Assembly: GCA_944350265.1 (NCBI GenBank)
Contig: CALVOG010000002.1
Span: forward strand, 42,567-106,566
DNA length: 64,000 nt
Direction of reading: 5' to 3'
Origin: an uncultured Clostridia bacterium
Lineage (GTDB): Bacteria > Bacillota > Clostridia > Christensenellales > UBA1242
Shown here: piece after piece, positions 1 to 64,000 of the stretch
How positions within the stretch are numbered: position 1 is the first letter of the stretch
How the letters are laid out: each line of letters begins with the position of its first letter
Translations under genes and position numbers: made by a program
The notes under the pieces: generated by a model
Told to the model about the DNA's origin: nothing
Database searches by the model: none
The model's input: only the letters and a program-made list of their open reading frames with translations

Positions 1-3000
1 TGTCAAATTCAGCATAAACCGTGTCGCCCGAAATGGTGCTACCATCAATCGTGCCACCGTTTGCGTTCAATATGATTGCATAGCGCTCAGCCGTCCACTT
101 TGCGTAAAGTGTGATATCGTCAGTTCTTATCCAACCGCCCGAAGCGTTGGTGTAGCCCGAAACGCCACTAACAAGCCTGCCGTTACTGCCAATAACAACG
201 GTGCCGTCACCAGTTGCCCAGCCCGCGAACTTATATCCATCGCGAGAAGCCGTTGGGGTTACCGCCGAGCCAGAAACCTGCTCGTGGATTCTGCCGTCAG
301 TGTAGATTGAGCCGTAAAGAGATAAGCCGTCATAGTTTGCGTATACTTTTTCGTGAGTTGCTGTGATATCGGTTGAAGTGCCTTCCTCTTTTTCCGCACT
401 CAAAGTGATTTCGCTAACCATTGGAGACCAATTAAGACTAATAGTAACAGTGGTTTCATCTGCAAGTTGTGTGAAGGCGTAGGCCATAGTGCCATTGATT
501 TCAGCACCATTACTCCCCCAATTCGCTGCATTTGTATATCTATATCCTCCTGTCGTTCCGGTGATAGTGAAGATCGCTATTATATTTTCTTCTAAATATA
601 TTGCATTTTGCCCAAACACATAACCCGTTCTGGTTGGATTTGTGCCTTTAAGTTCGGCGTAAGTTTCGCCTGTTGGAGTTGTTGAAACGCCGTTATCGGT
701 GGTGACAACGATGTCCGTGAATTTAACAGTGATTGTGTATTCGTGCGAGCCATCTGTACCATTTTCTGGGATGGTCACCGTTTGTGGGTCGGAGCCATCG
801 GCGTTCGCCACAATCACATTGAATGAGTTATAAACATTTGTGAATTTAATGTTGTAAGTGTTTTCGCTCCACTGTGCGGTGAGGGTGTTGTCGCCCACGC
901 CCATAGTGAAAGTGAAGCCAGATTGAACACTGCCGTTAAGCGTGCCAGTGCCACTGCCCGATTTTTGCCAGCCCGTGAAGGTGTAACCTCTTCTAACCGG
1001 AGTTGAAAGGTCAACCACGGTGGTGTATTCTTCATTAATCACGGTGTTTGTGGTTTCGCCGTCATACGTTCCGCCATTTGGGTCAATGGTGAGGTTATAA
1101 CTATTTAGTTCAAAAGTCATACGCACGTTAAAATCGGTTTTCATCACAAGGTTAGTTTGATTTTGATTTGATGTATTGAAGTTGTCAGGTGCAGTTGCTG
1201 GGTCACCAAACTTCCATTTAACGAATTTGTAACCACTGTTAAGCGTAACAGTTATATTGAATGAAGAGCCGTAACGAATAATATAGCGATGATGCATTTC
1301 TCCTTCATATTCTCCACTGCCTTCTATCTTGCCTAAGTCTGTAACTTTAACACCAGAAACAGAATAGGTGTCTATCGCTGGATTTTCAACATCACAGAAC
1401 TTAAACTCATAATAACGTCTATCGAAGTAGATTTTCACGGTGGTGGACTTGTCGCCATTAATATTGATTGCCGAAATTCCGCCCGCGTTATTTGCAGTTG
1501 TCGCCTCTACGTTATATTTAAAGCCGTTATATTCAAACGGTGTGCCATTAAGCGTCACGCCGAAGCCACTTGTGGTTGTGCCGAACGCCACCTTTGTGTC
1601 GGTTAAACCAGAAGCGGTTTTTGTTTCGCCGAATTTCACATAGTTATTGTCGGCAATGTTTTGTTGATAGATTTCCACGTTATATGTCACAGTTTGAGGA
1701 GTTGCCGAAACGGTGAAAGTCTTATTCGTTTTAATTTGAACGGAGGAAACGGTCGCCTCGCCATCCTTAAACACTGGGTTTGCGTAGCCCGCTTTTGGGG
1801 TTGCGCTAAGAGTGATGGTTTCGTCGTAGTAAACCTTGTAAACTCCGCCTGTTGAGCTAATTACAGTTGAACTTGCGCCCTTGACGGTGACGGAAGCAAT
1901 GCCCGTGCCAATGGTGATGGTCACGTCATACGTTCCGCGTGTGTAGTAAACATCGATAACCAAACTGCCGTCGCCCTGCACGATATAGTTGCCCTCGCCC
2001 GCCGAAGAAACAATGTCGTATTCAGCGAGTTTATAAGCGCCATATTTCGATTCAAACGCATTCATAAGCGTTTCAATGTTAATTTCCGTGCCAGCATATG
2101 CCGTTGTGGAAATGGTGTCAGCGGTAAAGTTTTCAAACGCCGTTGCAAGGTCAGTGCTACCTGCTCGCGCACCAGCAACCGATTGCACCCTGAAGTTCAC
2201 TTTGTAAGCGACAGCGCCCGCTTGCCAAATGGCATAGAGGGTGTAAGTTTCATTGTCAACTGCCGTCAAGCCAGAAACAGTTTCGCCGTTTTTAATCATT
2301 CCGTCGCCAAGACCAGCAACGTCGCCAGCAAAAGCACCTGCCGAGGTTTCTGCGTTAATCGCCCAACCAACAAAGGTGTAACCTTCCTTGCTGAAAATGC
2401 TTTCAAAGGTGTAACTTTGGTTATATTTAAGTGAAATTTCGTTATTCTTTCCAGCGATAAGGGTTGCGGTGCTACCAGGGTTATTCTCGTCATTCGCATT
2501 GAGAATCAAGGTGTAGGTATGCGCCTCCCAAACCGCATAGAGGGTGAGGGGTGAGGTGTATTGGAAGGTGATTTCCTTGCCATTTTCGCCCAAATCTTCC
2601 ACCGAGTAAAGAATTTCATTGTTATCGCCACTTCCAAGCGACCAGCCTGCGAAGGAGTAACCTGCGCGGACAAATTCCGTTCCGCCCTCGTTTGGCAGAA
2701 TGGTGTAAGTTGCGTCGAAGGTTGCGCTTGTGCCACTGACCGTCGCCTCACCGCCAGCCGTTCCGCCGTTGCCATTATAGGTCACGGTGAGCGTTTCAGG
2801 CGTCCAGCGCGCAAAGAGGGTGATTGCAAGCGTTGCATTCGTGTCGATAGTGTTAACTTTTGTGTCTTTTGTGACCTGCACTCCGTTAGTTTTAGCAGTG
2901 AACCAGCCGTTGAACGTATAGCCGGCTCTATCAGCGCCCATAAGCCCTTGTCTTGTGTTCTCGTCGGAAACGTAGAGGTCGTTAAAGGTGCCGGAGTAAG

Positions 3001-6000
3001 CAACTTTCATAATTCCGCCGTTGCTGTTAAGGTCGCCAAGAAGGAAGGTTGCCTCAGTGGAGCCGTTGCCGTCGGTTTTGTCGTTAAGGTTAAAGGTCAC
3101 CGTGACGGTGTTTGCCTCCCAAACTGCATAGAGAGTGACCGTGGCGTCTCGAACGGGGGTGAGGTTTTCAACCGGCTCCTCGTCCTTATAAACCACTCTT
3201 TTAGCAATATCCTCTGCCTTAATTGACTCAGCGGTGCCCCAGCCTCTAAAGGTGTAGCCTGGGTTTACGTATGTGTTCTTTCTAAGTGCCACCTTTCCGC
3301 CGTCATAGGTGAAAGTTTGGTTTTCCATTGTGCCGTCCACTTCCGCATCGTCTGGCGCGTTCTTTGCAAACGCAACTTGGTATTGGTTAGCCGTCCACTT
3401 TGAATACAAGGTGTGATTTTGTGCTGTGCCCACAGTTGTTGCGGACTCAACCTTGTTTTCAAAGGTTCCATCATCCAAATACCAGCCATTGAAGGTGTAA
3501 CCAGTCTTTGTTGGAGTTGGAAGAGTGCCATAGAGTTCGCCATAGCGCACCGTTCTATTTCCAATTGCGTGGTCCGCCCTAATATCGCCAACCTTCTGCA
3601 CGGACACATTCTTAAACTCAAACACTTCGCCAACGGTCCAAGTAGAAGAGTAGAATACGAAATCTGAATACTGCGAATCATTGGATGTAAATCTGATTGA
3701 AACGTTAACCCATTCGTTTGCTTGCTCTATTGTATAATTGATAGGACCACCTTGTTGTTTGCCGATTTTAATTTGGTGTGCGTGGGTAGATTTTATCTCA
3801 GCGGTCCAAACATATTCTTCTCCAACTTCTAAATCGTCAGCAACTAACCACCAGCCGGCAAAAGCATCTCCTAGGCTACTGATTGTGATTTTTGAAACTA
3901 ATTCATTATTAACTTTTGTATGCTCTTCAGTAAAACTAATCTGCTCGGTTGCACTTTCATCATTCCACTTTTGAACCAAATATGGATAAGTAACTATGTT
4001 TTCAGCATCAAAGTTGATAACATAATTCATAGGCTTCCATTGAGCGAAAAGTTCTATGTCATCAGTTATCGTGCCAATATTTTCATAGGAATAATAGGCT
4101 CCTTCGCCATTTACTTGTGTGTTCCAGCCAGCAAAAGCATAACCTTCACGCTCAGCGTATGACAAAGGTTCTGCCACGCCATAGGTTATTTCTTGTTCAA
4201 GCACAACTTCATCGCTCTTGTATATAAAGAAAGCGATTTGTGTGTTAGAGAAACTTGCGCCAATTCCACTAATACTGATTGTTGCGCTTGTTGCGCTTGA
4301 AATTGTTATTTCTTTGGAGGCAAAATAATCATTGTCGCTCGCAAAACTAGCCACAGTTGAGCCAAGAGAAATTTTAAAACTGCAAGCAAACATATTCATT
4401 GCGCCGTCAAGCACAAAGTAACCCACTTTATAAGTCCCAGCCTCAAAAGCGCCAGCAAAGTCAACGAGTCTGATATCACTTGTTGAGGTTCCATCCAGCG
4501 TGAACACATTGGTGTCGGCATCGTAGTTGATTGTCACGCCGTTTTGAGTGGTGTTCCAATCAGCGCTTCGAACGGCGTAGTTAAGCCCTCTGATGCCCGC
4601 GTTGCCTGTGCCGTAGTTTTGGTTATATTGAATGGCGTAACTGTTAACACTCCACTCGGCGGTGAGAGTGATGTTACCAAACAATCTTGCCGTGGAACTT
4701 GCGTTATCCGCGTCGGAAGAAACGGTGACGCCCTGACCTAAATCAGTGTTCGTTTGAAGCCACTTCGAGCCGTCCGCCGTGCCGTCGGAGCAAGTTGCGG
4801 TGAACTTTGTAAGCGTGTGGCCCGTGCGCAAAATATCCGTTTTTGATGGAAGCGCAAAGCCGATTTTTTGGTTAGAAACAACCTCGCCAGAGTAATCCAC
4901 CCTGCCGTATACGTTATAGTAATAGGTTTGCGATTTTCCGCCACCCGCGAACTGACCTTCGCCAGCATTCACGGTTGCGGTGTAAACAATGTAGTTATAA
5001 TTTAAGGTAATATCAAGCGAACCATCGCCAGCAACAACAAGCGAGTTGCCAGTTTTGTTGGTGGAGTAACTTGCGTATTCAAAGCCGTCCACATTCGCCT
5101 CTCCGCCCTCAACAAGCGCCTTTATGTCGTCAATTTTAACCGTGGTGCCGGTGTCGTAAGTGCTAACCTTAAAGGTTGCAAGTTGCGTGTATGAACCAGA
5201 GGTGTTTTGAATGTTAACAATCACATCGAATGGTGTTTTGTCAGCCCTCCACTGTGCAACAAGGGTGACATCGCCGTGCATATTCGCCTTGGTGGTGAAC
5301 GCATTATTTTCTAAAGCGATATTCACGCCGTCTTCAAGCGGATAAGTTTCCGCCCAGTTACCCTCGTCGTCGGTTATGGTGAAGCCGATGAGCGTGTAAC
5401 CCGCGCGCGTGATGTTGGTGCCATTTCGAAGGGTGACAGCGTTTGGATAGGTGTAAGTTTGCGTGCTGTCGCCAGCGCTTGTGAACTTACCTTCGTTTGC
5501 GTTATAGGTTATGGTGTAAGTATTCGCCTTCCACTGTGCAACAAGGGTGACATCGCCGTATTTTCCGCTAATAGGCGCGCCCTTTTTGTAGTCCACACGA
5601 ACGCCGTCCACAGTTTCGCCAGCGGTTGCCCAGTTGTTGGCAGTGCCGTCGCTGGAAATAGTCCAGCCCACAAGCGTGTAGCCCGTGCGCGAAATGTCAG
5701 CGTCGGAGTAAAGATTGAAGGTATCTTCAATGTCATATTTTTTCGTCGCCTCACTTGAAAGCGTGCCGTTGTTTGCCTCATAGGTCACGGTGTATTCAAC
5801 CGGCTCAATCACCGCCTCGATAACAACGTCGCCATAGAACCCTGTGCCAAGCGCGCCAAAGTTAAGCCCTGTTGAACTCCAGTTTGCACTCTCACCTTCT
5901 CCGCTAACAAAGGTCCAGTTTTTAATCGTGTAGCCATAGATTGTGAAGTCGTCGTTATCTAAAAGCGTCAAGTTGGTTTCAACGTTGTATGCATTCACTG

Positions 6001-9000
6001 CGGTGTAGGAGTTGTTTTGCAATTCCGTGTCGCCGTGATAAACGGTGTATTTCTCGTCAAACGTGTAGGTTATATCGTAACTAATAGGGTCAAATTGCGC
6101 AGTGAGTGTTGCGTCGGTGTTAAGCGTGAACGCTGTGTTTGGCGCAATCGTGCTTCCGTTGCCCGTTGATGCGTTTGAAACAAGCCAGCCCGTGAAGGTG
6201 TAGCCATTTGGTGTTGATGACGGAGTGAAGATTTTGTTAATGCCGTGAAATTTCTCCGCTTTTGTGGTTGTGTTAACATTGCCCTTGTTTATCACAAGTT
6301 CAATATCATAAATTTCTTTCACATAGATTGATTTTGACTCACTCTTGCTTGGCGTCCAAGTGAAGGAAATGGTGTTGCGTGCCGAACTTTCGGTTGGTTT
6401 TGCGCCCGTTGCCACCAAGTATTCGTCAGCGCCGGTTTTGGTGAGCGTCACAGTGAGCGCGGTGGCACTAAACGCCTTTGTGATGGCAAGACTGCCACCC
6501 GCGTTCAGCGTTTTTGTTTCGTCGTCGCCAGAAACCGTAACAGTGAAGTTAGTTGAGTGCGTCGCCTCACTGTTCGCGCTTGCAAAGTTGAGAGTCAAGG
6601 TATATTCTCTCGGTGTATACTTAGCAAAGAGGGTGGCGTCATTATCCACATTCCAGTTGCTCTTTAAAACACCGCTTGCATTCGTAATTAATTCATTATT
6701 AAGCGTCCAGCCGTCGAACGTGTAGCCCGTGAGGTTGGTAACCACAGGGGTAACCTCGCCAGAAACAGCATAGTCTTTTTGCTCGTTGCCCGTTCTTGTT
6801 GAGTAAATCTTATTGCTTCCATAAACAACATACAAGGTCGCGTTTGTGTTAAGCGTTGGCGACCCGCCGTTATTAATAAGAGAAGAAAGGTTTCTGTTAA
6901 GTGTCACAACATAGGTGTTTGCTTTCCAAATTGCAAAAAGGTCCACCGTGCCATTGTCAGTTGGTGTTAAGTTGGAAACTGGTTGCTTGTCGGTGTATGT
7001 TGGCGCGCTGGCACTGCTGTTTGTTGACCAGCCAAGGAAGGTGTGCCCTTCACGCGTATATGTGTTCGCGCTCAGCGCCTTTTCTTCGCCATATTTAAAC
7101 GATTGACTTTGCATTTGCGTGCCTGTTCCGCCGTTTGCGTCAAAGGTGACGGTGTAGGTGTGTGGCGTCCACGTTGCAACAAGGGTGACATTGCCAATCT
7201 TCCCCTTAACCGAAGTGCCAGCACTATACACTTCGCCCGTTTCCCACGCGAAAGTGTTGTTATGATATTCGCCCACATTCGTTTTGGTTATCCAGCCCGC
7301 AAAGGTGTAGCCCGTGCGTGTTGCACTTGCAAGGACGTTTGTGGAGTTATAGGTGTAATCAAACGAACTTGGGCTTGGCAAGGTGACATTTGTGTCGCCA
7401 GCCTCTGCCGTGTAGGTGACGGTGTAGTCATTCTCCTCCCAAACTGCGTAAAGTACTTGATTTAGCGCAATTTTATAGAAATCGCTTGTTGTCTCTTCGC
7501 TTGAAGTCACAACCTGCCCTGCCGTAAAGTCAGGTGTGGTTGCGCCACTCTCAAACGCCCAGCCCTTAAAGGTGTAGCCATCGCGGTAGATATCGCTTGA
7601 ACCTCGCGTTGTGAAGTCGGTGCCCACTTTAAGTGTGAGATGGTCGCTTGGAGAGCCGTCCTCATAGTTACCGCCGTTCGACGCGAACTCAATTTGATAG
7701 CCGTGTTCGCTGTATATTGCAGTGATTGTCACTGCCTCTTCGTCGTTAGCCGTGTTTAAAGTTGTCCAGCGCGTGAACGAGAATTTGCCGTCAGCATAGG
7801 TGATAACCTTGTTGCCAGCACTATCCTTATATCCGTCAAAGTCATAGAGGAAGCGCGTTGGAGCCTCAAGGGTCGCCTTGTTTGCGCCCGTCTTATCCGT
7901 GTAAATTTGGTCAATAGTGCCGTCAAAGGTGAAGTAATATGTGCGCTCTTTGTCATTATTTGAGAACGCGCCCTCGCCAGCATCGGCGATAACCTCAATG
8001 CGTTTTGGCGTCCAGTTCGCTTTTAAGGTTGTGAAGTTGCCACTTTTATAATTGATATCCCAATTCTTGGTGAATGTGCCGTTTCCGTTTATGTAAGTTG
8101 CGTCATTCACGCTCCAGCCAGCAAAGGTGTAGCCAGGGAGCGTTGGAATAAGGTCGTCGGCGGTAAGTTTGTTTCCGCCCACCCACGCGTCATACACATT
8201 TTGTGTGCCGTAATCAATATATAAATTCGTGCGTTCATATGTTGGTGTTGTGGACGCAGACCCTTTGTTCAAATTGATGGCAACAGGAATTCGCTTTGCT
8301 TCCCAAATTGCATAGAGAGTCTCATTTCCGCCTGTAAGTTCGCCGATATTGCCCGCGGAGTAGAACTTTCCACTGCCGTCAGCCTCGGTGTTCCAGCCGA
8401 TAAACTTATATCCCTCGCGCTTAGCAATCGGCATATATGTGTTTTCATCGTGTGTTATCGTTTGTTGGTTATTCGTAATCGGTGTGTTATAGTAAAGATA
8501 GAATCTAATTTGGTAGTTAGTAAAGGTTGGCAAATCTCCACCAGGAGTGTGTGAGATGTACATCACAAAGTTTTCTTTGTTCAGTTGCTCTTCGGTCATA
8601 TTTTTTTCATATTCATGGGCATAATTTTTTAAATGAGAACCAGGACCGTCAAATTTCACCATATCCGTCCATGAGCCATTATCATCATTTATAACAACAG
8701 CCCCTATATAATTCTTCGCCGTATTTTTTACGCTTCCAGAGAGAACATCATAACCAAAGGTGTATGCACCTGAAGCAAACATGTTGTTTGGTAGATCTAA
8801 ATCTACGAGACCTATGGAAAGGTTTAAATCAGAGTTACGTGTGCCATTTAGCGTATAAACATTCGTTTGTGGATTATATGACACTACTACTCCTAGCCTC
8901 TCAAGAACCCACTCTTCGCCACTCCAATCTTCATTTGTGCGAAGCGCGCCGTAGTTTAATCCTGTCACGGTTGCGCCGTCCGCATTTGCGTCATAGGTTA

Positions 9001-12000
9001 CAATGGTTGTGTTTGCCGTCCAGTGAGCATAGAGGGTGGTATCTTGCGCCTTATCCCAAGTTCTTGCACTTGTGCCGTCGGTCTTATAATACTGCACTCC
9101 GCCTTCCGCTTTATCCCAAACGCCGGCAAAAGCATAGCCATTGCGCGTTGGAACGCTGATTTCAGGCATAGCGGAAGCATAGGTCGCCTTAACCGTGATT
9201 GTTTCACCGTCAGCGAAAGCGCCCCCGTTTGCATCAATTATAACATCATATGTATTTGGCGTCCATTGTGCCGTTAAGGTGACAGGGCCATACATTGAGA
9301 ACACCTTGAAAGACGCGCCCTCGGTGTATTCCTTGTTATTCTCCCAATTTCCGCCCGACACGTTCGAAGCAAGCCACCCGCGAAGTGTGTAGCCCTCTCT
9401 TGTGACATCCTCTTTCCCTAAAAGCGAGAATGCTTTGCTTGGGCTGTATGTCACCGTGGTTGCGCCCGAATACGAGCCACTATTAAGGTTATAGGTGATT
9501 TTGTTTGTGTCAGCCTCCTCCCAAATTGCATAGAAGGTGGCGTCACTTGGTGTGTTCCAAGCGTTCAAAAGTCCGCCTTGATTGTTGGTAATTGGCGTGC
9601 CGTTTTCGCTTGTTGCCCAGCCTTTAAACACATAACCATTTAAAGATGCCACAATCGTGCCATCGCCACTGCCCGCAACCTCGCTCGATTTTGAGGTGTA
9701 AAGAGTGGTTGTGCCGTAAACAACATAGATTGTGTTATTGTCTGGCGCTGGGGTGAGCGTCACACTGCCAATTCCGTTGTTGGTTGTCACTGGCGAATTG
9801 GTGTTAAGTGTGATGGTGTAAAGAAGTGGGTCAGCATCAGCAACAAGGGTGACGTTGCCATACTTGCCGGTGATTTCGGTGTTGTGAGCGTATTCAGTGC
9901 CAGCCTCCCACGCATAACCGCCTGCAACAAGTGCGCCCACGTTCGTGGAAGTGGTCCAGTGGTTGATTTGATAGCCCGCTAAGGTTGCCGTTTCGCCAAG
10001 GTCAAACGTGGTGTCAACATAATATTTTTGCGTGCCGATTGTCTTTCCACCAAATTGATAGGTGATGGTATACTCACCCTTTGTCCATTGTGCAAAAAGG
10101 GTGTCTCCGCCGTCAGTTGTCCAAAGCGTGTCAACTGCCGTGCCGTTAGCGTTATAATATTTTGTTCCGCCGTTTTGAGCGTCATAATAACCATTAAATG
10201 TATATCCGTCTCGCTTTGGAAGGTTTGCTTCGGCAATGTTTGGCAGTTTTTCGTTATAAGTTGCCGTGACCTCTTTCGTGTCATTATCATCAAACGTTCC
10301 GCCGTTCGGGTCTAAGGTTATTTTATATTCATTTGGCGTCCAGCCCGCATACATAACTGCGTCCGCATTTGAGGTGTATGCTTGCCTTTCCTCATAAGCC
10401 GTTCCGCTTGCCGAATTAAGGTGCCATTTTTTAAACGCATAGCCAGTGCGATCAAAGCCGTTGTCAGCAAGGTTCACCGACTGCCCATAAACCTTATAAG
10501 AGGAAGTGGTGCTCCCGCTTGTTGCCCCGTTGCCATTATATGAGATTTCATATATCTTATAAACATATACATTAATAACAAAGGTGTTGCTTGAAATCGC
10601 GTCGAAATTGGTGAACGCAACTCTATGATTGGTAACACCATAACCATTTGCAACGCCACTTGCGTCCATAGACGGATTTGCCGAAAGCGCCGTCATTGAA
10701 AGATAGTAGTCCGCTGGCGCGTCAAGTGCGATTGTTAAGGTTTGCCCGAATTCAACGTTAGAAATGTCTGTCGTTGTTTGTGCGTTCGAAAGTGTTGGAG
10801 TCACAACTCCGCCGTTCACTGAAATGCTTGAAGTGATTGAGAATGTGTCGGCGTCGCCATAGAACTTGTTCACTTTAAGTTGCACGGTGTAAGAAATAGG
10901 GTCCCACTGAGCAACAAGGGTGACTTCGTTTGCAACATCCCAAACGTGCGCGCTTGCGCCTGATTCATTATAATAAGTCACATTGTTGTATTCATATCCA
11001 GCAAAGGTATACCCTTCACGCGTTGGCTTTGTTGCCGTTGGCATTTGCGCGCCGTAGGTTGCCTCAACGCTTGCCGAACCGCCTGTGCCGTTATTGCGGT
11101 CAAGCGTCACAGTGTAGGTCTTTGGTTGCCAAATTGCATAAACATTTGCCGTTCTGCTGTCGTCAGACGCCGTCCACGTGCCGTTCACCTTGCCTTGCGC
11201 TGTGATTTGGCAGGCGCTTGCCGATGTGGCACTTCTATTCGTCGACCAGCCTAAGAACTCGTAACCAGCAAGCGTTGCCTTTGGCGTTCCGCTCAAATTG
11301 GTGGAACCATAGTTCACCGTGAGCGTGTTGCTTGTGCCAAGTCCGCTTGAAGTTGCTGTGCCAAGCACTTTATTGCCCTTTGTGTCACGCGAAGCACTGT
11401 CACTTGCGTCATTAAGGTGGAAAGTTATTGTCACATTGAACGCATTGTATCTCGCATAAAGAGTGGTGTTTGCGGTGGTAAACGTTAAATGATTGTTTTC
11501 CTCCATAAACGCACCCTCGGCATTAATTATTTGCTTGCCTTCCGCGCTCGACTGTGTGGTGTAATAACCAGCGAAATCGTTACCCACTTTATCTGGTATG
11601 TATGCGGTTGCGTCTCTAAGCGTGCTTGTGTTGCCCGCCTCGGCGTCAGTCTCGGTTGCATACCACCCGTGTTCATATCTTAAATATAAGGTCTTGGTGG
11701 TTTCAGCGCCAATCTTTCCGCCTTGCAAGTTGAGAGTAACGCTGTAAACTTCAGGCTCCCATTGCGCGTAAAGGGTGATTGCGCCCTGGGTTGTGAGATT
11801 TTTAACGCTTTGTCCGTTTGTGTAAGCGGTTCCTCCGCCATTCGCCTGTGTGTTCCAGCCCACAAATTCATAACCCGTTCTTAGATATTTATTATCTGAT
11901 AATCTTTGCGCAACATCATATTTAAAAGTTTGGTTTGCCATACTTCCGCTTGTGCTACGATTGCCGTTGAAGATAACGGTGTAATTATTTGGGTCCCACT

Positions 12001-13360
12001 GCGCCGTCAATGTTGGAGAGCCGTATTTGCCCTCAACGCTTGCGCCCGAAGTGAAGGTTTCGCCCAAAGTCCAGTTACCGCTCGCCGTTGTAACCTTCCA
12101 AAACTTGGCTTGTGCCGTGTGGCCAGGATATGTGATTGAAGAAGATGCTGGCAAAGCCACTGGCGTCTTTATATTTTGATTAGTTAATGTTTTACTAGTA
12201 TTATTACTACTATCTTCACCGCCACCATAATTGAGGGTAACAGTATAGTTTTGAAGTTCCCACGTTGCGTAAAGAGTTGTGCTTCCATTCACCGTCACCG
12301 ATGTTCCAACTTTTTCTTCACTATCTATATAATACTTCCAGCCTGTTTGCCTATAGCCGAGATTCGAAAGGAGATATGGTTCGGACAAGTTGATAGTTTG
12401 CGAACCAGTCAATTCAAGCACGATAGCGCCTGACTTAGCTTCCTCTTGTTGTGAGTCAGCGTAAAGAGTGACAAAGTAATTGTTTGTGGAGGTATTCTTC
12501 AATGAATATGCCTTTGGATATGGATAAAGATTGGTTCCAAGAACATCTCCGCTAGAACCTATCACGTTGTCAAATGCAAAAATCCAGCCCGTCTTTTTAG
12601 CTTCATCGTCGTCGCCTAGAAGACCGAACGACCAAGCGCCATTTTCCCAAAGTTTGGTTGTTGCGTCAGTTGTGCCAATAGCATATTCCTCGGAGGCGTA
12701 AAAGCCAACGCGGTATGCAAGCCCCACATTAACTTCACCTGTCGGACTTCCCAACTTGTTCGTGCTGGAAACGTTTGGAGTTGCAGTGTCTCCCGCAGTT
12801 GACGGACTAAATCCGCGAAGCCCCTCCGCCGTGTCATAATAGAAGCCTTCGTAGCTAAAACTATCTAGCTCCGTTGGGATTTCCACGCCCGCACCATTCT
12901 TCGCAAAGAATATGGAGTCGTTGATTATCAAAGACGATGGAGTGGCTCCATTCGCGAACATGCTAATCCCACTCGTCGCGTCACCCGTGTAAACGAGAAT
13001 CACGTTGTTGAGAACCACGTTTTTGGTGTTCCAACTAGAATCAAACGCCGATGCGGTGTTAAACTCAATAAGCGTGTTGCTAATTTGAACATTGCCAAGA
13101 GTTCCAATGGCGCTCGTTAGCGTTTGACCGCTGGTGACTTGCGACGCCCCATTTAAAAAATATTCGTCGCTGATAAACACAGTGTCGCTATCTTGGTTAA
13201 TAGATGTGGCTGACACTTCGTCATCAACGACGGTCGCTGTTGAGCCTATGCTTGACCAAGGCTGACTCATAACTGAGTTAAGCCCGACGCCAAAGATTGA
13301 GGCAAAGACCATAAGCCCCGTCATAAGCATCACGTTCATTTTTCTTTTTAACTTGTCCAT
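1..13360 (-). CDS. Giant secreted surface protein, first 4,453 codons (the ORF runs off the window at position 1). It has a signal peptide, a ~330-aa non-repeat region, then >=30 Listeria-Bacteroides-type repeats (Flg_new/TIGR02543-like) interrupted by non-repeat modules.
   Basis: ATG at 13360-13358 is preceded by GGAG (13370-13367). The N-terminus MDKLKRKMNVMLMTGLMVFASIFGVGLNSVMS looks like a signal peptide. The minus frame with codon first bases at coordinates = 1 mod 3 stayed open in by-eye translation (register checked at 13360, 12837, 8962, 4585, 988). Motifs R-x-G-Y-T-F-x-G-W and L-Y-A-x-W recur every ~70-90 aa. Every minus-strand track ORF in 1-13360 lies in another frame (top = 0 mod 3), as expected if the real frame has no in-window stop. 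Confidence 0.85.
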   Translation of the reverse strand, partial: MDKLKRKMNVMLMTGLMVFASIFGVGLNSVMSQPWSSIGSTATVVDDEVSATSINQDSDTVFISDEYFLNGASQVTSGQTLTSAIGTLGNVQISNTLIEFNTASAFDSSWNTKNVVLNNVILVYTGDATSGISMFANGATPSSLIINDSIFFAKNGAGVEIPTELDSFSYEGFYYDTAEGLRGFSPSTAGDTATPNVSSTNKLGSPTGEVNVGLAYRVGFYASEEYAIGTTDATTKLWENGAWSFGLLGDDDEAKKTGWIFAFDNVIGSSGDVLGTNLYPYPKAYSLKNTSTNNYFVTLYADSQQEEAKSGAIVLELTGSQTINLSEPYLLSNLGYRQTGWKYYIDSEEKVGTSVTVNGSTTLYATWELQNYTVTLNYGGGEDSSNNTSKTLTNQNIKTPVALPASSSITYPGHTAQAKFWKVTTASGNWTLGETFTSGASVEGKYGSPTLTAQWDPNNYTVIFNGNRSTSGSMANQTFKYDVAQRLSDNKYLRTGYEFVGWNTQANGGGTAYTNGQSVKNLTTQGAITLYAQWEPEVYSVTLNLQGGKIGAETTKTLYLRYEHGWYATETDAEAGNTSTLRDATAYIPDKVGNDFAGYYTTQSSAEGKQIINAEGAFMEENNHLTFTTANTTLYARYNAFNVTITFHLNDASDSASRDTKGNKVLGTATSSGLGTSNTLTVNYGSTNLSGTPKATLAGYEFLGWSTNRSATSASACQITAQGKVNGTWTASDDSRTANVYAIWQPKTYTVTLDRNNGTGGSASVEATYGAQMPTATKPTREGYTFAGYEYNNVTYYNESGASAHVWDVANEVTLVAQWDPISYTVQLKVNKFYGDADTFSITSSISVNGGVVTPTLSNAQTTTDISNVEFGQTLTIALDAPADYYLSMTALSANPSMDASGVANGYGVTNHRVAFTNFDAISSNTFVINVYVYKIYEISYNGNGATSGSTTSSYKVYGQSVNLADNGFDRTGYAFKKWHLNSASGTAYEERQAYTSNADAVMYAGWTPNEYKITLDPNGGTFDDNDTKEVTATYNEKLPNIAEANLPKRDGYTFNGYYDAQNGGTKYYNANGTAVDTLWTTDGGDTLFAQWTKGEYTITYQFGGKTIGTQKYYVDTTFDLGETATLAGYQINHWTTSTNVGALVAGGYAWEAGTEYAHNTEITGKYGNVTLVADADPLLYTITLNTNSPVTTNNGIGSVTLTPAPDNNTIYVVYGTTTLYTSKSSEVAGSGDGTIVASLNGYVFKGWATSENGTPITNNQGGLLNAWNTPSDATFYAIWEEADTNKITYNLNSGSYSGATTVTYSPSKAFSLLGKEDVTREGYTLRGWLASNVSGGNWENNKEYTEGASFKVFSMYGPVTLTAQWTPNTYDVIIDANGGAFADGETITVKATYASAMPEISVPTRNGYAFAGVWDKAEGGVQYYKTDGTSARTWDKAQDTTLYAHWTANTTIVTYDANADGATVTGLNYGALRTNEDWSGEEWVLERLGVVVSYNPQTNVYTLNGTRNSDLNLSIGLVDLDLPNNMFASGAYTFGYDVLSGSVKNTAKNYIGAVVINDDNGSWTDMVKFDGPGSHLKNYAHEYEKNMTEEQLNKENFVMYISHTPGGDLPTFTNYQIRFYLYYNTPITNNQQTITHDENTYMPIAKREGYKFIGWNTEADGSGKFYSAGNIGELTGGNETLYAIWEAKRIPVAINLNKGSASTTPTYERTNLYIDYGTQNVYDAWVGGNKLTADDLIPTLPGYTFAGWSVNDATYINGNGTFTKNWDINYKSGNFTTLKANWTPKRIEVIADAGEGAFSNNDKERTYYFTFDGTIDQIYTDKTGANKATLEAPTRFLYDFDGYKDSAGNKVITYADGKFSFTRWTTLNTANDEEAVTITAIYSEHGYQIEFASNGGNYEDGSPSDHLTLKVGTDFTTRGSSDIYRDGYTFKGWAFESGATTPDFTAGQVVTSSEETTSDFYKIALNQVLYAVWEENDYTVTYTAEAGDTNVTLPSPSSFDYTYNSTNVLASATRTGYTFAGWITKTNVGEYHNNTFAWETGEVYSAGTSVKGKIGNVTLVATWTPHTYTVTFDANGGTGTQMQSQSFKYGEEKALSANTYTREGHTFLGWSTNSSASAPTYTDKQPVSNLTPTDNGTVDLFAIWKANTYVVTLNRNLSSLINNGGSPTLNTNATLYVVYGSNKIYSTRTGNEQKDYAVSGEVTPVVTNLTGYTFDGWTLNNELITNASGVLKSNWNVDNDATLFAKYTPREYTLTLNFASANSEATHSTNFTVTVSGDDETKTLNAGGSLAITKAFSATALTVTLTKTGADEYLVATGAKPTESSARNTISFTWTPSKSESKSIYVKEIYDIELVINKGNVNTTTKAEKFHGINKIFTPSSTPNGYTFTGWLVSNASTGNGSTIAPNTAFTLNTDATLTAQFDPISYDITYTFDEKYTVYHGDTELQNNSYTAVNAYNVETNLTLLDNDDFTIYGYTIKNWTFVSGEGESANWSSTGLNFGALGTGFYGDVVIEAVIEPVEYTVTYEANNGTLSSEATKKYDIEDTFNLYSDADISRTGYTLVGWTISSDGTANNWATAGETVDGVRVDYKKGAPISGKYGDVTLVAQWKANTYTITYNANEGKFTSAGDSTQTYTYPNAVTLRNGTNITRAGYTLIGFTITDDEGNWAETYPLEDGVNIALENNAFTTKANMHGDVTLVAQWRADKTPFDVIVNIQNTSGSYTQLATFKVSTYDTGTTVKIDDIKALVEGGEANVDGFEYASYSTNKTGNSLVVAGDGSLDITLNYNYIVYTATVNAGEGQFAGGGKSQTYYYNVYGRVDYSGEVVSNQKIGFALPSKTDILRTGHTLTKFTATCSDGTADGSKWLQTNTDLGQGVTVSSDADNASSTARLFGNITLTAEWSVNSYAIQYNQNYGTGNAGIRGLNYAVRSADWNTTQNGVTINYDADTNVFTLDGTSTSDIRLVDFAGAFEAGTYKVGYFVLDGAMNMFACSFKISLGSTVASFASDNDYFASKEITISSATSATISISGIGASFSNTQIAFFIYKSDEVVLEQEITYGVAEPLSYAEREGYAFAGWNTQVNGEGAYYSYENIGTITDDIELFAQWKPMNYVINFDAENIVTYPYLVQKWNDESATEQISFTEEHTKVNNELVSKITISSLGDAFAGWWLVADDLEVGEEYVWTAEIKSTHAHQIKIGKQQGGPINYTIEQANEWVNVSIRFTSNDSQYSDFVFYSSTWTVGEVFEFKNVSVQKVGDIRADHAIGNRTVRYGELYGTLPTPTKTGYTFNGWYLDDGTFENKVESATTVGTAQNHTLYSKWTANQYQVAFAKNAPDDAEVDGTMENQTFTYDGGKVALRKNTYVNPGYTFRGWGTAESIKAEDIAKRVVYKDEEPVENLTPVRDATVTLYAVWEANTVTVTFNLNDKTDGNGSTEATFLLGDLNSNGGIMKVAYSGTFNDLYVSDENTRQGLMGADRAGYTFNGWFTAKTNGVQVTKDTKVNTIDTNATLAITLFARWTPETLTVTYNGNGGTAGGEATVSGTSATFDATYTILPNEGGTEFVRAGYSFAGWSLGSGDNNEILYSVEDLGENGKEITFQYTSPLTLYAVWEAHTYTLILNANDENNPGSTATLIAGKNNEISLKYNQSYTFESIFSKEGYTFVGWAINAETSAGAFAGDVAGLGDGMIKNGETVSGLTAVDNETYTLYAIWQAGAVAYKVNFRVQSVAGARAGSTDLATAFENFTADTISTTAYAGTEINIETLMNAFESKYGAYKLAEYDIVSSAGEGNYIVQGDGSLVIDVYYTRGTYDVTITIGTGIASVTVKGASSTVISSTGGVYKVYYDETITLSATPKAGYANPVFKDGEATVSSVQIKTNKTFTVSATPQTVTYNVEIYQQNIADNNYVKFGETKTASGLTDTKVAFGTTTSGFGVTLNGTPFEYNGFKYNVEATTANNAGGISAININGDKSTTVKIYFDRRYYEFKFCDVENPAIDTYSVSGVKVTDLGKIEGSGEYEGEMHHRYIIRYGSSFNITVTLNSGYKFVKWKFGDPATAPDNFNTSNQNQTNLVMKTDFNVRMTFELNSYNLTIDPNGGTYDGETTNTVINEEYTTVVDLSTPVRRGYTFTGWQKSGSGTGTLNGSVQSGFTFTMGVGDNTLTAQWSENTYNIKFTNVYNSFNVIVANADGSDPQTVTIPENGTDGSHEYTITVKFTDIVVTTDNGVSTTPTGETYAELKGTNPTRTGYVFGQNAIYLEENIIAIFTITGTTGGYRYTNAANWGSNGAEINGTMAYAFTQLADETTVTISLNWSPMVSEITLSAEKEEGTSTDITATHEKVYANYDGLSLYGSIYTDGRIHEQVSGSAVTPTASRDGYKFAGWATGDGTVVIGSNGRLVSGVSGYTNASGGWIRTDDITLYAKWTAERYAIILNANGGTIDGSTISGDTVYAEFD

Positions 13361-13408
13361 ATTTTTCTCCTTACGCTAAGCGGTTTCCCGCCCTTTGTAT
13401 TCAAAAAT

Positions 13409-13438
13409 ATTATAATATATATGCGCAACTAATGTCAA
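13409..13438 (-). promoter_or_regulatory. Sigma-A-type promoter candidate for the giant gene
   Basis: The minus strand reads TTGACA (13438-13433), an 18-nt spacer, then TATAAT (13414-13409), about 45 nt upstream of the ATG. Confidence 0.6.
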
Positions 13439-13530
13439 ATTTAATCGCAAAAAAATTAATTTATTTAAGAAATTTTTTTCCGCATTTTTTATTTGTTTTT
13501 CTCTTTTCTTCAAATTTATCAAATCGCCAG

Positions 13531-13539
13531 TTATCCACA
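13531..13539 (+). promoter_or_regulatory. Isolated perfect DnaA-box 9-mer (TTATCCACA)
   Basis: Exact match to the consensus. A one-mismatch box (TTTTCCACA) lies at 13758-13766. Confidence 0.35.
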
Positions 13540-14327
13540 TTTTACGAACGAAAAAATGTTTGCCATAAAAATTATTTTAAAAATAAAAAATTCGCCCAAA
13601 ATTATTAATTTTTCGCAAAAATTAAGAAAAAATGCACTTTTTTTCAATTTTTTTTCGATTTTTTAATGATTTTTTTGCGTTTTTTATTTTTCGCAAATTT
13701 TTGGTGTTTTATTTTTCCTATTTTTTTATCTTTTTAATCCCTTCTTTTTTAAAAAAGTTTTCCACAATTCCACATTTTTTCTTTCCTTTCCTGCCCAGTT
13801 TTTTCTCTTTTTATTTTCATAACCACACCACACTTCTCGCAAATTAGGATTCTTAAAAGCAACGTCCACACCATTTTCTTTCCTCTCTTTTTTATTTTTT
13901 CTCTATAACCGCACCACTTTTTTTTCACAAACCGCACCACTTTTTTCATAAATTAAAGTCTCCAAAAAACGCACCATTTTTTCACGCTACATAAAAGTCT
14001 CACTTAGCAAACTGTTTTCCAAAACGGGGTAAAGTTTTGTTATTAACACTCCTACAACCTCTCACTTCGCGCTTTCAGCGTGAATATATTTTCGAACTTT
14101 TACTATCTCATTATTTCAAAATTTTCTAGCCATACACAAAATTTTTTCTACCGCATAGGCTGTAAATATACAAATCGCTCGTTTAACCAAGATTTTGTTT
14201 TGGTTTTTATCCACTTGGCTATATCCGCGTAAGCCACTTGCTTTAACAAACCAGATGCGGTTTCTTTCACATCGGCAAAACGCACACAATTCCACCCATA
14301 AGCAAAATTTACACAAAAGAGGTCTCA

Positions 14328-15092
14328 ATGTCACCAACACTTTACATAATCATAGGGTTTTCAATAACATTTTTAATGACCACGCTGGGCGCGCTTTGCG
14401 TCTACTTTCTCAAAAAGCCCTCAACTTTCGTAAATATGCTAACCATAGGCTTCGCGTCAGGCATAATGCTGTCCGCTTCGGTTTGGTCGCTACTCTTGCC
14501 CTCGATTGAATACGCCCAGGAGCAATATTCCAACCTCTTCATCCTTCCGGTCACCATAGGCTTCCTCCTAGGCGGTATTTTTATGGTTGCGCTCGACAAA
14601 ATTACGGGCCATTTCAGCAATTTGAAGAACGACGAAAGTAAAAATAAAGCATTCAAATTGTTCACCGCCGTCACTGTGCATAACATTCCCGAGGGCTTAG
14701 CAGTGGGATTCGCTTTCGGCTCAGCATTTGCCACCCAAAGTTCCCTATTTTCCGCATTTTTAATCGCCCTCGGCATCGCGCTTCAAAATTTCCCAGAAGG
14801 GCTCGCAGTCGCCTTGCCTATGCATAAAACGCTTGGTAGTAAGCATAAAGCCTTCCTTTTTGGCACCATAAGCGGTGTTGTTGAGCCCATTTTTGCCATT
14901 GCAGGCTTCTTTTTAGCAAGCACTTTAACCTCACTTATGCCGTGGCTTCTCTCTTTTTCAGCTGGCGCAATGATTTATGTCGTGGTTGAAGAACTTTTAC
15001 CAGAACTGCATATCAACGAAAAAACCACAATCGGCACCTGGGCTTTTATAATCGGCTTCATATTGATGATGGTTTTGGATTTATGTCTATAA
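14328..15092 (+). CDS. zupT: ZIP-family divalent metal (zinc) transporter, ZupT-like
   Basis: The 254-aa polytopic protein has two ZIP signature segments, VHNIPEGLAVGFAFG and LQNFPEGLAVALP. AGAGG lies upstream of the ATG. Confidence 0.8.
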   Translation: MSPTLYIIIGFSITFLMTTLGALCVYFLKKPSTFVNMLTIGFASGIMLSASVWSLLLPSIEYAQEQYSNLFILPVTIGFLLGGIFMVALDKITGHFSNLKNDESKNKAFKLFTAVTVHNIPEGLAVGFAFGSAFATQSSLFSAFLIALGIALQNFPEGLAVALPMHKTLGSKHKAFLFGTISGVVEPIFAIAGFFLASTLTSLMPWLLSFSAGAMIYVVVEELLPELHINEKTTIGTWAFIIGFILMMVLDLCL

Positions 15093-16204
15093 CCGCACAA
15101 TAAACCACCTTCAATGCAACGAGTTGCCTCGATTTCATAGCAGGTTGCAAACAACAACCTCTTCCCCACACCTTTTGCTTAATCAAACCTTTGCCCATAT
15201 AGCAGTATAGCATATCATACTCTACAAAATTTGTATTTTAATTTATTTAATTTAAAATACACCCTGCCGACACAGCATATTCCACCCTGCTACCCTCACC
15301 ACTTAAAAACATCAGGCGCCTATAGCCTAAAAAAACAAACTGTAAAAATAAGATAATTAATAGGCAAAAAAACTAATTAAAAATTTATAAAATTTTCAAA
15401 TAAAAATAATCAATTAAAAAATAATAATTTTTTAACAAAAAAATACGAAAAAATCAATAAAAATTGCATTTTTTTAATTTTTATAAATAATAAATTAATT
15501 TTAAAAATTTACGAACAAAAAATTAATCTAAAATTCCTTTTTTCGTATCCAAAAAATATTTGAAACCCACCAAAAAATACGTCTACTTAAAATGTAAAAA
15601 AATAATTTAAAAATAATTTAAAATCATTTAAAAATAATTTAAAATAATTTTTTATTATTAAAATTTTATTGAGTTAAAAAACTTAATTTTTTAGTCTTTT
15701 TTGTTTATTTTATTTAATATTTTTCCGTATTTTTTAAATATTTTTTTTGATTATTTTAATGACAATTTTAATGACAATTTAAAACATAGCTTAGTTAAAA
15801 ATATAGACGGATTTTTATTTTCCTTTTACCTTGTTTTTTGCCACAAAAAGTCTAGTATTTTTGTTACAATATGCGTCATTGCTTTTAGAAGCAAAACAAA
15901 AAAATGCGGTCAACTTAATAAAATTATAGCAAAGTCACAATGTGGATTTGAACATAAACTAATCTAACAAACTTAAACCTTACAACCACAAAAAACTCAA
16001 GCCGCTCTAAAAATGCAACAATCGTTATCAAAGGTCTCTAAGGTCATTCCTATAATTATTGCATTTTCAGTTAGCACACACACGCACGCACACGCACAAC
16101 AACCCCTGCATACTTAACCGCCTTTTCTTTTGCATCCAGTGTCACGCCTCCATTTGTTGCATTAGAAAGCATTTTGCAAAACTATCCCTGCCTGTTTGCA
16201 AGAA

Positions 16205-16230
16205 CAAAAAAAGAGCATAAAATGCTCTTT
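16205..16230 (-). terminator. Rho-independent terminator downstream of the 16309-16626 gene
   Basis: A 9-bp stem AAAGAGCAT/ATGCTCTTT (16210-16230) is followed on the minus strand by a T-run. Confidence 0.7.
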
Positions 16231-16308
16231 ATTGATTTGCTTCTCTAAAAGTTTGCCCTTCCTTAACACGCTCGCATTTTGCTATTTAGGCAGATTTCTA
16301 AGATAAAC

Positions 16309-16626
16309 TTAAATTTGCAAGCCCACAGCTTCGTGAGCCTTATTAAACGCCACGCGCACCTTTCTTACGTCGCCATTTGGACTGATTTCAAGCCCTTTTT
16401 CTTCACCAACCGTCTCAATAATAACACGTGACAATTTCGCCCCTTCAATACGCTCCAGCGCTAATTTTTTTGACCCCTTAACAAAGCTTCCTTCTGCCCA
16501 CGTGCTTTCACCTTCACGCAAATAGTAGCAAACCGTCAGCTTTTGCGCGTGCGTCAAAACATCACAATGCTTTTTAACAAAGTTCTCTGCAACATCCTTG
16601 TTTGACATATTGTATTTCATACCCAT
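16309..16626 (-). CDS. Hypothetical protein (105 aa)
   Basis: Track ORF with GGAGG-like sequence (AGGAGGATGGGT) upstream and its own terminator. No family recognised. Confidence 0.55.
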   Translation of the reverse strand: MGMKYNMSNKDVAENFVKKHCDVLTHAQKLTVCYYLREGESTWAEGSFVKGSKKLALERIEGAKLSRVIIETVGEEKGLEISPNGDVRKVRVAFNKAHEAVGLQI

Positions 16627-16673
16627 CCTCCTCTTTCAAGAAAATTCACCCACGCAAACATTTTGCGTTAGAT

Positions 16674-16764
16674 TGGCGGAGAGTGAGGGATTCGAACCCT
16701 CGCTACCTGTTACAGTACTACTCCCTTAGCAGGGGAGCCTCTTCGACCTCTTGAGTAACTCTCC
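16674..16764 (-). tRNA. tRNA-Ser (anticodon GCU), CCA encoded
   Basis: The reverse complement folds as a cloverleaf. Acceptor stem is GGAGAGT/ACTCTCC, anticodon stem CTCCC/GGGAG with loop CT-GCT-AA. It has a long variable arm, T-arm GAGGG-TTCGAAT-CCCTC, and a 3' GCCA. Confidence 0.9.
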
Positions 16765-16777
16765 AAACGTCCTTATT

Positions 16778-16806
16778 AGTCTACCATTATTGAACGTATT
16801 TGTCAA
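16778..16806 (-). promoter_or_regulatory. Promoter candidate for tRNA-Ser(GCU)
   Basis: The minus strand reads TTGACA (16806-16801), a 17-nt spacer, then TAGACT (16783-16778), about 14 nt upstream of the tRNA 5' end. Confidence 0.5.
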
Positions 16807-16882
16807 GGCTTTTAAAAATATTTTTTACTCATTTAGCAAAACTTCATTTTCTCGCAAAGCACGTGAGGTTAAAAATTAATTA

Positions 16883-17080
16883 TATAGTTATATAAACATA
16901 ACTTTTAAAAAGACAGTTGTTACACGATTTTTTTGTGTTCTAAATACTCATTGGTTATGTTTTTATAACTAAACCCGGACGCGAATTTTAAAGATAGTTC
17001 TTTAATCATAACTAAAAATATTTTTAAAAACACAAATCAACATTTATTCGACGCCACGTGGTTATTTTTATATAACTATA
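16883..17080. promoter_or_regulatory. Three copies of a 20-bp palindromic operator-like motif (GTTAT-N6-7-ATAAC core)
   Basis: Copies lie at 16883-16902 (inverted), 16954-16973 and 17061-17080: GTTATGTTTATATAACTATA, GTTATGTTTTTATAACTAAA and GTTATTTTTATATAACTATA. CACGTG lies at 16860-16865 and abuts the third copy at 17055-17060. Confidence 0.4.
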
Positions 17081-17343
17081 ATACGTGCACAAAATTTATT
17101 GGGAAATATCACACTGTACTAAAAAACATAAAACTTACAACCCAACTCTCACATATAATTCATCTCTTCAACTGTGCTTTGCAGAATTTTTAAAATTTGA
17201 CCTAATCCCTATCTTAATTAACCAAATTTATTTACTTTATCTACTTTATCAATATGCTTTAACTATAATACAGCAAAACATAAACCTAAATATAGTAAAA
17301 TAGAATTCACTTTTTTTAGTAGATCTGATTAATGTATGTGCAA

Positions 17344-17372
17344 TAAAAAAGAGCGACGACAACATCGCTCTT
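17344..17372 (-). terminator. Rho-independent terminator of rubrerythrin gene
   Basis: Stem AGAGCGA/TCGCTCT (17350-17371) is followed on the minus strand by a T-run, immediately 3' of the stop codon. Confidence 0.7.
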
Positions 17373-17377
17373 TAATC

Positions 17378-17920
17378 TTAAAACTCTTCAACCAAAATTT
17401 CGAAATAAGCTTGTGGGTGACTGCAAACTGGGCAAACCTTTGGTGCTTCGTCACCAACATACACGTGACCACAGTTTCTACATACCCAAATCTTCTTGTC
17501 GGTCTTTTTAAACACTGTCTTATTTTTAACAACCTCAGCAAGCTTTCTATAACGCTCTTCGTGTCTCTTTTCAATCTTAGCTACGCCTTCAAACTTAGCC
17601 GCAATAGCCATAAATCCTTCTTCGCGTGCCTCTTCAGCCATTCTCTTATACATTTCCGTCCATTCGCCGTTTTCGCCAGCAGCAGCATCCAATAGGTTTG
17701 TTAAGGTATCTGGCACTTCTCCACCGTGCAATTCCTTGAACCACATCTTTGCGTGTTCTTTTTCATTATCAGCAGTTTCAGTAAATACCGCAGCGATTTG
17801 CTCATACCCTTCTTTTTTTGCCTTAGATGCGTAATAAGTATACTTATTTCTAGCTTGGCTTTCACCAGCAAACGCCTCCATTAAATTCTTTTCCGTTTTT
17901 GTTCCTTTTAACTCTTTCAT
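17378..17920 (-). CDS. rbr: Rubrerythrin
   Basis: The N-terminal diiron ferritin-like domain starts MKELKGTKTEKNLMEAFAGESQARNKYTYYA. The C-terminal rubredoxin-like segment CRNCG...CPVCSHP carries two CxxC pairs. Confidence 0.9.
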   Translation of the reverse strand: MKELKGTKTEKNLMEAFAGESQARNKYTYYASKAKKEGYEQIAAVFTETADNEKEHAKMWFKELHGGEVPDTLTNLLDAAAGENGEWTEMYKRMAEEAREEGFMAIAAKFEGVAKIEKRHEERYRKLAEVVKNKTVFKKTDKKIWVCRNCGHVYVGDEAPKVCPVCSHPQAYFEILVEEF

Positions 17921-18248
17921 CTTTTACCTCCACTTATATATTACCATAAATAGGACTTAAAAGTCAACTAAATTTAACAGGGCATTTTTATTTCAGCAAA
18001 CTCACAACAAACCTAATAACACCTCACTTTTATTTAGCCTCAAGGACCTATCAACAAGGAATTTGCGTCCTCATAATATATTTTTTTGTTTAAACAATTC
18101 ACAAATCTTACAACAAATGTCAATCAGCATTATATTTACTGCATTTATTTGTCTACTAAAACACTAAAAGTAACCAATTTAAACTACAAGGGTGCAGTAA
18201 TCTGCCTAAAAACGCTAAAACATAGACTTTTCGTATAATCAACAAAAA

Positions 18249-18264
18249 TGTTTCACGTGAAACA
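18249..18264. promoter_or_regulatory. parS site 1 (TGTTTCACGTGAAACA)
   Basis: Perfect 16-bp palindrome matching the Firmicutes parS consensus TGTTNCACGTGAAACA. Confidence 0.85.
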
Positions 18265-18386
18265 TTTTTACACCCTCCACACTTTCATTTTGTGCTTATT
18301 TTGCGTATGCAAACATTGCCTATTATAATATATCGATGTGCAACCGCTTTTATCTTAATTTTAAATACGCTAAGTTGTTTTTTAAA

Positions 18387-18402
18387 TGTTTCACGTGAAA
18401 CA
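18387..18402. promoter_or_regulatory. parS site 2
   Basis: Identical 16-mer. Confidence 0.85.
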
Positions 18403-18513
18403 TTAACCCGTTACACTATTCATTATAATATAAAGCATATTTGCAAATGTTGACGCAATATTAAAGAATTAGAGTTTTGCGGCGACATTTGATATAATAA
18501 TATAAAGAACAAA

Positions 18514-18529
18514 TGTTTCACGTGAAACA
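18514..18529. promoter_or_regulatory. parS site 3
   Basis: Identical 16-mer. Confidence 0.85.
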
Positions 18530-18624
18530 TTTTAAGGAATGAGCTTTTTTTACAATGCTGTATCGGTTGCAAGCAATAATATTTATAGTTATTCGCAAGA
18601 GCAAACAACAATTACCAATCAATT

Positions 18625-18640
18625 TGTTTCACGTGAAACA
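18625..18640. promoter_or_regulatory. parS site 4
   Basis: Identical 16-mer. Confidence 0.85.
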
Positions 18641-18843
18641 AAATTAAAGCTGCGATTGTCCGTTTGTTTTATAACGAAATCTCGCCTGTCTAATAGTATA
18701 TAGAACAAGATGTTCGCCTTAAAAATAAACGCAAACTAAAAACCTTGCGTTTAAATGTTTTAGGCAAGGTCTAATACTTAAAGCAAACTTAAACAGTCTT
18801 GTGGAAATTATTGTTGCCTAAAAAAAGAATGTAACTAGGTAAA

Positions 18844-18872
18844 TAAAAAATAGAAGAGTATTACTTCTTCTA
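18844..18872 (-). terminator. Terminator of the parA-parB operon (hairpin usable in both directions)
   Basis: Stem TAGAAGA/TCTTCTA (18851-18872) is flanked by an A-run upstream and a T-run downstream on the plus strand. Confidence 0.6.
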
Positions 18873-18947
18873 TTTTCCTTGAATGATTGGCATTCTTTTA
18901 TTTATAATAATATTTCTCTAGTTTTACTTTTATCTTAAGCTTTTATC

Positions 18948-19910
18948 TTATTGACCGTTTTTTCTTCTATTGTAATTTTGTAGGTCTTGCAACGTCATTT
19001 CTTTTTTGTTAAGAAGTTCCAATAGTTCAGCAATCCTATCTAAATCATCTCTAGTATAATAGTCAATGTAAATTCTTCCTTTATTATCATTGCCCACTGC
19101 ACTGACCTTTGTTGCAAAAGTTTTTTGCATTTGTATGATTAATTCTTTTAGTTCCAACGACTGCTCTGGAATTATAATATGTCGTCTTTGAGGATTTTCT
19201 AGATTCTTTACTGCTTTTTCCAGTTCTCTAACACTTATACTTTTATTCACCACAAGTTGCGCAAGCTTTATCTGTTGATTTTTATCTTCGATAACCACCA
19301 AGCATCTCGCGTGCCCTGCTGAAAGTTTCCCTTCTTCAACAAGTTTAAGAACATCTGGGTAGAGCGTTAGAAGTCTGAGTGTATTCGCCACGCTTGAGCG
19401 ACTCTTCCCAATTCTATCCGCAACCGTTTCTTGCGTAAGCCCATACTCATCCATAAGCTCTTTTATGGCTTTTGCCGCTTCAACAGGATTCAAATCTTCC
19501 CTTTGCAAGTTTTCAATAATGCTGATTTCTTTAACCTGCTTATCGGTATACTTCCTAACCACCGCCGGCACCGTTTTCAGCCCGCAAATATTAGCAGCGC
19601 GCCAACGCCTCTCGCCCGCAATAATCATATAGGAACCATCTCCCATATCGTTCACCACAATAGGCTGAACAATTCCGTGCAATTTAATTGAAGCAGCAAG
19701 TTCGTTTAGTGCTTCTTCGTCGAAATTTTTTCGCGGTTGATTAGGATTAGGTTTCACCTTATCAATCGCAATTTCACTAACTCCACCACTAACTGTCACT
19801 TTCGCTTGTGGTTCAGGCGCTTTTTTTGTTATATTTTCATAACTATCATCTTTGTATACGCCAAAAAGCGCATCCAAACCTCTTCCTAATCCCTTTTTAT
19901 TATTTAACAT
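18948..19910 (-). CDS. parB: Chromosome partitioning protein ParB/Spo0J
   Basis: N-terminus MLNNKKGLGRGLDALFG. ParB box IVQPIVV...IIAGERRWRAA. HTH region LTQETVADRIGKSRSSVANTLRLL. Confidence 0.92.
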   Translation of the reverse strand: MLNNKKGLGRGLDALFGVYKDDSYENITKKAPEPQAKVTVSGGVSEIAIDKVKPNPNQPRKNFDEEALNELAASIKLHGIVQPIVVNDMGDGSYMIIAGERRWRAANICGLKTVPAVVRKYTDKQVKEISIIENLQREDLNPVEAAKAIKELMDEYGLTQETVADRIGKSRSSVANTLRLLTLYPDVLKLVEEGKLSAGHARCLVVIEDKNQQIKLAQLVVNKSISVRELEKAVKNLENPQRRHIIIPEQSLELKELIIQMQKTFATKVSAVGNDNKGRIYIDYYTRDDLDRIAELLELLNKKEMTLQDLQNYNRRKNGQ

Positions 19911-19913
19911 TTT

Positions 19914-20729
19914 TTAATCCTCCGAAAATCTTATTTTTCTTGTTTTAGAAATTCTTTTAAAAGGAGTCCCGCTTCGCTTTAAAATCTCCTCAGCCAAACT
20001 CAAATAAGCCTCAGCACCCTTCGAATTAGCGTCATATAGCGCCACCGGCAACCCGTGGCTTGGCGCTTCCGCCAGTCGCACATTTCTTGGGATTGTGGTC
20101 ACATACACCTTCTTGCTGAAGAACTTTATAATTTCGTTGCTAACCTGATTTGTCAAGTTGTAACGCTTATCTTTCATTGTCATAACCACGCCCTCGATGT
20201 CGATGTTCGGGTTAAGATATTCCTTCACTAATTTTATCGTGTTCATCAGTTGCGTCAACCCTTCCAGCGCGAAGAATTCACACTGAATTGGAATGATAAC
20301 ACTGTCGGTTGCCGTCAAAGCATTCACCGTGATAAGCCCTAGTGAAGGCGGGCAGTCGATAAGTATGAAATCATAACTATCTTTAATCTCTGCCAGCAAA
20401 TTCTTAATAATTTTTTCTCTTTGTGGGATTTGAATAAGTTCAACCTCAGCCCCCGCCAAATCCACTGTTGATGGTATAATAAAGAGGTTTTCGACGATTG
20501 TTGGTTTAATCACATCGTCAAATGTTCCCTCGCCGTCAATTAGGTCGTAAATAGTCATCAAATCCTTGCTTTTTCTTATTCCCACACCGCTTGTTGCATT
20601 ACCTTGCGGGTCCAAATCCAAAAGCAAAATTTTCTTGCCCATCATTGCCATATACGTGGCAACATTCACGCAAGTCGTGGTCTTACCAACCCCACCCTTT
20701 TGATTTGCAAATGCGATAATTTTTCCCAT
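19914..20729 (-). CDS. parA: Chromosome partitioning ATPase ParA/Soj
   Basis: Deviant Walker A ANQKGGVGKTTT, then LLLDLDPQGNAT and IDCPPSLG. It sits 3 nt upstream of parB. Confidence 0.92.
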   Translation of the reverse strand: MGKIIAFANQKGGVGKTTTCVNVATYMAMMGKKILLLDLDPQGNATSGVGIRKSKDLMTIYDLIDGEGTFDDVIKPTIVENLFIIPSTVDLAGAEVELIQIPQREKIIKNLLAEIKDSYDFILIDCPPSLGLITVNALTATDSVIIPIQCEFFALEGLTQLMNTIKLVKEYLNPNIDIEGVVMTMKDKRYNLTNQVSNEIIKFFSKKVYVTTIPRNVRLAEAPSHGLPVALYDANSKGAEAYLSLAEEILKRSGTPFKRISKTRKIRFSED

Positions 20730-21159
20730 AGTAACTTCCTTTGTTACAATTATACATTAAAAATGAAAAAAAATAAAGTATATAAGTCACTTTTTTTGAA
20801 AAACTTTTGCTATCTTCAAATCGAATACAACAAATATGTTTTATAAAACGTTCAAAAAACAAAAAAACACGAAAAAACTTATAAAAATAGCAAAAAAAGT
20901 GAATTTATTTAATAAAAATTCATTATATTGCATTAAAAATAAAATTTTATTTAATGATTAACTTAGTATTTTCTATATAATTTTCAATTATTGCAATGAA
21001 AAAAATTTTTTACACAATCACGCGCTTTACTGATGATTTAAAATAACACACTATGTTAAAGTCAATAATAAAAAAATAATCACTCTCTTTTCTCAACACT
21101 TATTTCAACAACTAATCTTTTCACAACTTCAAAAACAACCTTCTTTTTCTTCATCCTTA

Positions 21160-21188
21160 TTGCAAAATACGCAAATTAGTGGTATAAT
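21160..21188 (+). promoter_or_regulatory. Near-consensus promoter abutting the mnmE start codon
   Basis: TTGCAA (21160-21165), a 17-nt spacer, then TGg-TATAAT (21180-21188). The ATG lies 8 nt after the -10 and there is no Shine-Dalgarno sequence. Confidence 0.55.
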
Positions 21189-21195
21189 AAAATGT

Positions 21196-22521
21196 ATGGA
21201 TTGTATTGTTTCGATTTCTACACCTCTCGGCAGAGGTGCGATTAGCATTGTGAGAATGAGCGGGAAAGACAGTTTGAAAGTCGCGCTTAAATTTTTTCAT
21301 AGCAAATCCAGCGATATCAAACCGCGATATATGTATTTCGGCAAATTGGAAATTGAAAAAGAAACCTTTGAAGAATGTTTAATGGTCTATTTTAAAGCGC
21401 CATTTTCGTATACCGGCGAGGACGTTGTGGAATTTCAAATTCACGGCGGGGTGCTTTTGGCGCAAAAGGTTTTGGAGGTTTGCCTTACTCACGGCGCAAA
21501 ACTTGCCGAAGCGGGCGAATTCTCAAAGCGCGCATTTTTAAACGGCAAAATCACGCTCGACAAGGCGGAAGCAATCATAGGCGAAATCAACGCCGAAAGC
21601 GAGGGGGAATTAAATTCCTCACTCAAAATAACCAACGGCGTTCTCGCGGAAAAAGTTAAAAATGAGCAAGAAAAACTCACCAACTTACTTGCCGAAATAG
21701 AGGTTTCGTTTGACTACCCAGAATATGACTACGACGAGGTTGTGAAGGGTAAAATTTTGAACGTCATTGGCGAAATACAAAAAGAAAATCTTCAAATAAT
21801 TGAGGATTCTAAGAGCGCGACCTATCTTAAAACGGGCATAAACGTGGCGATTGTGGGGCGTGCGAATGTGGGAAAAAGTTCGGTTCTTAACGCACTTTTA
21901 GGCGAAAATAGGGCGATTGTCACAGATATTGAAGGCACGACGCGCGACAGCCTTAAGGAAAGTTTTCTTCATAAGGGCATAAAAATTAACCTGATTGACA
22001 CGGCAGGCATACGCGAGACTGACGACATCGTTGAAAAAATGGGCATTGAGCGCAGTTTGAACTCCATAGACCGCGCCGATTTAGTGCTTTTTGTGCGTGA
22101 TGGAAGCGAAAATGATACCAAAAACGATGAAATTATCGAAAAAAATCTAAAAAATAAGCATTTTTTAAATTTAATTAACAAAACTGACAAAAAACGCATC
22201 CTTCCTAAAAAGGAAAATGAAATCGAAATTTCTGCGCTCACAAATAAAAACATCGCACTTTTGAAGGACAGAATTGTGGAGGAAATCATTGGCAATAATA
22301 TCGACACAAACTCTCTTATTATCACAAACGAACGCCAACTAAACATCCTCAAAAACTGCAACGCTCTTATGGAGGAAATTATTAGCGCCAAAGAACAGTC
22401 GGTGGACGTCATCGCTATGTTAATTAAAAAACTATGGAACGAACTTGGAAAAATCACAGGAAACACTGAAAACGAAAATATTATCTCGCTCATCTTTTCT
22501 AAGTTTTGCCTGGGGAAATAA
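21196..22521 (+). CDS. mnmE: tRNA modification GTPase MnmE
   Basis: The protein starts MDCIVSISTPLGRGAISIVRMSG, as typical for MnmE. G-domain motifs are GRANVGKSS and DTAGIR. The C-terminus is FCLGK. The track start at 21160 is a TTG inside the promoter. Confidence 0.9.
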   Translation: MDCIVSISTPLGRGAISIVRMSGKDSLKVALKFFHSKSSDIKPRYMYFGKLEIEKETFEECLMVYFKAPFSYTGEDVVEFQIHGGVLLAQKVLEVCLTHGAKLAEAGEFSKRAFLNGKITLDKAEAIIGEINAESEGELNSSLKITNGVLAEKVKNEQEKLTNLLAEIEVSFDYPEYDYDEVVKGKILNVIGEIQKENLQIIEDSKSATYLKTGINVAIVGRANVGKSSVLNALLGENRAIVTDIEGTTRDSLKESFLHKGIKINLIDTAGIRETDDIVEKMGIERSLNSIDRADLVLFVRDGSENDTKNDEIIEKNLKNKHFLNLINKTDKKRILPKKENEIEISALTNKNIALLKDRIVEEIIGNNIDTNSLIITNERQLNILKNCNALMEEIISAKEQSVDVIAMLIKKLWNELGKITGNTENENIISLIFSKFCLGK

Positions 22522-22522
22522 T

Positions 22523-24379
22523 ATGGAAAAATTTGATGCAATAGTTATTGGTGCAGGCCACGCGGGATGCGAATCGGCGTTGGCTTTGGCGCGTATGGGA
22601 AACAAAACGCTACTTTTGACGATAAGTTTGGACGCCGTCGCTTTCTTGGCGTGCAATCCTTCAATCGGCGGAACTGCAAAGGGGCAACTCGTCAGCGAAA
22701 TTGACGCCTTGGGTGGAGAAATGGGTATAATTGCTGACAAAACCGCGTTGCAAATTAGGATGCTTAACCGAGGCAAGGGGCCTGCGGTGCAAAGCCTAAG
22801 GGTTCAAGCGGACAAAAACGCCTATCACACCGAAATGAAAAAGGTTTTGGAAAGCGAGAAAAACCTCTTTTTGAGGCAGGGCGAAGTGGTTGATATTTCG
22901 CTTAATGGCGACGCCAAAATAATCACCACGAGCGTCGGGCTTAAATACTCAGCAAAAGCGGTGGTTTTTGCAACAGGCGTATATATGGAAAGTGAGATAA
23001 TAATTGGAAAAACGCGCGAAAAAACGGGTCCAAACGGTTTTAAAAATAGTTCTGGGCTTTCCTCTTCGCTTAAAAAATTAGGGCTAAAAATGCTTCGATT
23101 TAAGACGGGAACACCGGTGAGAATTCACCGCCGAAGCGTTGATTTTTCGGTTATGGAAGAGCAAAATGGCGACGAAAACATCTCTGGTTTTTCGTATATG
23201 ACAAAGGAAAAAATTCAAAATAAGGAAAAATGTTACCTCACTTACACCACTCCCACTACGCACGAAATCATACGCAAAAATTTAGATAAGGCGCCTGCAA
23301 TTTCTGGCGAAATAGTCGGCGCGGGTCCGCGATATTGCCCCTCGATTGAAACCAAAGTTGTTCGTTTTAGCGATAAAGAAAGACATCAACTCTTCCTCGA
23401 ACCAGAGGCGGAAAACACCGAGGAACTCTATCTTCAAGGCTTTTCAACTTCAATGCCCGCCGACATCCAAAAGGAGATGGTTGAAAGTGTTATCGGCCTT
23501 CAAAATGCGGAAATAATGCGCGACGCTTACGCGATTGAATATGACCTCATCGACCCAACTGAACTGAACCCAACGCTCGAATTAAAGAAGGTGAAGGGCT
23601 TGTTTTTTGCTGGACAAATTAACGGCACAAGTGGCTACGAAGAGGCGGGCGCGCAAGGAATTATTGCGGGAATTAACGCAGGGTTATACCTTGCAGGAAA
23701 AGAGATGTTGGTGCTTAAAAGAAGCGACGCTTACATCGGCGTTCTTATTGACGACATTGTCACAAAAGGCACAAATGAGCCCTATCGAATGATGACGAGC
23801 CGAGCGGAATATCGCCTATTACTAAGGCAAGATAACGCCGATTTAAGACTGACTGAAATTGGCAGAAAGGTGGGACTTGTCAGCGATGAACGCTACAAAA
23901 TTTTCCTCGAAAAGAAAGCAAAAATGAAAGAGATTGAAGAGGCTCTAAACACAAAAATAAAACTCGACAAGCGCCTTGTAAATTTTTACAAAATTCATAA
24001 CGAAAGCATTCCAAAGGAAAGCGTTCGATTAAGAGATATGCTTAAACGAGTGAACATTAATATTTTCGACATTAAAGAATATTTTAAAATTTTCGATAAC
24101 TACGATTACGATTTACTAGAAAAAGTGAACATCAATATTAAATATGAGGGTTATCTAAAACAACAAGAAGAGGATATTGAAAAAGCACTAGCAAACGAAA
24201 AACTGACGATACCAACTGACTTTTGTTATGAAAACATAAAGGGTTTGCGGGAGGAAGCAAAGGAGAAACTCGCTGTCATTCGTCCTCTTAATATCGGTCA
24301 AGCATCGAGAATTTCGGGCGTTTCACCAGCGGACATTGCCGTGCTTTCCATTTATGTTAAAAAGTTTAAAAAGGGATAA
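22523..24379 (+). CDS. mnmG: tRNA uridine 5-carboxymethylaminomethyl modification enzyme MnmG (GidA)
   Basis: The N-terminus MEKFDAIVIGAGHAGCESALA is an FAD-binding motif. The ATG is 2 nt after the mnmE stop. The upstream part of the track ORF overlaps mnmE. Confidence 0.92.
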   Translation: MEKFDAIVIGAGHAGCESALALARMGNKTLLLTISLDAVAFLACNPSIGGTAKGQLVSEIDALGGEMGIIADKTALQIRMLNRGKGPAVQSLRVQADKNAYHTEMKKVLESEKNLFLRQGEVVDISLNGDAKIITTSVGLKYSAKAVVFATGVYMESEIIIGKTREKTGPNGFKNSSGLSSSLKKLGLKMLRFKTGTPVRIHRRSVDFSVMEEQNGDENISGFSYMTKEKIQNKEKCYLTYTTPTTHEIIRKNLDKAPAISGEIVGAGPRYCPSIETKVVRFSDKERHQLFLEPEAENTEELYLQGFSTSMPADIQKEMVESVIGLQNAEIMRDAYAIEYDLIDPTELNPTLELKKVKGLFFAGQINGTSGYEEAGAQGIIAGINAGLYLAGKEMLVLKRSDAYIGVLIDDIVTKGTNEPYRMMTSRAEYRLLLRQDNADLRLTEIGRKVGLVSDERYKIFLEKKAKMKEIEEALNTKIKLDKRLVNFYKIHNESIPKESVRLRDMLKRVNINIFDIKEYFKIFDNYDYDLLEKVNINIKYEGYLKQQEEDIEKALANEKLTIPTDFCYENIKGLREEAKEKLAVIRPLNIGQASRISGVSPADIAVLSIYVKKFKKG

Positions 24380-24381
24380 AT

Positions 24382-25068
24382 ATGAAATTAAGTGAACTTT
24401 TTTCGAAGTATAATATAAGTTTAACCTCATCGCAAGAGGATATGTTTTTGAAATATTTTGAATTTTTAGTCCAAGAAAATCAAAAATATAACCTCACTGC
24501 AATAACCAAAAAAGAGGAGGTTTTTTCAAAGCATTTTTTAGATAGCGCACTTCCTATAAGCATTTTCAAAAACAACGCAAGCGTGATTGATGTTGGCAGT
24601 GGCGCGGGCTTTCCAGCAGTTCCATTGAAGATTCTTAAAGACAGTCTATCCGTTACTATGGTTGATAGCCTCAATAAGCGCGTCAACTTTTTGAACCAAC
24701 TTTGTTCCCTTTTAAATTTAAAAAATATCTGTGCCATTCACGCGCGCGCTGAAGAGTTTATTAAAAACAACAGAGAACAATTTGATTATGCCGTTGCCCG
24801 CGCAGTGGCTCCATTAAACACCTTGCTTGAATACTTAGTTCCATATCTAAAAGTGGGCGGTAAATGTGTGATTTATAAGTCCCAAAAATTGGATGAGGAA
24901 CTTAAAAACGCCGAAAATGCCATAAAAATATTGAACGTAAAAATTGAAAAAATTTTAACCTATCAAATTGGTGACGCCGAGCGAAAAATTCTTGTTATGC
25001 AAAAATTTGCATCAACAAACGCTAAATATCCGCGCGGAAAAAATTTGCCAAAATTAAAACCTCTATAA
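24382..25068 (+). CDS. rsmG: 16S rRNA (guanine527-N7)-methyltransferase RsmG (GidB)
   Basis: SAM motif DVGSGAGFPAVPLKI. It directly follows mnmG. Confidence 0.88.
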   Translation: MKLSELFSKYNISLTSSQEDMFLKYFEFLVQENQKYNLTAITKKEEVFSKHFLDSALPISIFKNNASVIDVGSGAGFPAVPLKILKDSLSVTMVDSLNKRVNFLNQLCSLLNLKNICAIHARAEEFIKNNREQFDYAVARAVAPLNTLLEYLVPYLKVGGKCVIYKSQKLDEELKNAENAIKILNVKIEKILTYQIGDAERKILVMQKFASTNAKYPRGKNLPKLKPL

Positions 25069-25206
25069 CCTTTTCATTTTGTTAATCTTAACAAAATATT
25101 TTCACGCTAGAAACACAACGTTTTTAAACATTAAATTTGTATAATAAGCAAAAATTTACTCCCTCACAATTAGTCAACCTATGTCACAAACTTTAAATTA
25201 GCAAAC

Positions 25207-25238
25207 AAAAAGAGTTTCATTAGTAAAACTCTTTTTTT
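25207..25238. terminator. Bidirectional terminator between convergent rsmG and recF
   Basis: Stem AAAAAGAGTTT/AAACTCTTTTT has an 8-nt loop. A-run and T-run flanks allow termination in both directions. Confidence 0.7.
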
Positions 25239-25274
25239 AATAAATTACAACCAAAAATTCAAGTATTTTTATTT

Positions 25275-26372
25275 CTATCCTAACAACTCGCTTTTGACTA
25301 TTTTTCCATTTTGGATGACAAATTCTTTTCCTTCCAGGTTTTTACATTCCGTTGTGGAAATGAAGGTTTGTGTTCGACTTGCAAACTTCAAAAGACGCTC
25401 TTGTCTTTCGGCGTCCAACTCGCTGAAAACGTCGTCAAGCATTAAAATTGGATATTCTCCTATCTCGCTTTTCATACTCTCAAGTTCCGCAAGTTTAAGT
25501 GATAGCGCAACGGTGCGTTGCTGTCCTTGCGAACCAAAACTTTTCACTTCAACGCCATTAAGAAAGATATCCACATCATCTCTATGCACTCCCAAAGAGG
25601 TGTATCCCAACTTAAAGTCCTTTTCCAGGTTTTTCTTTAAAAGTTTATCGAAATTTACTTCAAAATTTTCGTCCAATTTAACGCCACAACCACACACATA
25701 ACTAAGTTCCACGTTCTCACTGCCTTCACTTATATATGATTGCGCCTTTTGTGCAAACGGCAAAATCGAATTTATAAACCTTTCCCTTTCAAAAGCGATT
25801 TTTTTTGCCGAAGCCACAAGCGCTCTATCCCAAATATCCACTGTTTCCTTAACCATAGTTAAACTTTCGCTGTTTTTCAAAAGTTTATTGCGGTTTCCAA
25901 GTATTTTCTCATAGCGCGAAAGTTGATAAAAATACCTCTTATTTCTTTGCGAAATGTCGATGTCCATAAACTTACGCCTCTCTTCAGGGCTTTCCTTAAC
26001 AAGTTTGAGTTCATTTGGCGAAAAAAACACAATATTCACCTCGCCAATAAGTTCTCCTATCTTTTTTATCGGCAAATTATTGATTTTTATTTCTTTTTTC
26101 TTCTTTTTCGATAATTTTACCTCAACTTTCAGCGTGCGGTATTTTTTTTCTGCCAAAAGTCCAATATATCCTTCCTCTTCATCCCACTTGACGATATCCC
26201 TATCCTTAATCGATTTAAAACTTTTACCAATACAACAATAATAAATGCTTTCTAATAAATTTGTTTTTCCTTGCGCATTCTTTCCCACAAAAATATTAAG
26301 CGTGTCACAAAAATTCACACTTAAATCCACATAATTTCGAAAATTTTTTAATTTTAGCGCGTTTATTTTCAT
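25275..26372 (-). CDS. recF: DNA replication and repair protein RecF
   Basis: N-terminus MKINALKLKNFRNY. Walker A GKNAQGKTNLLE. Signature FGSQGQQRTVALSLKLAE. Walker B LMLDDVFSELD. Confidence 0.92.
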   Translation of the reverse strand: MKINALKLKNFRNYVDLSVNFCDTLNIFVGKNAQGKTNLLESIYYCCIGKSFKSIKDRDIVKWDEEEGYIGLLAEKKYRTLKVEVKLSKKKKKEIKINNLPIKKIGELIGEVNIVFFSPNELKLVKESPEERRKFMDIDISQRNKRYFYQLSRYEKILGNRNKLLKNSESLTMVKETVDIWDRALVASAKKIAFERERFINSILPFAQKAQSYISEGSENVELSYVCGCGVKLDENFEVNFDKLLKKNLEKDFKLGYTSLGVHRDDVDIFLNGVEVKSFGSQGQQRTVALSLKLAELESMKSEIGEYPILMLDDVFSELDAERQERLLKFASRTQTFISTTECKNLEGKEFVIQNGKIVKSELLG

Positions 26373-26566
26373 ATTTTATATTATATCACAACTCGCTTTA
26401 CATATAAAAGTGTTTTTTTAATATTTCTTAATCAGTTTATTTTCGTTTTTTGGCGGACTTTAATCTATGATATGTTATTTGTTTTAACTCACACGTGCGT
26501 AGGCAAAGCGACCAACCTTGTAATAAATATTTTTTTCCCACGTAACACCTCAAAATGTGCCACTCA

Positions 26567-26598
26567 CGAGATTCTTCGCTAACGCTCAGAATGACAAA
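26567..26598 (-). repeat. Short interspersed repeat, copy A (reverse complement of the 34.3-kb copies)
   Basis: CGAGATTCTTCGCTAACGCTCAGAATGACAAA. Its reverse complement matches 34279-34309 except in the centre. Confidence 0.75.
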
Positions 26599-26720
26599 GC
26601 CAATATTTATAACGGTAAATACAATAAAGCTTTACGACATACACGATAGATAAATTTCCTTTGTAAAAAGCAACAAAGCGTGATGCGCTATACTTTATAA
26701 TGTAATAGCATTACCTATGA

Positions 26721-26750
26721 CCATTCTTCGCTAACGCTCATAAAGACAAA
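26721..26750 (-). repeat. Short interspersed repeat, copy B (degenerate)
   Basis: CCATTCTTCGCTAACGCTCATAAAGACAAA shares ATTCTTCGCTAACGCTCA with copy A. Confidence 0.65.
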
Positions 26751-27380
26751 CAATAGCCCTTAGAATAAAACAGGGTGAACAATGTAAAATCGCGCTAGGT
26801 GGTTTCTTTTTTATTCTATCACGTCCTCTTTTTAAACACACCACTACTATATTATACATAATATATATTATATAATATATATACATATATATAGGAGCGT
26901 CACATCATAAAAAATTATTGACATATATATCTAACAATCTAAATATACTCCTTTATATATAGAAGCTCTAACATAAAAATTTCGTTTTATAAAATCTTCT
27001 ACTGTCGACCTTCCTTAGACTATCAAACAAGTTTATTTTGCCTATCCTTAAAATATATAATTTTTCCTCTAACATAAAAATGTTCTATTTTGATATAATT
27101 TTTTGATAAAAAACTTGAAAAAAAGTGAAAAAATTGATATAATCATACTGTAAAACTTAAAATTATGATTTCTTACTTTAATATACTTTTTAATTTTAGT
27201 TTTGAAAGGTATCATATAAGAAGAAATCAAAACAAACTTTTTCAATAACTAAAAAATATTTAGAAAGAGAGAGTGTGTTCATTCACTTATAATTAAATAA
27301 GAACAAAAAACATCAAAAAACGACGATTTTTTTAATAAATTTTATGAAAAAAGCGCGTTTTTAATAAAAGGGGTGAAAAA

Positions 27381-28724
27381 ATGCAAGATATTGAAACACT
27401 TTGGAAACTAATTTTAGAAAAGCTAGAACTTAGGATATCCTCTGTTTCTTTTATGCTTTGGATAAAAACCATCAAACCACTTGAAATTGATGTTAATGGC
27501 AACATTGTTTTGGTTGCTCAATCAGTTACAGCAAAAAATCAAATCCTAAGAAATTTTGTTGATAAGATTGCTGAGTGTGCAAACGAGGTGTCTGGCAAGG
27601 AATACAATATCACCGTGCTAGACCAAAACGAAGAGGCGGAATATCTAAAAAACAACAAAATTAATGAAAAAAACAGCACAAAAACGCAAGAAAAGTCTCC
27701 TTTTAAGGAAAAATTCACTTTTGATAACTTTGTTGTGGGAAAAAGTAACCAATTTGTTTATGCCGCCGCGCGCACGGTTGCGGAGCATCCTGGCAAAAGA
27801 TACAACCCTCTTTTTATATATGGAGGAGTTGGGCTTGGAAAAACACACCTACTACACGCCATTGGAAATTTCATCTATGAGTTTTCCCCAAATTTGAAAA
27901 TTATGTATGTCACTTGCGAACAGTTTACAAACGACTATATTGCCTCTCTATACTCACCAACAAAAAATAAATCTATTATGGAGTTTAGAGGTAAGTATCG
28001 CAATTTGGACGTTTTGATGGTGGACGACATTCAGTTCATCTCACGCGGAAAGGAAACACAGGAGGAATTTTTCCACACCTTCAACGAACTCATTATGAAC
28101 AACAAGCAGATTATCATTTGCTCTGACCGTCCGCCGAAGGATATTGAAACGCTGGAGGATAGGCTCCGCTCAAGGTTTTCTTCTGGGCTTATCCACGATA
28201 TTCAAGCGCCAGATATTGAAACGCGTATTGCCATTCTTCACAAAAAAAGTCAACTGGAAAAATACTACGCTGAGGACGACGCCATTAACTATATCGCCGA
28301 GCGCGTTGATTCCAACATAAGAGATTTGGAAGGAAAATTGAGCGAGGTTTATTTTCTTGCCACTCTTAACGGCAAAAAGGTGGCAACTATAACCGAAGCC
28401 AAAGAGGTTTTCTTAAACGAGCCTAAGGAGGATATCAAAAACGACCTCACAACTGACAAGATAATAAGTGTTGTTTGTAACTATTTCAACATTGACGAAA
28501 AGGATATCATCGGCAAGAAGAAAAATAAGGAGATTGTCACTCCGCGTATGATTGCAATATATTTAATCAGCGAACTTCTCAATCTTCCGCTTGTCAATAT
28601 CGGCAAAATTTTTGGCGGGCGCGACCACACCACAATTATGCACTCGCGCGACAAGATTGATGGCGAACTTAAAACCAACAAAAAAACCGAAACAATCATC
28701 AAAGAGATAAAGGCGCTTTTATAG
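27381..28724 (+). CDS. dnaA: Chromosomal replication initiator DnaA
   Basis: AAA+ motifs GGVGLGKTHLLHA and DVLMVDDIQF. C-terminal DNA-binding region IAIYLISELLNLPLVNIGKIFGGRDHTTIMHSRDKI. RBS AAAGGGG. Confidence 0.95.
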   Translation: MQDIETLWKLILEKLELRISSVSFMLWIKTIKPLEIDVNGNIVLVAQSVTAKNQILRNFVDKIAECANEVSGKEYNITVLDQNEEAEYLKNNKINEKNSTKTQEKSPFKEKFTFDNFVVGKSNQFVYAAARTVAEHPGKRYNPLFIYGGVGLGKTHLLHAIGNFIYEFSPNLKIMYVTCEQFTNDYIASLYSPTKNKSIMEFRGKYRNLDVLMVDDIQFISRGKETQEEFFHTFNELIMNNKQIIICSDRPPKDIETLEDRLRSRFSSGLIHDIQAPDIETRIAILHKKSQLEKYYAEDDAINYIAERVDSNIRDLEGKLSEVYFLATLNGKKVATITEAKEVFLNEPKEDIKNDLTTDKIISVVCNYFNIDEKDIIGKKKNKEIVTPRMIAIYLISELLNLPLVNIGKIFGGRDHTTIMHSRDKIDGELKTNKKTETIIKEIKALL

Positions 28725-28792
28725 TAAGCGCTTTTTTGTGTCGTTGACACATTTTTTTTCTTTTTATATCCTTAAAAGGGAACTTTCCACCT

Positions 28793-28951
28793 TAATCCAC
28801 AGGATATTCACAGCGTATCCACAGTAATTTGTGAGGATATCCACAAAATATCCACAATGTGTGAACACAAAATATTGTATAAGTGGGCGGGATTTATTGT
28901 TTTTAAGGCGGTATATGTTGATAAGAGGGGAAAGTTATCCACATATCCACA
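28793..28951 (+). promoter_or_regulatory. oriC DnaA-box cluster in the dnaA-dnaN spacer
   Basis: Co-oriented boxes: TAATCCACA 28793-28801, GTATCCACA 28815-28823, ATATCCACA 28837-28845, ATATCCACA 28848-28856, perfect TTATCCACA 28935-28943, ATATCCACA 28943-28951. A 2-mismatch box lies at 28804-28812. Confidence 0.8.
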
Positions 28952-29005
28952 GCCATAATTAATATAATTATTACGCTAAAAATAAATTAATTTATTAAAT
29001 TACTT
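28952..29005. other. Candidate DNA-unwinding element (AT-rich stretch next to the last DnaA box)
   Basis: Almost pure A/T sequence, ATAATTAATATAATTATTACGCTAAAAATAAATTAATTTATTAAATTAC, immediately after the box cluster and followed by a GC clamp, GCGCGCGGGCGG. Confidence 0.5.
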
Positions 29006-29061
29006 GCGCGCGGGCGGAATGTGTGATATAATAAAGTATACTTATATTAAAGGAGCAGAAA

Positions 29062-30162
29062 ATGTTAGTAAGTTGTCACGGAGTGGAACTTTCGGATGCC
29101 TTTTTAAGCGTTAGTAAGGCAATTAGCAATAAAGTTACCAATCCAATTTTAGAGGGAATTAAAATAACTGCTGAGGATGACACGTTGACGCTCAGTGCCA
29201 CCGACAGCGACCTTTCGATTGAAAGGAAGATTAAAGCCAACATTAAAGATGAGGGCGAGGCGGTTGTGCCAGGAAAGTTCATAACCGAGTTCATTAAGAA
29301 GTTGACGAATGAGATGATTGAACTTGAACTTAACGATAAGAACCAAATGCTAATTAAGTATGACGACAGCCATAGTATAATTCAGTGCTATAATGTTTTA
29401 GAGTATCCATCATTTAAGAAGTTGGAGTCGGCAGAGTTTTTCTCAATCAGTAAGAAGGATTTTAAAACCATAATCAATAAAACGAGATTTTCGGTGGCGA
29501 TTGACGATTCTCGTCCAATTTTGAAAGGCGTGCTTTTTGATATTGACAGGAACGAACTCAACGCCGTTGCGCTTGATGGATATCGCCTTGCCAAGGTGAA
29601 GAAGAATATTAAATCCGATTTAAGAATGAATATCGTTATCCCTGCAAGAAGTTTGGACGAAATTTCTCGCCTTTTGGATGACAGTGAGGATTATATTAAC
29701 GTCTATGTGGATAAAAACACGTTGATGGTGGATTTCGGTGAAACAAAACTGACAACTCGCCTTATTGAAGGTGATTTTGTCAATTATAAACAGATAATCT
29801 CGGCAAACTATGAAACAATTTGTATTATCAATAAGTCACAATTTGAGGATGCGTTAGAGAGAGCCTCTCTGCTTTCGAAAGTTGGGCAGGGAAACTGCGT
29901 GAAATTTGAGGTGAAAGAGAAAAACCTTTGCATAACTTCAAATTCCGAAATAGGAAACGTGAAAGAAAATGTGCCAACCAACACCAGTGGAAAGGATTTG
30001 ACGATTGCCTTTAACGCAAGGTATTTCATTGAATCGCTTCGCGCTAACCAGGAAGAGTTTGTTAAAATATGCTTTAATTCTCCAGCAAATCCTTGCGTGA
30101 TTGTGCCGGTTGAAGGCGACGAATTTTTATATCTCATCTTGCCGGTTAGAATGATTGGGTAA
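29062..30162 (+). CDS. dnaN: DNA polymerase III beta subunit (sliding clamp)
   Basis: 366 aa, positioned after dnaA. Typical segments are PILEGIKITAEDDTLTLSATDSDLSIE, AVALDGYRLA and a C-terminal YLILPVRM. RBS AAAGGAG. Confidence 0.92.
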   Translation: MLVSCHGVELSDAFLSVSKAISNKVTNPILEGIKITAEDDTLTLSATDSDLSIERKIKANIKDEGEAVVPGKFITEFIKKLTNEMIELELNDKNQMLIKYDDSHSIIQCYNVLEYPSFKKLESAEFFSISKKDFKTIINKTRFSVAIDDSRPILKGVLFDIDRNELNAVALDGYRLAKVKKNIKSDLRMNIVIPARSLDEISRLLDDSEDYINVYVDKNTLMVDFGETKLTTRLIEGDFVNYKQIISANYETICIINKSQFEDALERASLLSKVGQGNCVKFEVKEKNLCITSNSEIGNVKENVPTNTSGKDLTIAFNARYFIESLRANQEEFVKICFNSPANPCVIVPVEGDEFLYLILPVRMIG

Positions 30163-30181
30163 AAATTTTATAGTTTTAAGG

Positions 30182-30209
30182 GCGTTAACAAATTTGTTAG
30201 CGCTTTTTT
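30182..30209 (+). terminator. Terminator after dnaN
   Basis: Stem GCGTTAACA/TGTTAGCGC (one mismatch) followed by TTTTTT. Confidence 0.6.
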
Positions 30210-30257
30210 ATTAATTTTAAAACGTGGCAGTGACTCGACATTCTTTTTAATTTTTCA

Positions 30258-30305
30258 CGCGCTATTTTTATTTTTCCCGCGCTATTTTTATTTTTCCCGC
30301 GTTAT
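30258..30305 (+). repeat. 2.4 tandem copies of a 20-bp unit (CGCGCTATTTTTATTTTTCC) just upstream of the rpmH promoter
   Basis: Identical units at 30258-30277 and 30278-30297, plus a partial third copy. Confidence 0.8.
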
Positions 30306-30309
30306 AGAG

Positions 30310-30338
30310 TTGACAAATTGAGTAAAATTTATTATAAT
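30310..30338 (+). promoter_or_regulatory. Consensus sigma-A promoter of the rpmH operon
   Basis: TTGACA (30310-30315), a 17-nt spacer, then TATAAT (30333-30338). Confidence 0.7.
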
Positions 30339-30388
30339 AACTTCCATAGCGTTTCCTTGCTAGAAAATTTACACATAAGGAGTTAGAA

Positions 30389-30520
30389 ATGAAAAGAACA
30401 TACCAACCTAAGAAAAGACAAAAGAATAAGGTTCACGGCTTCCGCGAAAGAATGAGAACAAAGGGCGGAAGGAATGTTTTGAAGCGTCGTAGAAATCGCG
30501 GTAGAAAGAAGATTGCCTAA
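30389..30520 (+). CDS. rpmH: 50S ribosomal protein L34
   Basis: 43-aa ORF below the track cutoff: [52 protein letters not shown]. Its stop overlaps the rnpA ATG (TAATG). Confidence 0.93.
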
Positions 30521-30849
30521 TGCACAGCCTAAAAAAGAATAAGGATTTTAATTTCATTTACAAAAAGGGGGAAAGAGTCTCAACCGACAACTTCACTCTT
30601 TTTGTTGTGAAAAGTAAGTTCTTCGATTATCGAATTGGTTTTTCGATTAATAAGAAATTAGGAAAGGCAAACAAGCGGAATCTTTTGAAAAGACGGCTGA
30701 AAGAGATAACAAGAAGAGAGATTAAAATTTTGCCACACCGAAACTACGTGGTGCTTGCGCGAAACGAGGCGATAAACCTAGATTTTGTTGCGCTCAAAGA
30801 AGAGATTAAAAGGCTTTTTACGAAGTATGAAAAAAAGAAAAATATATAA
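30520..30849 (+). CDS. rnpA: Ribonuclease P protein component
   Basis: 109-aa basic protein directly after rpmH, with the motif KKLGKANKRNLLKRRLKE. Confidence 0.88.
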   Translation: MHSLKKNKDFNFIYKKGERVSTDNFTLFVVKSKFFDYRIGFSINKKLGKANKRNLLKRRLKEITRREIKILPHRNYVVLARNEAINLDFVALKEEIKRLFTKYEKKKNI

Positions 30850-31090
30850 GACGATATTTCTTCTGCCCGTCTTTTTTTATAAGAAAGTGCTTTCGCCAAT
30901 TTTGCCTCACAGTTGCCTTTTTTCGCCCACTTGCTCGAATTATTTTATCGGCTGTGTGGACGAATTTGGCGTTTTTAAGGGCGCTTTTCTTGGCTTTAAA
31001 AGGCTTTTTAGATGTGTTCCGTGGCAAAAAAAGACGGGTTATGACCCCGTGCCGATAAATATAAAAGGAGATAACATATGGATACTTTGA
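30827..31090 (+). CDS. yidD: Membrane protein insertion efficiency factor YidD
   Basis: Contains YKKVLSPILPHSCLFSPTCSNYFIGCVDEFGVFKGAFLGFKRLFRC. The ATG at 30827 is preferred over the track TTG at 30785. Confidence 0.85.
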   Translation: MKKRKIYKTIFLLPVFFYKKVLSPILPHSCLFSPTCSNYFIGCVDEFGVFKGAFLGFKRLFRCVPWQKKTGYDPVPINIKGDNIWIL

Positions 31091-32403
31091 TGACCATTTT
31101 AACAGAACCTCACGGAATGTGGGAAAGTATCTTAGGCGCGTTTAAGGGTGCAATGGGCTCCTATATTTTGGCGGTTATTTTGCTTGCTGTTATTGTGAGA
31201 GTGGTGTTTGCGGTGGTTGACGTTGTAAACAAAAGGTTCACCACCAAAAATATGCAAATAAACCAAAAAATGCAACCAGAACTTGAGGCTATACAAAAAA
31301 AATATGGGCACGACAAGGTGCTTTTGCAGAAAAAACAGCAGGAAATTTATAAGAAATATCAATTCAATATGGTGTCGTCGTGCTTGCCGATGCTTGTTGC
31401 AATGATTTTGCAACTCGTTGTGTTTTTGACCTTGTGGACGGGGCTTCAAAATGTGTCTTATTATAACATTGCCAAGAGTTACGAGAACACAAAAACCGTC
31501 TACTATAACGTTTTACTTTTAAATGAAAATGCTGAACTTAAAACCAAAGTTGAAGAGATTTTGTTGAGCGATAAAGAGGTGAACTATTCCAATTTCTCGG
31601 TGGAAATTGACCTTGAAAACCTTAATATGTCCGTTCAATTTAAGGACGAAAACGGAACAGAAATTTATAATGAAAACATAACTATCATCCCAACCAGTGG
31701 CAAAGAGGAGGGTGATAAAGGCGTTTCCAACAAAGAGGTTTATGAGGTTATTGAGCGCTATGCAATGGATAAGACTATTGTTTCGCCACTAAGTGCCGAA
31801 GAAGGAAAGTTAAGTGAATATAACCTTGTTATAAAGAACCTCGCGGAAGAAGTTACGGCAGATTTTTACACCGAAAATTTGGAGAGTTTTTTGTGGATAA
31901 AAAACATCTACAAGGCGGAATCTCCAGCAACCACACCAGTGTTCGACAAGAGCGAAATTGTAAGTTATCTTCAAAGATATTACACTGATGCCGAAAAAGA
32001 GGCTGAAGAAATCCACGACTATGAGGGACAAATTTTTGACTGTGTGGTTGAAGGGTTAAACCGCCGAGATTTGGGTGCTAATGGCTACTATATTTTGGTT
32101 ATTCTTGCCGTTGCCACAAGTTTCCTTTCGATATTTATCAACAACAAACTGACCAAAAAAACCACAGGCACACAGTCGGGTGGAAAGATGATGTATTTCA
32201 TTATGCCACTCATTTTGGGGCTTTTCACTTTGATGTATACCAGCCTTTTTGCCATCTACATCATTGTTGGACAGATTGTTATGATTGCCCTTTCCCCTCT
32301 CACGAACCTCATTGTGAAAAAGTGGATTGAGGCAAGCGACAGAAAAAAAGAGAAGAAAAAGCAAGAAGTCATCGACGTTGATTATAGGCGAAAGGATATG
32401 TAA
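31078..32403 (+). CDS. yidC: YidC/Oxa1-family membrane insertase with an expanded extracytoplasmic loop
   Basis: TM1 carries the conserved Arg (LAVIVRVVF). The C1 hairpin reads MQPELEAIQKKYG...QQEIYKKYQFN. TM2 starts CLPMLVAMILQ, followed by the FLWIKNI motif and TM3 YYILVILAV. The C-terminal tail is basic. RBS AAAGGAG. Confidence 0.85.
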   Translation: MDTLMTILTEPHGMWESILGAFKGAMGSYILAVILLAVIVRVVFAVVDVVNKRFTTKNMQINQKMQPELEAIQKKYGHDKVLLQKKQQEIYKKYQFNMVSSCLPMLVAMILQLVVFLTLWTGLQNVSYYNIAKSYENTKTVYYNVLLLNENAELKTKVEEILLSDKEVNYSNFSVEIDLENLNMSVQFKDENGTEIYNENITIIPTSGKEEGDKGVSNKEVYEVIERYAMDKTIVSPLSAEEGKLSEYNLVIKNLAEEVTADFYTENLESFLWIKNIYKAESPATTPVFDKSEIVSYLQRYYTDAEKEAEEIHDYEGQIFDCVVEGLNRRDLGANGYYILVILAVATSFLSIFINNKLTKKTTGTQSGGKMMYFIMPLILGLFTLMYTSLFAIYIIVGQIVMIALSPLTNLIVKKWIEASDRKKEKKKQEVIDVDYRRKDM

Positions 32404-32412
32404 GACTATAGA

Positions 32413-32448
32413 GAATGAGGCGTTTTGAAAATTTACGCCTCATTTTTT
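32413..32448 (+). terminator. Terminator after yidC
   Basis: 9-bp stem AATGAGGCG/CGCCTCATT followed by TTTTTT. Confidence 0.8.
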
Positions 32449-32504
32449 CATTTTGTATTGACAATTTGCCATTTGTCGTTTAGAATAAGATAAAAGAGGT
32501 GGAT

Positions 32505-34085
32505 ATGCTTAAAGATGTGAGAGAATATATCGAAAAAAATTTAACTTACGGCAAAAATGATGATGTTGTGAAGTATCTTTTTAAGTCACTTTCTTTAACG
32601 CCACACGTTGATGTTATGACGCCAATTTATGATGTTTGCAAGGGGCTTGGAATTAAACTCGTTGCCACCGACTTTAAGCGAAAGGGCGGAGATGTAGCCC
32701 AATATATCGAGCGGGGAGGGCGAAGTCCGTATATTTGCGTTGACTATGCCACAAACTGCAGGCGCGTTAGATTTAACATTGCCACAATGGTTTACTGCGC
32801 GCTTCATTCCAATTTCAGCGACCGTTTTGTTGTGACAAAAACGCCAGAAAGCCAAAATCTTCATCGAGCAAAGAAGTTTGCGGCAAGCCTTTTGATGCCA
32901 ACACAAACACTCAAAAAGGAGATTTTTCGAAAGGATATTTTTGGCGAATATATCTATCTTGTGAAGTATAACGGCGAGTGGGTGTTGCCGTTTAAGACCA
33001 TTCATTGCATAGCCGAGCGTTTTGGCGTGGAATTTCCGCAGTGTGCAAAGCGAATTTTCTATTCTAACATCGCCAAAATTCGCCGTATTAACACGCGTGA
33101 CGAACTCAACCGTAGGCTTAAAACCGCCGAGGCGAGCGAAGCAATGCGCAGGCGCTGGATATATGGTTGCGAAAAAAGAGATTATCTTCTTCGCACCTAC
33201 CTTATAAACAATTTGCATTTTCCAAAAATAACCAAAGTCAACGACCAAATTTGCGAAAAATTGAGATGCGAGATTGTTAAAAACGATTCGCTTATCGAAG
33301 GCGTTTTAAGTTCCGCCAAAAAAATTGAAAGTTTTTTAAATAGGTATAAAAAGGGCGAGGTGAATGAACTTTACAAATTGCCTATCGCCGAACGCATTAT
33401 GATTGGGCATTATGAAACCATTCGCCACTTGGAGGAGATTCCTTTCAATAAGCGCTTTTTCAACGAACTGCACTATCGCCTTTTCAAATACGCCGTTGTC
33501 ACCGATGAAGAAAGAGAGTGGCTTGCTGACCCAAAACACTGCGCGCGCGGAGAAAATGAATATTTCATCGACTTTGTGCCAGGGCAGTATCGACAAACGC
33601 AAAACATTATTAACGGCGCCAAGTTTATCACCGATTCGGTGCCCGATATTTACACCACTATGAACAACCTCTATTACGACACCGAATATCTCTTGCAAAA
33701 CAAAGATAAATACACAAATGTGGAATATATTGGCAGGGTGAATAATTTGGTGAACAAACTTTGCGTTTGCAACCCGTTTGACGATGGGAATGGGCGTGTT
33801 TCGCGCCTATTTATGAACTACCTCTTCTATCAAAAGGAGCTTCCACCTGTTTATATCGACGCTTCCAAGCGAAAGGAGGAATATATAAGCGCACTTGACG
33901 AACTTTCCGACCAATGCAGACACAAACTTTACGAACAAATTGACTATTCGCGCCTAAATGGGATTGTGATGGAGTGTATGCTGGAAACAGAGGGTATCTT
34001 TTTCCAACCTGAGGCAATGCTTTCAAAACCGCAAGAATATATCAACAAAGAACTCCGCGCCAAGACCGACAAGGAAAAGGAATAA
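32505..34085 (+). CDS. Fusion protein of an ImmA/IrrE (M78)-like domain lacking HExxH and a Fic/DOC domain whose catalytic His is replaced by Asn
   Basis: The N-terminal RFNIATMVYCALH...KKFAASLLMP resembles the M78 pattern RF-x-x-AHELGH...AN-x-FA-x-x-LLMP. The central NDSLIEGV resembles the Fic_N region. The C-terminal NPFDDGNGRVSR (33771-33806) compares with the Fic motif HPFxxGNGRxxR. The ATG at 32505 follows AGAGG. Confidence 0.65.
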   Translation: MLKDVREYIEKNLTYGKNDDVVKYLFKSLSLTPHVDVMTPIYDVCKGLGIKLVATDFKRKGGDVAQYIERGGRSPYICVDYATNCRRVRFNIATMVYCALHSNFSDRFVVTKTPESQNLHRAKKFAASLLMPTQTLKKEIFRKDIFGEYIYLVKYNGEWVLPFKTIHCIAERFGVEFPQCAKRIFYSNIAKIRRINTRDELNRRLKTAEASEAMRRRWIYGCEKRDYLLRTYLINNLHFPKITKVNDQICEKLRCEIVKNDSLIEGVLSSAKKIESFLNRYKKGEVNELYKLPIAERIMIGHYETIRHLEEIPFNKRFFNELHYRLFKYAVVTDEEREWLADPKHCARGENEYFIDFVPGQYRQTQNIINGAKFITDSVPDIYTTMNNLYYDTEYLLQNKDKYTNVEYIGRVNNLVNKLCVCNPFDDGNGRVSRLFMNYLFYQKELPPVYIDASKRKEEYISALDELSDQCRHKLYEQIDYSRLNGIVMECMLETEGIFFQPEAMLSKPQEYINKELRAKTDKEKE

Positions 34086-34204
34086 CCGCTGTCACTTTTT
34101 AAGATTTCGCGTTTTAAGATTTCTTGCATTTACTAAGAAAAGTCACAATATCATTCGCCCGCACAAGTCTAATTTTCCTCTAAAAAAACGCTTAACACAC
34201 TACA

Positions 34205-34537
34205 ACGCTTATTCCGTTAGGACTATTTAAAAACGCCTATCATACCACGCCGTTCATTCCGCCAGGACTATTGGTTTATTTGTCATTCTGAGCGAAGCGA
34301 AGAATCTCGTCGTAGGTGACGCTATCACTTTCTAATGTGTTGCGTGTTAAGCTTTCTTGCAAATACAAAGCTTCTCACATCACCACCAGCGAATGTCTAA
34401 TCTATCCTCTTAAAAGAAATTCATTTAATGCGCAGTAACGCTTATTCCGCTAGGACTATTGGTCCATTTGTCATTCTGAGCCAACGGCGAAGAATCTCGT
34501 CGTAGCCACCACCCGCGAACGTCGAAATCATCCTCTT
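34205..34537 (+). repeat. Patchwork of direct repeats filling the Fic-acnX intergenic region
   Basis: The ACGCTTATTCCGYTAGGACTATT-like segment occurs at 34205, 34251 and 34438. TTTGTCATTCTGAGC...GAAGAATCTCGTCGTAG occurs at 34279-34316 and 34468-34506. CACCA(C)C..GCGAA.GTC.AA.C.ATCCTCTTA tails lie at ~34381-34411 and ~34507-34537. GTTAAG.TTTCTTGCA..TAC occurs at ~34111 and ~34345. Confidence 0.75.
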
Positions 34538-34710
34538 ATTGTTATTAAAAAACGGCTAAACTCAAAACACCTCACACATCCAAGCGCGCTTGGTCATCCT
34601 CAAAATATTTATGAGATTTCCATATCAACAACTCAAATTTCTTAAACATTCTTTTAAAATCGTTTTGTTTTTATAAGGGAAATTGATATAATGTTTTAAA
34701 GGAGGGGGAA

Positions 34711-35985
34711 ATGAAATTAACAGAGGAAGAACAGAAAATTCTTTCTGGGAGCGAGGGTGAAACCAAAGCGAAAATAATGAGAACGTTGGTGGAGTTTGGT
34801 GACCTTTTTGGCGCCACCGAGTTTGTGCCTGTTTCCACTTGCGGACACCTTGTCACCTCATTTGGTATTGGGCTTTTGAAGCCGGTTTATCGCATTATGG
34901 ATGAAATTATAGGCGCGGGGCTGAAAACGCCTTACCCATTCACGGTTGACCCGCGCCCGATTGACTATAAAAACGTCAAATGTGGACTTTTAAACAAACT
35001 TATCTTCTCAAAAGTTATGTATTCAAAGCAAAAGGAATATGAAGCGCAACTTTCGAAAATAGGGCTGAAAAACAAAAACGCGTTCACTTGCGCGTGCTAC
35101 TTAGAAGAGGTTGGAAACACACCGAAGTATGGCGACATTCTTTCGTGGGCGGAAAGTTCTGCTGTGGTGTTTGCAAACTCTGTGCTTGGCGCGAGGTGCA
35201 ACCGCAACAGCGGTATGCTTGACATCTTCGGCGCGCTCATCGGCAAAGTGCCAAAGTTCGGGCTTTTAACCGACGAGGGCAGAAAAGCGGATTTTGTGGT
35301 GGAAGTGAGAACGTCAAAACTGCCAGAGGCGCAAATTTTGGGTTCGGCGATAGGAATGCGCGTTATGGAAAAAGTGCCATACGTTGTGGGCCTTGACAAG
35401 TTTTTGGGCAACGAATTAAATGACAACACGATTGCCTATCTTAAAGACTTCGGCGCAGCAACGGCTTCAAACGGAGCAGTGGGGCTTTACCATATCGAAA
35501 ACCTCACCCCAGAGGCTAAGAAATTTAAGACCAAACTTTTGAAAGAAAATGTGGAGCGTTACATAATCGACGACGAAGAACTTGAGCGAGTTTATCAAAG
35601 TTATCCTATTATGTGGAAAAAGAAGGACCAAAAGCCGTCGCTTTGCTTTATCGGTTGTCCGCACCTATCTTTTTCACAACTAGTGAAATGGACTGAAAAC
35701 CTAGAAACAGCACTCCGCGAAAGTGGAAGAAAAAAGGTGAAAGTGCGCACAATAATGACCTCTGCACCTGACGTTGTTGAAAGGTTTAAAAAGACGGAAA
35801 GTTACAAAAAACTCATAGGCTACGGCGTTAAAATTTCCTCAATTTGCCCGCTTATGTTCACAAATAATCCAATCGCAGGTGGCAAGCCAATCATCACCAA
35901 CAGCAACAAACTTCGAACCTATTCCAAGGCGAGATATTTCAAAGATGAGGATATTTTAAAAATCATTTCGGGGGTGAAAGAATGA
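34711..35985 (+). CDS. Aconitase X catalytic (large) subunit, DUF521 family
   Basis: The N-terminus MKLTEEEQKILSGSEGETKAKIMRTLVEFGDLFGATEFVPVSTCGH matches the recalled DUF521 consensus. 424 aa. RBS AAAGGAGGGGG. Confidence 0.8.
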   Translation: MKLTEEEQKILSGSEGETKAKIMRTLVEFGDLFGATEFVPVSTCGHLVTSFGIGLLKPVYRIMDEIIGAGLKTPYPFTVDPRPIDYKNVKCGLLNKLIFSKVMYSKQKEYEAQLSKIGLKNKNAFTCACYLEEVGNTPKYGDILSWAESSAVVFANSVLGARCNRNSGMLDIFGALIGKVPKFGLLTDEGRKADFVVEVRTSKLPEAQILGSAIGMRVMEKVPYVVGLDKFLGNELNDNTIAYLKDFGAATASNGAVGLYHIENLTPEAKKFKTKLLKENVERYIIDDEELERVYQSYPIMWKKKDQKPSLCFIGCPHLSFSQLVKWTENLETALRESGRKKVKVRTIMTSAPDVVERFKKTESYKKLIGYGVKISSICPLMFTNNPIAGGKPIITNSNKLRTYSKARYFKDEDILKIISGVKE

Positions 35986-36425
35986 AAAAAATCTTTAAAG
36001 GCAGAGTGATTTGCGCGGGCGAGTATGAGGGCGAATGTGTGGTGTCAAGGCAAGGCTTAAACACCCTTGCAACCTTTCAAAAGTCCGCACTTATGAACAA
36101 GAAAAAGGTGATAGGTTCCGACCAAAACAACAAGGATGTAGATGGCAAAAATCTCACAGGCGTTGCGCTTATTTTACCGCAAACAATCGGCTCGACAACG
36201 GGCGGGTTAGTGATTCAAACGATATGCCAAATGAAAATTAATCCGTCGGCGTTGCTGTTTAGCGAGGAAATTGATTCGCTCGCCGCAAGCGGTGTGATAT
36301 TGGCCAAAAATTGGGAAAATTCAAACATAATCGCCATCGACAAACTTGGAAATGACATTCTTTCGGCGGTTAAAACGGGCGACAAAATAAGGGTGTCAAA
36401 AGACGGCATGGTGGAAATTTTATAA
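35982..36425 (+). CDS. Aconitase X swivel (small) subunit, DUF126 family
   Basis: Contains KGRVICAGEYEGECVVS...LILPQTIGSTTGGLVIQ. A 4-nt overlap (ATGA) with the large subunit suggests translational coupling. Confidence 0.78.
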   Translation: MKKIFKGRVICAGEYEGECVVSRQGLNTLATFQKSALMNKKKVIGSDQNNKDVDGKNLTGVALILPQTIGSTTGGLVIQTICQMKINPSALLFSEEIDSLAASGVILAKNWENSNIIAIDKLGNDILSAVKTGDKIRVSKDGMVEIL

Positions 36426-36456
36426 TATTTTTTGAAAGAATTTTTTCCGCAAAAGA

Positions 36457-36483
36457 AAGAGGAGACCTCGTCTCCTTTTTTTG
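36457..36483 (+). terminator. Terminator after the acnX pair
   Basis: Hairpin GGAGAC-ctc-GTCTCC followed by TTTTTTT. Confidence 0.8.
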
Positions 36484-36544
36484 CGCGCAAACAAGAAGAG
36501 AATAATTTTCTTGCAATGGGAGAAACTACCTTTTGGAGGTAGTT

Positions 36545-37795
36545 ATGAAATTTAATCCATTTTTGGAAAAGCCAAAGAGTTTGGAAAGTTGCCTTATGGA
36601 CCTTAAAAAAATTTGCGGAGTGCCATACAAAAAGTTGGAAAGTAGCCCATATACCCGCGTTCGTTGCATTCTTATGAACGGCACAGAGTATGAGGCGGTT
36701 TGGTTTGGCCATCATTTTCACCGAAGTGTCGACGACAACGATTTAAAGCGCTCTCTTGCCCTTGTTAGGAGGAGTGAACAACAACAGCAAAAACTGATAT
36801 CGTCGCTTAAACCTATCGATGAGAATTTGCTTGAAACGACGATTGGTTATGAACAACTCGCCGTTGATTTAACCGCGTTTTTGGCGCAAAATGTGAAGGA
36901 TAAAATGATAAAGGACGCTCTCGACTTTGCTCTTTTAGAGGACTTTGACCACCTTTATCGCTATGCGAATATGCTGGAGAGCGATATGGGCGCAAAGGCG
37001 GAAGATTATGTTGGTGATTACACCGAAATAATGCCAGGCAGACCAACAATCGCACATCACAGGCACCCGTATGACAGCGTTAAAAACCACATTGTCAACA
37101 AAACAGCGGACCCGTTCGATAAGTGTGCAGTGAACATCATCACAACTGCCGAACAGCAAACGATGAATTATTATATGAACCTAGGTCAGTTCTATAAAAA
37201 CCAGAAGGGCAGGGAAATTTACGCTGAAATTGCAATGATAGAGGAACAGCACGTCACGCATTATGGCTCGCTTATCGACCCGTCCGCGTCGCTTTTTGAA
37301 ATGTGTTTGATGCACGAATATATCGAGTGTTATCTTTATTACTCTATGCTTGCCGACGAAAGCGACGAGAACGTTAAAAAGGTTTGGGAAATGCTGTTAG
37401 AGCAAGAGATTGCACATCTTCATAGTGCCGTTAAAAATCTTCGCAAATATGAGAAAAAGGACTGGCAAGAGGTGATTCCTAACGGCGAGTTTCCAAAACT
37501 TATCAAATTTGAGTCCAACAAAAACTATATTCGAAATATTTTAAAGGACACCATTTTAAACACGGCAGATAGAGAGGGTTATCGAAATGTCAATGATATG
37601 CAAGACGACGCCGACTTTTTTAAATACCAAAAAAGAGTAATAAAGAAAGAGGCGGATGAGCCAGCGCACAAGGTGACAGTGGAACACATCGACCGCTTTG
37701 GAAAGGACTATCGTGTGGCGGACAAGGAAGGTCCTGTCAAGGCGCTAAATAATCGCACCGCCGACAATGTGGAAATCGGCAGGAAAAAGAGTTAA
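36545..37795 (+). CDS. Ferritin-like (diiron-carboxylate type) domain protein, function unknown
   Basis: ExxH-type motifs IEEQHVTHY and LEQEIAHLH, plus additional conserved Glu-containing helices. The ATG at 36545 follows GGAGG; the track start at 36533 is a TTG inside the RBS. Confidence 0.45.
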   Translation: MKFNPFLEKPKSLESCLMDLKKICGVPYKKLESSPYTRVRCILMNGTEYEAVWFGHHFHRSVDDNDLKRSLALVRRSEQQQQKLISSLKPIDENLLETTIGYEQLAVDLTAFLAQNVKDKMIKDALDFALLEDFDHLYRYANMLESDMGAKAEDYVGDYTEIMPGRPTIAHHRHPYDSVKNHIVNKTADPFDKCAVNIITTAEQQTMNYYMNLGQFYKNQKGREIYAEIAMIEEQHVTHYGSLIDPSASLFEMCLMHEYIECYLYYSMLADESDENVKKVWEMLLEQEIAHLHSAVKNLRKYEKKDWQEVIPNGEFPKLIKFESNKNYIRNILKDTILNTADREGYRNVNDMQDDADFFKYQKRVIKKEADEPAHKVTVEHIDRFGKDYRVADKEGPVKALNNRTADNVEIGRKKS

Positions 37796-38002
37796 GAAAG
37801 GCGTGACTCGTTAAAAAAGTTACAAACTTAAACTTTCACTAAAAACCAAGCCATTCACAATTATCCTAAGTTTTTGCCTTTAACAATTCAAAAATGTTAT
37901 TCAAAAAAGTTATTAAGAAATTTTACCTTGTGATTTTTCAAAATAGGAAATATTTTTAATAAAAAAAGGAGAACCTCTATCCCTTTTTTATAAGCAAGTG
38001 TT

Positions 38003-38236
38003 TTAGCCGTTGAAGGCAAGTTTGTTGCCTTCTTTGTCTTTAAACGCACCGCAAAGGCACATAATAAAGTCAACCAAAACGCCAATGCCGAAAAGTCCGC
38101 CAGTGAAGATGTAAAGAATGCCAGTGCCAATTTTGCCGACCATAAACCTATGCACACCAAGTGCGCCAAAGAAGAAGCACATTATCGCCAAAAACCAGCC
38201 TTTGCGCGTGATGCTAACTTCTGTTTGTTCTGCCAT
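38003..38236 (-). CDS. TM2 domain-containing small membrane protein
   Basis: FFGALGVHRFMVGKIGTGILYIFTGGLFGIGVLVDFI matches the recalled TM2 pattern. The ATG at 38236 is preferred over the upstream TTG at 38284. Confidence 0.7.
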   Translation of the reverse strand: MAEQTEVSITRKGWFLAIMCFFFGALGVHRFMVGKIGTGILYIFTGGLFGIGVLVDFIMCLCGAFKDKEGNKLAFNG

Positions 38237-38499
38237 ATTTCCCTTCTTTATATTAGGATATCCGCAATAAAACTTTTTTGTCAAGCAAAATGCAAAAATT
38301 TTTTTCTAAGGTGTTGCAGTGAGATTATCTTTTGTCTTGGCGTTTTATTTTGGCGCTCTAAGCTCAATTTTTGCCGTGTTATGGGCTATGATATCATTTT
38401 TTATTTAACTTTTTCCTATAGCGGATAAATTTAATTACAGTTTTTTTGCACTATGACATCGAAATAATTTAATTACCATACCGCACCAAATTAGAACTT

Positions 38500-39534
38500 T
38501 TAAAAATTAAGATTTGTAAGTGCCGACCAGGTGTTTTTGCCCACAAGCCCGTCGGCAGTAAGGTTGTTTCCTCTTTGGAAGGCGACAACTGCGTTTTTCG
38601 TTCGCGTGCCGAAAATGCCGTCGATATTGCCAACGGGATAAAGCGCGCTTTCCAAAAGTTGTTGGAGGAATGTGACATATTTGCCTCTACTGCCCTCTCT
38701 TAAAAGAGGATATGGCGGAAGTGTGAGGAGGGTTCGCCACGTGTTTGCGCCCACAAGCCCGTCAACGGAAAGAGAGTTATCTCTTTGAAATTTTTTCACC
38801 GCTTCAAGCGTTCGCGCGCCGAAGATGCCGTCAACTGACAGGCGAAATCCGCTTTGATTTAACAAAAATTGCACGAGAAAAACAAAATTTCCTCTCGAAC
38901 CGCTTGTTAAAAGTGGGTAGTTTGCAAGATTATCTCTTGGCAAATATTTAACGCCCAAATATTCACAAACGCCTTCACACGCCTCTTCGCCAACCTCGGT
39001 TTGAAAAAGCGGATTAATCATCAGGCGCGCCTCTCGCAAGTTGGTCATAAAGCCTGCCTCAATTAGAGCCGATGTGCAGTTCACACTGCTCAAAACTCCC
39101 ACGTCCAAGGTTTTCACACCGCGCGCCGTTTGTCTTGTTCCGCCCTTAAGTTTTTCAAAGATATCCTCCGCAAGCGCTCGGCTTTGGCTGGCGCGAGGGT
39201 TTAAAGGCGAGTAGAACACCTCAAAGCCCGACGCGTCGTTAAAATCGTTTTCAAAGGCGTTATATGCAAAGGTGACAAGCAGGGTTAAATTTTGCCTATT
39301 AATGCGATTGACGCGCTCTCCGATGGAAATGTCGTTTTCTTCAGGCTTGACGTCAAACACCGAAAAATCTTGGCGCATACACGCCTCAATGAAAAAGTTT
39401 TTTGCCTGCCTATTAAACTCGTTTTCGTAAATTTGTCGGTTTAGACCCGGCACTTCGGGCGTCCGCTTGCCGGGCGTGGGAGGATTCACACCGTGCTCGT
39501 CGTTGGCGCCGATTAAAAAATCTTCATTTGCCAT
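38500..39534 (-). CDS. Cell-wall hydrolase: N-acetylmuramoyl-L-alanine amidase-like domain plus two PG_binding_1 repeats
   Basis: Two C-terminal repeats of G-S-R-G-x-x-V-x-x-L-Q-x-x-L...DGIFG.RT..AV..FQR.N.L..DGLVG.NTW..L. The N-terminal region resembles the Amidase_3 type (less certain). Confidence 0.65.
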   Translation of the reverse strand: MANEDFLIGANDEHGVNPPTPGKRTPEVPGLNRQIYENEFNRQAKNFFIEACMRQDFSVFDVKPEENDISIGERVNRINRQNLTLLVTFAYNAFENDFNDASGFEVFYSPLNPRASQSRALAEDIFEKLKGGTRQTARGVKTLDVGVLSSVNCTSALIEAGFMTNLREARLMINPLFQTEVGEEACEGVCEYLGVKYLPRDNLANYPLLTSGSRGNFVFLVQFLLNQSGFRLSVDGIFGARTLEAVKKFQRDNSLSVDGLVGANTWRTLLTLPPYPLLREGSRGKYVTFLQQLLESALYPVGNIDGIFGTRTKNAVVAFQRGNNLTADGLVGKNTWSALTNLNF

Positions 39535-39670
39535 AAAATCTCCTTTTCAAACTTTCTTATGAAAGGGAAAAAGATTTTGTCACAGGCGCCTTTAACTACT
39601 GCCAAACATTTTTACGAAAATTTTGAAATTATGGTTTTATTTTTTTCATAAAATGTGATATGATGTTGTT

Positions 39671-41764
39671 ATGGAAAAGAGTTTAAAAAGAAAGGGAATT
39701 TTGAAGATGGTTTTCCTAGTGGGCGTTTTTTTAATGCTCGCTCTTTCGCTTGCAGGGTGCGGGACCACATTTGAGCCTCCTAAACCAGACGCTTTGAATA
39801 ACAAGTATTTTATCAACAATTATTCGGTCGACATTGAAGTTGGCGAGAATAATGTTTATCGCATAAATGAAAAAATCACCGTCACACTCTTTGGCGGAGT
39901 GAATGGCATTGTGCGCTCCATTCCAACTGAGCAAACGATTGGCGTGCCAAGTGAAAATGGCAAGCGCAAGGTGAAGAATTATAAGTTTGAGATTTCCAAT
40001 TTTGAAGTGAACAACACCGAAGATTTTATAGACTCGGTTGGCTCCTATGCCGATATGTGGTATGAGGGAGAAAATTACGGCGAGTCTTATCGATATTTTT
40101 ATCTATATCTGCCAGAATATATGGGCGGAAGAGAGGGTGGCGAGGGCGATTTTCCAACCTTCACCTTTGACTTCTCTTACACCTATGACCTCGGCGAGGA
40201 TAGAGACACAACTAAGGACTTTGTTTATTTTAACATCATTGGCAACCTTGTTGACACCCACATAGGGCAGGTGGAATTTTCGATAACGCTTCCAAAGGAT
40301 GTTGGCGAGGATATTAGCAAACTGAAATTCTATGCTGGCAATTATGGCAACGACGACGAATGTGAAATCACTTATCAATACGAAACAGCGGACAAAGCCG
40401 TTCTTAGTGGCAAAATGGAACCAACCAAAAAGGGCTATTTTAACTTTTATGACACCACCGCGGAGGGCGAGGTCGTGCCTCACGCTGAGGATTGCGCGCT
40501 CTATTATGGCGAGGCGCTCACCGTTTACTTACCGCTTGAAGAGGGCTATTTTAACGTTCCACGTTCGTTCACGTTCGACATAGTTTTACTTTGCGTTTTC
40601 CTTGCGCTTGTTGTTATCCTAATCGTATTCTACATTCGCCATAGGCGCAAAAATGACTTAATCGACGTGGTTGAATTTAAGGCGCCCGACGGACTCACGC
40701 CAACTGAGGCAGGTTACATTATCGACCGCACCGTTTCTGGTGACGACGTGACAGCGCTTATCGTTTATTGGGCGTCGAAGGGGTATGTGGCAATTGAAGA
40801 AAAGGAAAAGAAAATCTACATCAAAAAAGTGAAAGACCTCACAAACGGAAAACCGCACGAAATAATTTTCTTTAACTCACTTTTTGCAACCAACACCACA
40901 ATCGACACTTCCAGCCTAAATTCTTTCAGCCCACTTCTAGGACAAAAAATTTCAAACTCGATAAAGAAGGAAGGAAAAAAATATTTTAACCACAATGTTG
41001 ACGGCTACTACCATATCTCGCTTGTTGCCATTTTTGTGGCTATGGTTTTGACGATTGTGCGCATCGACCTTCAAAGTTTGAACTATCTTTTTATGATTCT
41101 CAAAATCTTTTTGGCGTTTATCGGTTTAGCGCTTTTGTGGCGACTTCCAAACATAGAAAAGTTTAAGCATAAGCAAAAGAAAAGTAAGGTTTGGACGAAA
41201 AAGATACTCCTTCTTGTCTTTTCGCTTGCCTGCTTTATCGGCATCATTCTTATGAGCGAGGCGTATTGCGACCCGTTCTTTATGCGAATTTTCCTTCCGC
41301 TTGTTCCTGTTGCCCTCTTCTTTATTTACCCATACTTTCAAATCTACACCAAGGAGGGGCTTTCCTATCTTGGGAGACTTCGCGGGCTTAAACAATATAT
41401 TGAAGTGGCGGAAAAGGACAGAATGGAGGCAATGGTGAAAGAAAATCCAACCCTCTTTTATGACGTTTTGCCATACGCATATGTTTTGGGCGTCAGCGAT
41501 GTGTATATGAAAAAGTTCGAGTCCATACCACTTCAACCGCCTGCGTGGCTTAACACCGACAACGTCCTCACCCTTTATCTCACCATACATCTTTTAAACC
41601 ACAATATGGCGCGCATCGGCGTTTTGGTGGGCAACACAATGGTGAAAGCGATGGTCAAAGAGGTGGCAAAAATTGCCGCGACGGTTGCCATATCCAACAT
41701 CGGCGATGGTGGTGGTGGATTCTCTGGCGGTGGCGCAGGTGGCGGTGGCGTTAGCACTTTTTAG
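39671..41764 (+). CDS. DUF2207-family membrane lipoprotein
   Basis: Lipobox LSLAGC. A large N-terminal ectodomain is followed by several TM helices. The Gly-rich C-terminus GDGGGGFSGGGAGGGGVSTF is typical of DUF2207 proteins. Confidence 0.7.
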   Translation: MEKSLKRKGILKMVFLVGVFLMLALSLAGCGTTFEPPKPDALNNKYFINNYSVDIEVGENNVYRINEKITVTLFGGVNGIVRSIPTEQTIGVPSENGKRKVKNYKFEISNFEVNNTEDFIDSVGSYADMWYEGENYGESYRYFYLYLPEYMGGREGGEGDFPTFTFDFSYTYDLGEDRDTTKDFVYFNIIGNLVDTHIGQVEFSITLPKDVGEDISKLKFYAGNYGNDDECEITYQYETADKAVLSGKMEPTKKGYFNFYDTTAEGEVVPHAEDCALYYGEALTVYLPLEEGYFNVPRSFTFDIVLLCVFLALVVILIVFYIRHRRKNDLIDVVEFKAPDGLTPTEAGYIIDRTVSGDDVTALIVYWASKGYVAIEEKEKKIYIKKVKDLTNGKPHEIIFFNSLFATNTTIDTSSLNSFSPLLGQKISNSIKKEGKKYFNHNVDGYYHISLVAIFVAMVLTIVRIDLQSLNYLFMILKIFLAFIGLALLWRLPNIEKFKHKQKKSKVWTKKILLLVFSLACFIGIILMSEAYCDPFFMRIFLPLVPVALFFIYPYFQIYTKEGLSYLGRLRGLKQYIEVAEKDRMEAMVKENPTLFYDVLPYAYVLGVSDVYMKKFESIPLQPPAWLNTDNVLTLYLTIHLLNHNMARIGVLVGNTMVKAMVKEVAKIAATVAISNIGDGGGGFSGGGAGGGGVSTF

Positions 41765-41915
41765 GCACAAAGCACAGTGGAAAAGTGGAAAACTCCAAAA
41801 AATTTTTCGCTAAAAACCACTTAAAAGCGCGATGCGATGTGGATAACTTTTTGTTAAAAAATGAACTATGCGCATTAAATAATAAAACAACCTATTAAAA
41901 TTCCAAGGAGGAAAT

Positions 41916-43040
41916 ATGAAAAAAGGACTTAAAATTGCAGGCGTCAGCATACTTATTGCCGTTATGCTTTTGCTTGTCATTCTTTTAAGTTATGTTGCGT
42001 ATTTGGCAGTGGGGTATTATCGCATAGCCGACAATCTCGCAGTGACAGTTACCAACAACAAAGAGGAGATGGTCGCACTTGACACCACCTATAAAATCTC
42101 CACCTACAACATCGGTTTTGGAGCATATTCGCACGATTTTTCCTTCTTTATGGATAGTGGTGAAATGAAGGACGGCACAAAAGTTTCGGGTAAGCATTCG
42201 CGTGCGAAAAATAAGGCGGATGTGCTTAAAAACACCACTGGCGCGATTGAAACCATCTCAGCCGAGAATGTGGACTTCGCCTTTTTTCAGGAGGTGGACC
42301 TCAAAGCCGACCGAAGCCATTTTGTCAATCAGTATGAGATGATATGCGAAAGTTTTGATGGGTATTCTTCGAGTTTTGTGGAAAATATGCACACCCGCTT
42401 TTTGTGCTATCCGTTTTCCGAACCGATTGGAAGCATTAAGGGCGGACAAGCAACTCTTTCAAAGTATAAAATTTCTTCCGCCTATCGTCGTTCCTTCCCA
42501 ATCGACGAAAGTTTTGTGGAAAAATTCTTTGACCTCGACAGGTGTTTTGAGGTGAACTATCTTCCAATACAAAACTCCGAAAAAATGCTTGTTTTAATCA
42601 ATCTTCATATGTCTGCTTACGATGAGGGCGGGAAGATAAGAGAAAAACAACTCGATATGCTCTTGTCGTTTATGGAAAAGGAATATGAAAACGGCAACTA
42701 TGTCATTGCAGGTGGCGATTGGAACCACGACATCGCTAACAGCATAAACACCTTCGCCTCTCAGCAAAAGGTGCCTGACTGGGTGAAGGAAATCAATGAA
42801 AGCGAACTGTCAACTCACCTCTCGTTTGCGGTGGGCGACAACAGCGTGGCAACTTGCCGTTCCACTGATATGCCGTATGAAAAGGGCGTCAACTACACCG
42901 TGATTTTAGATGGCTTTTTGGTTACGGACAATGTGCATGTCGATTCGGTTGTGAACATCGACACCGACTTTGAATTTTCCGACCATAACCCAGCCACGAT
43001 GACGTTCACCCTCATCGAAGAAAAAGAAGAAGAGGTTTAA
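41916..43040 (+). CDS. Membrane-anchored endonuclease/exonuclease/phosphatase (EEP) family protein
   Basis: N-terminal TM anchor. EEP-like motifs are FAFFQEVD, GGDWNHD and the C-terminal SDHNP. Confidence 0.7.
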   Translation: MKKGLKIAGVSILIAVMLLLVILLSYVAYLAVGYYRIADNLAVTVTNNKEEMVALDTTYKISTYNIGFGAYSHDFSFFMDSGEMKDGTKVSGKHSRAKNKADVLKNTTGAIETISAENVDFAFFQEVDLKADRSHFVNQYEMICESFDGYSSSFVENMHTRFLCYPFSEPIGSIKGGQATLSKYKISSAYRRSFPIDESFVEKFFDLDRCFEVNYLPIQNSEKMLVLINLHMSAYDEGGKIREKQLDMLLSFMEKEYENGNYVIAGGDWNHDIANSINTFASQQKVPDWVKEINESELSTHLSFAVGDNSVATCRSTDMPYEKGVNYTVILDGFLVTDNVHVDSVVNIDTDFEFSDHNPATMTFTLIEEKEEEV

Positions 43041-43109
43041 TTCTTTTTTTGCTTTGTTTACTTGTCTTTTCTATGCAATAGAGGTAAAATGTTATGTGAG
43101 AGGTGAATT

Positions 43110-43475
43110 ATGATAAAATTTTATAGATGTCGCCATTGTGGCAATGTGATTGTGAAAGTTGTCGACAGCGGAGTGCCGGTTGTTTGTTGCGGAGAGGTTA
43201 TGGAAGAACTGAAACCTAACACTACCGATGGCGCGGTTGAAAAGCACGTTCCTGTGATTGAAAAGAAGAACGGCAAAACTGTTGTGCGCGTCGGCGAGGT
43301 TCCTCATCCAATGACGGCGGAGCATTACATACCGCTTGTTGTTGCCACAAATAAGGACGGTTTTGAAATAAAAAAACTTGCACCAAACGATAAGCCAGAA
43401 GTGATATTTGAGGGAGTTGGCTTTACCGAATTTTATGCCTTTTGTAATCTTCACGGCTTGTGGCTCGGTAAGTGA
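43110..43475 (+). CDS. dfx: Desulfoferrodoxin (superoxide reductase)
   Basis: N-terminal desulforedoxin-like segment CRHCGNV...VVCCG, then EKHVPV and HPMTAEHYI, which are typical of the neelaredoxin domain. Confidence 0.88.
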   Translation: MIKFYRCRHCGNVIVKVVDSGVPVVCCGEVMEELKPNTTDGAVEKHVPVIEKKNGKTVVRVGEVPHPMTAEHYIPLVVATNKDGFEIKKLAPNDKPEVIFEGVGFTEFYAFCNLHGLWLGK

Positions 43476-43575
43476 TAGGTAAAATCAATTTGATTACTCA
43501 CCCGCACAGCAAATTCCAACGCGGTTAGTATTGGGAAAAAACACGCAATAAGTTCAATTAAAAGAAAAAAAATAG

Positions 43576-43605
43576 TTGACTTTATCTTTTTTTGTGTGCT
43601 ATAAT
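43576..43605 (+). promoter_or_regulatory. Strong orphan promoter (extended -10) ~285 nt upstream of tRNA-Ser(UGA)
   Basis: TTGACT (43576-43581), an 18-nt spacer, then TGc-TATAAT (43597-43605). No ORF follows. Confidence 0.6.
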
Positions 43606-43889
43606 TAAAGGCGTAATCATAGTAGGTCACCTATAAGACGGGAAATTATAAACTATGTGATGTTAAAATTTTGTTAACTCAAAATTTTAATAAATTCTAA
43701 CGAATTTAGCGTGCTTTTCATCACAGTTTGAATAAACATCAGTCTCACTCAAATGCGACTTCGTCGCGCTTGGTTCGACTTCCGATAATATAAAATATGT
43801 GACCTAAAGCAAGGGAATAAAAAGAGGAAAGATTGTTTGCAAATACAAAATTTCTAAAAAACAAACCCTTACTTAAAAAGAGAAAATCG

Positions 43890-43977
43890 TGGAGGATTGG
43901 CTGAGCGGTTTAAAGCGGCGGTCTTGAAAACCGTTGATGTGAAAGCATCCGCAGGTTCGAATCCTGTGTCCTCCGCC
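43890..43977 (+). tRNA. tRNA-Ser (anticodon UGA), CCA encoded
   Basis: Acceptor stem GGAGGAT/GTCCTCC, anticodon loop CT-TGA-AA, long variable arm, T-arm GCAGG-TTCGAAT-CCTGT. Confidence 0.9.
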
Positions 43978-44232
43978 AACAAGAGCGCAGGGATATGAAA
44001 CCCTTGCGCTTTTTTGTTAGCAAAAATAAAAGCGGACTTTTTCGGCCCACTAATTTTTAAACTTTCATTAAGTTATCTTATTTGCAGACTATGTTTATTT
44101 TGAATTGAAAAAATCTGTTTTTAATCTATTACAAATTCATATGTGATGTTTTTAATTTTAGATTATATTAGACGAGTTTGAATGATATGACTCTATTATG
44201 TGATATTTGTTTTAATGTGGTGCGATATAGTT

Positions 44233-45111
44233 CTATTTTGAGCGTTGTTGATTGATGGCAATAGAGAGAACATCTTTGTCGTTTTGTAATTTTTCAGAAG
44301 CGAACACCACGGCGCGCTTGTCCGCCATAATCGCTGACATAACAACTTCTTTGTCATTACGCATTCTTTCTGAGGCGTAAGCAAGTGCAACACCTCCACG
44401 CGTTTCGCTTTTAACCGCTTTCAAAACGACGTCGCGGTCGTTTTTCAGCCTTTCGCTTGCAAATTTTAGTGCCTCTCCATTTTGTTTGACGGCAAGAAGG
44501 ACCACCTCTTTGTCATTTCTTAGTCTTTCGCTGGCATATTCAAGCGCCTCCCCACACCGCGCAACTGCTGTCATAACCACAGCCTTATCGTCGCGTAGCC
44601 ATTCAAGCGCTCGATTTAGCGTGCGTCCATTCAGTTTAACAGCGCTTAAAACGATGCCTCTATTTCCTCTTAATTTCTCAGTCGCATATCCGAAAGCGAC
44701 CCAGTCTTGCGTGATTGCCAGATTCAAAACTTCATGGTCATTTCTTAGTTTTTCGCTGGCATATTTAAAGGCAAGCCCTTTTTCTCTTACTGCCACCGAA
44801 ACCACCTCTTTGTCATTTCTTAGCCTTTCGCTGGCATATTCAAGCGCCTCGCCACACTGCTCGACTGCTGTCATAACCACAAACTTATCTGCTCTCAAAT
44901 TTTCTGTGGCATATCTAAGTGCAAGCCCGCATTGTTTCACTGCTTCTAACACAATTTCTCTATCCCTTTTAAGGTTGGGCGAAGCGAATTCAAGTGCAAG
45001 TCCATCCGCTTTCACCGCACTCAAAACAATTTCTTTGTTGTTTTTAATTTCCATTGGGGCGTATTTTAGGCTAAATTTCCAACGTTCCGTTAAATTATCA
45101 ATATTCACCAT
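44233..45111 (-). CDS. DUF4116 repeat protein
   Basis: About eight tandem ~30-37-aa repeats of the form NDKEVVL.AVKQNG.AL.YASE.LRND. Confidence 0.75.
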   Translation of the reverse strand: MVNIDNLTERWKFSLKYAPMEIKNNKEIVLSAVKADGLALEFASPNLKRDREIVLEAVKQCGLALRYATENLRADKFVVMTAVEQCGEALEYASERLRNDKEVVSVAVREKGLAFKYASEKLRNDHEVLNLAITQDWVAFGYATEKLRGNRGIVLSAVKLNGRTLNRALEWLRDDKAVVMTAVARCGEALEYASERLRNDKEVVLLAVKQNGEALKFASERLKNDRDVVLKAVKSETRGGVALAYASERMRNDKEVVMSAIMADKRAVVFASEKLQNDKDVLSIAINQQRSK

Positions 45112-45422
45112 ATTTTATCCTCGTTTTATTCTAGCATTAAATAGAAGATTATGCAATACGTTTTTAGAAATTAGGTGGTGTTTAACAAAAAAACAAGTTA
45201 GGAGTTTTTGTGAGAGAGGTGGTGAGAATTTTTAAAAGCAGGCTTTGTGCTATGTAAGCCTGCAATCGCAGGCTATTTTTAATCAAAGATATTTGAAATT
45301 AATTTTTGTGTCAACTATCGATGATAAAGAAAAGTTTATTTAAAAGATGTTAATTAAAACTAATTGGAAACCAAAAAGTTATTTGAAATTAAATTGCTAT
45401 AAGGGATGTCAAAAACTCGGCG

Positions 45423-45662
45423 TTATAAATCAATTTTTTTAATTTGAAAGTAAAGATGACCGCACACCGAGCCGACGGTGCCATTCTCATTTTTGATTTT
45501 CAAAGTGTCATCGGCGTTAAATTCAAACACTTGCCGAGCGTTTAAAATGCAATATTTGCTGTTTGGAATTTGGCAAGAACAGTCGGTTTGGTCGTCGCCA
45601 TTTAATTGCAAGAGATTAAATATTAAAGTGTTTTTTGTAGGCGTGGTAGATTTGCGTTGCAA
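45423..45662 (-). CDS. Hypothetical small protein (79 aa), weak call
   Basis: Track ORF only. It overlaps the 3' end of the upstream gene by 47 nt. No family recognised. Confidence 0.25.
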   Translation of the reverse strand: MQRKSTTPTKNTLIFNLLQLNGDDQTDCSCQIPNSKYCILNARQVFEFNADDTLKIKNENGTVGSVCGHLYFQIKKIDL

Positions 45663-46167
45663 GTTCTTCGGGCGATTTATCTTTACTTGAAAGCACCAAA
45701 TCGTAATTTTTCATATCGGTGTTATCTATGCCGTAGAATTTTTGATAGCGCTCATTTTCCGCGTTAAACCGCTCAATTAGCGTGCGTTTTGCCTCGTCAA
45801 CATTCTCATACTTTTCCTTGCCAACGCGGTTAGAAGAGGATAAGCGCTTTGCCATTTCCTCCTCGTCCAAATCTAAGAAAACCTTGAAAGAGTGCGGGAT
45901 AAAATGCCACGCAAGGCGACTGTCGAAAACAATGTTCTTATCCTTCCATAAAACGCCAAGTTCTTTTGTGCGTTCATCAAGGAGGTTGTCGTATTTCGGG
46001 TCGCTCATCAAAAACTTATTGAACTCCTCGCTTGACATATTTCTCTTTTTTGCCTCTTCTTTAAAAATTTCGCCCACCGAATATGTTTCAAAGCCGAACA
46101 TATCTTTCAGCGAGTTTGCCACCGAACTTTTCCCACTGCACGGCTTTCCTGTTAAGGTTATAATCAT
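45616..46167 (-). CDS. P-loop nucleotide kinase, cytidylate-kinase-like family
   Basis: The N-terminal P-loop MIITLTGKPCSGKSS and the 183-aa size fit small NMP kinases. Confidence 0.6.
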   Translation of the reverse strand: MIITLTGKPCSGKSSVANSLKDMFGFETYSVGEIFKEEAKKRNMSSEEFNKFLMSDPKYDNLLDERTKELGVLWKDKNIVFDSRLAWHFIPHSFKVFLDLDEEEMAKRLSSSNRVGKEKYENVDEAKRTLIERFNAENERYQKFYGIDNTDMKNYDLVLSSKDKSPEELATQIYHAYKKHFNI

Positions 46168-46295
46168 ATTTCCTCCTAAAATTAACCACTATTATACCTT
46201 TTCGCGCGCAAAAATGCAATTTTATTTAAAATGTTCTCAAAAAAATTGAAAAATTAAGCGGACTATGCTATACTAAAAAGGTATAGGGAGGAGAT

Positions 46296-47003
46296 ATGGC
46301 AACGCCACACATTAACGCAAGGAAAGGCGACATTGCAAAAGTGGTGATTATGGCTGGCGACCCAGTGCGCGTCAAAAATATGGCAGAAATGTTTTTGAAG
46401 AATCCTAAATGCGTCAGTGACACTCGCGGTATGCTTGCTTACACGGGGCTATATAACAGCAAAAAGGTCACGTTTATGGCGCACGGAATGGGTTGCCCGT
46501 CGATGGGCATTTATTCCTACGAACTTTTTGCGTTTTATGGTGTGGAAAGAATTGTGAGAGTCGGCACGATTGGTGCGCTTAAAAAGGAAGTCGCTCTTAA
46601 AGATATCATAATCGCCAAGAAGTCCTACACTAAAACAAACTACGACGATTTTTACATCAAAAACGGCGCGGGTTTTGTGGAAGGCTCGGCCAAATTATGC
46701 CAAAAAGCGAAAGAAATTTGCGAAAGGAAGAGGTTAAGTTTTCATATTGGAAGCACCTTTTGCTCGGATAATTTCTACACCTCTTTCGACCAAGTGAAAC
46801 TTGCAAAAGAAGAGAATCTCTTGGGAGTGGAAATGGAGGTTGCAGCGCTTTACCTTAACGCACAAAAATTCCAAAAGGAGGCGCTTGCAATGTGCGTCGT
46901 TTCCGACAACGTTGTCACAAACAAGGCACTTTCATCGAGTGCGCGAGCCACAACCTTCAACGAAATTGTGTCGGTTGCCCTATCTGTGGCCTTAGAAAAT
47001 TAA
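46296..47003 (+). CDS. deoD: Purine nucleoside phosphorylase, DeoD type
   Basis: Contains MATPHINARKGDIAKVVIMAGDPVRVKNMAE...MAHGMGCPSMGIYSYEL...GVEMEVAALY. 235 aa. Confidence 0.85.
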   Translation: MATPHINARKGDIAKVVIMAGDPVRVKNMAEMFLKNPKCVSDTRGMLAYTGLYNSKKVTFMAHGMGCPSMGIYSYELFAFYGVERIVRVGTIGALKKEVALKDIIIAKKSYTKTNYDDFYIKNGAGFVEGSAKLCQKAKEICERKRLSFHIGSTFCSDNFYTSFDQVKLAKEENLLGVEMEVAALYLNAQKFQKEALAMCVVSDNVVTNKALSSSARATTFNEIVSVALSVALEN

Positions 47004-47015
47004 AAGGAGAAAAAA

Positions 47016-47795
47016 ATGTTATCTTGCGAAGGAACTGGAAAAAACATCGAACAGGCGATTGAAAACGCCCTTTTCGAACTTAAAGCAACAAGAGAGGATG
47101 TTGACATCAAAATTTTAAATCCGGGCGGATTTTTGAAAAAGGCGAAGGTGCTTGTGACAATTGCGGACGATGCCAAAGAAAAGTATGAGAGAAAGGAAAA
47201 ACTTAAAGAGGCGGAAAGAAAGGAAGAAGTAAAAAACGAAGAAACCTCAGCGTTAAAGGTAGAGAAAAAGGAGGAAAAACAAGAAGAGAGGAAGGTGCAA
47301 ATCGTCACGGACGAGGAATACGTTGTGAAAGAGTCAAAAAAAGAGTGCGAAGAAAAGAATGTTGAGGTGGAAAAACTCTTGCAGGACATTTTAAACGCAC
47401 TCAACTTACAGGCGGAAATCACCAAAACTGAGGACGAGAAATTTGTGCGCTATAACCTTTCAGGCGAAAATTTGAACGACCTTATCGGGCATCACGGCGA
47501 GTGCCTTTTTGCACTCACGTCCTATGTGAACGCGGTATGCCGAAATCACAAAAAGGTGGTTTTGGATGTTGAAAACTATCGCGTGAGAAGAGAGGAGACG
47601 CTTAAAAGCCTTGCTGAACGTATTGCCAACAAGGTTGCAAAAAGCGGAAGATATTATAAGTTCGAGCCTATGGACCCAAGCGAAAGAAGAATCATCCACT
47701 TGGCGCTTCAAAACGACGAAAGGGTGACCACAATGAGTAAGGGCGAAGAGCCAAGGCGCTACCTTATCGTTTTCCCAAGAGAGTATAAAGAATAA
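47016..47795 (+). CDS. khpB: RNA-binding protein Jag/KhpB (Jag_N, KH and R3H domains)
   Basis: The N-terminus GTGKNIEQAIENALFEL is followed by a Lys/Glu-rich linker. The C-terminus FEPMDPSERRIIHLALQNDERVTTMSKGEEPRRYLIV is R3H-like. Confidence 0.85.
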   Translation: MLSCEGTGKNIEQAIENALFELKATREDVDIKILNPGGFLKKAKVLVTIADDAKEKYERKEKLKEAERKEEVKNEETSALKVEKKEEKQEERKVQIVTDEEYVVKESKKECEEKNVEVEKLLQDILNALNLQAEITKTEDEKFVRYNLSGENLNDLIGHHGECLFALTSYVNAVCRNHKKVVLDVENYRVRREETLKSLAERIANKVAKSGRYYKFEPMDPSERRIIHLALQNDERVTTMSKGEEPRRYLIVFPREYKE

Positions 47796-47894
47796 CTTAT
47801 GAAAAAACGCTTATTGCAAAAATTGTAAGTTTAATAACAATATCTGCAAAAATAGTAGCCGATAAAAAACCATAAGCGGACGAAGAGAAATAAA

Positions 47895-47930
47895 ACGCTT
47901 AACACAAAATAATGTGCTGAGCGTTTTTTT
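47895..47930 (+). terminator. Terminator candidate after khpB
   Basis: Imperfect ~10-bp stem ACGCTTAACAC/GTGCTGAGCGT followed by TTTTTTT. Confidence 0.55.
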
Positions 47931-48079
47931 ATAAAACATCAAAAGAACTCTAAAAGGTTATAACAAAAACATACAGTCACTCTTAGAGAAGCAGTTTAAG
48001 TGCGTGCGCGATAAGTGGCGCTTCGGTTAAGCAATCCATTAACGTCACGCTTAAAACTTAACACCTTCGCCATAAACCG

Positions 48080-48922
48080 CTAAAACCTTCGAGTTGTCAG
48101 TTTGTCAAACTCCTTTTGCTCGCTTAAAAGCACCACTTCTTTGATAACGTCATAGGTCATTCCCTTGTGCGTGAAAGAAAGCACATATCGCTTTTGCCAA
48201 ACCTTCTCTTTAACATCCAAACTCTCCTCTTCGTCTTTTGGGAACTCGTGCTTGGTGTCGTTTAGGTCGTATGTGCCGTCAAAGTCAACAAAGCCCTCGT
48301 CGAAAAGTTTGACGCTGATGCCGATGTCCTTATAGTCCACCACCTCAACGGCGAAGATGTTTTCGGTGTCGATTTTAAGCGCGCAACGATTTAAGAACAT
48401 ATAAACATAGTCGAATTTAAAGCAAGGTGTGGAGGACAGCACTTTTTTTTCATTCTCACCAAGCGCCACTCGCCTTAATTTTTCCTCAAATACAAAAATC
48501 GCCTCGCACTTTGCCGATTTAGACTGCGCCGAAAAAGAGGAAAGGTCGTAAAGTTTGAGGTGTTTTTTTAAAAGATTCACCAAACTTTGCGATTCCACAA
48601 TGTGTTTCACATTTAGTTCCTTTAAAAGTTCAAAGTTATCCTCAAGTGCGTCGATGGTTTTGATATTTTCAAAGATTAAGTTCTCGTTAAAATTCTCACT
48701 CTCCACAATCTCCAACTTGCTTTCGCCAAGAAGTTTTGAGAACTCGCTGTTTCCCACTTCCTTGGAAATTTTGTCAATTTTTTTATTATATTTTTGAAAA
48801 ATCAGCCCTGTGATATACTTTGAAAAGCCCTTGTTTTTCTTATCTCTATAATAGAATATGGCGATAACTGCCACAAAAAACACCACAATAAAAATGGTGA
48901 GAACGGTCATCCAAGTTTCCAT
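48080..48922 (-). CDS. Hypothetical membrane-anchored protein (280 aa)
   Basis: Single N-terminal TM (WMTVLTIFIVVFFVAVIAIFYY). GGAGG lies upstream. No family recognised. Confidence 0.55.
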   Translation of the reverse strand: METWMTVLTIFIVVFFVAVIAIFYYRDKKNKGFSKYITGLIFQKYNKKIDKISKEVGNSEFSKLLGESKLEIVESENFNENLIFENIKTIDALEDNFELLKELNVKHIVESQSLVNLLKKHLKLYDLSSFSAQSKSAKCEAIFVFEEKLRRVALGENEKKVLSSTPCFKFDYVYMFLNRCALKIDTENIFAVEVVDYKDIGISVKLFDEGFVDFDGTYDLNDTKHEFPKDEEESLDVKEKVWQKRYVLSFTHKGMTYDVIKEVVLLSEQKEFDKLTTRRF

Positions 48923-49296
48923 AACGCCTCCAAATGTAGTATATCAAAAAAGCGACGTTTTAGGCAAGCAAATAATAAGAGCAAAAAAGTGCGTTTTTAG
49001 GCAAGTAAACAATAAGAGCAAAAAAGTGTGTTTTAGATAATCGAAAAATAAAGTAAAAAAACATTATATTACGCGTTCATAATGAGGTTTTAGGAATGAA
49101 AAAACAAAAGTAAGCAAGGCGACGATAAGAGCAAGCAAAAAAACGACGATTAAGACGAGCGAAAAAGTAGAGCAAGAGAAAATTGCATTTTGTTATTAAG
49201 TCATAACCTAAGCACTTTGGCATCGACAAAGCGAAAGACGAGGAAAATATTTTACAATTTATTATATAACACCAACAAGAAAAAATTTTAGAAAAA

Positions 49297-49349
49297 ACAC
49301 AATATATTGTGATTTTTGTTTGACATTCACACTATATATGTTGTAAAAT
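49297..49349 (+). promoter_or_regulatory. Two NrdR boxes overlapping the nrdD promoter
   Basis: Box 1 is ACACAATATATTGTGA (49297-49312). Box 2 is ACACTATATATGTTGT (49329-49344). Their centres are 32 bp apart. Promoter: TTGACA (49320-49325), an 18-nt spacer, then TAAAAT (49344-49349). Confidence 0.8.
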
Positions 49350-49383
49350 GAGGGTGTAACTTGTGAGATAGGAGGTAGTTAAA

Positions 49384-51543
49384 ATGCAAGTTGTGAAAAG
49401 AAATGGGTCGATTGTTGATTTTGACCAAACGAAAATCGCAAATGCCATCGGCAAGGCGAATAATGAGGTGGATGACGCCGAAAAAGCGTCTGAAGAGGAG
49501 ATTGACACCATCATTAAAGACATCTTGGCGATGAAAAAGAAGCGAATTTTGGTGGAGGACATACAGGACTTCATCGAGGAAAGGCTGATGGCGTATGGTC
49601 ACTATGAACTTGCAAAAAAATATATCATATATAGGTATACTCGCGCGCTTGTGCGAAAGGCGAACACCACCGACCAAACTATTAAGGAACTTATCGACGG
49701 CGAAAGTGAGTATTGGAACACCGAAAACTCGAACAAAAACGCAAGGATTGTCACCACGCAAAGAGATTATCTTGCGGGCATCACCAGCACCGACATCACG
49801 CGCAGATTCTTGCTCCCAGAGGATATTGTTAAAGCGCACGACGAGGGAATTATCCACTTCCACGACGCCGATTATTTTGCGCAAAACGCATTGCACAACT
49901 GCGACTTAATAAACCTTGAAGATATGCTTCAAAACGGCACAAACATCAACGGCGTTATGATTGAAAAACCGCATAAATTTTTAACGGCAATGACGATTGC
50001 AACGCAGATAATAACCGCTGTTACGTCGAGTCAATACGGTGGTGCCACCGTGACAATGACCCACCTTGCGCCGTTTGTGCGAGATAGTTATAACCGCTAT
50101 TTAGAGATGTATCGAAAGAGAGGGCTTGGTGAAAGCGAGTGCGTGAAGTTTGCCAAAGAGGATGTTGCGCGTGAGATTAGAGACGGCGTGCAAACTTTCC
50201 AATATCAAGTCAATTCAATGACCACCACCAACGGACAAGCGCCATTTTTAAGTGTATGCCTCTACCTTGGCGAAACGAAAGAGTATAAAGACGAACTTGC
50301 AATGATAATCGAGGAGATTTTGAAACAGCGCATCCAAGGTATGAAAAACGAAAAAGGCGTTTACATAACCCCAGCGTTCCCAAAACTCCTTTACGTTTTG
50401 GAAGAGGATAACATCCACGAGAACAGCAAGTATTACTACCTCACAAAACTTGCGGCGCAATGCACGGCAAAGCGTATGGTGCCAGACTATATCAGCGAAA
50501 AAATGATGCTGAAGTATAAGATTGATAAAAACGGCAACGGGAATTGTTATCCGTGTATGGGGTGCCGTTCCTTCCTAACGCCGTATGTTGACCCAAAAAC
50601 CAACAAACCAAAATATTACGGCAGGTTTAACCAAGGCGTTGTCACCATAAATCTTGTGGATGTTGCACTTTCGTCGGGCAAAAATGTGGATGAGTTTTGG
50701 AAGATTTATGACGAGAGGTTGGAACTTTGCCACCGCGCGCTTAAGATTAGGCACGAGCGTCTTTCGAAAATCACCAGCGATGTTGCGCCAATTCTTTGGC
50801 AATACGGCGCGCTTGCAAGGCTGGGAAAGGGTGAGAGCGTTCATCCTCTTCTTCACGGCGGGTATTCCACAATTTCGCTTGGCTATGCGGGGCTTTATGA
50901 GTGCGTGAAGTATATGACGGGTCACAGTCACACCGACAACGGCAAGGGCAAGGCGTTTGCGCTCGAAGTTATGCAAAAACTCAACGATAAGTGCAAGGAA
51001 TGGAAGGAAGTGGAGGATATTGATTACAGTGTTTACGGCACGCCAATCGAATCCACAACCTATAAATTCGCCAAAAACCTCAAAAAGCGCTTTGGCATTG
51101 TGAAAGGGATAACTGACAAGGACTATATCACAAACTCCTACCACGTGCCGGTTTTTGAAGAGATTGATGCCTTTTCAAAACTTAAACTTGAAAGCGAGTT
51201 TCAGCGCCTAAGCCCAGGCGGAGCGGTGTCGTATGTGGAAACGCCAAACCTTCAAAACAATTTGGAGGTGGTTATGCAAGTTATTAAGTTTATTTACGAT
51301 AACATTATGTATGCCGAACTTAACACCAAAAGCGATTACTGCCAAAAGTGCGGTTACACAGGCGAAATCTTAATTGACGATAACCTAGAGTGGTATTGCC
51401 CAAATTGTGGCAACCGCGACCACGCCACCCTTAACGTTGCCCGCCGAACGTGTGGATATATCGGCACAAACTTTTGGAACAAGGGCAGGACGCAGGAGAT
51501 TAAGGAGAGAGTTCTTCATATCGACAATAAAGACGACGATTGA
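49384..51543 (+). CDS. nrdD: Anaerobic ribonucleoside-triphosphate reductase
   Basis: N-terminal ATP-cone (MQVVKRNGSIVDFDQTKIANAI). C-terminal Zn ribbon CQKCGY...CPNCGN and glycyl-radical motif RRTCGYIG. Confidence 0.93.
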   Translation: MQVVKRNGSIVDFDQTKIANAIGKANNEVDDAEKASEEEIDTIIKDILAMKKKRILVEDIQDFIEERLMAYGHYELAKKYIIYRYTRALVRKANTTDQTIKELIDGESEYWNTENSNKNARIVTTQRDYLAGITSTDITRRFLLPEDIVKAHDEGIIHFHDADYFAQNALHNCDLINLEDMLQNGTNINGVMIEKPHKFLTAMTIATQIITAVTSSQYGGATVTMTHLAPFVRDSYNRYLEMYRKRGLGESECVKFAKEDVAREIRDGVQTFQYQVNSMTTTNGQAPFLSVCLYLGETKEYKDELAMIIEEILKQRIQGMKNEKGVYITPAFPKLLYVLEEDNIHENSKYYYLTKLAAQCTAKRMVPDYISEKMMLKYKIDKNGNGNCYPCMGCRSFLTPYVDPKTNKPKYYGRFNQGVVTINLVDVALSSGKNVDEFWKIYDERLELCHRALKIRHERLSKITSDVAPILWQYGALARLGKGESVHPLLHGGYSTISLGYAGLYECVKYMTGHSHTDNGKGKAFALEVMQKLNDKCKEWKEVEDIDYSVYGTPIESTTYKFAKNLKKRFGIVKGITDKDYITNSYHVPVFEEIDAFSKLKLESEFQRLSPGGAVSYVETPNLQNNLEVVMQVIKFIYDNIMYAELNTKSDYCQKCGYTGEILIDDNLEWYCPNCGNRDHATLNVARRTCGYIGTNFWNKGRTQEIKERVLHIDNKDDD

Positions 51544-51555
51544 TGCGAGGAAAAA

Positions 51556-52050
51556 ATGAGATATAACAAAATAAGGAAAATGGATATTTCTAACGGCCCG
51601 GGCGTTAGGGTGTCGCTTTTTGTGCAAGGTTGCACCTTTAATTGCAAAAATTGCTTCAACCCTGAAACACACGATTTTAACGACGGAAAGGAATTCACAA
51701 AAGAGACCATCGAACATATTTTGTCACTTTGCGAAAACGAGAATGTGGAAGGGCTTTCGATTTTGGGCGGAGAGCCAATGCATCCAAAAAATATTGACGG
51801 CGTCACGGAACTTGCGCGCGAGTTTAAAAAGCGCTTTCCAAACAAAAATTTGTGGGCGTGGACGGGCTTTTTGTTCGACCAGTATTTGAAGGATAAGGAA
51901 ATTGCCAAATATTTGGATGTGGTGGTCGACGGACAGTATGTGGACGAACTTCACAATTTTCTTTTGAAGTGGCGCGGGTCATCCAATCAGCGCGTTATCG
52001 ACGTGAAGAAGTCGCTGAAAGAAAACAAAGTTGTGGAATTAAAAGACTGA
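51556..52050 (+). CDS. nrdG: Anaerobic RNR activating protein (radical SAM)
   Basis: GPGVRVSLFVQGCTFNCKNCFNPE carries the CxxxCxxC motif. It directly follows nrdD. Confidence 0.9.
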   Translation: MRYNKIRKMDISNGPGVRVSLFVQGCTFNCKNCFNPETHDFNDGKEFTKETIEHILSLCENENVEGLSILGGEPMHPKNIDGVTELAREFKKRFPNKNLWAWTGFLFDQYLKDKEIAKYLDVVVDGQYVDELHNFLLKWRGSSNQRVIDVKKSLKENKVVELKD

Positions 52051-52064
52051 TTTTTGGAGGAAAA

Positions 52065-52508
52065 ATGAATCATATCGATGTTAAAATAAAGAAACTTAAC
52101 GAAAATGCCAAAATCCCAACCTATGGCACAGAATTTTCGGCGGGTGCCGATATTTACGCGTGCATAGATGAGGACGTTAAAATTTTGCCGGGCGCAACGG
52201 CAACCATTAAAACGGGCATCTCGGTGGAAACGCCAGAGGGATTTATGCTCCTTGTGTTTGCGCGCTCGGGGCTCAGTATAAAGCAAGGGCTGGCGCCAGC
52301 AAACAAAGTGGGCGTGGTGGACAGCGACTATCGTGGCGAGGTTATCGTTGCACTTCACAACCATAGTAGCGAGGCGAAGGTTGTTTCAAATGGCGACCGC
52401 GTTGCACAAATGGTTTTTGTGCCGTATTTTAAGGCAAATTTTGAAGAAACCACCTCTCTTTCGAACACGGCGCGTGGTGCAGGAGGCTTCGGCTCCACGG
52501 GGAAATAA
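52065..52508 (+). CDS. dut: dUTP diphosphatase
   Basis: The ATG at 52065 follows GGAGG. Sequence MNHIDVKIKKLNENAKIPTYGTEFSAGADIYA...GVVDSDYRGEV...RGAGGFGSTGK. The upstream part of the track ORF overlaps nrdG. Confidence 0.9.
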   Translation: MNHIDVKIKKLNENAKIPTYGTEFSAGADIYACIDEDVKILPGATATIKTGISVETPEGFMLLVFARSGLSIKQGLAPANKVGVVDSDYRGEVIVALHNHSSEAKVVSNGDRVAQMVFVPYFKANFEETTSLSNTARGAGGFGSTGK

Positions 52509-52667
52509 CCTCTTTAAGCCTAAGAGGTCCACAAAAAAATTAAGTGGCGCTCTCATATAATCTTTTTGATTTGATTATTGTCAACACCAAAATGTTGGCA
52601 ATAATTTTTTTGAATAAAATTTGGTATGGCTGGCGTTGCTTATAAGCGTGATTAAATGAGCGTTCAA

Positions 52668-52777
52668 TTAAGTTGCGTTAAGCGTTTGGTTAAGTTGCGT
52701 TAAGCGTTTGATTAAGTTGCGTTAAGCGTTTGATTAAGTTGCGTTAAGCGTTTGATTAAGTTGCGTTAAGCGTTTGG
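52668..52777 (+). repeat. Five perfect tandem copies of a 22-bp unit (TTAAGTTGCGTTAAGCGTTTGR) in place of a -35 region
   Basis: Units at 52668, 52690, 52712, 52734 and 52756. Degenerate half-units extend upstream to ~52640. An extended -10, TGG-TATAAT, lies at 52794-52802. Confidence 0.9.
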
Positions 52778-52809
52778 AATAATCAAATTTTTGTGGTATA
52801 ATATTCTAT

Positions 52810-53532
52810 ATGTGGCTTTATGTTGTTATAGGTGCAGGAGTTTTGTTTTTCCTAATAATTTGCTTTTGTCTTGCCGTTGCAAACTTTTCCTTTGATAACT
52901 TCAAAGAGAAAAGGGATGAGGCAGGAAGATATCGCGCGCAAAACGGAATGTTTATCAGCGATTTTGTGGAAGAAATCAACGAAAGGTATCTTGGCGGAGC
53001 GCTTTCGGTGAGGCGCGCAGAGGAATTTAGAGACCATTTTGCGCCAAACTATATTGCACTTTCGCCGTCAATAATTTCTTCAAACAGCCTCGCTTCGTTT
53101 GCCATTATTGCGCACGAACTGGGGCACGCTTTGCAGTATAAAAAGGGAGAACTCACAAAACATTGGCAAAGGCGAAGCAAAAATCGAATCCTCGGCAAGT
53201 TCTTTCTTCCGTTTGTTTTGGTGGGCGTTGTGCTTGCTGTTTTAGGGCTTCTTTCCGTGCTTCCAACCTTTGTTATGTATATCGGCATCGGCTTTTTGGG
53301 GCTTGGTTTTGTGATATTCCTTATCGCGTGCTATTCAAAATATTTAGAGATTCGCGTGGAAAAATCGGCGTCGAAATATGGGATGAACTTCTTAAGGGAG
53401 TGTCTCACAAAGGGCGAAGCAAAAATTTGCGAAGAACTTTTAAATTCCGCGCGCCTCACCTATTGGGGCAGTCTTTTTCGCACGATGCTCGGCTGGACGA
53501 TGCTCACCAAAAAAGACAAGATGTTTAATTAG
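52810..53532 (+). CDS. YugP-like putative neutral zinc metallopeptidase (membrane)
   Basis: HExxH motif in AIIAHELGHALQY, an N-terminal TM and central TM helices. The layout resembles the recalled B. subtilis YugP. Confidence 0.7.
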   Translation: MWLYVVIGAGVLFFLIICFCLAVANFSFDNFKEKRDEAGRYRAQNGMFISDFVEEINERYLGGALSVRRAEEFRDHFAPNYIALSPSIISSNSLASFAIIAHELGHALQYKKGELTKHWQRRSKNRILGKFFLPFVLVGVVLAVLGLLSVLPTFVMYIGIGFLGLGFVIFLIACYSKYLEIRVEKSASKYGMNFLRECLTKGEAKICEELLNSARLTYWGSLFRTMLGWTMLTKKDKMFN

Positions 53533-53707
53533 TGTCAAAAAACGCGAAAATTGCATACATAACTTTATTGGAACAAAAAATGTCAAAAATAGTGAAAATA
53601 TATCAATTTTGGTATTGAAATTTAGACTATATTGTTGTATAATAACAATACGTGTTTGCAATAGGCAAAAATTTTAGCGCAAAAAGGCAAAATTAAGGAG
53701 TGAAAAA

Positions 53708-54118
53708 ATGAACAAAAAGCAAATTGACAGGCTTAAATTAATAAAGGAAAAACTTGCAAAGCAACGAAGCGCGTGCGACAGCGTGGAAAGTTCGATGCGA
53801 TATCAATATAACGACCTTTTAAATCTCTTAGAGGGCTATTTTGACGGCGAGTTTAACTCAACTTGGCAAAAGGCAAATCGCACATATGTGGCAACGCTCA
53901 CGCTCATCGACGGCGAATATCCTGTTCTTAAACAGACAATCGAGCGCGAAGTGGGTGGACTCAGGCGTAAGTCCGTTCACAAGGAACTCACCTTCAATAA
54001 AGACGGCACTTTGACCTTCACGCGATACATCGGCAACCACAAAACCGACTTAGTCACAAGAACGGTTTTGAAGAACAACAAAATTCAAACCGAAAATGTC
54101 AGCGTTTTGAAAAAGTAA
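53708..54118 (+). CDS. Hypothetical protein (136 aa)
   Basis: Track ORF with AAGGAG upstream. No family recognised. Confidence 0.5.
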   Translation: MNKKQIDRLKLIKEKLAKQRSACDSVESSMRYQYNDLLNLLEGYFDGEFNSTWQKANRTYVATLTLIDGEYPVLKQTIEREVGGLRRKSVHKELTFNKDGTLTFTRYIGNHKTDLVTRTVLKNNKIQTENVSVLKK

Positions 54119-54341
54119 TTTTCGTGGCGCTTTAAGGCGCGTTTATAGGCAATTTTTCAAAAGTAAGCGCGAATTTAGTGCAAATTTTAAGAGAACAAAA
54201 AAAGAGTGGAGAATATGTTTAAGTTATCCACACTGCAACTAGCCAAGGAAGCGTCTTATTGTTGTTGAAAATTATATAATAAACACACTCTTAAGCGTAT
54301 AACTCAAAACAATAAATTATTTATAAAATCCCACATTTTGT

Positions 54342-54510
54342 TTGACACATTATGAAAAAATGAAGTATAATTAACTTGCAATGATGGAATTGGCAACTCC
54401 GGAGCAAACGCGTGTCGGCGTAAAGACAGAAACGAGGCAAACTTATGTTTGTGAAGTAGGGTGGAACAGCGGTAACACGCCCCTATGCGAAGAGCATAGT
54501 GGGCTTTTTT
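54342..54510 (+). promoter_or_regulatory. Promoter plus T-box leader (Gly specifier candidate) with intrinsic terminator
   Basis: TTGACA (54342-54347), an 18-nt spacer, then TATAAT (54366-54371). Stem I-like start TTGCAATGATGG. GGC followed by A at 54392-54395. T-box core AGTAGGGTGGAACAGCGG (54455-54472). Terminator GCCCCTATGC/GCATAGTGGGC plus T6 (54479-54510). Confidence 0.55.
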
Positions 54511-54715
54511 CATCTTTATAGGTGTTGCCCACAAAAGCGCAAGGGTGGAAAAAATCGATTTTTCAGCTTTAAAATCAATTAGCTTGCGAAAATCAATTAG
54601 CTTGCTAAAACTTAGTGCTTATTCTTGTTTCACCACATCAAAACAACCAAAAAGTTTTGAGAGTAAAATTAAAAGGTGTCATTAGGTTGCGAAAAGCAAA
54701 AAAAAGGAGAAAATT

Positions 54716-56089
54716 ATGGATAAAAAATTGACAATGGATAAACTTGTGAACCTTTGCAAAAACAGGGGCTTTGTTTTTCAGGGTAGCGAAATTTATGGCG
54801 GATTTGCCAACACTTGGGATTTTGGACCAGTGGGTGTGGAACTTAAAAACAACATTAAGCGCGCTTGGTGGAAAAAATTTGTGCAGGAGGATAGCGCGTG
54901 CTATGGAATTGACGCCGCCATTCTTATGAACCCGCGCGTGTGGGAGGCGAGCGGTCACGTGCAGAGTTTTGGCGACCCGAAAATGGATTGCAAAAACTGC
55001 AAAACAAGACACCGCGCCGACACCATAATCGAAAACCACTCCAAAGGAACGGTCAGCGCCGAGGGAATGAGCAATGAGGAAATGGAGAAATACATTGAAG
55101 AGCATGACATCAAATGCCCTAACTGTGGGAAGCGTGATTGGACGCCGATAAGGAAATTCAACCCGATGTTCACCACTTCGCGCAATATGGTTGGTGACGA
55201 TAAGGATGTTGTTTACTTGCGCCCAGAAACTTGCCAAGGTGAATATGTCAACTTTTTGAACGTGCAGCGCACAATGCGCGCGAAAGTGCCGTTTGCTATT
55301 GCGCAAATTGGAAAATCTTTTAGAAACGAAATAACGCCCGGCAACTTCCTCTTTCGAACGGTGGAATTTGAGCAGATGGAACTGCAAATGTTTTGCCACG
55401 AGAAGGACAGTATGAATTTTTATAACACATATAAAGAGCGTGCGCTCAGTTTTGTGGAAAGTTTGGGGCTTAAAGCGGAAAACTTGCGCTTTCACGACCA
55501 CGACAAACTTGCACACTATGCTAAGGCGGCGTGCGACATTCAGTATAACTTTCCAATAGGCTGGCAGGAACTCAACGGCGTGCATCACAGAGGCACTTGG
55601 GATTTGTCGCGTCACGGCGAATACAGCGGAAAAGCGATGGACTATTTGGACCCATTCACAAACGAACGCTTCACGCCAAATGTCATTGAGTATTCGATTG
55701 GCGCGGACAGACTGATGCTCGCGGTGATGTGCGAGGCGTATGAGGAAGAAGCGCTCGAAAATGGCGAAACGCGCGTTGTTATGCACTTTTTGCCAGCACT
55801 TGCGCCATTCAAGGTTGCAATCCTACCTCTTCAAAAGAATTTAAGTGAAAAAGCAAGAGAGGTCTATTTAAAACTTTCCAAAAAGTTTATGTGCGATTAT
55901 GACGAGGCGGGTTCGATTGGCAAGCGTTATCGTAGACAAGACGAAATTGGCACGCCGTTCTGCGTAACCATCGACTTCGACACTCTTAACGACGAAACGG
56001 TGACGATTAGAGATAGAGATAGTATGAAACAAATTAGACTCAAAATTGACGAACTTGAAAATTACATCCAAAAGGCAATCGAGTTTTAA
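54716..56089 (+). CDS. glyQS: Glycine--tRNA ligase (homodimeric GlyQS type)
   Basis: Contains LVNLCKNRGFVFQGSEIYGGFANTWDFGPVGVELKNNIKRAWWKKFV and class II motifs such as FRNEITPGNFLFRTVEFEQME. 457 aa. Confidence 0.93.
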   Translation: MDKKLTMDKLVNLCKNRGFVFQGSEIYGGFANTWDFGPVGVELKNNIKRAWWKKFVQEDSACYGIDAAILMNPRVWEASGHVQSFGDPKMDCKNCKTRHRADTIIENHSKGTVSAEGMSNEEMEKYIEEHDIKCPNCGKRDWTPIRKFNPMFTTSRNMVGDDKDVVYLRPETCQGEYVNFLNVQRTMRAKVPFAIAQIGKSFRNEITPGNFLFRTVEFEQMELQMFCHEKDSMNFYNTYKERALSFVESLGLKAENLRFHDHDKLAHYAKAACDIQYNFPIGWQELNGVHHRGTWDLSRHGEYSGKAMDYLDPFTNERFTPNVIEYSIGADRLMLAVMCEAYEEEALENGETRVVMHFLPALAPFKVAILPLQKNLSEKAREVYLKLSKKFMCDYDEAGSIGKRYRRQDEIGTPFCVTIDFDTLNDETVTIRDRDSMKQIRLKIDELENYIQKAIEF

Positions 56090-56670
56090 ACTTTTTGGTA
56101 GAGAAAGTTAAACTTTAAAATTCTAAAAGGTGTTATGTTTTAAAACCAGCAAAAATTAAAAGGCGACAAATTTTTAAAGAGAATTAGACTTGAATGCGCT
56201 AATAGCAAAAGGCGATTTTGGTTTAAGGTAAAAAAATAAAAACAAAAAATAAAAAAACAAAAAAAACGAAAAAAAATACGCCAAAAATCATTTTTTGCGT
56301 ATTTTTTATATAAAAAATTAATTTAAAATGATTAATTTTTAAAAAATTAATTTAAAAAATATTTTAAATTAAAAACATATATGTTTTAATAAACAGTTTG
56401 CGTTGATTTTTTAATATTATTTTAAACGTTTAAAACCTACTTTTGCATTGTAAATTAGGCGCAAATAACCTTTATTTTAGGAAAAATAATTATGATAAAA
56501 AACTTTTAATAAAAATATCAAAGAAAGAAATATAAAAATTGGCAATAAAACATTAAAAAAATAATAACTTTTGATAAAAATATAAAAAAACAATAAAAAA
56601 TTCAAAAATCTCAACGAAATACACGTTAAATTAAAATTATTTTATAAAACTGACAAAATGCCAAGCAGGG

Positions 56671-56852
56671 AAAATGCTGTAAGGCAACTTCCAAGAAAGG
56701 CAGAATACTGTAAGATAACCTCCTAGAAAGAAATGATTGTAAATAATTTCTAAGAAAGATTAAATTGTTGTAAGATGACTTTCAAGGAAGAGAAAATGAT
56801 TGTAAGATAATTTTTAAAAACGCAAAACATATTGTAAGAAAATTTTAAAAAC
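56671..56852 (+). repeat. Six tandem degenerate ~31-bp repeats (core TGTAAGATAA..T.C.AAGAAAG)
   Basis: TGTAAG/TGTAAA cores at 56678, 56709, 56738, 56769, 56801 and 56833 (spacing 29-32 bp). A related copy lies near 56888. Confidence 0.75.
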
Positions 56853-56925
56853 AATTTAAAGAGAATATTTGCTTACAAAAAAAATAAAGTAAGATATTTC
56901 TGCAAAGGTAATTTAAAGCGGATGC

Positions 56926-57630
56926 TTATTTAGAAAAGATATCTAAAATTTGCAGAAAATAGTTTTGGTAGAGGTGAGACGACAGTATCCCGCTGTCGAC
57001 AAATTTTGAAAGACTTTCGCTTATCCCTATCATTGAAAGAAAAGAGAGTAGCATAAATAGTAGCATCGCAACGATTAGTCCTTTTATAATTCCCAAAAGA
57101 AAACCAAAAACGCGGTTAATTTTCATTGCGCCAGAAAGCGTAATCGTCTTGTTGAGTAGAAAAGATATGACGCGCGATAGGATGGATATAATAAAAAACA
57201 AAATCAAAAAGAGCGCAACCTTAAAGACCACACCGCACACCGTCGGCGCTAAAATTTCGCCCAAAGTTAGATTGCCAGAAAAGGTGATGTTTTTAAGTAA
57301 TTTTTGCACCACTAATCTTAGTATGTTGTTTTCGATTAAACTTGTTGCCGAGAGCGCTTCGCTTGTGGACGAAAATGTGCCTGGCATAAAACCGTCAAAG
57401 AGGTCTTTTAGAAAGTTAAAAATGGAATCGTGTAACGGTGAGCCGACTAAGTTTTCCGCCAAAATGTTTGCGAGATAAAAAGATATCAAAAAAACAAAGC
57501 AAAAGCGAAATGCGGAAAAAATCATCCGCACTGCGCCTTTATAAAAGCCGACAAAGCCGTAGGTGAGCGATATCAAAATTAAAAGAATATCCACACAAAA
57601 ATTTTTGCCAAAAAGCACGTGGATAATCAA
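56926..57630 (-). CDS. cvpA: CvpA-family membrane protein
   Basis: The N-terminal pattern DILLILISLTYGFVGFYKGAVRMIFSAF and several TM helices are typical of CvpA. The exact start is uncertain. Confidence 0.6.
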   Translation of the reverse strand: MIIHVLFGKNFCVDILLILISLTYGFVGFYKGAVRMIFSAFRFCFVFLISFYLANILAENLVGSPLHDSIFNFLKDLFDGFMPGTFSSTSEALSATSLIENNILRLVVQKLLKNITFSGNLTLGEILAPTVCGVVFKVALFLILFFIISILSRVISFLLNKTITLSGAMKINRVFGFLLGIIKGLIVAMLLFMLLSFLSMIGISESLSKFVDSGILSSHLYQNYFLQILDIFSK

Positions 57631-57970
57631 AAGTAGGCAAAATTAGCAAACATCGTTAATTTAAACAGTGATTATTGCGCAATTTGCGAAACTCAACTTA
57701 CTTAAATTTAACGTTAGCTGTTTTGCGATATTATAACCCTTACGTCATTGTTAAAATAGGCGTTGCTGTGTGGTTAAAAAGGCAAAAAATTTGGTTGAAT
57801 TTCGTTAAAATAAGAAGTATTTATCACGCTATTTGAAAAAAATTGTTATGGTTTGGTTAATGTTAGTCATACTAATTAAAAGAGATATAGCTTTAACTAA
57901 AAGACGGCGCTGGCGGAGAAAGTCGTTGTGTTTTTGCTAACATTTGTCATATTGATTAAAAAGAAAGACT

Positions 57971-58312
57971 TTAGCTGATATGGTTGTGGTTAAAATAAAT
58001 TTCATAACTGCCTGAAAGTGTTATTGCTTTATTAAAATGGGCATCGTCTTTGCTTGAAAGTGTGGTTGAAGTTGTGGCTGGTGGTAACTTATTGATTTCT
58101 TCCTCCAAATTATTTATTTTGCCGTTCAGTGTGATGATAATAACAAGTTCGACGACGATGGCAACGGATAAGAGTATGATAAGAACGGTGGAAAAAATAT
58201 TGAAAAACTTATTTGGTTTTTCTTCTTGCTTTTCTGCCACCTTCTCCTCGTCTTTTAAATTTAATTCTCTTTCTAGTTTTTCCTTCGATAATTTTATTTT
58301 CATCATTTTCAT
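57971..58312 (-). CDS. divIC: Septum formation initiator (DivIC/FtsB-like), start uncertain
   Basis: A charged N-terminal tail, one TM (FFNIFSTVLIILLSVAIVVELVIIITL) and a short coiled coil (NGKINNLEEEINKL). The position after yabP-yabQ matches the B. subtilis gene order. Confidence 0.5.
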   Translation of the reverse strand: MKMMKIKLSKEKLERELNLKDEEKVAEKQEEKPNKFFNIFSTVLIILLSVAIVVELVIIITLNGKINNLEEEINKLPPATTSTTLSSKDDAHFNKAITLSGSYEIYFNHNHIS

Positions 58313-58613
58313 TGTAACACAAAGGCGGATTTTTTGCAAGAAGATAGCCGAAAAAATAGCGCTCTATGGCAAGCGAAAGTGAGAAGCAAAAAACCGGATA
58401 TAGACGAATTTCTCCATAATTAAATTTGAGATTTATTATATAGAAAATAAAAATCGAAAAAAATATGCAAAAAATCATTAAAAAATCGCAAAAAAAGTGG
58501 TTTTTTATGCGTTTTTTCGCAATGTTTAGCGCGTCAAAAATAAATCCGCTTAAAAAACCAGAAAAAATTAATATAAAAAATAGGGCAGGTTGTGATAAGG
58601 TTTCGTAAAGCAC
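58209..58613 (-). CDS. yabQ: Spore cortex biosynthesis protein YabQ-like membrane protein
   Basis: Small polytopic protein starting MLYETLSQPALFFILIFSGFLSGFIFD. It is coupled to yabP by a 1-nt overlap. Confidence 0.6.
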   Translation of the reverse strand: MLYETLSQPALFFILIFSGFLSGFIFDALNIAKKRIKNHFFCDFLMIFCIFFSIFIFYIINLKFNYGEIRLYPVFCFSLSLAIERYFFGYLLAKNPPLCYNENDENKIIEGKTRKRIKFKRRGEGGRKARRKTK

Positions 58614-58864
58614 TATTTAAAAATCCTTTTCAGTAGCCCAATTTTTTCCTTTTTATGCTCGAATTTAACTCCCGTGATTATGCCTGTGAATTTGACCTCT
58701 TTGCTTTCAAGGTTAAGGTTGACAACCTCTAAATTCTCTCCGCTTATCACAGCCACGCCGTTTTCAAGTTCAACAACAGCCTCTTTTTGTGTTGATGCGG
58801 TGACCTTGTTTGCGCCGATAAGTTCAATTTCGTTGCGGTTAAAGATTGTGATTTTTTCGTTCAT
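58613..58864 (-). CDS. yabP: Sporulation protein YabP
   Basis: 83 aa, with the typical pattern ITIFNRNEIELIGANKVTASTQKEAVVELENGVAVISGENLEVVNLNLE. Confidence 0.7.
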   Translation of the reverse strand: MNEKITIFNRNEIELIGANKVTASTQKEAVVELENGVAVISGENLEVVNLNLESKEVKFTGIITGVKFEHKKEKIGLLKRIFK

Positions 58865-59197
58865 AAAAACTCCTACTATCTATTATACAATTTTTTTCGA
58901 TTATTAGAACACATTTATTTGCATTAAAGGGGGTAAAGAATCGGCGAAAAGGTGGATGTTGCGGTTAAATTGGACAAAAAATAGATGCTGAAAAATGATA
59001 TTTATCTACAATTTTCCACTTAGAAAAGCATTTAAGTTTGTTCCAAAGAACTAAAAAAACGCTTATTAAAAGTTGGAAACTTAGAAATTTAGCATAATTA
59101 TCAAAAATAAAGGCTAAAAATTGAATAAGTTTATAAAAAAACAAAAATCCATAAAAATATAGTTGAAATTTGCGCGCAAATTCGTTAAAATGATGCT

Positions 59198-60010
59198 ATG
59201 GTTAAGAAAGAATATTTGGTGGAAAAGGAAGGCAAAATCTCGTCCATACTTTGCGAGAAAGGGTTTTCTTATAACGAAGTACTTAAAATGTTGCGCCTCA
59301 AAGACGTGCGCGTGAACGACAAGAAGGTGGGCGAGGATGCGCTGGTTTTTGCGGGCGACAGGTTGACGGTGTTTTGCAAAAGCGAGCCTAAGTTCTTCGA
59401 GCCTGTTTTTGACGGAGAAGAGGTTTTGTTTGTGTATAAATTTGCTGGAATTGAAACCGAAGCCTTGGGTGAAATGCTGGGCGTTTTTGCCGTGCATAGG
59501 TTGGATAGAAACACTGAGGGGCTTGTTGTTTTTGCTAAAAATGAAAGCGCGAAGAAGAAGTTGGATATTGCGTTTAAAGAGAGGCGCGTGAAGAAATTTT
59601 ATCTTGCCGAAGTGGTTGGCGATTTTATTGCCAACGCTTTATTTAAAGCATACTTAAAAAAGGATGCTGAAAAGGCGCTGGTGAAAATTTACGATAAGAA
59701 AGTGCCATTTTCAAAAGAAATTGAAACTGAAATTGAAACCTTAAAGCATAGCAAAGAGAGTAGCCTTTTGAAAGTGCGAATCATAGGCGGAAAAACGCAC
59801 CAAATTCGCGCGCACCTTGCTTTTTTGGGGCATCCAATAATAGGCGACGGAAAATATGGCAGGCGCGAAGAGTATAAAAAATTCAATTTTAAGCATCAAA
59901 GATTGTTTGCGTATAAAATCGCCTTCGAAGATGTTGGGATTACGGAATTGAACGGCAGAGAGTTTACGAAAATTCCAAAGGAGTTCGAAAAACTAAATTT
60001 AAAAATTTAA
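59198..60010 (+). CDS. RluA-family pseudouridine synthase with N-terminal S4-like domain
   Basis: Catalytic motif HRLDRNTEGLVVFAKN. Also KTHQIRAHLAFLGHPIIGDGKYG. Confidence 0.85.
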   Translation: MVKKEYLVEKEGKISSILCEKGFSYNEVLKMLRLKDVRVNDKKVGEDALVFAGDRLTVFCKSEPKFFEPVFDGEEVLFVYKFAGIETEALGEMLGVFAVHRLDRNTEGLVVFAKNESAKKKLDIAFKERRVKKFYLAEVVGDFIANALFKAYLKKDAEKALVKIYDKKVPFSKEIETEIETLKHSKESSLLKVRIIGGKTHQIRAHLAFLGHPIIGDGKYGRREEYKKFNFKHQRLFAYKIAFEDVGITELNGREFTKIPKEFEKLNLKI

Positions 60011-60214
60011 GTGTTATTTTAACTGTAAAGAGTCTTGGCTCATATATCTTTAAATTAGCCTATCAAAATTACAAAGATCGGTTGCAGTAAAGTTTCCTTT
60101 AACATATTAACTTTATCCAATTTGATATATGTTCCTAGAAAAATCTCTTAATCAAACTGTTATATGTTTTGAGGCGCAATGCCCTCTTTTCTTGCCAAGA
60201 GGAAGTAAAAAAAG

Positions 60215-60736
60215 TTGCAAAATAGTGACAAAAAAGAGAGATTTTTCATAAGTGAAAAGGTGAGTAAATTTTTAAAAAATTCCTATTATGAAGGGCTTTT
60301 GCAAGACCTTTTTTGCGAAAAAGACGGATTTTTTTCGATTTTTTTGCATTTTTTCTATCAAAAAAATCAAATTTCCAAATTTTATCCAAATTTTTTAGAA
60401 GATTTTGCTGGGCTTTTGAACCTTGAAGAGAAGGCGTGTGCAAAGGTAAGCGAACTTATCATTGAACTTGGTGGTGATGCAAAATTTTATTCGGCAAATC
60501 GCAAATTTTTTTCGACAAGCGGGCTGGACTATGTGAAGAATTTAGCGTCCATTTTGGAGATGGATATTGAACTTGTGGAAAAAAGTGTGATTGATGTTCG
60601 AAGGGCATATGCAAAAATTGAAAATGCAAACATCCGCGCTTCGCTTAACGAAATTTTGATATGGAAGAATGAGGAATTAAAAATTTTAAAAGATTGCTTC
60701 TTAATGCTTGAAGACAAAGATGCCACGACTAATTAA
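60215..60736 (+). CDS. Hypothetical protein (possibly a helical-bundle/ferritin-like fold), start uncertain
   Basis: Track ORF starting at TTG. No confident family recognition. Confidence 0.35.
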   Translation: MQNSDKKERFFISEKVSKFLKNSYYEGLLQDLFCEKDGFFSIFLHFFYQKNQISKFYPNFLEDFAGLLNLEEKACAKVSELIIELGGDAKFYSANRKFFSTSGLDYVKNLASILEMDIELVEKSVIDVRRAYAKIENANIRASLNEILIWKNEELKILKDCFLMLEDKDATTN

Positions 60737-61309
60737 AACCTTAATTAAAAAATTAAAAGCTATGCGCCTAAAATATTATAATGGGAAAACTTGCTAAGTG
60801 GAAGGCTTGTGGAACGTTGCGTTTTGTAAAATGAAAAGTTTGTATAACAAATAGTTTAGGAGTGAAATGGCTTGCTCCACAAATTATTAATGAATAAAAA
60901 AACAAGTCAGCCATATAAAACGCTAAAATGAAAAACGATAATTTGCAAAACAAAAAAATATAAAATAAAAAAAATAATAAAATTATTGAAAAAATGTTAA
61001 AAAAATCAAAAAAATCAAAAAAAATAGATAAAAAATAAATAAAAAGTAGATAAAATATGGCAAAAATAGAAAAATAATAAAATTGCAAAATGTGGAAAAG
61101 CTGACAAGTAAAGAATGGAAGAAAAGCTAATTAAGAGCGAAAACAAAGTAAATTAAATAAGCGGAATAAAAACAAGAAAAACAAGTAATTGGTAAAAATT
61201 AATGAATAATTAATTAAATAAATTTTATTTATTTTTTTATTTATTTTATTTGATAAATTTATGTAATTAGTGGTAAAATATTTTTATGAAAAATAAAAGT
61301 GAGGGAAGT

Positions 61310-64000
61310 ATGAAAAAGTTTTCGCTTTTCTTCGTGGCGGTGTTTTCGCTCTTCGCGGGAGTCTTTCTTTCCGCGTGTGATTTTAAAACGCCTAAGGTGA
61401 AATTCTCTAAGGAGGCTATGGCGATATCCATCACGGACACGATTAACTTTGACGACATTGTTTCGCTTAAAGATGTGGACAAGAAAAAGGTGGAGTATAA
61501 ATTTTCGTCTGCCTCTTTTTTCTCGTTTGAAAACAATGTGCTGACACCAACCTCCTACGGGCAAACGATGGTTTACGCAACATACGAGGGTAACAGTTTA
61601 GACAATTTTCATTTGGTTGTGAAAAAGCCGTTTGAGCAGGTTGCGAACATTGAAATGGACGACAACGGGCTTGTGACTTGGAATATGGTGGTGGACAGGT
61701 TTGACGAAACCGAGGACTTTGTCACCGCTTCGAAATATCATATCGATATTCACTTTGAGGACGAGGACACAAGTGAAGAAAGCGACAGCAGTTTTGATTT
61801 AAATTCGACCTCCTACCAACTTGTTGACAACGGCAAATACACGATTAAGATAACCGCTATGGCAGAGGGCAAGTTTGACGCGTCGCCGGTTGCCGAGAAA
61901 GTGGTGTATTTTGGATATATGCCACAACTTACATACGAAGATTTTTCCTTTGACCTCGAAAGCGAGACGATGACGTGGAGCGAAGTTGCGGGCGCCACAT
62001 ATTCGGCAACATTTAACGGCAAAGAGCTTCTTTCAAAGAGCGAAGAGAACTCGCTAGAGAACTCGCTATCTCTTGCCGAAGAACTTAGCGCGCTTGATGC
62101 GGGCGAATACCTTTTCACGGTGACAACGCACGACAAGGAAGGGCTTAAAATAAGTAAAGAAAGTGAAAGCGTCACAATCTCTAAACTTGACGCTCCAACG
62201 GCGGAATATGTGTTTAACAGCGAAGAGGGCGGACAAATGAAAATTATTCGCGGTGAAGGTGCGCTTAAAGCGAGCGCGCAAGTTGGCGAAAAAAGTTTTC
62301 AGTTTGACGAAGAGGAAGCGCTCACCTCTTTTGAAGGCGTGCCGAGTGGCGAAAACGAGGTGAGATTGCAGTCTTTGGCAGTTACAAGTAAGCGCGACGG
62401 CGTATTTTACGCGGATAGCGACATCATATCGGGCGCCACAATCTTCAAACTTGACTCACTTTCAATAAACGGTGCGGGCGAAAACGAAGAGAATGCTGAC
62501 GCCATTAACATAACCTTCTCATCCTCCACGCAAACGCAGGAAACTTCTTTTAGAACGCTTTTAACGCTTGGCGACGAGGTCAAGGCGGTGACTTTAGATG
62601 GCTTCACGGCGGGGATAGCGGAAACGCAAAAGGCGATTGACCTTTTTGGCGCGGGAGAATATTCTCTTGTTGCTTACAATATTCCAAAGGTATCAACAAC
62701 AGCAAGCGGGGCTTACATAATTAACTCTAATTTAAGCGAGGAATTCAACTTTACAAAACTTGCTACGCTTCCTTCAGTCACTCACGCATATGAGGGCGAT
62801 GCGTCGACAATTTCCTTCGAATCCGCCTCGAGCGCACTAAATTATCAACTTTTTGTTAAAAACGGCGCTGAGTATGAGGCGGTTGGCGAAGAACTTGCAA
62901 GTTACGCCGACGGCAAGTTCACTTTCAGTGGAAATGTGGAGGATATCTTCCAAGACGAACACTTTATTGATGGCACTATCACCTTTAAAATTGTGGCAAG
63001 CGGAGATGACAAGAGCGTGATTTCTTCCGCCACTGAAAAGGTTCTGAAAAGGTTAAGTGCAACAACAAGCGAAAGTGGCGACAGCGCGCTTACCACCTAT
63101 TCGTGGAGCGAAGTTGCGGGCGCTAAAGCCTATAACCTGCGCTATGCTTATATAACCAGCGACGATTATGACGAAATGCGCGCGCAAACGTCCTTTGAAG
63201 ATGTTATCAAAGTGGACAAGCCAAGTGCGGAACTTTCGGCGGGGCAATACTACTACGTGCAAATTGTGGCAACGCCAGAGGATGAAAACAACAACTTAAA
63301 TTCCTATGTTTTTGAAGATTTCTTCTATATTTCCAAGCAAATCGAAACGCCGAGTGTGACGTTTGGCTATGATTTAGAGAAGGCAACTGGCGACTTTGTT
63401 GAGGCGTCAGGCTTCTTTGTGGGCGTTAAAAATGTGGAAAATATGGCAGGCACGCGGGTGACCGTGAACGGCGCTATGGCAGATTATAACTTCACGGGCG
63501 ACGGCGAAACATTTTTCCTTTTCCTTAATAGGTTTGAAAATGTCAGTGGCGACACATTAAGCGTTGTGGCAACGGCAACTGATTCGCGTCTTTACCCAGA
63601 CAGCACGCCTTATGAGGTTCTTGTGAAGCGCCTAACAGCAACCGAAAGCGCGATAAGAAGTTTTGTTGAGATTGACGAATTTTCTTCCAAATTCACCTTG
63701 CATAGCGGTATGGAAGGTGTTAAGGAGATGTATATCAAAGAAAAAGACGAAAATTTCGGCACGGGCGATGAGAATAACGATGCGGTTTTGAATATTTCCA
63801 AAATGAACGGCGAATATTTCACAGTTAAATTGTTTGGAAGCGAGTTTAACAGCGAAACACACCTCTATGAAATTGAAAATGTGGACGGCAAAAATGTTGT
63901 TTACATTGAGAGCGCCGAAGAGCGATATAAACTCTCTCGCATAAGCGCACCAACCGACTTTAAGTTCTATGACGGCGATTTCACTTTTACGACGAATGAA
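61310..64000 (+). CDS. Large surface lipoprotein, first 897 codons (the ORF runs off the window end)
   Basis: ATG at 61310 follows GAGGGA. The signal MKKFSLFFVAVFSLFAGVFLSAC has the lipobox LSAC. By-eye translation stays open. W-S-E-V-A-G-A-x-x-Y segments recur, suggesting FN3-like modules. It is absent from the track because it has no in-window stop. Confidence 0.75.
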   Translation, partial: MKKFSLFFVAVFSLFAGVFLSACDFKTPKVKFSKEAMAISITDTINFDDIVSLKDVDKKKVEYKFSSASFFSFENNVLTPTSYGQTMVYATYEGNSLDNFHLVVKKPFEQVANIEMDDNGLVTWNMVVDRFDETEDFVTASKYHIDIHFEDEDTSEESDSSFDLNSTSYQLVDNGKYTIKITAMAEGKFDASPVAEKVVYFGYMPQLTYEDFSFDLESETMTWSEVAGATYSATFNGKELLSKSEENSLENSLSLAEELSALDAGEYLFTVTTHDKEGLKISKESESVTISKLDAPTAEYVFNSEEGGQMKIIRGEGALKASAQVGEKSFQFDEEEALTSFEGVPSGENEVRLQSLAVTSKRDGVFYADSDIISGATIFKLDSLSINGAGENEENADAINITFSSSTQTQETSFRTLLTLGDEVKAVTLDGFTAGIAETQKAIDLFGAGEYSLVAYNIPKVSTTASGAYIINSNLSEEFNFTKLATLPSVTHAYEGDASTISFESASSALNYQLFVKNGAEYEAVGEELASYADGKFTFSGNVEDIFQDEHFIDGTITFKIVASGDDKSVISSATEKVLKRLSATTSESGDSALTTYSWSEVAGAKAYNLRYAYITSDDYDEMRAQTSFEDVIKVDKPSAELSAGQYYYVQIVATPEDENNNLNSYVFEDFFYISKQIETPSVTFGYDLEKATGDFVEASGFFVGVKNVENMAGTRVTVNGAMADYNFTGDGETFFLFLNRFENVSGDTLSVVATATDSRLYPDSTPYEVLVKRLTATESAIRSFVEIDEFSSKFTLHSGMEGVKEMYIKEKDENFGTGDENNDAVLNISKMNGEYFTVKLFGSEFNSETHLYEIENVDGKNVVYIESAEERYKLSRISAPTDFKFYDGDFTFTTNE

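What the first reader, a model, noticed from the sequence alone, without database searches (positions are those of the whole stretch)
1..13360. Giant (>4,453 codon) Listeria-Bacteroides-repeat surface protein gene hidden from the ORF track
A single open frame on the minus strand starts at 13360 with a signal peptide and is still open at position 1. The window therefore holds only part of a protein of at least 4,453 aa. By eye I count about 33 copies of the G-Y-T-F-x-G-W / L-Y-A-x-W repeat typical of Flg_new/TIGR02543 domains. These fall into at least two subtypes. One longer subtype ends in K-Y-G-D/N-V-T-L-V-A-x-W and recurs almost verbatim at the nucleotide level near 5240, 5530, 7170, 9840 and 10900. 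The gene sits about 14 kb from oriC and is co-oriented with leftward replication. Its size, extreme modularity and origin-proximal position make it the dominant accessory feature of the window.
Basis: partly seen in the sequence, partly recalled or inferred. Interest (0 to 1): 0.6.

Follow-up and report, generated by a model that had tools for sequence, protein, structure and literature searches.

The report
Giant repeat adhesin gene, one-third visible
The window holds the first third of a real, intact gene of about 38 kb that encodes a secreted surface protein of about 12,800 amino acids, built mostly from Listeria-Bacteroides repeats, in a small-genome gut Clostridia bacterium; this is a large example of a protein type already known from gut bacteria.

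Summary
The minus-strand frame from 13360 to the window edge has 4,453 codons and no stop. It starts with a consensus promoter, a ribosome-binding site and a Sec-type signal peptide. It scores far above threshold for Flg_new (PF09479) and TIGR02543.

The window shows only about 35% of the gene. Eight independent assemblies of the same species, about 96% nucleotide identity, carry the gene complete at the same locus, with products of 12,768-12,810 aa. So it is neither an assembly artefact nor a pseudogene. DnaN is 96% identical to that of Candidatus Caccovivens faecavium (Christensenellales, family UBA1242, genome about 1.1 Mb), so the gene would take up roughly 3.5% of the genome.

Codon usage matches the neighbours, and every conspecific contig that reaches the locus carries the gene. 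It is therefore a native, conserved gene, not an accessory one.

The repeats are old and diverged: 25-45% amino-acid identity and 60-80% nucleotide identity. Only a 14-nt string recurs exactly.

Between strains the protein changes much faster than its neighbours (dN/dS about 0.2-0.4 against 0-0.09). One cassette of about 130 aa exists in at least four deeply diverged alleles.

The best reading is a giant fibrillar adhesin. The C-terminal anchor and the ligand are unknown. It is a new member of a known kind.

The parts
2..13360 (-). 5' 35% of the giant CDS (codons 1-4453; open at the window edge)
   Evidence: 0 stops in 4,453 codons. Orthologues are 12,768-12,810 aa and complete inside their contigs. 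The aligned N-terminal parts (first 1,338 aa for L086, about 3,000 aa for the contigs) are collinear and 91-93% identical.
13409..13438 (-). Sigma-70-type promoter, TTGACA-18 nt-TATAAT
   Evidence: 12 of 12 consensus matches, about 48 nt upstream of the ATG. This is a consensus match only; activity was not shown.
13367..13372 (-). Ribosome-binding site AAGGAG, 6 nt before the ATG
   Evidence: Read directly from the sequence.
13262..13360 (-). Sec-type signal peptide (aa 1-33)
   Evidence: Basic n-region KLKRK, a hydrophobic core of about 19 aa (the only Kyte-Doolittle window above 1.6 in the protein), and no lipobox Cys. Almost invariant in orthologues and in P0001.
12326..13261 (-). Lineage-specific N-terminal domain (aa 34-345), fold unknown
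   Evidence: No Pfam or PDB sequence match. Only one homologue turned up (P0001, 71% identity) in the search of 5.8 billion proteins, and P0001 was the only one of the 150 listed hits in the 1.84 billion representatives to cover this domain. The AF2 model is unusable (pLDDT 41). It is the most conserved part between strains.
9020..12325 (-). First block of Flg_new repeats (aa 346-1447), with one unassigned insert at aa 820-933
   Evidence: Pfam and own-HMM domain maps. A profile of 19 repeats hits the InlB B-repeat structure 2Y5P at E=8e-5.
8528..9019 (-). Non-Flg_new all-beta module (aa 1448-1611) placed in front of a Flg_new unit
   Evidence: No Pfam hit. It has a paralogue at aa 2904-3047 with 36% identity. 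A low-confidence AF2 model (pLDDT 54) is all-beta, and its weak Foldseek hits are to CBM and jelly-roll lectin folds.
8561..8953 (-). Hypervariable allelic cassette (aa about 1470-1600)
   Evidence: Alleles are 37-50% identical in protein and 53-61% in DNA, with saturated dS, inside flanks that are 95-96% identical. At least 4 allele classes exist among conspecific contigs.
4220..4651 (-). Second copy of the all-beta module (aa 2904-3047)
   Evidence: Internal BLAST E=2.7e-11 against aa 1442-1551; alignment A5.
3581..4036 (-). Third inserted module (aa 3109-3260), more distant
   Evidence: Aligns in the same position relative to its Flg_new unit. No Pfam hit.
1112..2224 (-). Run of non-Flg_new beta-rich modules plus Flg_new_2 (aa 3713-4083)
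   Evidence: Flg_new_2 E=1.3e-7 at the C-terminal end; the rest is unassigned. The same module type alternates with Flg_new repeats in P0220.
5256..5269 (+). One of five exact copies of GCAACAAGGGTGAC (also at 5538, 7176, 9840 and 10911), which encodes the V-T-L-V-A end of the longer repeat subtype
   Evidence: 5 exact matches against 0 expected.

Best explanation
Shown:
- The window contains the promoter, ribosome-binding site, signal peptide and first 4,453 codons of a native, intact chromosomal gene.
- In strains of the same species the gene encodes 12,768-12,810 aa.
- The visible protein is acidic (pI 4.5), almost Cys-free and rich in Thr, Gly, Asn and Tyr.
- Its layout is a unique domain of about 310 aa after the signal peptide. 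A long chain of diverged Flg_new (InlB B-repeat type) modules follows, with at least 24 confirmed independently. Other beta-rich modules are interspersed among them.
- Between strains it stays open and collinear, but it changes much faster than its neighbours.
- One cassette of about 130 aa exists as several ancient alleles.

Inferred:
- The protein is exported by Sec and held at the cell surface by a C-terminal anchor that is not visible here. Two related Flg_new giants among the fetched loci, one of them labelled Christensenellaceae, end in a transmembrane helix.
- The Flg_new chain forms a long, stiff stalk. This stalk displays the N-terminal domain and the inserted jelly-roll-like modules as binding heads.
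- The protein therefore acts as a fibrillar adhesin towards a gut ligand: a host glycan, a food particle or a partner cell.
- The host bacterium belongs to a family with genomes of about 1 Mb that is proposed to depend on other cells. Attachment would matter to it, which fits the investment of about 3.5% of the genome and a consensus promoter.
For: - Open frame and start signals.
- Flg_new/TIGR02543 membership. Link to the InlB B-repeat structure.
- Eight complete orthologues of 12,768-12,810 aa in independent assemblies, and four copies cut by contig ends. Collinearity at 91-93% aa identity.
- Native codon usage.
- dN/dS of 0.22-0.42 against 0-0.09 in six neighbouring genes at a similar dS.
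- Hypervariable cassette.
- Six contigs from different samples are 100% identical over 3,020 aa, so the gene is stable.
- Organism: DnaN is 96% identical to that of Candidatus Caccovivens faecavium. That species is placed in family UBA1242 with a 1.1 Mb genome (PMC8035907). UBA1242 is described as genome-reduced and probably partner-dependent (PMC12306168).
- Flg_new proteins are regarded as gut adhesin-like proteins (PMC9723798).
- Gut Clostridia proteins of 10,000-30,000 aa with this repeat have been noted before (bioRxiv 10.1101/2023.11.21.568195).
Against: - No anchor, ligand or expression data exist.
- The last 8,300 aa were not seen, so catalytic or toxin domains there cannot be excluded.
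- The signal peptide was judged by inspection only.
- Both AF2 models are of low confidence (pLDDT 41 and 54), so the fold of the N-terminal domain and of the inserts is not established.
- Adhesion by Flg_new domains is mostly an annotation-level inference in the literature. Even for InlB, the binding partner of the B-repeat is not settled.
- The genome size of the window's own organism is inferred from a relative.
Confidence: 0.7

Rival explanations
1. Assembly artefact or decaying pseudogene: the long frame comes from misassembled repeats, or it is a dead remnant.
For: Several short-read contigs break inside the gene at window 10667-11877. The window itself is truncated.
Against: Eight independent assemblies contain the whole gene with nearly the same length. 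Internal repeats are only 60-80% identical in DNA, with no tandem array. There are no stops in 4,453 codons, dN/dS is below 0.45, and codon usage is native.
Confidence: 0.02
2. A released or loosely bound coat or matrix protein. It would be secreted but not anchored, forming a fibrous layer or extracellular matrix rather than a specific adhesin.
For: A signal peptide is present. No anchor is seen in the window, and no sortase gene lies in the 64 kb. The protein is highly repetitive and acidic.
Against: The window covers only a third of the protein, so a missing anchor means little. Two related giants (L085, labelled Christensenellaceae, and L054) end in a transmembrane helix. The hypervariable cassette and the conserved tip domain suggest specific recognition.
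Confidence: 0.12
3. A glycan-harvesting scaffold. The inserted jelly-roll modules would be carbohydrate-binding modules that tether the cell to dietary polysaccharide, with enzymes possibly encoded further downstream.
For: Weak Foldseek hits of the insert model are dominated by CBM22, CBM16, CBM35, CBM4 and TNF-like lectins. A faint CBM_4_9 hit (E=0.06) falls in another unassigned insert, aa 2245-2350.
Against: The model is poor (pLDDT 54), and no fold hit reaches E<=0.001 or a target-normalised TM-score above 0.5. No glycoside hydrolase or dockerin was detected in 4,453 aa. UBA1242 genomes are reported to lack standard sugar transporters and parts of glycolysis.
Confidence: 0.1
4. A delivery vehicle for a C-terminal toxin or effector, that is, a polymorphic-toxin-like giant protein used against competitors or prey.
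For: Giant proteins of predatory bacteria have been linked to attack on other cells. The C-terminal two-thirds were not seen. The allelic cassette shows strain-level diversification.
Against: No toxin, RHS, LXG or peptidase domain occurs in the visible third. The variable cassette is internal rather than C-terminal. No immunity-like gene was seen, although the relevant flank lies outside the window.
Confidence: 0.05

Closest known systems
Giant (10,000-30,000 aa) predicted proteins of gut Clostridia with Listeria-Bacteroides repeats (West-Roberts et al., bioRxiv 10.1101/2023.11.21.568195)
   Same: Class Clostridia and a gut or faecal metagenome source. Length above 10,000 aa (orthologues 12,768-12,810 aa). 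Flg_new as the main repeat. A presumed binding function.
   Different: That paper treats them in a single paragraph, without locus, strain or domain-level analysis. Here the host is a lineage with a genome of about 1 Mb (UBA1242). The gene sits 13-15 kb from oriC, has a lineage-specific N-terminal domain and carries an allelic hypervariable cassette. The many transmembrane regions and SecA-like domains reported for the Omnitrophota giants are not seen in the first 4,453 aa.
InlB B-repeat (PDB 2Y5P/2Y5Q), the structural prototype of Flg_new
   Same: A profile of 19 repeats from this protein matches the B-repeat at E=8e-5, with the same G-Y-x-F-x-G-W and L-Y-A-x-W motifs.
   Different: InlB has a single B-repeat between an LRR internalin domain and GW modules. 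This protein has dozens of repeats, no LRR and no GW modules. The NCBIfam internalin models score far below their cut-offs.
Multi-repeat Flg_new adhesin-like proteins of gut bacteria and archaea (Methanomassiliicoccales, Methanimicrococcus; PMC9723798)
   Same: Secreted, Flg_new-rich, host-gut associated and fast-evolving. All are interpreted as adhesins.
   Different: Most related hits in the protein search are 1,000-6,800 aa, and those organisms often carry many copies per genome. Here a single gene is two to ten times longer.
Other giant Flg_new proteins recovered here, for example L085 (Christensenellaceae, 3,669 aa, C-terminal transmembrane helix), L030 (Erysipelothrix, LPXTG) and Bacteroidales proteins with T9SS-type C-termini
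   Same: The same repeat chain and mixed modules, at 21-44% identity to the window protein.
   Different: Each has its own anchor type and N-terminus. None shares the N-terminal domain or approaches 12,800 aa.

Membership tests
Flg_new / Listeria-Bacteroides repeat proteins (PF09479, TIGR02543) | Score above the curated cut-off for PF09479 | tested here: met
   380.8 bits against a cut-off of 27, with 18 stretches. 24 of 44 separate segments match on their own.
Flg_new / Listeria-Bacteroides repeat proteins (PF09479, TIGR02543) | Score above the curated cut-off for TIGR02543 | tested here: met
   241.3 bits against a cut-off of 20.95, with 10 stretches.
Flg_new / Listeria-Bacteroides repeat proteins (PF09479, TIGR02543) | Sequence relationship to the solved InlB B-repeat | tested here: met
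   The profile of 19 repeats hits 2Y5P_A at E=8.2e-5 and five further InlB chains.
Flg_new / Listeria-Bacteroides repeat proteins (PF09479, TIGR02543) | Beta-grasp fold of the repeat | not tested
The fold is inferred from the sequence match.
Class 1 internalins (InlA, InlH/InlC2) | Whole-protein match to the NCBIfam internalin models, plus an LRR domain | tested here: not met
   NF033188 scores 55 bits against a cut-off of 1050, and NF033189 scores 39 against 1600. Only the repeat part matches, and there is no LRR Pfam hit.
Giant bacterial proteins above 10,000 aa (gut Clostridia type) | A single uninterrupted CDS above 10,000 codons | tested here: met
   Not visible in the window itself, which holds 4,453 codons. 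Eight conspecific orthologues of 12,768-12,810 aa lie wholly inside their contigs.
Sec-exported protein | N-terminal signal peptide with n, h and c regions | tested here: inconclusive
   All three regions are present by inspection and by hydropathy. No dedicated predictor was available.
Anchored Gram-positive surface proteins (LPXTG, SLH, choline-binding or C-terminal transmembrane helix) | C-terminal sorting or anchoring signal | not testable with these tools
   The C-terminus lies about 25 kb beyond the window. Every route to the full-length sequence failed.
Carbohydrate-binding modules / jelly-roll lectins (the inserted modules) | Significant sequence or fold match to a CBM family | tested here: inconclusive
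   No Pfam hit for the three modules. The AF2 model has pLDDT 54, and Foldseek's best hits are CBM and lectin folds at E of 1e-3 to 2e-2 with target-normalised TM-score of at most 0.5.

The most novel reading that the evidence does not exclude
The 12,800-aa protein is the attachment organ of a partner-dependent Clostridia lineage (UBA1242 / Ca. Caccovivens) with a genome of about 1 Mb. The cell would use it to hold on to a specific host or microbial partner from which it draws metabolites. The swappable hypervariable cassette, and perhaps further cassettes in the unseen two-thirds, would set partner or ligand specificity from strain to strain. Published MAG-based descriptions of this family may have missed the gene, because draft contigs often break at it.
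Probability: 0.25. Interest if true: 0.7.

Novelty: new member of a known kind. Interest (0 to 1): 0.45.

Why it matters
The gene is probably the largest in a very small genome, taking about 3.5% of roughly 1.1 Mb. It is conserved in every strain examined, sits next to the replication origin behind a consensus promoter, and evolves fast at the protein level. The UBA1242 family has been proposed, from metabolic gaps alone, to live off other cells. A giant surface fibre with an allelic recognition cassette is a concrete, testable candidate for how such a cell attaches.

There is also a practical point. Draft assemblies often break at this gene. Nine of the conspecific contigs examined end inside the gene, and one NCBI MAG contig stops before reaching it. 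Gene catalogues built from such drafts can therefore miss it or split it.

Tried and rejected
1. A protein search with the whole 4,453-aa query timed out.

2. Attempts to reach the C-terminus all failed.
- The GTDB genome scan and the metagenome scan, both with the last 400 aa, returned only relatives at 21-44% identity.
- Word-index protein searches with the N-terminal 340 aa, the last 741 aa and aa 3713-3990 found only P0001 (71% identity), the short fragment P0219 (92% identity, chimeric tail) and distant proteins.
- The search of 1.84 billion representatives found 29,162 related proteins but no orthologue.
- The full-length proteins are known only as gene-table entries.

3. AF2 on the N-terminal domain gave pLDDT 41 and was not used.

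With window paralogues only it gave pLDDT 54. I treat the resulting fold hits as hints only.

5. Horizontal transfer as the reason for the higher G+C was rejected. The excess lies in GC2, not GC3, and synonymous codon usage matches the housekeeping genes.

6. Recent tandem duplication or repeat collapse was rejected.

7. Rfam found only two tRNAs in the window.

8. phmmer of the whole protein against PDB sequences found nothing. A profile of the repeats was needed to reach InlB.

9. A diversity-generating retroelement as the source of the variable cassette was considered unlikely. The alleles differ by indels and wholesale divergence, including saturated synonymous sites. No reverse transcriptase turned up among the window's larger ORFs that were scanned, but this was not searched for formally.
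Full report
**1. The observation**

Translating the reverse complement from 13360 gives 4,453 codons without a stop. The neighbouring frames have 157-386 stops. The mechanical ORF list omits this frame only because it ignores ORFs that run off the source.

The ATG at 13360 is the first start after an in-frame TAG six codons upstream. An AAGGAG site precedes it by 6 nt. A perfect TTGACA-18-TATAAT match lies at 13438-13409 on the minus strand.

The first 33 residues look like a Sec signal peptide: a basic n-region, a hydrophobic core of about 19 residues and no lipobox cysteine. This is the only strongly hydrophobic stretch in the 4,453 aa.

Pfam gives Flg_new at E=1.7e-116 with 18 stretches, plus Flg_new_2. 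NCBIfam gives TIGR02543 at E=4.6e-73. I cut the protein into 44 segments. 24 of them match Flg_new and 6 match Flg_new_2 on their own. An HMM trained on the protein's own repeats finds roughly 30-35 copies.

A profile of 19 repeats hits the crystal structure of the InlB B-repeat (2Y5P) at E=8e-5.

'Almost verbatim' applies only to that short string. Whole repeats are 60-80% identical in DNA and 25-45% in protein, and there is no tandem DNA array.

The origin claim holds. The neighbours are ZIP, tRNA-Ser, rubrerythrin, parB, parA, mnmE, mnmG, rsmG, recF, dnaA and dnaN. The GC-skew minimum lies at 26-28 kb. Eight DnaA boxes cluster at 28793-28951.

**2. What it really is: one third of a gene of about 38 kb**

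Exact-protein look-ups of the neighbouring ParB and ZIP proteins found many metagenome contigs that are 94-98% identical to the window in DNA.

In eight of them the gene at this position is called complete, inside the contig:
- 12,768 aa (L086)
- 12,774 aa (L181)
- 12,784 aa (L178)
- 12,787 aa (L176)
- 12,805 aa (L177, L182, L184)
- 12,810 aa (L179)

From the reported record ranges I checked that each gene ends well inside its contig. Four more copies (2,762, 5,890, 7,758 and 8,119 aa) are cut by contig ends. Five short contigs break inside the gene at window 10667-11877.

The first 1,338-3,020 residues of these orthologues are collinear with the window protein and 91-93% identical. The frame is therefore a real gene.

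**3. Organism and native status**

The window's DnaN is 96% identical to HIT62638.1 of Candidatus Caccovivens faecavium. This genus is placed in Christensenellales, family UBA1242. The type genome is 1.1 Mb at 34% G+C (PMC8035907). A 38.4-kb gene would be about 3.5% of such a genome. This figure is an inference, because the window organism's own genome size is unknown.

The gene's G+C (0.47 against about 0.35-0.45 for neighbouring genes) comes from second codon positions: GC2 is 0.46 against about 0.30, which reflects the Thr, Gly, Ala and Ser-rich composition. GC3 and synonymous codon choice match the housekeeping genes.

All twelve conspecific contigs that reach the locus carry the gene there. 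Taken together, this makes it a native, conserved gene rather than an accessory island.

**4. Anatomy of the visible third**

- After the signal peptide comes a domain of about 310 aa with no Pfam or PDB match. Essentially one homologue exists in billions of proteins: P0001, at 71% identity. Its AF2 model was unusable. It is the best-conserved part between strains.
- A chain of Flg_new units follows, in at least two subtypes. The longer subtype ends in G-K-Y-G-x-V-T-L-V-A-x-W.
- The chain is interrupted by unassigned beta-rich modules at aa 820-933, 2249-2346, 2705-2790, 3713-4083 and 4165-4299.
- Three related modules of about 150 aa (aa 1448-1611, 2904-3047 and 3109-3260) each sit directly in front of a Flg_new unit.
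- A low-confidence model of the first of these modules is all-beta. Its weak fold matches are mostly carbohydrate-binding modules and jelly-roll lectins. I treat this as a hint only.

**5. Evolution within the species**

Against two strains, the six flanking genes are 98-100% identical in protein, with dN/dS of 0-0.09. The giant gene at a similar dS (about 0.1) has dN about 0.03-0.05 and dN/dS of 0.22-0.42. It is therefore under purifying selection, but much looser or partly diversifying selection, as is usual for exposed surface proteins.

Residues about 1470-1600 (window 8561-8953) form a sharply bounded cassette. Alleles there are only 37-50% identical in protein and 53-61% in DNA, with saturated synonymous divergence and indels. 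At least four allele classes occur among the strains. These look like old alleles that are maintained or exchanged by recombination.

Six contigs from different samples are identical over 3,020 aa, so the gene is not scrambled at high frequency.

**6. Likely function**

The shown facts fit a Sec-exported, very long fibrillar surface protein. A stalk of beta-grasp-type Flg_new modules would present a conserved distal N-terminal domain and several inserted binding-type modules. One of those modules varies between strains.

Adhesion is inferred from three lines:
- the general view of Flg_new proteins as gut adhesin-like proteins (PMC9723798);
- the architecture;
- the evolutionary pattern.

The anchor is unknown. 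Related giants found in the genome scan use whichever anchor suits their host: a C-terminal transmembrane helix in a Christensenellaceae protein, LPXTG in Erysipelothrix, SLH domains, or T9SS-type C-termini in Bacteroidales.

UBA1242 bacteria have been described as metabolically crippled and probably dependent on other cells (PMC12306168). That paper does not mention this gene. This makes attachment to a partner or host an attractive but untested role.

**7. Comparison with what is known**

Giant Clostridia proteins of 10,000-30,000 aa from mammalian gut metagenomes that carry the Listeria-Bacteroides repeat have already been noted (bioRxiv 10.1101/2023.11.21.568195). The representative library holds 29,162 related proteins, many of 2,000-6,800 aa. 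The finding is therefore a new, well-documented member of a known kind.

It is not an internalin. There is no LRR domain, and the internalin models score far below their cut-offs.

Four things are new here: the host lineage, the lineage-specific N-terminal domain, the gene's conservation and length stability across strains, and the allelic cassette.

**8. Verdict**

The size is understated, 'accessory' is wrong, and 'near-verbatim repeats' is overstated. Interest is moderate. The feature is striking in size and sits in an interesting organism, but it belongs to a recognised class, and its function and C-terminus remain unresolved.

Noticed in passing
window 8561-8953 (aa about 1470-1600 of the giant protein); L176, L177, L180 at the same position: A sharply bounded hypervariable cassette. 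There are at least four allele classes at 37-50% aa and 53-61% nt identity, with saturated dS and indels, inside flanks that are 95-96% identical. It looks like old alleles kept or exchanged by recombination in a putative binding module.
   Followed up: partly
window 13895-13947 and 13809-13831 (intergenic, upstream of the giant gene): A 23-nt unit (GTGGTGCGGTT plus an A-run on the gene's strand) repeated 2.3 times in tandem, with one dispersed copy. It lies in a 970-bp A/T-rich spacer. Alignments to the conspecific contigs examined overlap or break here (window 13888-13923), which suggests copy-number variation. It may be a regulatory or binding-site array.
   Followed up: partly
window 28793-28951, and 26373-27380: Eight DnaA-box matches cluster between dnaA and dnaN. 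The spacer of about 1 kb upstream of dnaA is part of the most AT-rich 2-kb block of the window (G+C 0.30). This fits a bipartite Firmicutes-type oriC.
   Followed up: partly
window 18948-30162, 31078-32403, 47016-47795: Unusual gene order around the origin. mnmE-mnmG-rsmG lie on the plus strand to the left of dnaA, head-on to the leftward fork. recF is divergent from dnaA instead of following dnaN. yidC and jag lie to the right of the origin.
   Followed up: no
L087 5246-7954 (conspecific contig, between mnmE and parA): One strain carries an insertion that is absent from the window. Its called genes include ones with PDDEXK_4, WYL and DnaB_C domains. This may be a small mobile or defence-type island.
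   Followed up: no
P0219 (ENA, 1,873-nt contig): A fragment 92% identical to aa 3698-3830 of the giant protein that then switches to unrelated sequence. It is probably a chimeric short-read contig.
   Followed up: no
window 44233-45111 (-) and 32499-34085 (+): A protein made of eight DUF4116 repeats (E=3e-131), and a 528-aa protein with a weak Fic/DOC match. Neither is explained.
   Followed up: no
window 2561-3226, 6345-6725, 7043-7465, 8764-9159 (+): ORFs of 126-221 aa on the opposite strand inside the giant gene. They are most likely shadow ORFs of the repeat-rich coding strand rather than genes.
   Followed up: no

Follow-up and report, generated by a model that had tools for sequence, protein, structure and literature searches.

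At positions 32505 to 34085 of the window, the 64,000-nt stretch of uncultured Clostridia DNA that was analyzed, lies an open reading frame whose 526-aa product, according to Pfam, its homologues, and an AF2 model, joins a pseudo-M78 (ImmA/IrrE-like) domain to a class II Fic domain (plus strand, as are all stranded features given below). The ATG start has AAGAGGTG upstream, and the gene order dnaA-dnaN-rpmH-rnpA-yidC-[gene]-AcnX is found in the window and in all close strains. An earlier interpretation made from the DNA by eye, here called the sequence-only reading, had placed the gene between the yidC terminator and a repeat-rich spacer of 625 bp, and both boundaries are present. The intrinsic terminator of yidC (32410 to 32448) is a 14-bp hairpin with an 11-nt loop, followed by a U-run; its RNA fold has a dG of -18 kcal/mol and a z-score of -4.67, none of 200 shuffled sequences folds equally well, and it sets the fusion gene apart from the yidC transcript. 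A consensus scan also located a sigma-70-type promoter-like site, TTGACA-17-TAGAAT (32458 to 32486), with 11 of 12 matches, which is probably the fusion gene's own promoter, although only its position and quality favor this assignment and the total count of such sites across the region is no greater than chance.

On the other side of the gene, the non-coding spacer (34086 to 34710, no strand assigned) contains direct repeats and is a hotspot for insertions and deletions between strains. We sought a partner ORF within these 625 bp and found none that was credible, only ORFs of 25 to 40 aa inside the strain-variable repeats, and the spacer is probably outside the system. A small partner ORF flanking the fusion gene, of the VbhA-like antitoxin type, was likewise not found, and an Rfam search near the gene gave no match.

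Among 5.8 billion proteins, the full-length homologues form eight clusters (at 90% identity), with identities of 49 to 98%, and a search of 1.84 billion representatives returned only three proteins below an E value of 1e-30. All family members come from ENA, Logan, or NCBI assemblies. A profile search of genome contigs with the full-length alignment was flooded by generic Fic motif matches and gave no family member, the N-terminal alignment of the family found no relative on JGI metagenome contigs, and the degenerate N-terminal profile retrieved from IMG/VR canonical HExxH fusions only and no family member. The family comes from uncultured gut Clostridia, and the genes around the window gene place it near Candidatus Caccovivens: the window DnaN shares a 90% cluster with that of Candidatus Caccovivens faecavium, which belongs to the uncultured Clostridia.

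Since the Pfam scores of the two domains barely exceed their thresholds (Peptidase_M78, 23.5 bits on aa 45 to 184 with a cut-off of 22; Fic/Fido, PF02661, 27.9 bits on aa 356 to 440 with a cut-off of 24), independent support was sought for both, and profile and fold comparisons bear out the two assignments that had been proposed from the sequence. For the N-terminal domain (aa 45 to 184; 32637 to 33056), hhalign matched the HExxH-less N-termini to those of M78-Fic relatives of ~450 aa that have an intact HELCH (probability, 99.8%; E value, 3.7e-28), and the HELCH-bearing domains match CapP (7e-14), PprI (1e-11), and IrrE (9e-11), while a profile of the HExxH-less domains alone found no significant M78 structure in the PDB. 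A model of residues 1 to 205 (pLDDT, 86.8) gave Foldseek matches with E values below 0.01 only to Mycobacterium tuberculosis PrpR and to IrrE/PprI, and the flank motifs R-F-x-x-A and A-K-K-F-A-A-x-L-L-M-P of M78 are kept in the product. The M78 link thus combines a Pfam score close to its cut-off with a profile match that is transitive and a fold similarity with a TM of about 0.47 to 0.50, and these together indicate that the domain is a genuine ImmA/IrrE homologue, predicted to be unable to bind zinc in the usual way.

None of the four residues needed for zinc binding or catalysis survives in this domain, the H, E, H, and E of M78 corresponding in the alignments to T94, M95, C98, and L119. 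The HExxH position (32784 to 32798), flanked by R89-F90 and H120-RAKKFAASLLMP-132, reads T94-M95-V96-Y97-C98 in the alignment and in hhalign, as the sequence-only reading had it, and we can add that the loss is conserved family-wide, with ATM[VIL]YC in the representatives of all eight clusters except that P0007 has Leu for Met. The column of the third zinc ligand, a Glu ~25 residues downstream in the motif E-x-x-A-[DN]-x-F-A, is L119 in the window protein (32859 to 32861) and L or F across the family. With all four residues replaced, no proteolysis is expected from this protein. A replacement metal site formed by C98, H101, and H120 was considered and rejected: H120 lies outside the ligand columns, and H101 is not conserved in P0005 and P0008 and is a Lys in P0034. 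The dN/dS ratio is 0.03 to 0.22 in every domain, the pseudo-M78 domain included (Nei-Gojobori; pairs with unsaturated dS), which points to upkeep of the dead protease domain, and by these sequence comparisons we regard it as a conserved pseudo-protease.

The FICD-like class II Fic region, including its own predicted inhibitory helix, covers about residues 247 to 470, and the Fic core, defined by Pfam, profile, and Foldseek matches, covers aa 356 to 470 (33570 to 33914). A profile built from the last 300 residues of family members and their relatives matches FICD over ~220 positions (E value, 7e-27), and an AF2 model built on a 35-sequence alignment (pLDDT, 87.5; pTM, 0.88) has FICD (E value, 5e-7) and BT_2513 (3cuc; TM, 0.72) as its best Foldseek matches in the PDB. 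When the protein was compared with PDB sequences by phmmer, N423-PFDDGNGR was aligned to HPFxDGNGR of FICD, so that N423 of the signature N423-PFDDGNGRVSR-434 (33771 to 33806) stands on the catalytic His, where the sequence-only reading had put it. P424, F425, D427, G428, N429, G430, R431, and R434 are invariant across the family. Neither a His nor an HExxH appears at the catalytic positions of the window protein in any of these alignments, and the M78 relationship and the placement of the motif columns are upheld.

The motif D261-S-L-I-E265-G266 (33285 to 33302), which had been likened to an inhibitory-helix region with its Glu retained and its Ser shifted, fits this description in the alignment and in the FICD profile. 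E265 is invariant in 35 divergent sequences, G266 is invariant as well, and the two align with the Glu-Gly of FICD TVAIEG, in which the Glu is Glu234, the inhibitory and deAMPylation Glu; the Ser is found at -3, and the usual S/T position, -4, is Asp or Glu. In FICD, this single Glu gates both AMPylation and deAMPylation (PMC8373988). DSLIEG is predicted to be a class II alpha-inh that acts in cis, and profile and model together suggest that the C-terminal part of the protein is a class II Fic domain of the FICD-like kind, with its inhibitory helix in cis.

The common Fic fold and the predicted N-terminal in-cis inhibitory helix are shared with FICD/HYPE, BT_2513 (3cuc), and Clostridium difficile Fic (4x2c), as is HPFxDGNGRxxR in the relatives of the window protein within the family. 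Unlike FICD/HYPE, the family has no TPR domain or membrane anchor and has an M78-like domain at its N terminus instead, and unlike the class I Fic toxin-antitoxin pair VbhT/VbhA, in which inhibition is provided in trans, the window protein has its inhibitory motif in cis. It departs from class II Fic proteins in the S/T at -3, the Asp or Glu at -4, and, in the window strain, the Asn in place of the catalytic His, and from the canonical M78-Fic fusions in an insertion of ~25 residues just before the flap (aa ~333 to 358).

ImmA-type proteases cleave an Xre-type partner, as in the pairs ImmR/ImmA, DdrO/IrrE, and CapH/CapP. The statement that the window gene has no Xre or antitoxin neighbor proved right: none is adjacent, and tblastn searches of the 64-kb window with five Xre partners of the family gave no match. 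The window allele, its close relative P0021, and P0002 to P0005 all lack an Xre gene directly upstream, and members at 58 to 73% identity are found in unrelated neighborhoods with no HTH gene. In the sister clade (P0006, P0007, and P0008; ~50% identity), a gene for a 95- to 96-aa HTH_3/HTH_19 protein overlaps the start of the fusion gene by 1 to 8 nt with its 3' end. The more distant P0034, in which HExxH is absent and the Fic His is present, has an 86-aa homologue of the sister-clade HTH protein 2 nt upstream, and P0043, a canonical fusion with HELCH, is preceded at a distance of 6 nt by an HTH_3 gene for 110 aa. Of the canonical fusions on IMG/VR viral contigs, 8 of 8 are preceded by an ORF of 105 to 130 aa that overlaps the fusion gene, and these ORFs encode an Xre-like sequence with a conserved C-terminal tail. 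Given the Xre gene in the sister clade, in P0034, in P0043, and in all eight viral-contig fusions, the window subclade would be a secondary orphan. The comparison indicates descent from an ancestral Xre + M78-Fic operon and suggests that in the window clade the protease chemistry was lost first and the Xre gene second. The two-gene Xre + M78-Fic operon seems to recur as a module, both in genomes and on viral contigs, and in the literature we found no paper describing either such operons or M78-Fic fusions.

With ImmA/IrrE/PprI/CapP (Peptidase_M78, PF06114, COG2856; substrates ImmR, DdrO, and CapH), the family has in common the fold, the flanks R-F-x-x-A ... A-x-x-F-A-x-x-L-L-M-P, and, in the sister clade and the canonical fusions, an Xre gene immediately upstream. 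The window protein differs from them in T94/M95/C98/L119, in the fusion of the domain to an effector, and in the absence of Xre from the genome region. The best structural match of the N-terminal domain is M. tuberculosis PrpR/RamB (6cyy; Foldseek E value, 2e-4; identity, ~16%), in which an IrrE-like fold without HExxH is used for ligand sensing (PMC6765138). PrpR, however, is a transcription factor that also has a fused HTH and a GAF-like domain and carries a 4Fe4S cluster and a CoA ligand, and the window protein gives no sign of any of these. ImmA-type domains are hubs of toxin-antitoxin and antiphage modules, such as RosmerTA (PMC10440598), and RosmerTA (RmrA antitoxin, HTH + M78; RmrT toxin) likewise brings an Xre HTH, an M78 domain, and a toxic-type effector together in one small module. 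PADLOC matches the M78 part of the window protein weakly to RmrA (E value, 1e-6; M78 region only) and to capP (1e-3), and the sister-clade Xre protein matches RmrA HTH regions. In contrast to RosmerTA, where RmrA is HTH-M78 and the toxin is separate, M78 is here fused to the effector, the HTH is a separate gene or absent, and the protease of the window family is dead. As a whole, the family is a variant on two established themes, the Xre/ImmA module and the class II Fic enzyme.

The two active sites have different histories. Codon 423 (33771 to 33773) is AAC in the window and CAC in the four P0021 loci examined at the DNA level, and H423N is thus one C-to-A substitution. Asn423 is found only in P0020, the window allele, which occurs on two contigs, while His is present in 12 of the 13 cluster alleles that cover the motif, and all eight cluster representatives, P0001 to P0008, have HPF[D/E]DGNGR. 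All other members examined keep the Fic His in the absence of HExxH, so that the two losses are not conserved together. The sequence-only reading had treated the polypeptide as one built with both active sites altered, a view that the homologue check it had itself proposed does not sustain. The comparison of alleles and clusters indicates instead that the loss of HExxH is old and conserved and that the Fic His was lost in one strain only.

It might be argued that H423N is an artefact of sequencing, of assembly, or of a minority variant and that the real gene has His, since a single base is involved. The gene in the Logan assembly of run ERR4096320 agrees with that of the window at 1,581 of 1,581 nt, although it may derive from the same reads as the window record, and to the extent that two assemblies agree over the whole gene they argue against this possibility. 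Between the window allele and the common allele, 37 of 1,581 nt differ (24 synonymous and 13 nonsynonymous differences, the latter altering 11 codons, H423N among them), and the 36 differences other than H423N mark a distinct strain rather than a noisy copy. In addition, a second private change, G445E (33837 to 33839), lies only 22 residues away, within the conserved K-G-L-P-P sequence that follows the Fic motif, where the family has G, D, or N; among the 12 full-length alleles compared, H423N and G445E are the only changes private to the window allele. We therefore think it quite improbable that the Asn is an error.

Asn cannot serve as a general base, and we know of no Fic reaction, including those of Doc, AnkX, and VopS, that proceeds without the His. 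The sequence-only reading had raised the possibility of a Fic domain with non-canonical chemistry, and it is true that PFDDGNGRVSR and the nucleotide-binding residues are intact, as a non-canonical reaction supported by Asn423 might have them. However, the rest of the motif is simply canonical, the Asn variant is not conserved, and the His is required in every Fic reaction studied in FICD (PMC8373988), and we give hardly any credence to this proposal. AMPylation by FICD depends on the Fic His as an essential general base, and deAMPylation too is abolished when this His is mutated (PMC8373988). Because FICD needs the His for both activities, the N423 protein of the window strain should, by analogy, be catalytically dead for AMP transfer and for AMP removal.

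The loss of catalysis may be neutral, adaptive, or compatible with a non-catalytic role. Fic domains are common toxins, and the strain may have fixed a catalytic knockout after loss of Xre, an antitoxin-like regulator, had made the Fic activity harmful. The Xre gene has been lost in the window subclade, both private substitutions fall within the Fic core, and this core matches the PADLOC models PDC-S04 (1e-17) and SoFic (3e-9), all of which would suit an adaptive inactivation. Yet all other members without Xre keep the His, including 12 alleles of the same species, and the in-cis inhibitory Glu is intact, so that the enzyme should already be restrained. On balance, we consider an adaptive origin of the knockout unlikely.

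The Asn allele could also be functional rather than null and the protein a maintained double pseudoenzyme that serves as a scaffold, a sensor, or a substrate trap. The ORF of the window allele is intact, and its dN/dS relative to the His allele is 0.10, with no sign of decay, a value that cannot separate a recent null from a functional variant. The pseudo-M78 half demonstrates that the family tolerates and conserves dead catalytic domains, and FICD H363A traps AMPylated substrate in a long-lived complex (PMC8373988). Distant relatives with ~25% identity (P0035 and P0047, with QPFxDGNKR, and P0057 and P0059, with QLFNDGNSR and QPFNGGNGR) lack both HExxH and the Fic His, have Gln at the His position, and retain the alpha-inh Glu; the conserved Gln shows that non-catalytic Fic forms can persist, and the idea of a pseudoenzyme scaffold is a reasonable fit to these doubly degenerate lineages. 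For the window protein, in contrast, the Asn is confined to 1 of the 13 alleles in the species-level cluster, the seven other clusters do not have it, and the remaining Fic motif is canonical and conserved as in an active enzyme, which makes a maintained double pseudoenzyme doubtful. A related proposal is that the family and its more distant Gln-bearing relatives document a stepwise conversion of a module of Xre-controlled zinc protease and AMPylase into a fully non-catalytic protein, the Asn allele of which would bind its target, possibly in AMPylated form, through the Fic pocket, in the manner of FICD H363A, and a partner through the dead protease groove; we hold this to be improbable to a similar degree.

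Our results lead us to favor, with moderate confidence, the interpretation that the gene encodes an auto-inhibited Fic enzyme, now an orphan, whose M78 domain is regulatory and not catalytic, and that the window carries a catalytically null allele of it. Its history would have started from a two-gene module in which a small Xre-type HTH gene overlapped or abutted a gene for a fusion of an ImmA/IrrE-type zinc protease with an FICD-like Fic domain. The protease domain would then have dropped all four zinc-binding and catalytic residues while purifying selection persisted. With the protease chemistry gone in the family, the M78 domain has most plausibly been kept as a binding or regulatory module, and, following the precedent of PrpR, it may have taken on a non-catalytic regulatory or partner-binding role while packed against the Fic domain. 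By homology, the Fic half of the family is likely to be an auto-inhibited AMPylase and possibly a deAMPylase too. The window subclade would subsequently have shed Xre, leaving a stand-alone gene, probably with its own promoter, between the yidC and AcnX genes, and in the window strain one C-to-A change would have turned the catalytic His into Asn, giving a null copy of an otherwise active enzyme. The doubly altered enzyme is thus probably a strain-level knockout and not a designed feature, and either the null allele arose recently or the protein may do something for which catalysis is not needed.

The two dead sites of the window protein represent one old family-level loss and one private point mutation, and a new pseudoenzyme class would be the wrong annotation for them. 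Taken together, the family and its relatives offer a natural dissection series in which protease and Fic domain are both alive, the protease is dead and the Fic domain alive, with or without Xre, or, in distant lineages, both are dead. Such a series could reveal what roles ImmA-like domains play beyond the cutting of repressors and how a fused sensor domain can gate a Fic enzyme. The uncharacterized Xre + M78-Fic module, with its graded catalytic losses, is a more valuable lead than the window allele itself.

Synonymous divergence between the window allele, whose Fic catalytic His is replaced by Asn, and the common His allele of a close relative (P0021, locus L006) is concentrated in the Fic core (window 33570-33914), where dS reaches 0.17 against about 0.06 in the other domains, or roughly threefold higher, and this elevation could be explained by a recombination tract. 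The Fic gene lies about 3.8 kb downstream of dnaA and is immediately preceded by the block dnaA-dnaN-rpmH-rnpA-yidD-like-yidC (window 27381-32403). After it, at 34711-36425, come two genes for aconitase X (AcnX), one for the large subunit and one for the swivel subunit.

The spacer that separates the Fic gene from the AcnX genes (window 34086-34710) carries a repeat of roughly 125 nt whose core is GTCATTCTGAGC..GCGAAGAATCTCGTCGTAG; its two copies, at about 34229-34315 and 34413-34540, are the only ones in the 64-kb window. When this spacer was compared with those of two related strains (L006 7266-7775 and L007 7213-7893), the second copy was missing from L006 and replaced in L007 by a different insert that bears the reverse complement of the core. 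The repeat looks like a small, strain-variable element able to flip its orientation, similar to MITE or REP sequences.

Canonical two-gene modules, in which an Xre gene accompanies an M78(HELCH)-Fic(HPF/HAFxDGNGR) fusion, are carried by IMG/VR viral contigs (L113-L120, about 3900-5350), and our literature search found no paper on such a module. Here the fusion gene starts inside the Xre ORF. The conserved tail at the end of that ORF, FARxFxxLxxxDQxEIxNLIEFK, is a possible site of docking or cleavage. At one sister-clade locus, that of P0007, a KilA-N domain gene (L015 343-1149) precedes the Xre gene by about 1.3 kb, a hint that this copy may lie in the setting of a mobile element.

Four distant relatives of 547-572 aa (P0035, P0047, P0057, and P0059) lack HExxH and carry Gln at the Fic His position (QPFRDGNKR, QPFQDGNKR, QLFNDGNSR, and QPFNGGNGR), and the inhibitory-helix Glu is retained in all of them despite both losses. 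Upstream of P0035 (L108 and L109), there is no Xre gene, and an NMN transporter gene occupies the position where one might stand. In these four lineages, both active sites thus seem to be genuinely degenerate.
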